A DNA stretch of 64,000 nucleotides from Schmidtea polychroa. Its lineage: Eukaryota. The stretch lies in NCBI GenBank assembly GCA_044892525.1, contig CM097885.1, positions 12,030,001 to 12,094,000 of the forward strand, read 5' to 3'. Numbering within the stretch: position 1 is the first letter of the stretch; every line of letters starts with the position of its first letter. Position numbers and translations under genes: made by a program. Of the stretch, positions 1-64,000 are shown in pieces. The notes under the pieces are model-generated. The model was not told the origin of the DNA. It saw only the letters and a list, made by a program, of their open reading frames with translations, and searched no databases.

Positions 1-137
1 GCGTACTGTAATTTTGTTTTAAAGAATTATGTAAAGTTTACGGTAACGAAGATCTATTTAATAAATGAAAAAGGCTTTAAAAAATTTTATTGTTAAATAA
101 AAATTAAAAACTATATATGTAGATATTTATTAAAATG

Positions 138-244
138 CTTGAAGACTATGAATCAGTAAAAATTTTGATTTTTTGGCTCTGCCATTTTCAATAATTTGTG
201 AATATCAAAAACATCGATATATTTACTGATTCATAGTCTTCAAG
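138..244. repeat. Inverted-repeat module of a dispersed AT-rich repeat family
   Basis: 23-bp arms cttgaagactatgaatcagtaaa (138-160) and tttactgattcatagtcttcaag (222-244); related gactatgaatcagtaaa / atcgat motifs recur near 43848, 54040 and 62320. Confidence 0.7.
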
Positions 245-1039
245 TTTTTACGAATAGTCACTCCAAAATAACACATACTACAAAATACTATACTGCTTTA
301 GGGATAAATAAGGACACAGACTTGGGTTAGGCTTTAAATTTTACTGCATTTAGATTGGATATGTTCTGAAATATGAAAAATCTACGAATAATGATTTCGA
401 AATTATTTGAAAATTTTTATTGACTTTTAAATAAGAAACATCTTTGAACCACGAAAAGTGCATTTTCTGTGCTTTTCGTTAAAAATAATAAAAATATGTC
501 ACTGTCTTAGAAAAGAGTGTAAAAAAGAAAGAAAGAACGTTTTGTATATGTAAATATTTGATATATTTACTTTGAAACATTATTCATAACATTTAATCAG
601 GCAAATCAAGAAAGGAAATAATTAATTATATTACAATAATAATTAATTTAAAATATAGAAATCGACCAAAATTAAAATTAAAATTTTCCGAAAAATCCTT
701 TTTTGCATTTGGTACCATTTGGCGCCTCTCTGTGTGTGGCATGATAGACTCCCTTGCTCCCTTCAATACGCAACCTTTTGCAAATCTGATAAAAATGTTA
801 TTTATTAATGTAATCTTAAATGGAATTTAAAAAACAGATAGTTTTCAAAATGTGAAGTTTTGTAAGACAACGGAAATTTTGGAACGCTGACCGTCTTAAA
901 ATAAACTGCAAATAGACTTATTGCAAATTCTTCTTTAAAGCTGAATTCTTTACCGGTCATGTTAGCTTTATTGTCATATCCTCGGAAATAAAAATATTTT
1001 TCCTATTCATTTAACTCAATTATGAAAACAAACAATGTA

Positions 1040-2111
1040 CACCCAACTCTTTTTTACACGGTCTTTTTTTACACGATTTTGAAATAACACGGTCCACAAA
1101 AAAGGCACAAATCTTCTTTTTTTGCACGAAATATTCGGTTTAACACTATTTCCAAAAAAATTATGGATAGTATTACTCATGCTTCTTTTGCCATAAAACA
1201 ACTGCGGACTTCTACCTTAAATGCTTGTTGGAAGAAAATATGGCCAGCATGTGTTAAAATTAGTAACTCTGTAATACAAAATGCAGTTGTGTGTTCTGAA
1301 ATTGTAACGCTTTCACACGAAATTGGTGGTGAGGGCTTTGAAAATATGCAAGTTGCGATATAGAGAAGTTGATGCTTGAAAACTTTTAGATGATGAGGAC
1401 TTGATTGAAGCTATAACAGTTAATGGTATTAATGAGAACCATAGTGACGAAGACGAAGGTGAAGGTGAAATGCATCAACTAACTTCTGATTTAATTCGCG
1501 ATGGCTTAAAATTTGGTACCAGTATGGAACAATTTTTTCTCTCTCATGATCCTAACTTGGAACGTGCATTAAAACTCCAACGGAATTTACAGGTTTGTAT
1601 GGCTGGCTATCAATAACTTTATAAGGAAGTTACAATAGCAATAATAACAATGCCAGCTTATAACAGATTTTATCATAAGAAAACCAATATCAGATTTGGT
1701 AGACCTAAGTGAGTAAAGCAATTTTAGTCAGTCTATAATAAAGTAGTGATTATAAAGTAGTGATAATAAATATTAGTTGCTAATTAAGACTTATATTTCG
1801 AATTTGAATTTAATTTATATGTATTTATGAATAAAAATTTTATTTGTTTTTTACTTATGGACTAAAATTACTATTATTATCTATTTTTAATAAAAACATG
1901 TATGGATTATATTTTGTAAAACTTATATAATATGGTTTCAAGATTTACTATTTTTTTGCACGGTTTTTTAGAACAACTAATGGTTCCTTTTTCTATTTTA
2001 CACGGTTTTCTATAATTGTAGAACACATCCTCAATTTTACTATGGTTAACATGTCTTTTTTTACACGATTTTCGTTCGAACGTATCTACCGTGTAAAAAA
2101 AGAGTTGGGTG
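1040..2111 (+). mobile_element. Internally deleted pogo/Tigger-family DNA transposon
   Basis: TIRs CACCCAACTCTTTTTTACACGG / CCGTGTAAAAAAAGAGTTGGGTG with TA on both sides (1038-1039, 2112-2113). Internal frameshifted fragments (TLNACWKKIWP, EIGGEGFENM, DPNLERALKLQR) resemble the C-terminus of Tigger-type transposases. Confidence 0.88.
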
Positions 2112-2441
2112 TACTTAAAATATTTCTTCAACAGATTTAGAAAGCAGTGGGTAAAAGAGATTTAAATATATTAACAGTGCCGACCATAAGATTGTTTTAC
2201 CGCCCTTTGTGAAATTCTTGACACATTACATCTTCATAGGAAACTATTCAATAAGTAATAAGAAAATATTCGAGAACTTATAAGTATTATTATAATATAT
2301 TACATTGCATTTTTTAAATAATACAAATATAATATATACTAATATTAATACATAAAACTCACAAGAAATTTAAATAATAAAGGATAATTATGATACATTT
2401 ATTTTTCTTGTTTTCATAGAAGTACTTAGTTCATTTAATAA

Positions 2442-3175
2442 TGCCTGGGACTGACTAAGAAAGTAACATGATAAACCAATCAAACCAATTGGTTTTGACA
2501 CCTACACGTATGTTTGTTTATGTGCATAAATTAAATAATCTGATTGGATGAGGTACGTACTTATAATTCCATTTTTTGTCAAATGAATGAGGTGAAATAC
2601 TATGAATGGAGGTTCTATGTACTTTAAAGAAGTCATCTGATGAAATATTTCGTCATATGACATATGCATATGACAACATATATCTTTCTAGATCCACAAT
2701 ATATTGTTGCAAATCATTATTCAATCATGGTCGTGAAATTGTGCACCATGATTATTTCAATGTTGGTAGACAAAAATGATCAAAAAATGACGCAATGTGA
2801 GGCGATTATTCATTCTGAAAGACGAATTAAGGTGGGTGAAATAGCAGAGTTACTTAAAAAATGTGTTGGCAGTTGTTACAACATCATTGGGAAATTAGGC
2901 TATCGCAAATTATGCTGACGATTTGTTCCAAAGATTTTCTCTCCTGGCATGAAGGAAATGCGCCTCAACAGCACACTGTCAAATTTGCAACTGTTGAATC
3001 AATGTGTCGACGCATTTATTAATAATATTGTTACTGAGGATGAGACACCTTTTTCATTATACTTACCTGAAACCAAATGGGAATCATCTGAATGGAGAGA
3101 TGTAGAAGAGAAACCCACTCTAAATATGATAAGTGGCACCTCACATCGAAAACAACTGATGTTCATATTATTGAA
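2442..3175 (+). mobile_element. Decayed, 3'-truncated mariner transposase
   Basis: ERRIKVGEIAELL..GSCYNIIGKLGYRKLC*RFVPR matches the mariner HTH and WVPR linker; FINNIVTEDETPFSLYLPETKWESSEW matches the first catalytic Asp motif (IVTGDETW..PETK.QS.EW). Contains stops and frameshifts. The 5' boundary is approximate. Confidence 0.85.
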
Positions 3176-4320
3176 GTGTTCTGCAAAGTAATTTTGGCGC
3201 TCTTCTCATATGGCACCCAAATACAGCACGTCTATTGATTATTTTTAGGAGTCGATACTGAATATTGAAATATCTTCAATTAATGGCTTCTTTAATCAAA
3301 GACTCTCGGTATGCCACTCATTAACAGCCGACTCCAGCACCCTAAGGTAAATTACTGAAAGAAAATACAAAAATAATTGAATTTCATTAGATAAAACCAA
3401 TTAGTGCTCTGTTTTAATTTCAAGTATTCACAGCATTATGCACATTAATGTTCTGATCCAATGACTTTATCAATAAAGTTTCACAAATTATTCCCAATAG
3501 TTTTAAAAATTTTAAAATGAAACATATCTATTTTTTTCTTACAGTCCTCATACATATTGCATACTTTACATGGATTTGACAAAATCTTATAATTCAAATT
3601 TCACAACAGCTTGCTTATCCTTCTTTTGTAATCTGTAGAACCTTCTGAGTACAGCAATATCAACATAAATTACAGCTCATCGTCCTTACACTTGCTATTT
3701 AATTTATTAAACTTATTATCTAACTACCTTATACGAATAAAATTACACCCAAATTTCTTAAACATGGATCTTTAGAATTTTTAATAGATTTATTTGATTA
3801 TTTTACTTGTCCATAGTTCAACTTTAGTCAAATATTTCATATAAAGTTTATTTTTAAGACATTTTTTTCATATTTTAAGGCAATACATTAAGGCATGTAC
3901 ATTCAAATACATTCAAATAATAATAATAATTATAATAAATTTTTTAATTTAATTTTTGAAATTTTTAATTATTAAAGATTTATTTCACTTCCTACTGTTT
4001 ATTTTCTTTACTTTGTAAAGCGCAAATCAGTACAGTAATAACAATGCAATATTGTTCAACTTTAGAATAAAATCCTTTAATGTCTATTTTTGTTTTGTAT
4101 TATTTTATAAGATTTTAGTAAATAAAAGTCTCCTTGTATAATAATAATGAAAACCACATTTTCTTTTCGCAATTATTATCTCATAATTAAAAATAATTTT
4201 ACATAAATAATTTTAAACTGTATTTTTAATAATAATAAAATTCCGAATTTCATTTTTTATTAAAAAAATTAAATTAAATAATTAAAAATAATTAAATACT
4301 TTTAACAAATATATATAAAT

Positions 4321-4380
4321 ACAATGTCAATTGAAAAGAAATCAGTGGTGAAATTTGAAAAAAAGTTCTTATAATAAATA
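4321..4380. repeat. Terminus of a dispersed repeat family (aatgtcaattgaaaagaaatcagtggtgaaatttgaaaaaagttcttataa)
   Basis: The same ~55-bp motif occurs at ~43886-43938, ~54115-54165 and ~62950-63002, and inverted at ~62242-62308. Confidence 0.75.
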
Positions 4381-4869
4381 AAGGTTTAAAAAATATTTTT
4401 ATTTTTTTACATTAAAACTAGTTTGATTTTTTTATATTAAATGAAAAATAATTTTCAATTTACAATATTTTTATTATTCTTTTAGACTAATTAAATTATT
4501 GTTATTCTTTTTATTTAAACAATTTATTTCAATATTACCCATTTTGGAGATCTAAAAACCCATTTTTATATTTTTAGTTTTTTTTATTTTGGAGGCTGGA
4601 CCCTCGGATTGATTGAATGAAAAAATCTCACTTTTACTTTTATTGGAAGAAACACTTCCAATACTACTTTTTATAAGAAACTTTATTTGCTCATTTAATG
4701 TTCAATACTTTCAAATTGATTCCTTCCGCCAAAATAAATACTTCAGAATTCAGAAGAGTAATATTTTCCTTGTCTTTATGGACTAAACTCCCTGAGCTTT
4801 ACCTACATTTGTTGGCCAACTGTACCACATCTGCTTTGATCTCATATATGATTACTGAGGGGTCTTTAA

Positions 4870-5643
4870 AAAATGAAGAATAAAATATGAAATTTATTTG
4901 TCTTTTTCATGTAAACAGTTGGTGTTAAGTTACTCTCAATTTATCTTTCATTCATGCTTTTCTTTAAAGAGATTTCAAGTTGAGAGCCCGAAAGACTACC
5001 TTGAGACTCGAGCTTTTCTGGTTCAAAATTTACTGTAGTTTCAGCCATAACCAAAGTGCAATTGTGCAAAAATGTTTTCACGACGTGTTCTAATAATTTT
5101 AATGCCAGACACATTTCTTGAACTTTTAGGCGTCTTCTTTGAAAATGTAATTTATAAATCCAAGAACGTCAATTTATTTTTCAATGAAACTCTTAACTCC
5201 AAAAATCTTTTCAACATTCCAATTAATGAACCCCATCTGGTTTTGACGTCCAGAACAAGACACCAAATAGAAGTCACTGAATAGAAGCCAACTTTGGCTC
5301 TCATACGAGCAAGAATTTCTACGAGGGATGGTTTGTTACTGGGAAAGTAGTCTGTGACCTTGTGCTTCTTACAACCTGGCTCTTCTGAACGTATGACAAA
5401 GGGGGTAATTTCAAGAATGTTTCAGAAAGTGCGTTGAAGTCTATTTGATGATTTTTCAAAAAATGAGTGAACAATTCTTTAGTCGATTCCCAATTTGTAC
5501 TGATTTCCTTGAGACATTTGACGCACATCGCCTCGTTACCATTTTCTTAAATAAAATATTGCCAAGCTTTAAATATTGGAAGAAACATTCAAGGTAAAAT
5601 GACTCTGAATTTTGATTATTTATTCGGTGATGGTGGCACTGAT
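4870..5643 (-). mobile_element. Decayed, internally deleted hAT-superfamily transposase gene
   Basis: The minus strand reads KAWQYFI*ENGNEAMCVKCLKEISTNWESTKELFTHFLKNH (BED zinc finger, ~5570-5445) and LVLDVKTRWGSLIGMLKRFLELR (hAT DVxTRWNS motif, ~5260-5190). Stops are present; boundaries are approximate. Confidence 0.8.
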
Positions 5644-5761
5644 CTAAAGACATTTAAAATCACAAGGAAGTAGGTAGATAGTAGCCCACTGCAACAATTA
5701 CCCCCCCCCCCGGGAGGGGGGTTGTTGCAACTTTTTTTTTGTTGCAACTTTTGATTACGCA

Positions 5762-8370
5762 ATTTTTCAGACTATAGTGAGGGGGTCTCGATGGTCCTAG
5801 GATTTTCAATACAAAAAATTTTTTTCTATACAAAAACGATGGTCCTGGGATTTTCAATACAAAAAAAATTTTTCTATACAAAAATCCGACTACCACTAAA
5901 AAAGCATGGAATTTTCACACTATAGTGAGGGGGTCTCGATGGTCCTGGGATTTTCAATACAAAAAATTTTTTTCTATACAAAAATTCTACTATCAATAAA
6001 AAAGCCAAGGATTTATCACGCTATAGTGAGGTGAGTCTCCTTGGTCCTGAGAAATAGGTGGTCTACACTAAAAAACGTGGTAATTTAAGGTCTCGGGATA
6101 TTTTCAATACAAAAAGCTGGTCTACACTAAAAAAGCATGGTAATTTAAGGTCTCAGGATATTTTCAATACAAATAGGTGGTCTACACTAAAAAAGCCAAG
6201 GATTTTTCAGACTATAGTGAGGTGAGTCTCCTTGGTCCTGAGAAATAGGTGGTCTACACTAAAAAACGTGGTAAATTTTTCAATTAAAGTAAATAATGGT
6301 TCTAAAAAATTAAATTAAAGTAAATTAAGGTTCTAAAAATTAAATTACAGTAAATAATGGTTCTAAAAAATTAAATTAAAATAAATTATGGTCCAAATTT
6401 TTAAATTAAAGTAAATTATGGTTCTAAAAAATTAAATGACAGTAAATTATGGTTCTAAATTTTATATTAAAGTTAATTATGGTTCTAAATTTTAAATTAA
6501 AGTTAATTAAGGTCCAAATTTTTAAATTAAAGTAAATAATGGTTCTAAAAATTAAATTAAAGTTAATTAAGGTCCAAATTTTTAAATTAAAGTAAATAAT
6601 GGTTCTAAAAATTAAATTAAAGTAAATTAAGGTTCTAAAAAATTAAAATAAAGTAAATTAAGGTCTAAATTTTTAAATTAAGTAATCAATGGTAAAAAAT
6701 TTTAAATAAATAGGTGGTCTACACTAAAAAACGTGGTAATTTAAGGTCTCAGGATTTTTTTTTACAAAAAGGCGGTCTTCAATAAAGAAGCATGGTAATT
6801 TAAGGTCTCAGGATATTTTCAATACAAAAAGCTGGTCTACACTAAAAAAGCATGGTAATTTAAGGTCTCAGGATATTTTCAATACAAAAAGGCGGTCTTC
6901 AATAAAGAATCATGGTAATTTAATGTCTCAGGATATTTTCAATAAAAAAATCCGACTATCAATAAAAAAGCATGGTAATTTAAGGTCTCAGGATATTTTC
7001 AATACAAAAAGCTGGTCTACACTAAAAAGCATGGTAATTTAAGGTCTCAGGATATTTTCAATACAAAAAGGCGATCTTCAATAAAGAAGCATGGTAATTT
7101 AAGGTCTCAGGATATTTTCAATACAAAAATCCGACTATCAATAAAAAAGCATGGTAATTTAAGGTCTCAGGATATTTTCAATACAAAAGCTGGTCTTCAA
7201 TAAAAAAGCATGGTAATTTAAGGTCTCAGGATATTTTCAATACAAAAAGCTGGTCTACACTAAAAAAGCATGGTAATTTAAGGTCTCAGGATATTTTCAA
7301 TACAAAAATCCGACTATCACTAAAAAAAGCATGGATTTTTCGAATTAAATTAAGGTGGGTCTCCTTGGTCCTGAGAAAAAGGTGGTCTACACTAAAAAAC
7401 GTGGTAAATTTTTCAATTAAAGTAAATAATGGTCAAATTTTTCAATTACAATAAATTATGGTCCTAAAAATTAAATTATAGTAAATTATGGTCAAAATTT
7501 TTCAAATACAGTAAATTATGATCCAAAAAATTAAATTAAAGTAAATTATGGTTCTAAAAAATTAAATTACAGTAAATAATGGTCCTAAAAATTAAATTAC
7601 AGTAAATTATGGTCCTAAAAAAATTAAATTACAGTAAATTATTATCCAAATTTTTCAATTACAGTAAATAATGGTTCTAAAAATTAAATTATAGTAAATT
7701 ATGGTCAAAATTTTTCAAATACAGTAAATTATGGTCCAAAAAATTAAATTAAAGTAAATTATGGTTCTAAAAAATTAAATGACAGTAAATTATGGTTCTA
7801 AAAATTAAATGATAGTAAATTATGGCTCAAATTTTTAAATTACAGTAAATTATGGTTCAAATTTTTAAATTAAAGTAAATTATGGTTCTAAAAATTAAAT
7901 TATAGTAAATTATGGTCAAAATATTTCAAATACAGTAAATTATGGTCCAAAAAATTAAATTAAAGTAAATTATGGTTCTAAAAAATTAAATTACAGTAAA
8001 TTATGGTTCTAAAAATTAAATCATAGTAAATTATGGCTCAAATTTTTAAATTACAGTAAATTATGGTCCAAATTTTTAAATTAAAGTAAATTATGGTTCT
8101 AAAAAATTAAATTACAGTAAATTATGGCTCAAATTTTTAAATTAAAGTAAATTATGGTTCTAAAAATTAAATTAAATTAAGGTTCTAAATTTTAAATTAA
8201 AGTAAATTAAGGTTCTAAAAAATTAAAATAAAGTAAATTAAGGTCCAAATTTTTAAATTAAGTAATCAATGGTAAAAAATTTTAAATAAGTAAATTAAAG
8301 TAATAATTTTTAAATTAAGTAATCAATGGTAAAAAATTTTAAATAAGTAAATTAAAGTAAGATTTTAAAA
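5762..8370. repeat. Layered subterminal satellites: ~60-bp modular repeats (5762-6270, 6710-7410) alternating with ~30-31-bp arrays (6270-6710, 7410-8370); mirrored at ~20345-22720
   Basis: 60-mer core catggtaatttaaggtctcaggatattttcaatacaaaaa, 10 tandem copies at 6721-7330; 30/31-mer gtaaattatggttctaaaaaattaaattaca, dozens of copies. Confidence 0.95.
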
Positions 8371-8609
8371 TTTAATTACAAAAAGTTGAAGGTGTTTGAG
8401 AATTGAAATTTTTTAATGAAAATTTTCAATGGTAATTTTTAATGAGAATTTTTATGGAATATTTTTTTAAGTAATTTTTAATAGAAAATTTTATGAAATA
8501 TTTTTCAATGGTAATTTTTAATAGAAATTTTTATGAAATATTTTTCAATGATAATTTTAGATGGAAATTTTTATGAAATATTTTTCAAAGACAAATTTTA
8601 ATAATAATT

Positions 8610-9100
8610 CAACAACAAATCAACAACTTAGTACCAACAACCAGTAACTTACAAACATGTATTACCAACCAGATACCTACAACCAGTTACCTGATACCAA
8701 TTACTAACAACCAAAAACATACAACTAACTAGGTACCAGATACCAACTAGCTACCAAGTACTAACAACTAGTTACTAACAACCAGGTACTAAACACTGTC
8801 AACTAGATACCAAACACTTACAACCTACAACTAGTTACTAACAACTAGTTACCTGATACCAACTACTCAACAACCACCTACCAAGTACATACAACTAGTT
8901 ACTAACAACCAGTTACCTACAACTAGATACTAACAACTAGATACCAACAACCAGTTACCAACTACTAAGCATCATCAACCAACTACTAAGTACCTACAAC
9001 CAGTTACCAACTACTAAGCATCATCAACCAACTACTAAGCACCTACAACCACATACCCATTAACTAGATACCAAGTACTTACAACCAGGTGACCACATGA
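8610..9100. repeat. CA-rich degenerate minisatellite (acaactagttacta / acaaccagttacct variants); mirrored at ~19620-20105
   Basis: Repeated short units with strong strand asymmetry; similar units recur at 9700-9820 and 10330-10660. Confidence 0.85.
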
Positions 9101-10179
9101 AATTATTGGTTAAATAGGTATTTTAATGTTTAATTTTTAAATTAACTAATCAATGATCTAAAATATTAAAGTTAAAGTCAATTTAGAATGAAAGTTTTCT
9201 GGGATATTCAATGTTAATTTTAGATGCAAATCTTCGTCAATTAATCAATGACCACATGAAATTATTGGTTAAATATGAAAATAAGGATTATATTTAGTTG
9301 TTAAGTAAATTATGGTGTAAAATTAAGAAATAAAGAATAATTAGGTAAATTAAGGATAAGTAAAGTTAAAAATTTTAAATAAGTAAATTAAGGTTCAAAA
9401 TTTTAAATTAAAGAAAACAATGGTTTTAATTTTAAATTAAAGCTAAATGAGTAAATTAAAGTAATAATTTTTAAATAAGTAAATTAAGGTTCAAAATCTA
9501 AAATTAAGTAACCAATGGTTCAAATTTTTAATTAAAGCTAAATAAGTAAATTAAAGTAAGATTTTTAAATTTATTATCAAAATATTGAATAACTACCAAT
9601 TTTTTTGAGAAATGTAATTTTTAATGAAAATTTAAATGGAATAATAATAATTATAATAATAATAATAATAATAATAAAAATAATAATAATAATAATTCAA
9701 CAGTTACCAACAATCGGTTACTAAATATTTTTAACTAGGTGCTAACAAATACTTTCAACATGATACCACGTACTAACTAACTCTCAAACAACCACATACT
9801 TACAACTAACTACTTACAATCAACTAAATATTCTTTATTGTATTTTATGAAATGCTTTTTAAATTAATATTTTTTATACAGCTTCTATAATAATTTTAAT
9901 TACAATCAGTAGAAAAACCTTTTCAAAATGTCTAAATTTAACAAAAATGTTGATTTTCATCAAAAAATGAATAATTGTCAACTCTAACACCACGTGGAAT
10001 TCAAAATAATTTTAATTACAATGAAAGACTAATGAATTCTAATTTACAAAACATTTTTCTTTTAAATGATAACTACTGACTTATTATTGCAATGTAAAAA
10101 TCGCATTCAATAAATACTTATTATTGATCGGTTTTATTATATATACTCTGAGTTTATCCGACAGGATGTTTTGACCCCC

Positions 10180-10294
10180 TAAGGGTACAGGTCGTAAGGG
10201 TACTGGTCGTAAGGGTACTGGTCGTAAGGGTACTGGTCGTAAGGGTATTAGTCGTAAGGGTACTGGTCGTAAAGGTACTAGTCGTAGGGGTATT
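10180..10294. repeat. 15-bp tandem repeat (taagggtactggtcg) x ~7.7; mirrored at ~18422-18536
   Basis: Directly visible. A single inverted copy of the motif (agtacccttgcgac) lies near the other end of the nested element at ~13285-13298. Confidence 0.95.
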
Positions 10295-11177
10295 GATCAC
10301 TCTCAATCCCCACCTACTCATTAATTAGCTACCATGTACTAACCACTAGGTTTCAAACAACTAAATACTAAACACTTACAACCATGTACTAACAACCACC
10401 ATCAAAACCCATCGAGAAATTAACCAATATCAACCTACAACTAGATACTTACAACCAGATACCTGCTACCAAGTACTTACAACAAGATACCAAGTACCAA
10501 CAATCAACTAACCACACATAAAAATAATAGCAATTAAATACAAAATATTCTTCATCACATACAATATCTTCTTATCAAAATCTAAAAAGTCAATCAGATA
10601 CCTGCTACCAAGTACTTACAACAAGATACCAAGTACCAACAACTATGTACTAACAAATTGATCTTTAAAAGAAAAATACTCTTCACTTGAAAAATTGGAT
10701 GAAAAATTAATTGAACTCAAGGCATCAATAACTAGGTAAAAATTGATTAAATAATTGTAAAAATTTAAATTATTCGAAATAAATATCATAAAAATTTAAT
10801 TAATGGACAAGAAAAAATTCTAGTCATCCAGTAAATAAAAAACTACTGATCATTCAAGTTGAATCAACTAAGATAATAAATTAATAAGATAAGATCTAGT
10901 AGATAATTGATTTAGATTGAATAAATTAATTGAAATAAAATTAATTTTAATTATTTTTTTAAAAGTAATACATGTACTCAAATTGATTGACTGATTTCTC
11001 AATATATTCAAAAAAAAAATCAGTATAAATTCATTACAATTATCAAAGTCAGCAATCTACAATAAAAATAATTATCATTAAATTCCAAAAGAGACTAGAT
11101 AACTAATGATAACATCTAACAAACCAGTAAATTCATTCAAATGACAATAATTGGTATATCCAAGTGAATTCTCCAAT

Positions 11178-11520
11178 AAAATCATCTAAAAAGCATCATT
11201 TTCCCCTTAAATATATCAATATTTAAAGATTGGTATTTTAATGATAAATACTTGTTAAAGATCATATATTCCCCTCAGACTAATAAGATTCCTTAAAATC
11301 CCTTAAATGACTATATTTCAACCCTTAATTCATATTAATACAAATAATTCATTAAAATCATCTAAAAAGCATCATTTCCCCTAAATATATCAATATTTAA
11401 AGATTGATATTTTAATGATAAGTACCCGTAAAGGATCATATATTCCCCTCAGACTAATAAGATTCCTTGAAATCCCCTTTAAATGACTATAATTCTAACT
11501 TTAATTCGTATTATCACGAA
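11178..11520. repeat. ~175-bp direct duplication inside the nested element, followed by modular ~40-60-bp repeats at ~12020-12430
   Basis: aaaatcatctaaaaagcatcatt...gatcatatattcccctcagactaataagattcctt occurs at ~11179 and ~11354. Confidence 0.85.
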
Positions 11521-13861
11521 TATTTCCCTATAAAACATGTAAAATCATTAACCCTAAATAATTTATAAAATCTAATGATAAAACTGGTTATAATTAATTT
11601 TTTGTTAATCACTGTACTCGATATTTTAAATAAATATTACTACAATATAACTCACTAGGTCCCATTGAAAGATTAAATTTATCCATTCAATAAAATATAT
11701 TTCTTCAAATGATCATTTTTACCAATATTCAACCGATTTAATTACTAATTAAAATCAAGATTTCTTCCAATAAAGATCAATTTTATTTAGTCAATGTTTT
11801 GTGTCCATATTTCTCAACTTTTGTCGTTGTCCGTCTTAATAAAGATAAAAATAATTTAAAGTTGATATCAATCCCATTTATCTGTAAAGTTTTCATCGTC
11901 AAAACCAAGTAAATCGATCATTATCCTTACTTAATAGAACATTGTTCTAAAACATAAATCTAAATTAATATACAATGAATTAATCACAACCTAATAAAAC
12001 GATATAATTATTATTGATACATAACTGACTAATTGACATTTCCCTTAAAACAATGATATTTTACCAACATCACCCTTAAAAAATCATATATTCCCATCGA
12101 AACCCTTCCCTCATTAAAAGCAACCGACTATATCTCCCTCACAATAATATATTCCCATCTTAACCCATCCTTCATTAAATCTAACCGACTATATCCCCTT
12201 AAAAGATCATATTTTCCCCATCTTAACCGACCTCTCATTAAATCTAACCAACAATATCCCATCTTAACCGATCTCTCATTAAATCTAACCGACTATATCC
12301 CTTTAAAAATCGTATATTCCCATCTTAACCCATCCCTCATTAAATTTAATAACCGACTATATCCCATCTTATCCGATCTCTCAGCAAATATTTCTACCCT
12401 TTTAAACATCTATCCGATTATATCCCTTATTTTCCCTAAAGATTTCACCCACTTGAGCCCTTTAATATATATCAATCCTCTTAAAATCCTCAGAGAACTT
12501 CAAAAATATGACTTTTAATTAATTGTTATAGAACCAGACAAATAATAAGAGCCCATTAAAAGATCAAAATTCACTAAATTTTCTACAAATATTTACCATC
12601 AAATACTGGAGATGATATATATTGATTGATCATAATTCTTCAGCTATTCAACCAATCATTTTCAAGCAATAACAGCAAACTAAATTTCTGTATATCCTAC
12701 AATAATTATCACGTAAATTTAAAGTCCCTGATAAAGTTAACTAGTTTCTTAGCTCATGTTTTTTAAAGTTCATCAATGAGTAAATATTCTTAGAAAATTA
12801 TTGAAAAAATTATTTAGTGAAATATATTACAAACTTATCATTAAAAATTTATTCTATCACTTGAAATTAATTTTTATTTAAAAACTATTCAATAAAATAC
12901 CACTAATTATCAAGAAATTAATTAAATTTATCAATTAAATTTATCACCATTAAAACTTTTAATCAGTCAACATGAAATTCTTATAAAATTGTTCAATATC
13001 CTCATAAAAATTTATCCTACCACTTGATTATTGTACAAACTCTAATTATTAACTTCATTAAAAATTAAAAATACATCCAATTATCAAGAAATTAATTAAA
13101 TTTATCTTAGAACTAACTTTGAATTATTAAATATTCATTCAATAATCATGAAATTCACAAAAATAATAGAAATTTACAAAATTCAAAGAAATTTACTTGA
13201 ATAAAACCATCAACTCTAAAAATTATCAATGAATGCCTTAAACATCAAATTTGCCTAAATAATCATTCAAATAAAAGCATTAAAAGTACCCTTGCGACAT
13301 GTTGAATGTGAGTAGTACCCATAGGGGGACAGAATATTTTGTCGGATAAACTCAGAGTATATATTAATTAACTCATTCTTCATTGAATTAGTCAAATTAT
13401 CATAAATTTCGATAAAAATTCTAAAGTGGTAAGCAATGTAAAGAGAAATATTCTTTAAACTTTGATAAAATTAACAATGAAGGTGGTAAGAATCTTCATT
13501 AAAGTGAGGAAATTATTCATTACTCGATTCAAATGGGTGAAAATAATTGGTAGAATAATTCATTAATGGATCATTGAATGGGCATAGATAAGAAGAAAGT
13601 TGATAAGAATGCAAATATATTAATTGAATTTATTTAAAATTATTTCATAAAATTCATAAATTTAATAAAAAAAAGAAATATTTGTGGGGAATAATTAATC
13701 AAAATCGGGCGGAATATAAGTGATAATAATTAGTGGAAAATAGAGAATCGGGGGGATATTAGTGATTAATTAGTGAAAAATAGAGAATTGGTGGAATATA
13801 AGTGGAGAGGATATGTAATTTAAACTAGTTTATTACATAACAAGCTGTGAATGATATTTTA

Positions 13862-14770
13862 CTAACATTTTACTAAATTTTTAAAGTATGTAATTTAATT
13901 TTAATTATATTTTAAAATTGTATATATTTTGAATATCATTCTATTGTTTAATTTCAATAATAAGTTTAAAAAAATCTATAATAATTAATAAATTAATATC
14001 TTGTTAACATTTATTTGAGAATTTAAAAAACTTTACTTAAAATTAGTGAAGTATTTAATTTTAATTGTATTTTTTAAGACATATATTTGAGTATTAACTT
14101 ATTTTGATTGAAGTATCACATTTAATATTGTGATGATTGTTTTCTAAATCGAAATATTTAGTGTAAAATAGTAAATTTAATAACAAATAGCTACAATATT
14201 AAAGGTCTTTTTTAAAAAAATATTTACTTTCTATTACCTAATTCCATCATTAAGTTTAAAAAGTCTATAACTGTTAATAATTCAATTTCTTATTCACATT
14301 TTCTAATAAAACTTATATTTTTAAATTTAGTGTAAAGAATTTAATTTTAATTGTATTTTATAAGTCATTTATTTGAATATTTATCTTATTTTTATTGAAA
14401 GGAGTAATATAATTCATATTATGATATTCGTTTCGAAATATTTAGTGTAGAATCGTAAATTTAATAATATATAGCTATTATTGCAAGTACTTATACAACA
14501 AAAACTTTTTTATTTCTAATGTTTTATTCCATAAATATGTTTTAAAGTATATAACTGGTAATAAATTAATTTCTTATTTAAATTTATTTAAAAAAGCTTT
14601 ACTTATAAAATTTATATTTTCGAAGACTTATATTTGAATATTAACCTATTTTGATTGAAAAGGGTAATTGATTTAGAAATTATTAAGTGTAAATCAAAAC
14701 ATTTAAATTATTAAGGTATTAAAGTACTTATTCAAACATTAAAAAAAAAGATCTAATCAATAATTCTCAA
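13862..14770. repeat. Non-palindromic central spacer made of ~3 diverged ~285-290-bp tandem units
   Basis: An anchor motif (taagtttaaaaa..tctataa..ttaataa.tt.aat.tctt) recurs at ~13961, ~14251 and ~14536. Confidence 0.75.
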
Positions 14771-17700
14771 TAAAATATCATTCACAGCTTGTTATGTAAT
14801 AAAATAGTCACGGCTTGTTATGTAATAAACTAGTTTAAATTACATATCCTCTCCACTTATATTCCACCAATTCTCTATTTTTCACTAATTAATCACTAAT
14901 ATCCCCCCGATTCTCTATTTTCCACTAATTATTATCACTTATATTCCGCCCGATTTTGATTAATTATTCCCCACAAATATTTCTTTTTTTTATTAAATTT
15001 ATGAATTTTATGAAATAATTTTAAATAAATTCAATTAATATATTTGCATTCTTATCAACTTTCTTCTTATCTATGCCCATTCAATGATCCATTAATGAAT
15101 TATTCTACCAATTATTTTCACCCATTTGAATCGAGTAATGAATAATTTCCTCACTTTAATGAAGATTCTTACCACCTTCATTGTTAATTTTATCAAAGTT
15201 TAAAGAATATTTCTCTTTACATTGCTTACCACTTTAGAATTTTTATCGAAATTTATGATAATTTGACTAATTCAATGAAGAATGAGTTAATTAATATATA
15301 CTCTGAGTTTATCCGACAAAATATTCTGTCCCCCTATGGGTACTACTCACATTCAACATGTCGCAAGGGTACTTTTAATGCTTTTATTTGAATGATTATT
15401 TAGACAAATTTGATGTTTAAGGCATTCATTGATAATTTTTAGAGTTGATGGTTTTATTCAAGTAAATTTCTTTGATTTTTGTGAATTTCTATTATTTTTG
15501 TGGATTTCATGATTATTGAATGAATTTCTTTGAATTTTGTAAATTTCTATTATTTTTGTGAATTTCATGATTATTGAATGAATATTTAATAATTCAAAGT
15601 TAGTTCTAAGATAAATTTAATTAATTTCTTGATAATTGGATGTATTTTTAATTTTTAATGAAGTTAATAATTAGAGTTTGTACAATAATCAAGTGGTAGG
15701 ATAAATTTTTATGAGGATATTGAACAATTTTCTAAGAATTTCATGTTGACTGATTAAAAGTTTTAATGGTGATAAATTTAATTGATAAATTTAATTAATT
15801 TCTTGATAATTAGTTGTATTTTATTGAATAGTTTTTAAATAAAAATTAATTTCAAGTGATAGAATAAATTTTTAATGATAAGTTTGTAATATATTTCACT
15901 AAATAATTTTTTCAATAATTTTCTAAGAATATTTACTCATTGATGAACTTTAAAAAACATGAGCTAAGAAACTAGTTAACTTTATCAGGGACTTTAAATT
16001 TACGTGATAATTATTGTAGGATATACAGAAATTTAGTTTGCTGTTATTGCTTGAAAATGATTGGTTGAATAGCTGAAGAATTATGATCAATCAATATATA
16101 TCATCTCCAGTATTTGATGGTAAATATTTGTAGAAAATTTAGTGAATTTTGATCTTTTAATGGGCTCTTATTATTTGTCTGGTTCTATAACAATTAATTA
16201 AAAGTCATATTTTTGAAGTTCTCTGAGGATTTTAAGAGGATTGATATATATTAAAGGGCTCAAGTGGGTGAAATCTTTAGGGAAAATAAGGGATATAATC
16301 GGATAGATGTTTAAAAGGGTAGAAATATTTGCTGAGAGATCGGATAAGATGGGATATAGTCGGTTATTAAATTTAATGAGGGATGGGTTAAGATGGGAAT
16401 ATACGATTTTTAAAGGGATATAGTCGGTTAGATTTAATGAGAGATCGGTTAAGATGGGATATTGTTGGTTAGATTTAATGAGAGGTCGGTTAAGATGGGG
16501 AAAATATGATCTTTTAAGGGGATATAGTTGGTTAGATTTAATGAAGGATGGGTTAAGATGGGAATATATTATTGTGAGGGAGATATAGTCGGTTGCTTTT
16601 AATGAGGGAAGGGTTTCGATGGGAATATATGATTTTTTAAGGGTGATGTTGGTAAAATATCATTGTTTTAAGGGAAATGTCAATTAGTCAGTTATGTATC
16701 AATAATAATTATATCGTTTTATTAGGTTGTGATTAATTCATTGTATATTAATTTAGATTTATGTTTTAGAACAATGTTCTATTAAGTAAGGATAATGATC
16801 GATTTACTTGGTTTTGACGATGAAAACTTTACAGATAAATGGGATTGATATCAACTTTAAATTATTTTTATCTTTATTTAGACGGACAACGACAAAAGTT
16901 GAGAAATATGGACTTAAAACATTGACTAAATAAAATTGATCTTTATTGGAAGAAATCTTGATTTTAATTAGTAATTAAATCGGTTGAATATTGGTAAAAA
17001 TGATCATTTGAAGAAATATATTTTATTGAATGGATAAATTTAATCTTTCAATGGGACCTAGTGAGTTATATTGTAGTAATATTTATTTAAAATATCGAGT
17101 ACAGTGATTAACAAAAAATTAATTATAACCAGTTTTATCATTAGATTTTATAAATTATTTAGGGTTAATGATTTTACATGTTTTATAGGGAAATATTCGT
17201 GATATTACGAATTAAAGTTAGAATTATAGTCATTTAAAGGGGATTTTAAGGAATCTTATTAGTCTGAGGGGAATATATGATCCTTTACGGGTACTTATCA
17301 TTAAAATATCAATCTTTAAATATTGATATATTTAGGGGAAATGATGCTTTTTAGATGATTTTAATGAATTATTTGTAATAATATGAATTAAGGGTTGAAA
17401 TATAGTCATTTAAGGGATTTTAAGGAATCTTATTAGTCTGAGGGGAATATATGATCTTTAACAAGTATTTATCATTAAAATACCAATCTTTAAATATTGA
17501 TATATTTAAGGGGAAAATGATGCTTTTTAGATGATTTTATTGGAGAATTCACTTGGATATACCAATTATTGTCATTTGAATGAATTTACTGGTTTGTTAG
17601 ATGTTATCATTAGTTATCTAGTCTCTTTTGGAATTTAATGATAATTATTTTTATTGTAGATTGCTGACTTTGATAATTGTAATGAATTTATACTGATTTT

Positions 17701-20700
17701 TTTTTTGAATATATTGAGAAATCAGTCAATCAATTTGAGTACATGTATTACTTTTAAAAAAATAATTAAAATTAATTTTATTTCAATTAATTTATTCAAT
17801 CTAAATCAATTATCTACTAGATCTTATCTTATTAATTTATTATCTTAGTTGATTCAACTTGAATGATCAGTAGTTTTTTATTTACTGGATGACTAGAATT
17901 TTTTCTTGTCCATTAATTAAATTTTTATGATATTTATTTCGAATAATTTAAATTTTTACAATTATTTAATCAATTTTTACCTAGTTATTGATGCCTTGAG
18001 TTCAATTAATTTTTCATCCAATTTTTCAAGTGAAGAGTATTTTTCTTTTAAAGATCAATTTGTTAGTACATAGTTGTTGGTACTTGGTATCTTGTTGTAA
18101 GTACTTGGTAGCAGGTATCTGATTGACTTTTTAGATTTTGATAAGAAGATATTGTATGTGATGAAGAATATTTTGTATTTAATTGCTATTATTTTTATGT
18201 GTGGTTAGTTGATTGTTGGTACTTGGTATCTTGTTGTAAGTACTTGGTAGCAGGTATCTGGTTGTAAGTATCTAGTTGTAGGTTGATATTTGTTAATTTC
18301 TCGATGGGTTTTGATGGTGGTTGTTAGTACATGGTTGTAAGTGTTTAGTATTTAGTTGTTTGAAACCTAGTGGTTAGTACATGGTAGCTAATTAATGAGT
18401 AGGTGGGGATTGAGAGTGATCAATACCCCTACGACTAGTACCTTTACGACCAGTACCCTTACGACTAATACCCTTACGACCAGTACCCTTACGACCAGTA
18501 CCCTTACGACCAGTACCCTTACGACCTGTACCCTTAGGGGGTCAAAACATCCTGTCGGATAAACTCAGAGTATATATAATAAAACCGATCAATAATAAGT
18601 ATTTATTGAATGCGATTTTTACATTGCAATAATAAGTCAGTAGTTATCATTTAAAAGAAAAATGTTTTGTAAATTAGAATTCATTAGTCTTTCATTGTAA
18701 TTAAAATTATTTTGAATTCCACGTGGTGTTAGAGTTGACAATTATTCATTTTTTGATGAAAATCAACATTTTTGTTAAATTTAGACATTTTGAAAAGGTT
18801 TTTCTACTGATTGTAATTAAAATTATTATAGAAGCTGTATAAAAAATATTAATTTAAAAAGCATTTCATAAAATACAATAAAGAATATTTAGTTGATTGT
18901 AAGTAGTTAGTTGTAAGTATGTGGTTGTTTGAGAGTTAGTTAGTACGTGGTATCATGTTGAAAGTATTTGTTAGCACCTAGTTAAAAATATTTAGTAACC
19001 GATTGTTGGTAACTGTTGAATTATTATTATTATTATTTTTATTATTATTATTATTATTATTATAATTATTATTATTCCATTTAAATTTTCATTAAAAATT
19101 ACATTTCTCAAAAAAATTGGTAGTTATTCAATATTTTGATAATAAATTTAAAAATCTTACTTTAATTTACTTATTTAGCTTTAATTAAAAATTTGAACCA
19201 TTGGTTACTTAATTTTAGATTTTGAACCTTAATTTACTTATTTAAAAATTATTACTTTAATTTACTCATTTAGCTTTAATTTAAAATTAAAACCATTGTT
19301 TTCTTTAATTTAAAATTTTGAACCTTAATTTACTTATTTAAAATTTTTAACTTTACTTATCCTTAATTTACCTAATTATTCTTTATTTCTTAATTTTACA
19401 CCATAATTTACTTAACAACTAAATATAATCCTTATTTTCATATTTAACCAATAATTTCATGTGGTCATTGATTAATTGACGAAGATTTGCATCTAAAATT
19501 AACATTGAATATCCCAGAAAACTTTCATCCTAAATTGACTTTAACTTTAATATTTTAGATCGTTGATTAGTTAATTTAAAAATTAAACATTAAAATACCT
19601 ATTTAACCAATAATTTCATGTGGTCACCTGGTTGTAAGTACTTGGTATCTAGTTAATGGGTATGTGGTTGTAGGTGCTTAGTAGTTGGTTGATGATGCTT
19701 AGTAGTTGGTAACTGGTTGTAGGTACTTAGTAGTTGGTTGATGATGCTTAGTAGTTGGTAACTGGTTGTTGGTATCTAGTTGTTAGTATCTAGTTGTAGG
19801 TAACTGGTTGTTAGTAACTAGTTGTATGTACTTGGTAGGTGGTTGTTGAGTAGTTGGTATCAGGTAACTAGTTGTTAGTAACTAGTTGTAGGTTGTAAGT
19901 GTTTGGTATCTAGTTGACAGTGTTTAGTACCTGGTTGTTAGTAACTAGTTGTTAGTACTTGGTAGCTAGTTGGTATCTGGTACCTAGTTAGTTGTATGTT
20001 TTTGGTTGTTAGTAATTGGTATCAGGTAACTGGTTGTAGGTATCTGGTTGGTAATACATGTTTGTAAGTTACTGGTTGTTGGTACTAAGTTGTTGATTTG
20101 TTGTTGAATTATTATTAAAATTTGTCTTTGAAAAATATTTCATAAAAATTTCCATCTAAAATTATCATTGAAAAATATTTCATAAAAATTTCTATTAAAA
20201 ATTACCATTGAAAAATATTTCATAAAATTTTCTATTAAAAATTACTTAAAAAAATATTCCATAAAAATTTTCATTAAAAATTACCATTGAAAATTTTCAT
20301 TAAAAAATTTCAATTCTCAAACACCTTCAACTTTTTGTAATTAAATTTTAAAATCTTACTTTAATTTACTTATTTAAAATTTTTTGCCATTGATTACTTA
20401 ATTTAAAAATTATTACTTTAATTTACTTATTTAAAATTTTTTACCATTGATTACTTAATTTAAAAATTTGGACCTTAATTTACTTTATTTTAATTTTTTA
20501 GAACCTTAATTTACTTTAATTTAAAATTTAGAACCTTAATTTACTTTAATTTAATTTTTAGAACCATAATTTACTTTAATTTAAAAATTTGAGCCATAAT
20601 TTACTGTAATTTAATTTTTTAGAACCATAATTTACTTTAATTTAAAAATTTGGACCATAATTTACTGTAATTTAAAAATTTGAGCCATAATTTACTATCA

Positions 20701-22823
20701 TTTAATTTTTAGAACCATAATTTACTGTAATTTAATTTTTTAGAACCATAATTTACTTTAATTTAATTTTTTGGACCATAATTTACTGTATTTGAAAAAT
20801 TTTGACCATAATTTACTATAATTTAATTTTTAGAACCATTATTTACTGTAATTGAAAAATTTGGACCATAATTTACTGTAATTTAATTTTTTAGAACCAT
20901 AATTTACTTTAATTTAAAAATTTGGACCATAATTTACTGTAATTTAAAAATTTGAGCCATAATTTACTATCATTTAATTTTTAGAACCATAATTTACTGT
21001 CATTTAATTTTTTAGAACCATAATTTACTTTAATTTAATTTTTTGGACCATAATTTATTGTATTTGAAAAATTTTGACCATAATTTACTATAATTTAATT
21101 TTTAGAACCATTATTTACTGTAATTGAAAAATTTGGACCATAATTTACTGTAATTTAATTTTTTTAGGACCATAATTTACTGTAATTTAATTTTTTGAAC
21201 CATAATTTACTGTAATTTAATTTTTAGGACCATTATTTACTGTAATTTAATTTTTTAGAACCATAATTTACTTTAATTTAATTTTTTGGATCATAATTTA
21301 CTGTATTTGAAAAATTTTGACCATAATTTACTATAATTTAATTTTTAGGACCATAATTTATTGTAATTGAAAAATTTGACCATTATTTACTTTAATTGAA
21401 AAATTTACCACGTTTTTTAGTGTAGACCACCTTTTTCTCAGGACCAAGGAGACCCACCTTAATTTAATTCGAAAAATCCATGCTTTTTTTAGTGATAGTC
21501 GGATTTTTGTATTGAAAATATCCTGAGACCTTAAATTACCATGCTTTTTAGTGTAGACCAGCTTTTTGTATTGAAAATATCCTGAGACCTTAAATTACCA
21601 TGCTTTTTTAGTGTAGACCAGCTTTTTGTATTGAAAATATCCTGAGACCTTAAATTACCATGCTTCTTTATTGAAGACCGCCTTTTTGTAAAAAAAAATC
21701 CTGAGACCTTAAATTACCACGTTTTTTAGTGTAGACCACCTATTTATTTAAAATTTTTTACCATTGATTACTTAATTTAAAAATTTAGACCTTAATTTAC
21801 TTTATTTTAATTTTTTAGAACCTTAATTAACTTTAATTTAATTTTTAGAACCATTATTTACTTTAATTTAAAAATTTGGACCTTAATTAACTTTAATTTA
21901 AAATTTAGAACCATAATTAACTTTAATTTAAAATTTAGAACCATAATTTACTGTCATTTAATTTTTTAGAACCATAATTTACTTTAATTTAAAAATTTGG
22001 ACCATAATTTACTTTAATTTAATTTTTTAGAACCATTATTTACTGTAATTTAATTTTTAGAACCTTAATTTACTTTAATTTAATTTTTTAGAACCATTAT
22101 TTACTTTAATTGAAAAATTTACCACGTTTTTTAGTGTAGACCACCTATTTCTCAGGACCAAGGAGACTCACCTCACTATAGTCTGAAAAATCCTTGGCTT
22201 TTTTAGTGTAGACCACCTATTTGTATTGAAAATATCCTGAGACCTTAAATTACCATGCTTTTTTAGTGTAGACCAGCTTTTTGTATTGAAAATATCCCGA
22301 GACCTTAAATTACCACGTTTTTTAGTGTAGACCACCTATTTCTCAGGACCAAGGAGACTCACCTCACTATAGCGTGATAAATCCTTGGCTTTTTTATTGA
22401 TAGTAGGATTTTTGTATAGAAAAAAATTTTTTGTATTGAAAATCCCAGGACCATCGAGACCCCCTTACTATAGTGTGAAAATTCCATGCTTTTAGTGGTA
22501 GTCGGATTTTTGTATTGAAAATATCCCGAGACCTTAAATTACCACGTTTTTTAGTGTAGACCACCTATTTCTCAGGACCAAGGAGACTCACCTCACTATA
22601 GCGTGATAAATCCTTGGCTTTTTTATTGATAGTAGGATTTTTGTATAGAAAAAAATATTTTGTATTGAAAATCCTAGGACCATCGAGACCCCCTCACTAT
22701 AGTCTGAAAAATTGCGTAATCAAAAGTTGCAACAAAAAAAAAGTTGCAGCAAAAAAAAAGTTGCAGCAGAACCCCCCCCCCCCCGGGGGGGTAATTGTTG
22801 CAGTGGGCTACTATCTACCTACT
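14771..22823 (-). repeat. Right inverted arm of the giant palindrome (~8.05 kb)
   Basis: Reverse complement of 5669-13861. Confidence 0.95.
15301..18570. mobile_element. Nested TA-flanked TIR element, right-arm mirror copy
   Basis: CTCTGAGTTTATCCGACA at 15301 and TGTCGGATAAACTCAGAG ending at 18570. It carries an extra 58-bp tandem duplication (15465-15580) that the left copy lacks. Confidence 0.75.
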
Positions 22824-23215
22824 CAAGGAGAATGTGTTAGTAATCTTAGCTAGTAAAATAAATACAAAATCAATAGAATTTGCATGCTCAATTTCTATGG
22901 CCAATCTGATGGGCACAGACATATAAAACGCGTACGTTGACGTGCTTTACACGCAGAAAATGGTAAGATAAATCAAGAAAAGACTGACATCAGACCATAC
23001 TAAGTACCTAATAACCCTACAATAAATAAAGAATATAACTGAAATTAAATCAGTTAGAAAAAATTTCTCATGATTTTCTTTGAAGCATGACATCCACAAA
23101 TATGCATCCTCCCTATATAAATAATATTTAATAATAAATATTAATTTACTAATTTCCCAAATATGCATATCTCGAGTTGACGCTTTCTCAGGGCTAATAT
23201 TGAAGTTATCATCAT

Positions 23216-23254
23216 AATAATTATTATTATTAATATTATTATTTTTTTTTATTA

Positions 23255-23325
<71 letters not shown>
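23216..23325. repeat. (TAT)n microsatellite
   Basis: Directly visible. Confidence 0.95.
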
Positions 23326-23327
<2 letters not shown>

Positions 23328-24778
23328 CATAAATAATTACTGAACATTAGTATCAAATGAACAGTATAAAAAATCTATTAAAATTTAAATAAATGTCTAA
23401 AATTACATATTCAAAAACGAAATATTTGAATAAATGCATTTTAGAAATTTTATAAATAAAAAGCAATTTATTTTACTAAATAGAATAAATTACTCGACAT
23501 TTGACAAAGAATTTCAAATACAATAACTAAATTAACCACTTAATGTATACATTTAATTTGAATTTTTCTTCGGTGACTCGTAACTGTCACAGGTATTTAG
23601 TACAGGTGTCTATACAATTATTGGATCTCGCCCGCGTCTTGAACTAGCATGTAAAACCACGTGATCCCCCGTCTATGTTACGGGCACGTACCTTAAGTTG
23701 TTAATGTAAAAGCCGGTAAAATAACCAAAAACATATAAAACAAATATTGCGTTATATATAATATATGAACTAAAATTGTAATACGTAACATCAGTCAATT
23801 TTACACTTTTCATTTCTCTTTTCCTTCATAATTAAAATTTATTTTTTGAACAAATATTATTTCCAAATGTTGGTGCTGACCGAAGAATAAACTCAAGCGA
23901 CCTATAGGTTAACCTGGCTTGATCCAGATGGTTGATTTACAGTAGCAATTTATTTATTTACAGTTTCAATCACATGGAACAATACAATTCACAAGCAAAT
24001 TAAAAAAACACCAAAATATCAGATTGACATTACAGTGCGAATATATTCACATTAGCAACTCCATATATTTCACCCATTCTAGTATTTACTTTATTTGCCG
24101 ATATTTCAATAGATTTTGTGACAATTATGCAGTTCTGCTGGTCAAGTGTCTCTTGGCCAATCATGTTGCACGTTGTTTTGTATTGTATATCTTTATTAAA
24201 ACATGTTTTGCTAATGAATTATTTTCTGGTATTTTTCATGCAATTTATATTGCTAATATAATATCTGGTTAGTAAGGAAAATCATTGTCTGGGGCTCAGA
24301 TGGTTAATATAGTGTCATTTTAGAATTATTTATTTGCATTTTCAATAAGGATTTAAATAATATTTAAGTATAAACAAAAATTAGATTAAGTCTATCTTAA
24401 AGTGTCTGATCATTTTGTTTCTCTTTAAAAAGAAATGTTACCAATTATATTTTCCTTAACATATCTCCAGACCCCCTTCCAATATAAGTTAAAATAATAC
24501 AAAAAGGGGATTGAAAACCAAATTTGTCTTTGTTCCCATTTCTTTAAAGGTTTGTAGTCTGTATTCTTAATACTAACGTAATTGTTTTATTCTTTCCTCA
24601 GTAGTCATATTATAGTATACAATATTCAAAGGATAATAAAGAGCCTTAATGAAAACCTTTTGTGATCATTTTGGTTTGGTTTGTTTTTTATATACATATT
24701 TTCTTCAATGTTTGGTAACTGAAAAGTTCTTTGATTAATAGGAAACTGAAATTAATATTTAATAAATTTGAATCGTAG

Positions 24779-59078
<34,300 letters not shown>

Positions 59079-59949
59079 TTTCCGGTGCTTAGTGTTCTTC
59101 GAATCTGTTTTCTGGGAGATTTGTATAAAAAATAAATTGCACTTTGTTCTTTTGAGTAAACATTTGTTTCATTTTTACAATTAATCCCCCTCTGACAATA
59201 AAAAATGGCAACTCGCTGTTGTGTTGTTTTCATAGGTTCTATTTAACTTAAAATAAACATTAATATTTAAACAAAATAATATTTCATAAATGACAGTTAT
59301 AAAAGTAATATACGCCAACTACCACATTTAACTTAATTTTTAAAACAAATTACTAAATTCTTTCAAGTTAGACAGAAGACCTTGTGATGACCTGTTAAAT
59401 GATTTTATTAAAACAAAAAAAATGAAAAACAATTACACCAAACAAACAATCAAAGATTTAGAAAAAACCATAAAAAAAACCAATCGCAAGCAATTCTATG
59501 GAACACTTAATTCCCAGGTTACAAATATTTGAAACGCAACCGATAACATTTATCTTGAATAAATTGAAATTCCTAACAAACACAATACAAAGAAAAGGTT
59601 TATCTATGAGAAAAATAGACATAGGCAAGAAAATTTGATATTGAAAATGCAAACATAGCGGTAGGCACACTATCAAGGATGGAAGGCGACAAAAAATGCC
59701 CAAGAATTCGCCTATTTTATCTAAAATAAACAAACAAAACTGAAAGACGCAAAATATTATCAACAAAATTTAGGATAACACTAAAGACAATCAGTGAGTG
59801 AAAAATGGTATAATTGACATTGCAAATATTGTATAAACTTATTGTCACCTAAGGAATTTTCAACAAAGTTTCCAAGATAAATAATTGTACTCAGACATTT
59901 CATAAAAGTAAATCTAAGAAAAATAGTTTTACTGAGTTCAAAACATAAA

Positions 59950-60710
59950 TAAGGAAAGATATTTGTGGACCTGAAATGACTTTTTTGTTAATAAAAATGA
60001 ATGGATATGACCGATGAGCTAGAGAGAACGTACAGTGTTAAATCTAAATCTTATAGATACTCCTGACATGTTTTTTTAAATAAGCTTTATGAGTTAAAGA
60101 GGGTCCTGCAATCAAAATTAATCATATTGTATCCAACACAAATGGACCAACAACTAAAACAAGTTGGCTCCTTTCAAAGATCTTAAAACCATTATTGGAC
60201 AATGTATCACATCATCTGTAGAGCAGTCACTGCCTCATGGCTAGATTAAATAAAAACAAAACTGCTCATAGATAATTCGAATACCCTTTCAATCTTGATT
60301 TCGTATCACTATACACATCCATCGAACCAAAAGATGCTATTCAATGTTTAGAAAAGAAATTAAGAGAAATCAACTTGTTAATAAAGGAAATGAATACCGA
60401 GAATATCATTAAAATTCGAGAACACCTATTTTACCTCTGAGAAAAATATCTATTAACAAGTTAAAGGTCTGCCTATGGGTTCTAGCATATCATGATTGTT
60501 AGCAATCATATTTATGGATAACCTCGATCGACAGACACTGAGGATCATACAATCCATCGGTTTCCACTCAAAACATGTAAATGATATCTGTATCACGACA
60601 AAAGCAGATAAGAAGCGGAGAAAATATTTCATACATTCAATGTGGCTCACCGAGATATTAAGTTTGAAATCGAATATTCGGTAAAAGATGGATCCCTTAA
60701 TTTGTCGGAT
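59950..60710 (+). mobile_element. Decayed Penelope-like retroelement reverse transcriptase
   Basis: HIVSNTNGPTTKTSWLLSKILKPLL, NLDFVSLYTSI, QVKGLPMGSSIS*LLAIIFM, KHVNDI (cf. RYVDDI) and HRDIKFEIE..DGSLNLSD (cf. HPxIKFTxE..GxLxFLD). Stops and frameshifts; 5' boundary approximate. Confidence 0.85.
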
Positions 60711-61435
60711 TCAATCTACCTTTCTGAGGGTTATTTTCAACAATTTCGTGCAAAGGCCATTGCATATAATGACCTTGAGCCTCTTAATTTCTATGACATT
60801 CCTGGTATGTAATGGGCCTCTGCGCATATGACATTACCGGAACCTATAGAACATTTGCAGGTCATGGAAATGTTTTATTTCTATGAGGAAGGAATACGGG
60901 ATGGGTTATCATTTGTTAACAAACAAAATGTCGCAAGTTCTAAAGATGCAGAACTCTTGTATATAGATATTAATAATCTGTATGGTTGGGCTTTTAGGCG
61001 TATGCTGACTTTGTTTGGATGCATGAAAATCTGAATGATGTGCTTACTGAATGTATGAATGAGAATATCGGAAACCTTCCACATAGCTATATTATGGAGG
61101 TTGATATTGATATTCCTGAATGTCTGCATAAATATTTGAATGATTTTCCTATTTTTCGTCAAAGATGTGTCGACCGAGCTCCAAAATTGAGAAGCTGATG
61201 CTCACGCCCAAACTTTATCTTTCAATAGGTGCGAAGGTTGTTAAACTTTATCGTGCAATTAAATTCAAACACGCACCTAAATTTAAGGCATACGTAAACA
61301 AAAACACCGAACAGAAAGCCTAATTGACCACTGAGTTACATAACAACTGTTTATATAGTAAATCCATTGAGAATCTGAAAAAACGGATGAATTTGAGGTC
61401 ATGCAATTCAGCTGAAAGGATGATATGCGTCTAAA
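60711..61435 (+). mobile_element. Decayed Polinton/Maverick-type protein-primed DNA polymerase B fragment
   Basis: FQQFR..DLEPLNFYDIPGM*W, EEGIRDGLS, LLYIDINNLYGWA (cf. YLDANNLYGWAM), YIMEVDIDIPECLH..NDFP, KLYRAIKFKHAPKFKAYVNKNT and NNCLYSKSIENLKKR (cf. NNSVFGKTMENVRKR). Confidence 0.88.
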
Positions 61436-62241
61436 CCGACTTCTGAGTGCTATTTTCTGACGTTTTTCGACAAGGTTACTTCTACGTCGGCCTAAAATCA
61501 GGTTTTACACAATATTATATCTAGCTAAAGTATGCAGTATTGCAACATGGCATACTAGAATGACATTTATGTATTTTAATAGAAAATGTATACATTATAT
61601 TGTTAATGTATTAATTATGTACCCTAACCCTTTTTACTAAAGTTATCAGACAACCATTAGTATCAAATCCTTTAAATATTGAATTGCCTTTTGAGGTTTT
61701 ATTTTAGACTCTTTATGTTGAGGTAAATTTCCTTTACCTTGTTGAATAGGGGGCTTATTTAAAAGAATTTGAAAAAAAATTTAATTTTATGAGAAAATAT
61801 GCTTTGATAATTTAATAGTTAAAATTCAAAGAATAGATAAATTTTAAATTAACACGAGATTTATCGTAGCATTAAGTTTCGGAAATTTATTCGACTTGAT
61901 TGGAATAGCATTGTTCATTGAAGCGTGAAATTCAAACTAATATTCCGTTAGAAATATGAAATTTAGGAATAATTTTGTTTATGTCGTGAAATAAGAATTC
62001 TCATTCTCGTTTTAATAATAAAAAAAGAGAAACTTCAGTGATTTGAATATTATTTTTTCATTAATCAATCCGTTTTCAAAATTTCCAAATAATAATTAAT
62101 TAATGACACATTTTATGATTTTTTGGAATTATTTCGAAGTTAAAATTTTTTAAAGTTTTTTTAATGTTTTACATAAATTTTCAAAACACATTTTTTAGTT
62201 GTTTTAATAAACTAATATATTGCTTAATTTTATATTGTTTT

Positions 62242-63002
62242 TTATTATAAGAACTTTTTTTTTTAAATTTCACCACTGATTTCTTTTCCGTTGACATTGT
62301 ATTTATTAAAAAGCTTAAAGACTATAAATCAGTAATATATCGATGTTTTTGATATTCACGAATTTTCGCACTGCCCTTTTCAAGTGAATTTGATTAGATC
62401 AAGCTTTTTAATAAATACAATATTGTTTTTTCATTTTAAATTATTGATCAATATTTTCAATAATCTGAAAAAATGAAGATCAAAGAAATTGAATTTTTTT
62501 CTCTGACTATATTTTTGAGGTTGTAAAAATGAAGAGATTTAAATAACTATTGCAAGAAAATAATTAACAATAAGTAACAGTAAAAAAAATAAAATAGTTA
62601 AAGTACAATGGGAAAAATCAGAAAAGAAACGAAATGGTGATAAATGAAGAAAATTGGAAGATAAGATAATAAATGTAAAAAGTTAATAAAATATTGGTTA
62701 ATTTATGTAAAAATGGATTAAGTAAAAAACAAACAAAATTAATTAAGTGTAAGAGAAGAGAATAGAAAAGAAACGAAAACAAATGGCAAGTAATTATTGT
62801 CGAATAAATGGTAATACATAATATATCAAAAAAGCTTAAAAAACTATGGAACATATTAGATAACGAAAAATTGCAAAAGTATCAATAATTAAAACAAAAT
62901 TAAATCTGAGTAAAATGAAAACGGAAAAGGGATAAACATAAAATAAATACAATGTAAATTGAAAGGAAATCAGTAGTGAAAATTAAAAAAAAGTTCTTAT
63001 AT
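62242..63002. mobile_element. Probable MITE-like unit bounded by ~60-bp inverted copies of the dispersed repeat terminus
   Basis: ttataagaactttt..tttcaccactgatttcttttc..gacattgtatttatt (62242-62308) is inverted relative to aataaatacaatg..gaaatcagtagtgaaa..aagttcttata (62942-63002). No clear TSD. Confidence 0.55.
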
Positions 63003-64000
63003 ATTAAAATTATTTATAAAGAAACTTTCAAATCTTTAACTAAATAATAATTTGGATTTTTTAAGGATGTGCGCTCTACACAGGATTTTTAAGTAAGAAA
63101 AAAGGTTATTTCAATATTTTGATTTTTTACAATTATATTTTTGATTTAGATGAATTGTTTTAATAATGTATCATTTTCTTTTTAAACATTACAAACGTCT
63201 TCACACGTATACTGGAGACTCATCTTCATTGAAATCATTGCTGATAAAATTTATATGTTTAATTTCGGTTTGTCACAACTCCACAAATCAAAAATAATTG
63301 AAGATACTACTGAGGATATCTAAATAATAAAATTAAATTGTGAAATGAATAATAAAACGAACAACAAAGAAAGAAAAGAGGATTTCCTACTAAATTGATG
63401 CAAGTAGTGTAAATAAATTATTAATAAAGAGTGTTTTACTAATTGTCGGTTCAGCAGGAATAGTTGAGGGATCGTATATCTGAAATTGTTATTAAATAGT
63501 GCTATTCTTCACAAAGTGTTGTAATAAATACTTGATATCAATTGGTTTTGGTCCTGAATACTTAATTATATATTTTTTATATCCCGTATTTTTCTTTGAA
63601 AATCCATATAATCATAGCTACACTAATTGATTTTCACAATATTATTCTAAAGACTGCAAATACTTGCAGATTTATTTTAAAATTTAAGAATAATTTTAAT
63701 ATTTCGGGAATTATGGCATTATTGAATTTTAAAAATTATTGGCTAAATTAACAAGTGTCTCAAAATATGGGATGTTTGTTTTAATAATATTTAATTAAAA
63801 ACTCTGTAAATGTTTGATTGTTTTGATGTAAAACTTTATAATTGCTTTGGTTTTGATGGATACTGATATTCTAAATATGGTAAAAACTAATAAATATATA
63901 AAAACTAAATATATAAACTAATAATAAATTTAACTAAAAATATTTACAAAGTTTTTTAAATAATTTTAATATTTAAATGAAAAATGGATCATCTTTTTTC

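Follow-up and report, generated by a model that had tools for sequence, protein, structure and literature searches.

The window, a stretch of 64,000 nucleotides of Schmidtea polychroa (contig CM097885.1, positions 12,030,001 to 12,094,000), contains at positions 5669–22823 an element of 17,155 bp, here called W. It is built of two inverted arms around a central core, ends in AGTAGGTAGATAGTAG at the left and in the reverse complement of this sequence at the right, and is flanked by CAAGGA. Its features are listed below, where labels such as C1a, C2a and C3b refer to other copies in the genome.

5663–5668, no strand: left target-site duplication CAAGGA, 6 bp (direct reading)
5669–5685, plus strand: left terminus, a 17-mer starting AGTAGG (direct reading)
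5669–6710, plus strand: terminal repeat region common to gene-bearing Polintons (W 1–1042 against C2a 16820–15783, 93.9%)
5669–13862, plus strand: left arm, 8,194 bp (inverted-repeat search)
5689–5748, no strand: G+C-rich stem-loops inside the left terminus, a C-run/G-run hairpin and then a GTTGCAAC hairpin
6052–8372, no strand: tandem arrays with periods of 30, 60 and 121 bp, occupying the outer arm (Tandem Repeats Finder)
9243–12692, plus strand: part of the arm, with homology to C1a's non-coding right end (22418 down to 19883; blastn pieces, 81–92%)
12732–14080, plus strand: part of the arm and of the core, with homology to C1a's left subterminal region (2454 down to 1094; blastn pieces, 83–93%)
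13863–14795, no strand: central core, a non-palindromic spacer of 933 bp (inverted-repeat and tandem-repeat searches)
14796–22823, minus strand: right arm of 8,028 bp, repeating the left arm in inverted orientation (inverted-repeat search)
22807–22823, minus strand: right terminus, the left one in reverse complement (direct reading)
22824–22829, no strand: right target-site duplication CAAGGA, an exact match to the left one (direct reading)

The repeat search revealed an inverted pair of 5,030 nt at 100% identity (8164–13193 with 15523–20552) and another of 741 nt at 98% (13122–13862 with 14796–15536), with more pairs in the outer part. Near-antidiagonal inverted matches cover 93% of W, in agreement with the original prediction that long inverted arms make up most of the element; the termini and the exact 6-bp duplication were also read exactly as it had given them. 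The outer ~2.5 kb of each arm consists of the 30/60/121-bp arrays detected by Tandem Repeats Finder, whose copy numbers differ between the arms, so that these are imperfectly collinear in their outer part. Two diverged 284-bp direct repeats are found in the core. The stem-loops at 5689–5748, folded as DNA, reach –16.9 kcal/mol (z = –3.78, with none of 200 shuffles as good), and a mirrored copy sits at the right end.

W carries no gene. Its longest stop-to-stop frame has 153 aa and consists of repeat-derived low-complexity sequence, and the six frames of at least 80 aa gave just two sub-threshold matches against Pfam, both in the same frame. A tblastn search with all frames of at least 110 aa from three gene-bearing relatives returned no match inside 5669–22823, and no Rfam family was found in 5000–23500 at the gathering score or in 5600–22900 at E values up to 1. 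The expected lack of an intact open reading frame was therefore borne out by the frames, Pfam and tblastn alike. Polintons/Mavericks have genes for a family-B polymerase of the protein-primed type and for a retrovirus-like integrase (PMC5499653); this pair of genes, which marks an autonomous element, is absent from W and present in its relatives C1a, C2a and C1b. The decayed polymerase anticipated elsewhere in the window is real, with three frame-shifted pieces at 60714–61425 that are 37–65% identical by tblastn to residues 708–970 of a relative's polymerase.

These three relatives, found on looking for autonomous elements with the same terminus, combine the ends of W with polymerase, integrase, ATPase and protease genes. 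Two of them measure 16.8 kb and C1a measures 24.7 kb. Positions 1–478 of W are 97.7% identical to C2a 1–476 and to C3a 1–477. The gene-bearing copies contain an A32-type ATPase (PF04665, 30.4 bits, cut-off 22.8), an adenovirus-type protease (PF00770, 27.5 bits, cut-off 21.3) and an rve integrase with a chromodomain, the latter under the Pfam cut-off (E 1.7e-5). Their polymerase of 1,245–1,302 aa has Atlas neighbours (score 0.98) that carry PF03175/PF02945, and the motifs Exo II, Exo III, A, B, C and KxY are present in its sequence. Searched with the frame of one relative, the Protein Data Bank yielded nothing at E values up to 0.1, and PF03175 did not match at E values up to 10; the identification thus rests on the motifs and the Atlas neighbours. 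Among the 38 matches listed for this frame (37 of 20,964 candidates scored), at least 23 are full-length, 99–100% identical and stop-free, and at least five more are full-length with one stop. A 427-aa frame of the relatives is a candidate capsid, with an Atlas score of 0.97 to PF21738 clusters and recognition below the guide value. The Polinton origin proposed for W is thus upheld by the 6-bp duplications, the AG...CT ends and the ends common to gene-bearing elements.

A comparison with C1a sheds light on how each arm was assembled. The arm of W is collinear first with the right end of C1a and next with its left subterminal region, and comprises the terminal repeat, ~4.9 kb of the C1a right end (behind the polymerase gene) and ~1.4 kb of the left subterminal region. 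At lower stringency the homology of the core reaches C1a position 838 at 74%; beyond this match (C1a 1308–838), setting the core against other elements at low stringency produced nothing but AT-rich noise at 58–62%. Since the arm joins parts from both ends of C1a, the duplicated unit is an internal-deletion derivative, which was duplicated in inverted orientation around the ~0.93-kb core. One end duplicated back on itself, as first supposed, is right as to the inverted duplication and wrong as to its content, because the arm combines two end regions of a 24.7-kb relative.

W belongs to a large family. The exact terminal 17-mer occurs 699 times in forward and 692 times in reverse orientation in the genome, against 0 and 0 for the reversed control, which excludes chance, and a 27-mer of the core (14157–14183) is found 920 and 837 times with up to two mismatches (control, 0 and 1). 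The 1,701-bp centre is complete in at least 35 other places at 82–98% identity, 40 of 2,228 candidates having been scored. Fourteen copies, a small sample of the more than 1,000 and with four chosen via the centre, were read end to end, a set that includes neither the terminus pairs of 33 kb nor the adjacent copy beyond the window; 13 of them have exact 6-bp duplications, every one of different sequence. Nine copies are palindromic, and eight of these have distinct unique flanks and their own exact duplication. Copy C3c is without a duplication and its palindrome continues into the flank for 4 kb or more. Gene-less, non-palindromic copies with intact duplications were also seen (C4a, 6.8 kb; C1c, 9.8 kb).

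The palindromic copies, which the original prediction had suggested looking for, proved to be many and to have a common centre. Spacers measure 906–1,006 bp in seven copies (W and six others), and the core of W is 94.7–99.2% identical to that of five of the six others. The joint between core and arm is identical in all six copies whose extract reached it; therefore the palindrome arose once and then spread, multiplying to more than 1,000 copies, each inserted with a 6-bp duplication. Additional turn-backs do occur, as in C3b, where core positions 62–667 are present in both orientations with no spacer. The snap-back reading proposed at the outset accordingly holds for the inverted duplication of terminal sequence and fails for a single snap-back event, W being a member of a large family with one founding joint. 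W represents a single insertion of a non-autonomous, gene-less derivative of Polintons/Mavericks that has reached high copy number and whose parent elements are young and abundant in this genome.

Contig C1 was surveyed over its first 43.9 Mb. Of the 35 terminus pairs there, 10 contain a single exact core motif at their midpoint, and these ten measure 14.8–17.5 kb (mean 16.2, sd 1.0). Terminus pairs of 8–12 kb are present in the same census. Pairs of 33 kb were also observed. The 16.2 ± 1.0 kb of the core-centred pairs, next to the 16.8 kb of the relatives, is consistent with a length constrained by packaging and does not prove it; the copies of 6.8 and 9.8 kb, the pairs of 8–12 kb and the helper type of 24.7 kb disfavour a strict size rule.

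A closer inspection of the left junction of W bears on its age. Contigs from two runs (X3 and X4) span the step from flank to element at 5668/5669, whereas a 645-nt contig of X1 and X2, from another study, matches up to 5668 and continues with 426 nt unlike the element. Loose ends of the flanks of other copies start exactly at 5669 in X1 and X3. Judged at this left junction, the insertion appears to be absent from the independent read set X1/X2. In the assembly, 600 bp from each side gave no second full-length match that could represent a second allele or an empty site. The left flank is itself an older repeat, 75–88% identical elsewhere.

The two arms of a copy resemble each other more than they resemble other copies. 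Over the inner 4.5 kb, six of eight copies show 1/4397, 1/4500, 1/4499, 2/4495, 7/4498 and 17/4442 substitutions between their arms, the last being W (17 in 4,442 aligned positions). These differences of up to 0.4%, with the nearest other copy up to 7% away, lie below the ~1% under which consensus polishing could have removed some true differences, because reads wholly within an arm match both arms. Compared anchor by anchor, seven of the nine palindromic copies match their own opposite arm at 99.4% or more throughout, and the best other copy at 93–100%. Arms that are closer within than between copies evolve in concert, and near-identity within a copy set against up to 7% between copies calls for a homogenising step. 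The arms of C127 are ~8% apart (314 differences in 3,858 positions), yet each is 97–99% identical to other copies. They belong to different lineages, as does the outer part of the C3a arms, so that homogenisation is not universal and recombination between copies occurs. Summed over six copies by fifths from the centre outward, the within-copy differences number 14, 5, 7, 2 and 1, a small count to which W contributes 17 of 29.

We consider it probable, as the best overall reading, that W is a helper-dependent Polinton derivative resembling the inverted dimers of adenovirus, whose arms would be repaired through a hairpin. The ends common to W and the gene-bearing elements suggest the dependence on a helper, a point on which the 23 or more intact-looking polymerase frames also bear. 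As the terminus of the helper stands at both ends, its integrase would insert the element and its protein-primed polymerase would copy it from either one. The displaced single strand may then fold into a long hairpin, an adenovirus-like panhandle carried to the extreme, where one arm would be repaired or re-made on the other and their likeness kept at each round. Hairpin copying alone does not equalise the arms, and either mismatch repair or self-primed re-synthesis must be added. A size of ~16 kb may be favoured because it matches the 16.8-kb helper, by analogy with half-size helper-dependent adenovirus genomes packaged as inverted dimers. The full scheme, in which the 8-kb arms are re-made from each other in every round through a whole-element single-stranded hairpin, arm divergence dates the insertions and the mirror dimer won by filling the helper's capsid, is put forward tentatively and at somewhat less than even confidence.

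Gene conversion in the chromosome after insertion, as in sex-chromosome palindromes, could instead equalise the arms of the same family, of the same origin, with no hairpin replication. High arm identity in nearly all copies, regardless of their distance to other copies, would be expected from such conversion, and the patchy arms of C127 and C3a resemble conversion tracts or recombination. C3c is a chromosomal inverted duplication at such a locus, and its run into the flank indicates that such palindromes can be made or lengthened by a chromosomal process as well. Conversion would have to be inefficient in C127, whose arms stay 8% apart, and the concentration of differences towards the centre, small as the count is, fits outward re-synthesis better than conversion in situ. 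We regard this explanation as rather unlikely.

The palindromes might also re-form in each round from non-palindromic deletion derivatives, each copy being an event of its own, as with copy-back defective genomes. Arms newly made in this way would be identical, as seen, possible sources exist in the non-palindromic gene-less C4a and C1c, and C3b records a second turn-back. Independent events would not hit one non-homologous joint, and the core and right-arm joint common to all six copies, together with the narrow range of the seven spacers and the complete centre at 35 or more other places, largely refutes this possibility, which is very improbable. Still less credible is that W belongs to another DNA-transposon superfamily with 6-bp duplications or fold-back arms and is Polinton-like by resemblance alone: its long, partly tandem-repeated arms recall Drosophila Foldback elements, but its first 478 bp nearly coincide with the ends of elements whose genes encode polymerase, integrase, ATPase and protease, and the inner arm has its homologues in non-coding stretches of one such element. 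An assembly artefact from fold-back reads or collapsed repeats is equally hard to sustain, for although palindromes and high-copy repeats are difficult to assemble, the same architecture recurs at nine loci (eight with different unique flanks and their own duplications), copy-specific variants are present on both arms, the arms are unequal in array lengths and indels, and contigs of two runs cross the 5668/5669 junction.

Intact vertebrate Mavericks are described as 12.7–24.6 kb long, with inverted repeats of 46–1,447 bp, 6-bp duplications and AGT/ACT end motifs (PMC8097293). W resembles such autonomous, adintovirus-like elements in its AG...CT termini with short repeats, 6-bp duplications, terminal inverted repeats and length, and differs in being gene-less and in its arms of ~8 kb each (95% of the element) against up to ~1.5 kb. 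Its end motif, AGTAG followed by GTAG/ATAG repeats, is unlike the (AGT)2 of the vertebrate elements. The family exceeds 1,000 copies, whereas tens are given for most Maverick families (PMC8097293).

Snap-back incomplete genomes of adenovirus are known from work on incomplete particles and symmetrical minichromosomes between the 1970s and the 1990s. W shares with copy-back and snap-back genomes the terminal sequence in inverted duplication and an origin at both ends; it departs from them in not arising anew, as one joint in six of six copies means inheritance from a founder, with C3b showing that recurrence is possible. Helper-dependent adenovirus genomes below ~27 kb are reported to rearrange in order to grow, and a 15-kb vector was packaged as direct and inverted dimers (PMC4189039). 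As described there, these inverted dimers are like W in being gene-less, retaining the replication ends, having a mirror duplication with an origin at both ends and approaching the helper genome in length (PMC4189039). They arise anew in each preparation with no integrase-driven integration, while the W family is integrated and inherited in more than 1,000 copies, with a single founding joint and an asymmetric core of 0.93 kb.

Drosophila Foldback elements have long inverted arms of variable length, outer short tandem arrays and little or no coding sequence, as here; their target duplications are 9 bp long and their superfamily moves by cut and paste, in contrast to the 6-bp duplications in 13 of 14 copies and the Polinton ends of the W family. 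Sex-chromosome palindromes are similar in that the arms of six of eight W-family copies are more than 99.6% identical around a short unique spacer, and unlike in being single immobile loci rather than hundreds of insertions with their own duplications. As a clock, the arms recall LTR retrotransposons, in which two long repeats are near-identical within each copy though copies differ, as if made from one template; in the W family the repeats are inverted, and the element is DNA with no reverse transcription. To our knowledge, non-autonomous Polinton/Maverick derivatives have hardly been described. A search of the full-text literature for non-autonomous, defective, palindromic, snap-back or fold-back Polintons/Mavericks found no such family, the sole match to 'non-autonomous polinton' being a remark on Tlr1.

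A palindromic derivative at well over 1,000 copies of ~16 kb would make up an estimated ~2–3% of the 781-Mb genome if most copies are full length. Near-perfect palindromes of this length and in such numbers pose a risk to the stability of the genome and to its assembly. We know of no experiment in which the copying and movement of Polintons/Mavericks have been shown, and a single-strand fold-back intermediate has long been proposed for their replication. If a hairpin does re-make the arms in every round, W would be the first sequence-level trace of that intermediate, and arm divergence would date each insertion as LTR divergence does; if, in addition, the mirror dimer won by filling the helper's capsid, the family would amount to defective interfering genomes of an endogenous animal virus, inherited as a population spread across the genome. 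Population and long-read data suffice to date the homogenising step and to take it apart, and the family lends itself to testing hairpin or panhandle replication against chromosomal conversion in a natural setting, as well as to testing a capsid size limit.

The palindromic element occupies 17,155 bp of the window (G000:C1:12030001-12094000, in an animal genome of 781 Mb and roughly 25% G+C). It starts with AGTAGGTAGATAGTAG, ends with the reverse complement of this sequence and is flanked on either side by CAAGGA. Its parts, together with a polymerase fragment found elsewhere in the window, are the following.

5669-22823: element, 17,155 bp
5669-13862: left arm
14796-22823: right arm
between the arms: core, the non-palindromic central spacer, 933 bp
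5689-5748 and 22744-22803: hairpins rich in G+C (C-run/G-run), close to each terminus on its inner side
60714-61425 (+): decayed piece of a polymerase, split over three shifted frames, with 37-65% identity to polymerase residues 708-970 in a gene-bearing copy

The repeat search revealed inverted pairs of 5,030 nt (100%) and 741 nt (98%) plus many outer pairs, and near-antidiagonal inverted matches covered 93% of the element in self-BLAST. These searches and the sequence at the two termini bear out the 17-kb palindrome with a CAAGGA duplication and no intact ORF described in the original prediction; the decayed polymerase that it placed in the window is also real, as seen by tblastn. Tandem arrays of 30, 60 and 121 bp fill the outer ~2.5 kb of each arm, with copy numbers unequal between the arms. 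No gene could be found in the element: the longest stop-to-stop frame (153 aa) is repeat-derived, the Pfam search of its frames gave no family above cut-off, tblastn with the proteins of the gene-bearing relatives gave 0 matches, and Rfam gave no match. The terminal hairpins, with runs of unequal length at the left and right ends, stand out from the 22-25% G+C of the rest of the element and may represent an origin or packaging signal.

Contigs from sequencing runs X3 and X4 span the 5668/5669 junction and show no difference from the assembly. In X1 and X2, from another study and with about 2% SNPs across the flank, positions 5450-5668 are matched by a 645-nt contig that continues with 426 nt unlike the element. 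The simplest reading of this contig would be an allele without the insertion, read from the left flank only; no second allele was found in the assembly. Within 4700-5668, the X1/X2 samples have 21 listed single-letter differences from the assembly (about 2%) and, at 5365-5479, a two-allele bubble; this indicates a divergent strain or population. The left flank itself (5069-5668) is an older dispersed repeat, 75-88% identical at at least 20 other places, and the element was therefore inserted into another repeat.

The first 138 bp of the element matched 40 other places at 92-98% identity (the best 40 of 2,270 candidates). The exact terminal 17-mer occurs genome-wide 699 times in forward and 692 times in reverse orientation (reversed control, 0/0), a core 27-mer with at most two mismatches 920 + 837 times (control, 0/1), and the 1,701-bp centre is present in full at 35 other places among the 40 candidates scored of 2,228. 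Thirteen further copies were extracted, giving a sample of 14 with that of the window; nine were picked as +/- pairs among the best terminus matches and four via centre matches, and these four tilt the sample towards palindromic copies. Exact 6-bp duplications, all of different sequence, flank 13 of the 14, which together with the terminal counts agrees with the proposal of a mobile family and not a single locus. Starting 256 bp past the last base of the window, at G000:C1:12094256-12110853, another pair of termini encloses 16.6 kb and has an exact core motif midway, so that two palindromic copies would lie within 75 kb.

Three of the sampled copies with the same termini carry genes.

C1a: gene-bearing copy, 24,732 bp
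C2a: gene-bearing copy, 16,820 bp
C1b: gene-bearing copy, 16,836 bp

They encode an A32-type ATPase and an adenovirus-type protease (above Pfam cut-offs), an rve integrase with a chromodomain (E 1.7e-5, below the Pfam cut-off) and a polymerase frame of 1,245-1,302 aa; they would be the Polinton-type helpers expected in this genome. PF03175 gave no score on the polymerase frame and a PDB sequence search with it was empty; in the Atlas, its neighbours (score 0.98) are clusters with PF03175 and PF02945, and it contains what we take to be the motifs Exo II, Exo III, A, B (KLLNNSLYG), C (GDTDS) and KxY. A 427-aa frame with double-jelly-roll Atlas neighbours is a lead to a putative capsid. The helper lineage is young: 23 of the 38 polymerase matches listed are full-length, 99-100% identical and stop-free; five more have one stop. 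Adjoining the ATPase gene, a TATA-binding-protein domain frame (PF00352, E 9.4e-15, 54.7 bits) could be seen at L011:6804-7265 (-) in C1a and also in C2a and C1b, an unusual cargo for a Polinton-type element. A weak resemblance to Cas4/PD-(D/E)XK nucleases (PF01930, E 0.0035, below cut-off) was seen in a 169-aa frame of C1a, at L011:3687-4193 (-).

A closer comparison with C1a points to the origin of the arms. The outer part of the arm in the window is collinear with the C1a right end, from 24732 down to 19883 (non-coding, behind the polymerase gene), and the next part with the left subterminal region, from 2454 down to 1094; the collinearity then reaches, at 74%, as far as about 838 within the core. 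The founder was accordingly an internal-deletion derivative, later doubled in inverted orientation. In nine of the 14 copies the palindrome extends well past the terminal repeat, and in seven (the window's copy, C2n, C3n, C4n, C2m, C3c and C127) the core measures 906-1,006 bp. The cleanest is C4n, with arms 1-8250 and 17454-9210 that are 99.90% identical (3 mismatches and 1 gap). The palindrome arose once and then spread, because the core-to-right-arm joint is identical in all six copies whose extract reached it and because of the abundance of the centre and of the core 27-mer. Copy C3b turns back inside the core with no spacer remaining, C3a has a 3.7-kb tandem duplication within one arm, and C4a (6.8 kb) and C1c (9.8 kb) are gene-less, with a unique part that is not palindromic.

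Within the inner 4.5 kb, arm-to-arm substitutions amount to 1/4397 in C2n, 1/4500 in C4n, 1/4499 in C2m, 2/4495 in C3c, 7/4498 in C3b and 17/4442 in the window's copy (C3a was excluded from this count because of its internal duplication). C3n shows 11 arm differences over the inner three fifths, with a structural one farther out, and C127 has 314/3858. Own-arm identity is at least 99.4% across four anchor segments in seven of the nine palindromic copies (best other copy, 93-100%), and trees place both arms of a copy as sisters; the arms thus evolve in concert. Reads lying wholly inside an arm fit either arm, and polishing may have removed differences below about 1%, but it cannot produce copy-specific variants on both arms. 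The exceptions are C127 and the outer part of C3a, which are recombinants between family members and not old copies, because each arm resembles different other copies at 97-99%: the plus arm of C127 (L022-23) is 99.1% identical to C2m and its minus arm groups with the window's copy and C3b (C3a, L009-10). Summed over six copies, differences by fifths from the centre outward number 14, 5, 7, 2 and 1, a central lean that is a hint since the window's copy supplies 17 of the 29.

This family is characterized by shared ends, 6-bp duplications, a single founding joint, arms that evolve in concert and, occasionally, recombinants and new turn-backs. In the scenario that we propose, the helper integrase would insert the element and the helper protein-primed polymerase would copy it from either end; the displaced strand could then fold back over its full length as a hairpin, so that one arm would be repaired or re-made on the other. 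Such a hairpin is an extreme form of the adenovirus panhandle, which restores damaged terminal repeats. The main rival explanation is that the arms were homogenised by gene conversion in the chromosome, and the C3c locus (G000:C3:36571808-36587615; flanks L026-L029) shows that chromosomal events occur too. This copy is palindromic without a target duplication, and its palindrome extends into a retrotransposon-like flank for 205 nt at 100% (205/205) and, beyond an indel of 1,062 nt on the left, over a further 3,818 nt (99.74% identical); the right flank ends at a solo 1-kb terminal-repeat piece adjoining a Polinton of another lineage (polymerase 27-30% identical).

Along the first 43.9 Mb of contig C1, the termini listed make up 35 adjacent +/- pairs spanning at most 40 kb. 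Of these, ten carry a single exact core motif midway and are 14.8-17.5 kb long (mean 16.2, sd 1.0); in six the motifs are off-centre or multiple, and 19 (8-36 kb) are without an exact core motif. The 16-kb mode agrees with the size of the 16.8-kb gene-bearing copies, unlike the 24.7-kb one; small copies also have duplications. Three of the six pairs with irregular motifs are about 33 kb long (G000:C1:2877368-2910893, 25662891-25696050 and 25758942-25792374), with motifs off-centre or doubled in opposite orientation, and could be nested copies or double-length forms. Capsid size would select the mirror dimer, by analogy with undersized helper-dependent adenovirus genomes, packaged as direct and inverted dimers according to PMC4189039.

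Full-text literature searches, covering few subscription journals and repeat databases, brought up no account of a Polinton family that is palindromic or non-autonomous, and 'non-autonomous polinton' gave one match only, concerning Tlr1; the family may have been annotated elsewhere. According to PMC8097293, intact vertebrate Mavericks are 12.7-24.6 kb long, have 46-1,447 bp inverted repeats and AGT/ACT motifs at their ends, are flanked by 6-bp duplications and are mostly present in tens of copies. Compared with the elements described there, the palindromic family retains the ends, the duplication and the length, but it is without genes, has inverted repeats over 95% of its length and reaches more than 1,000 copies.
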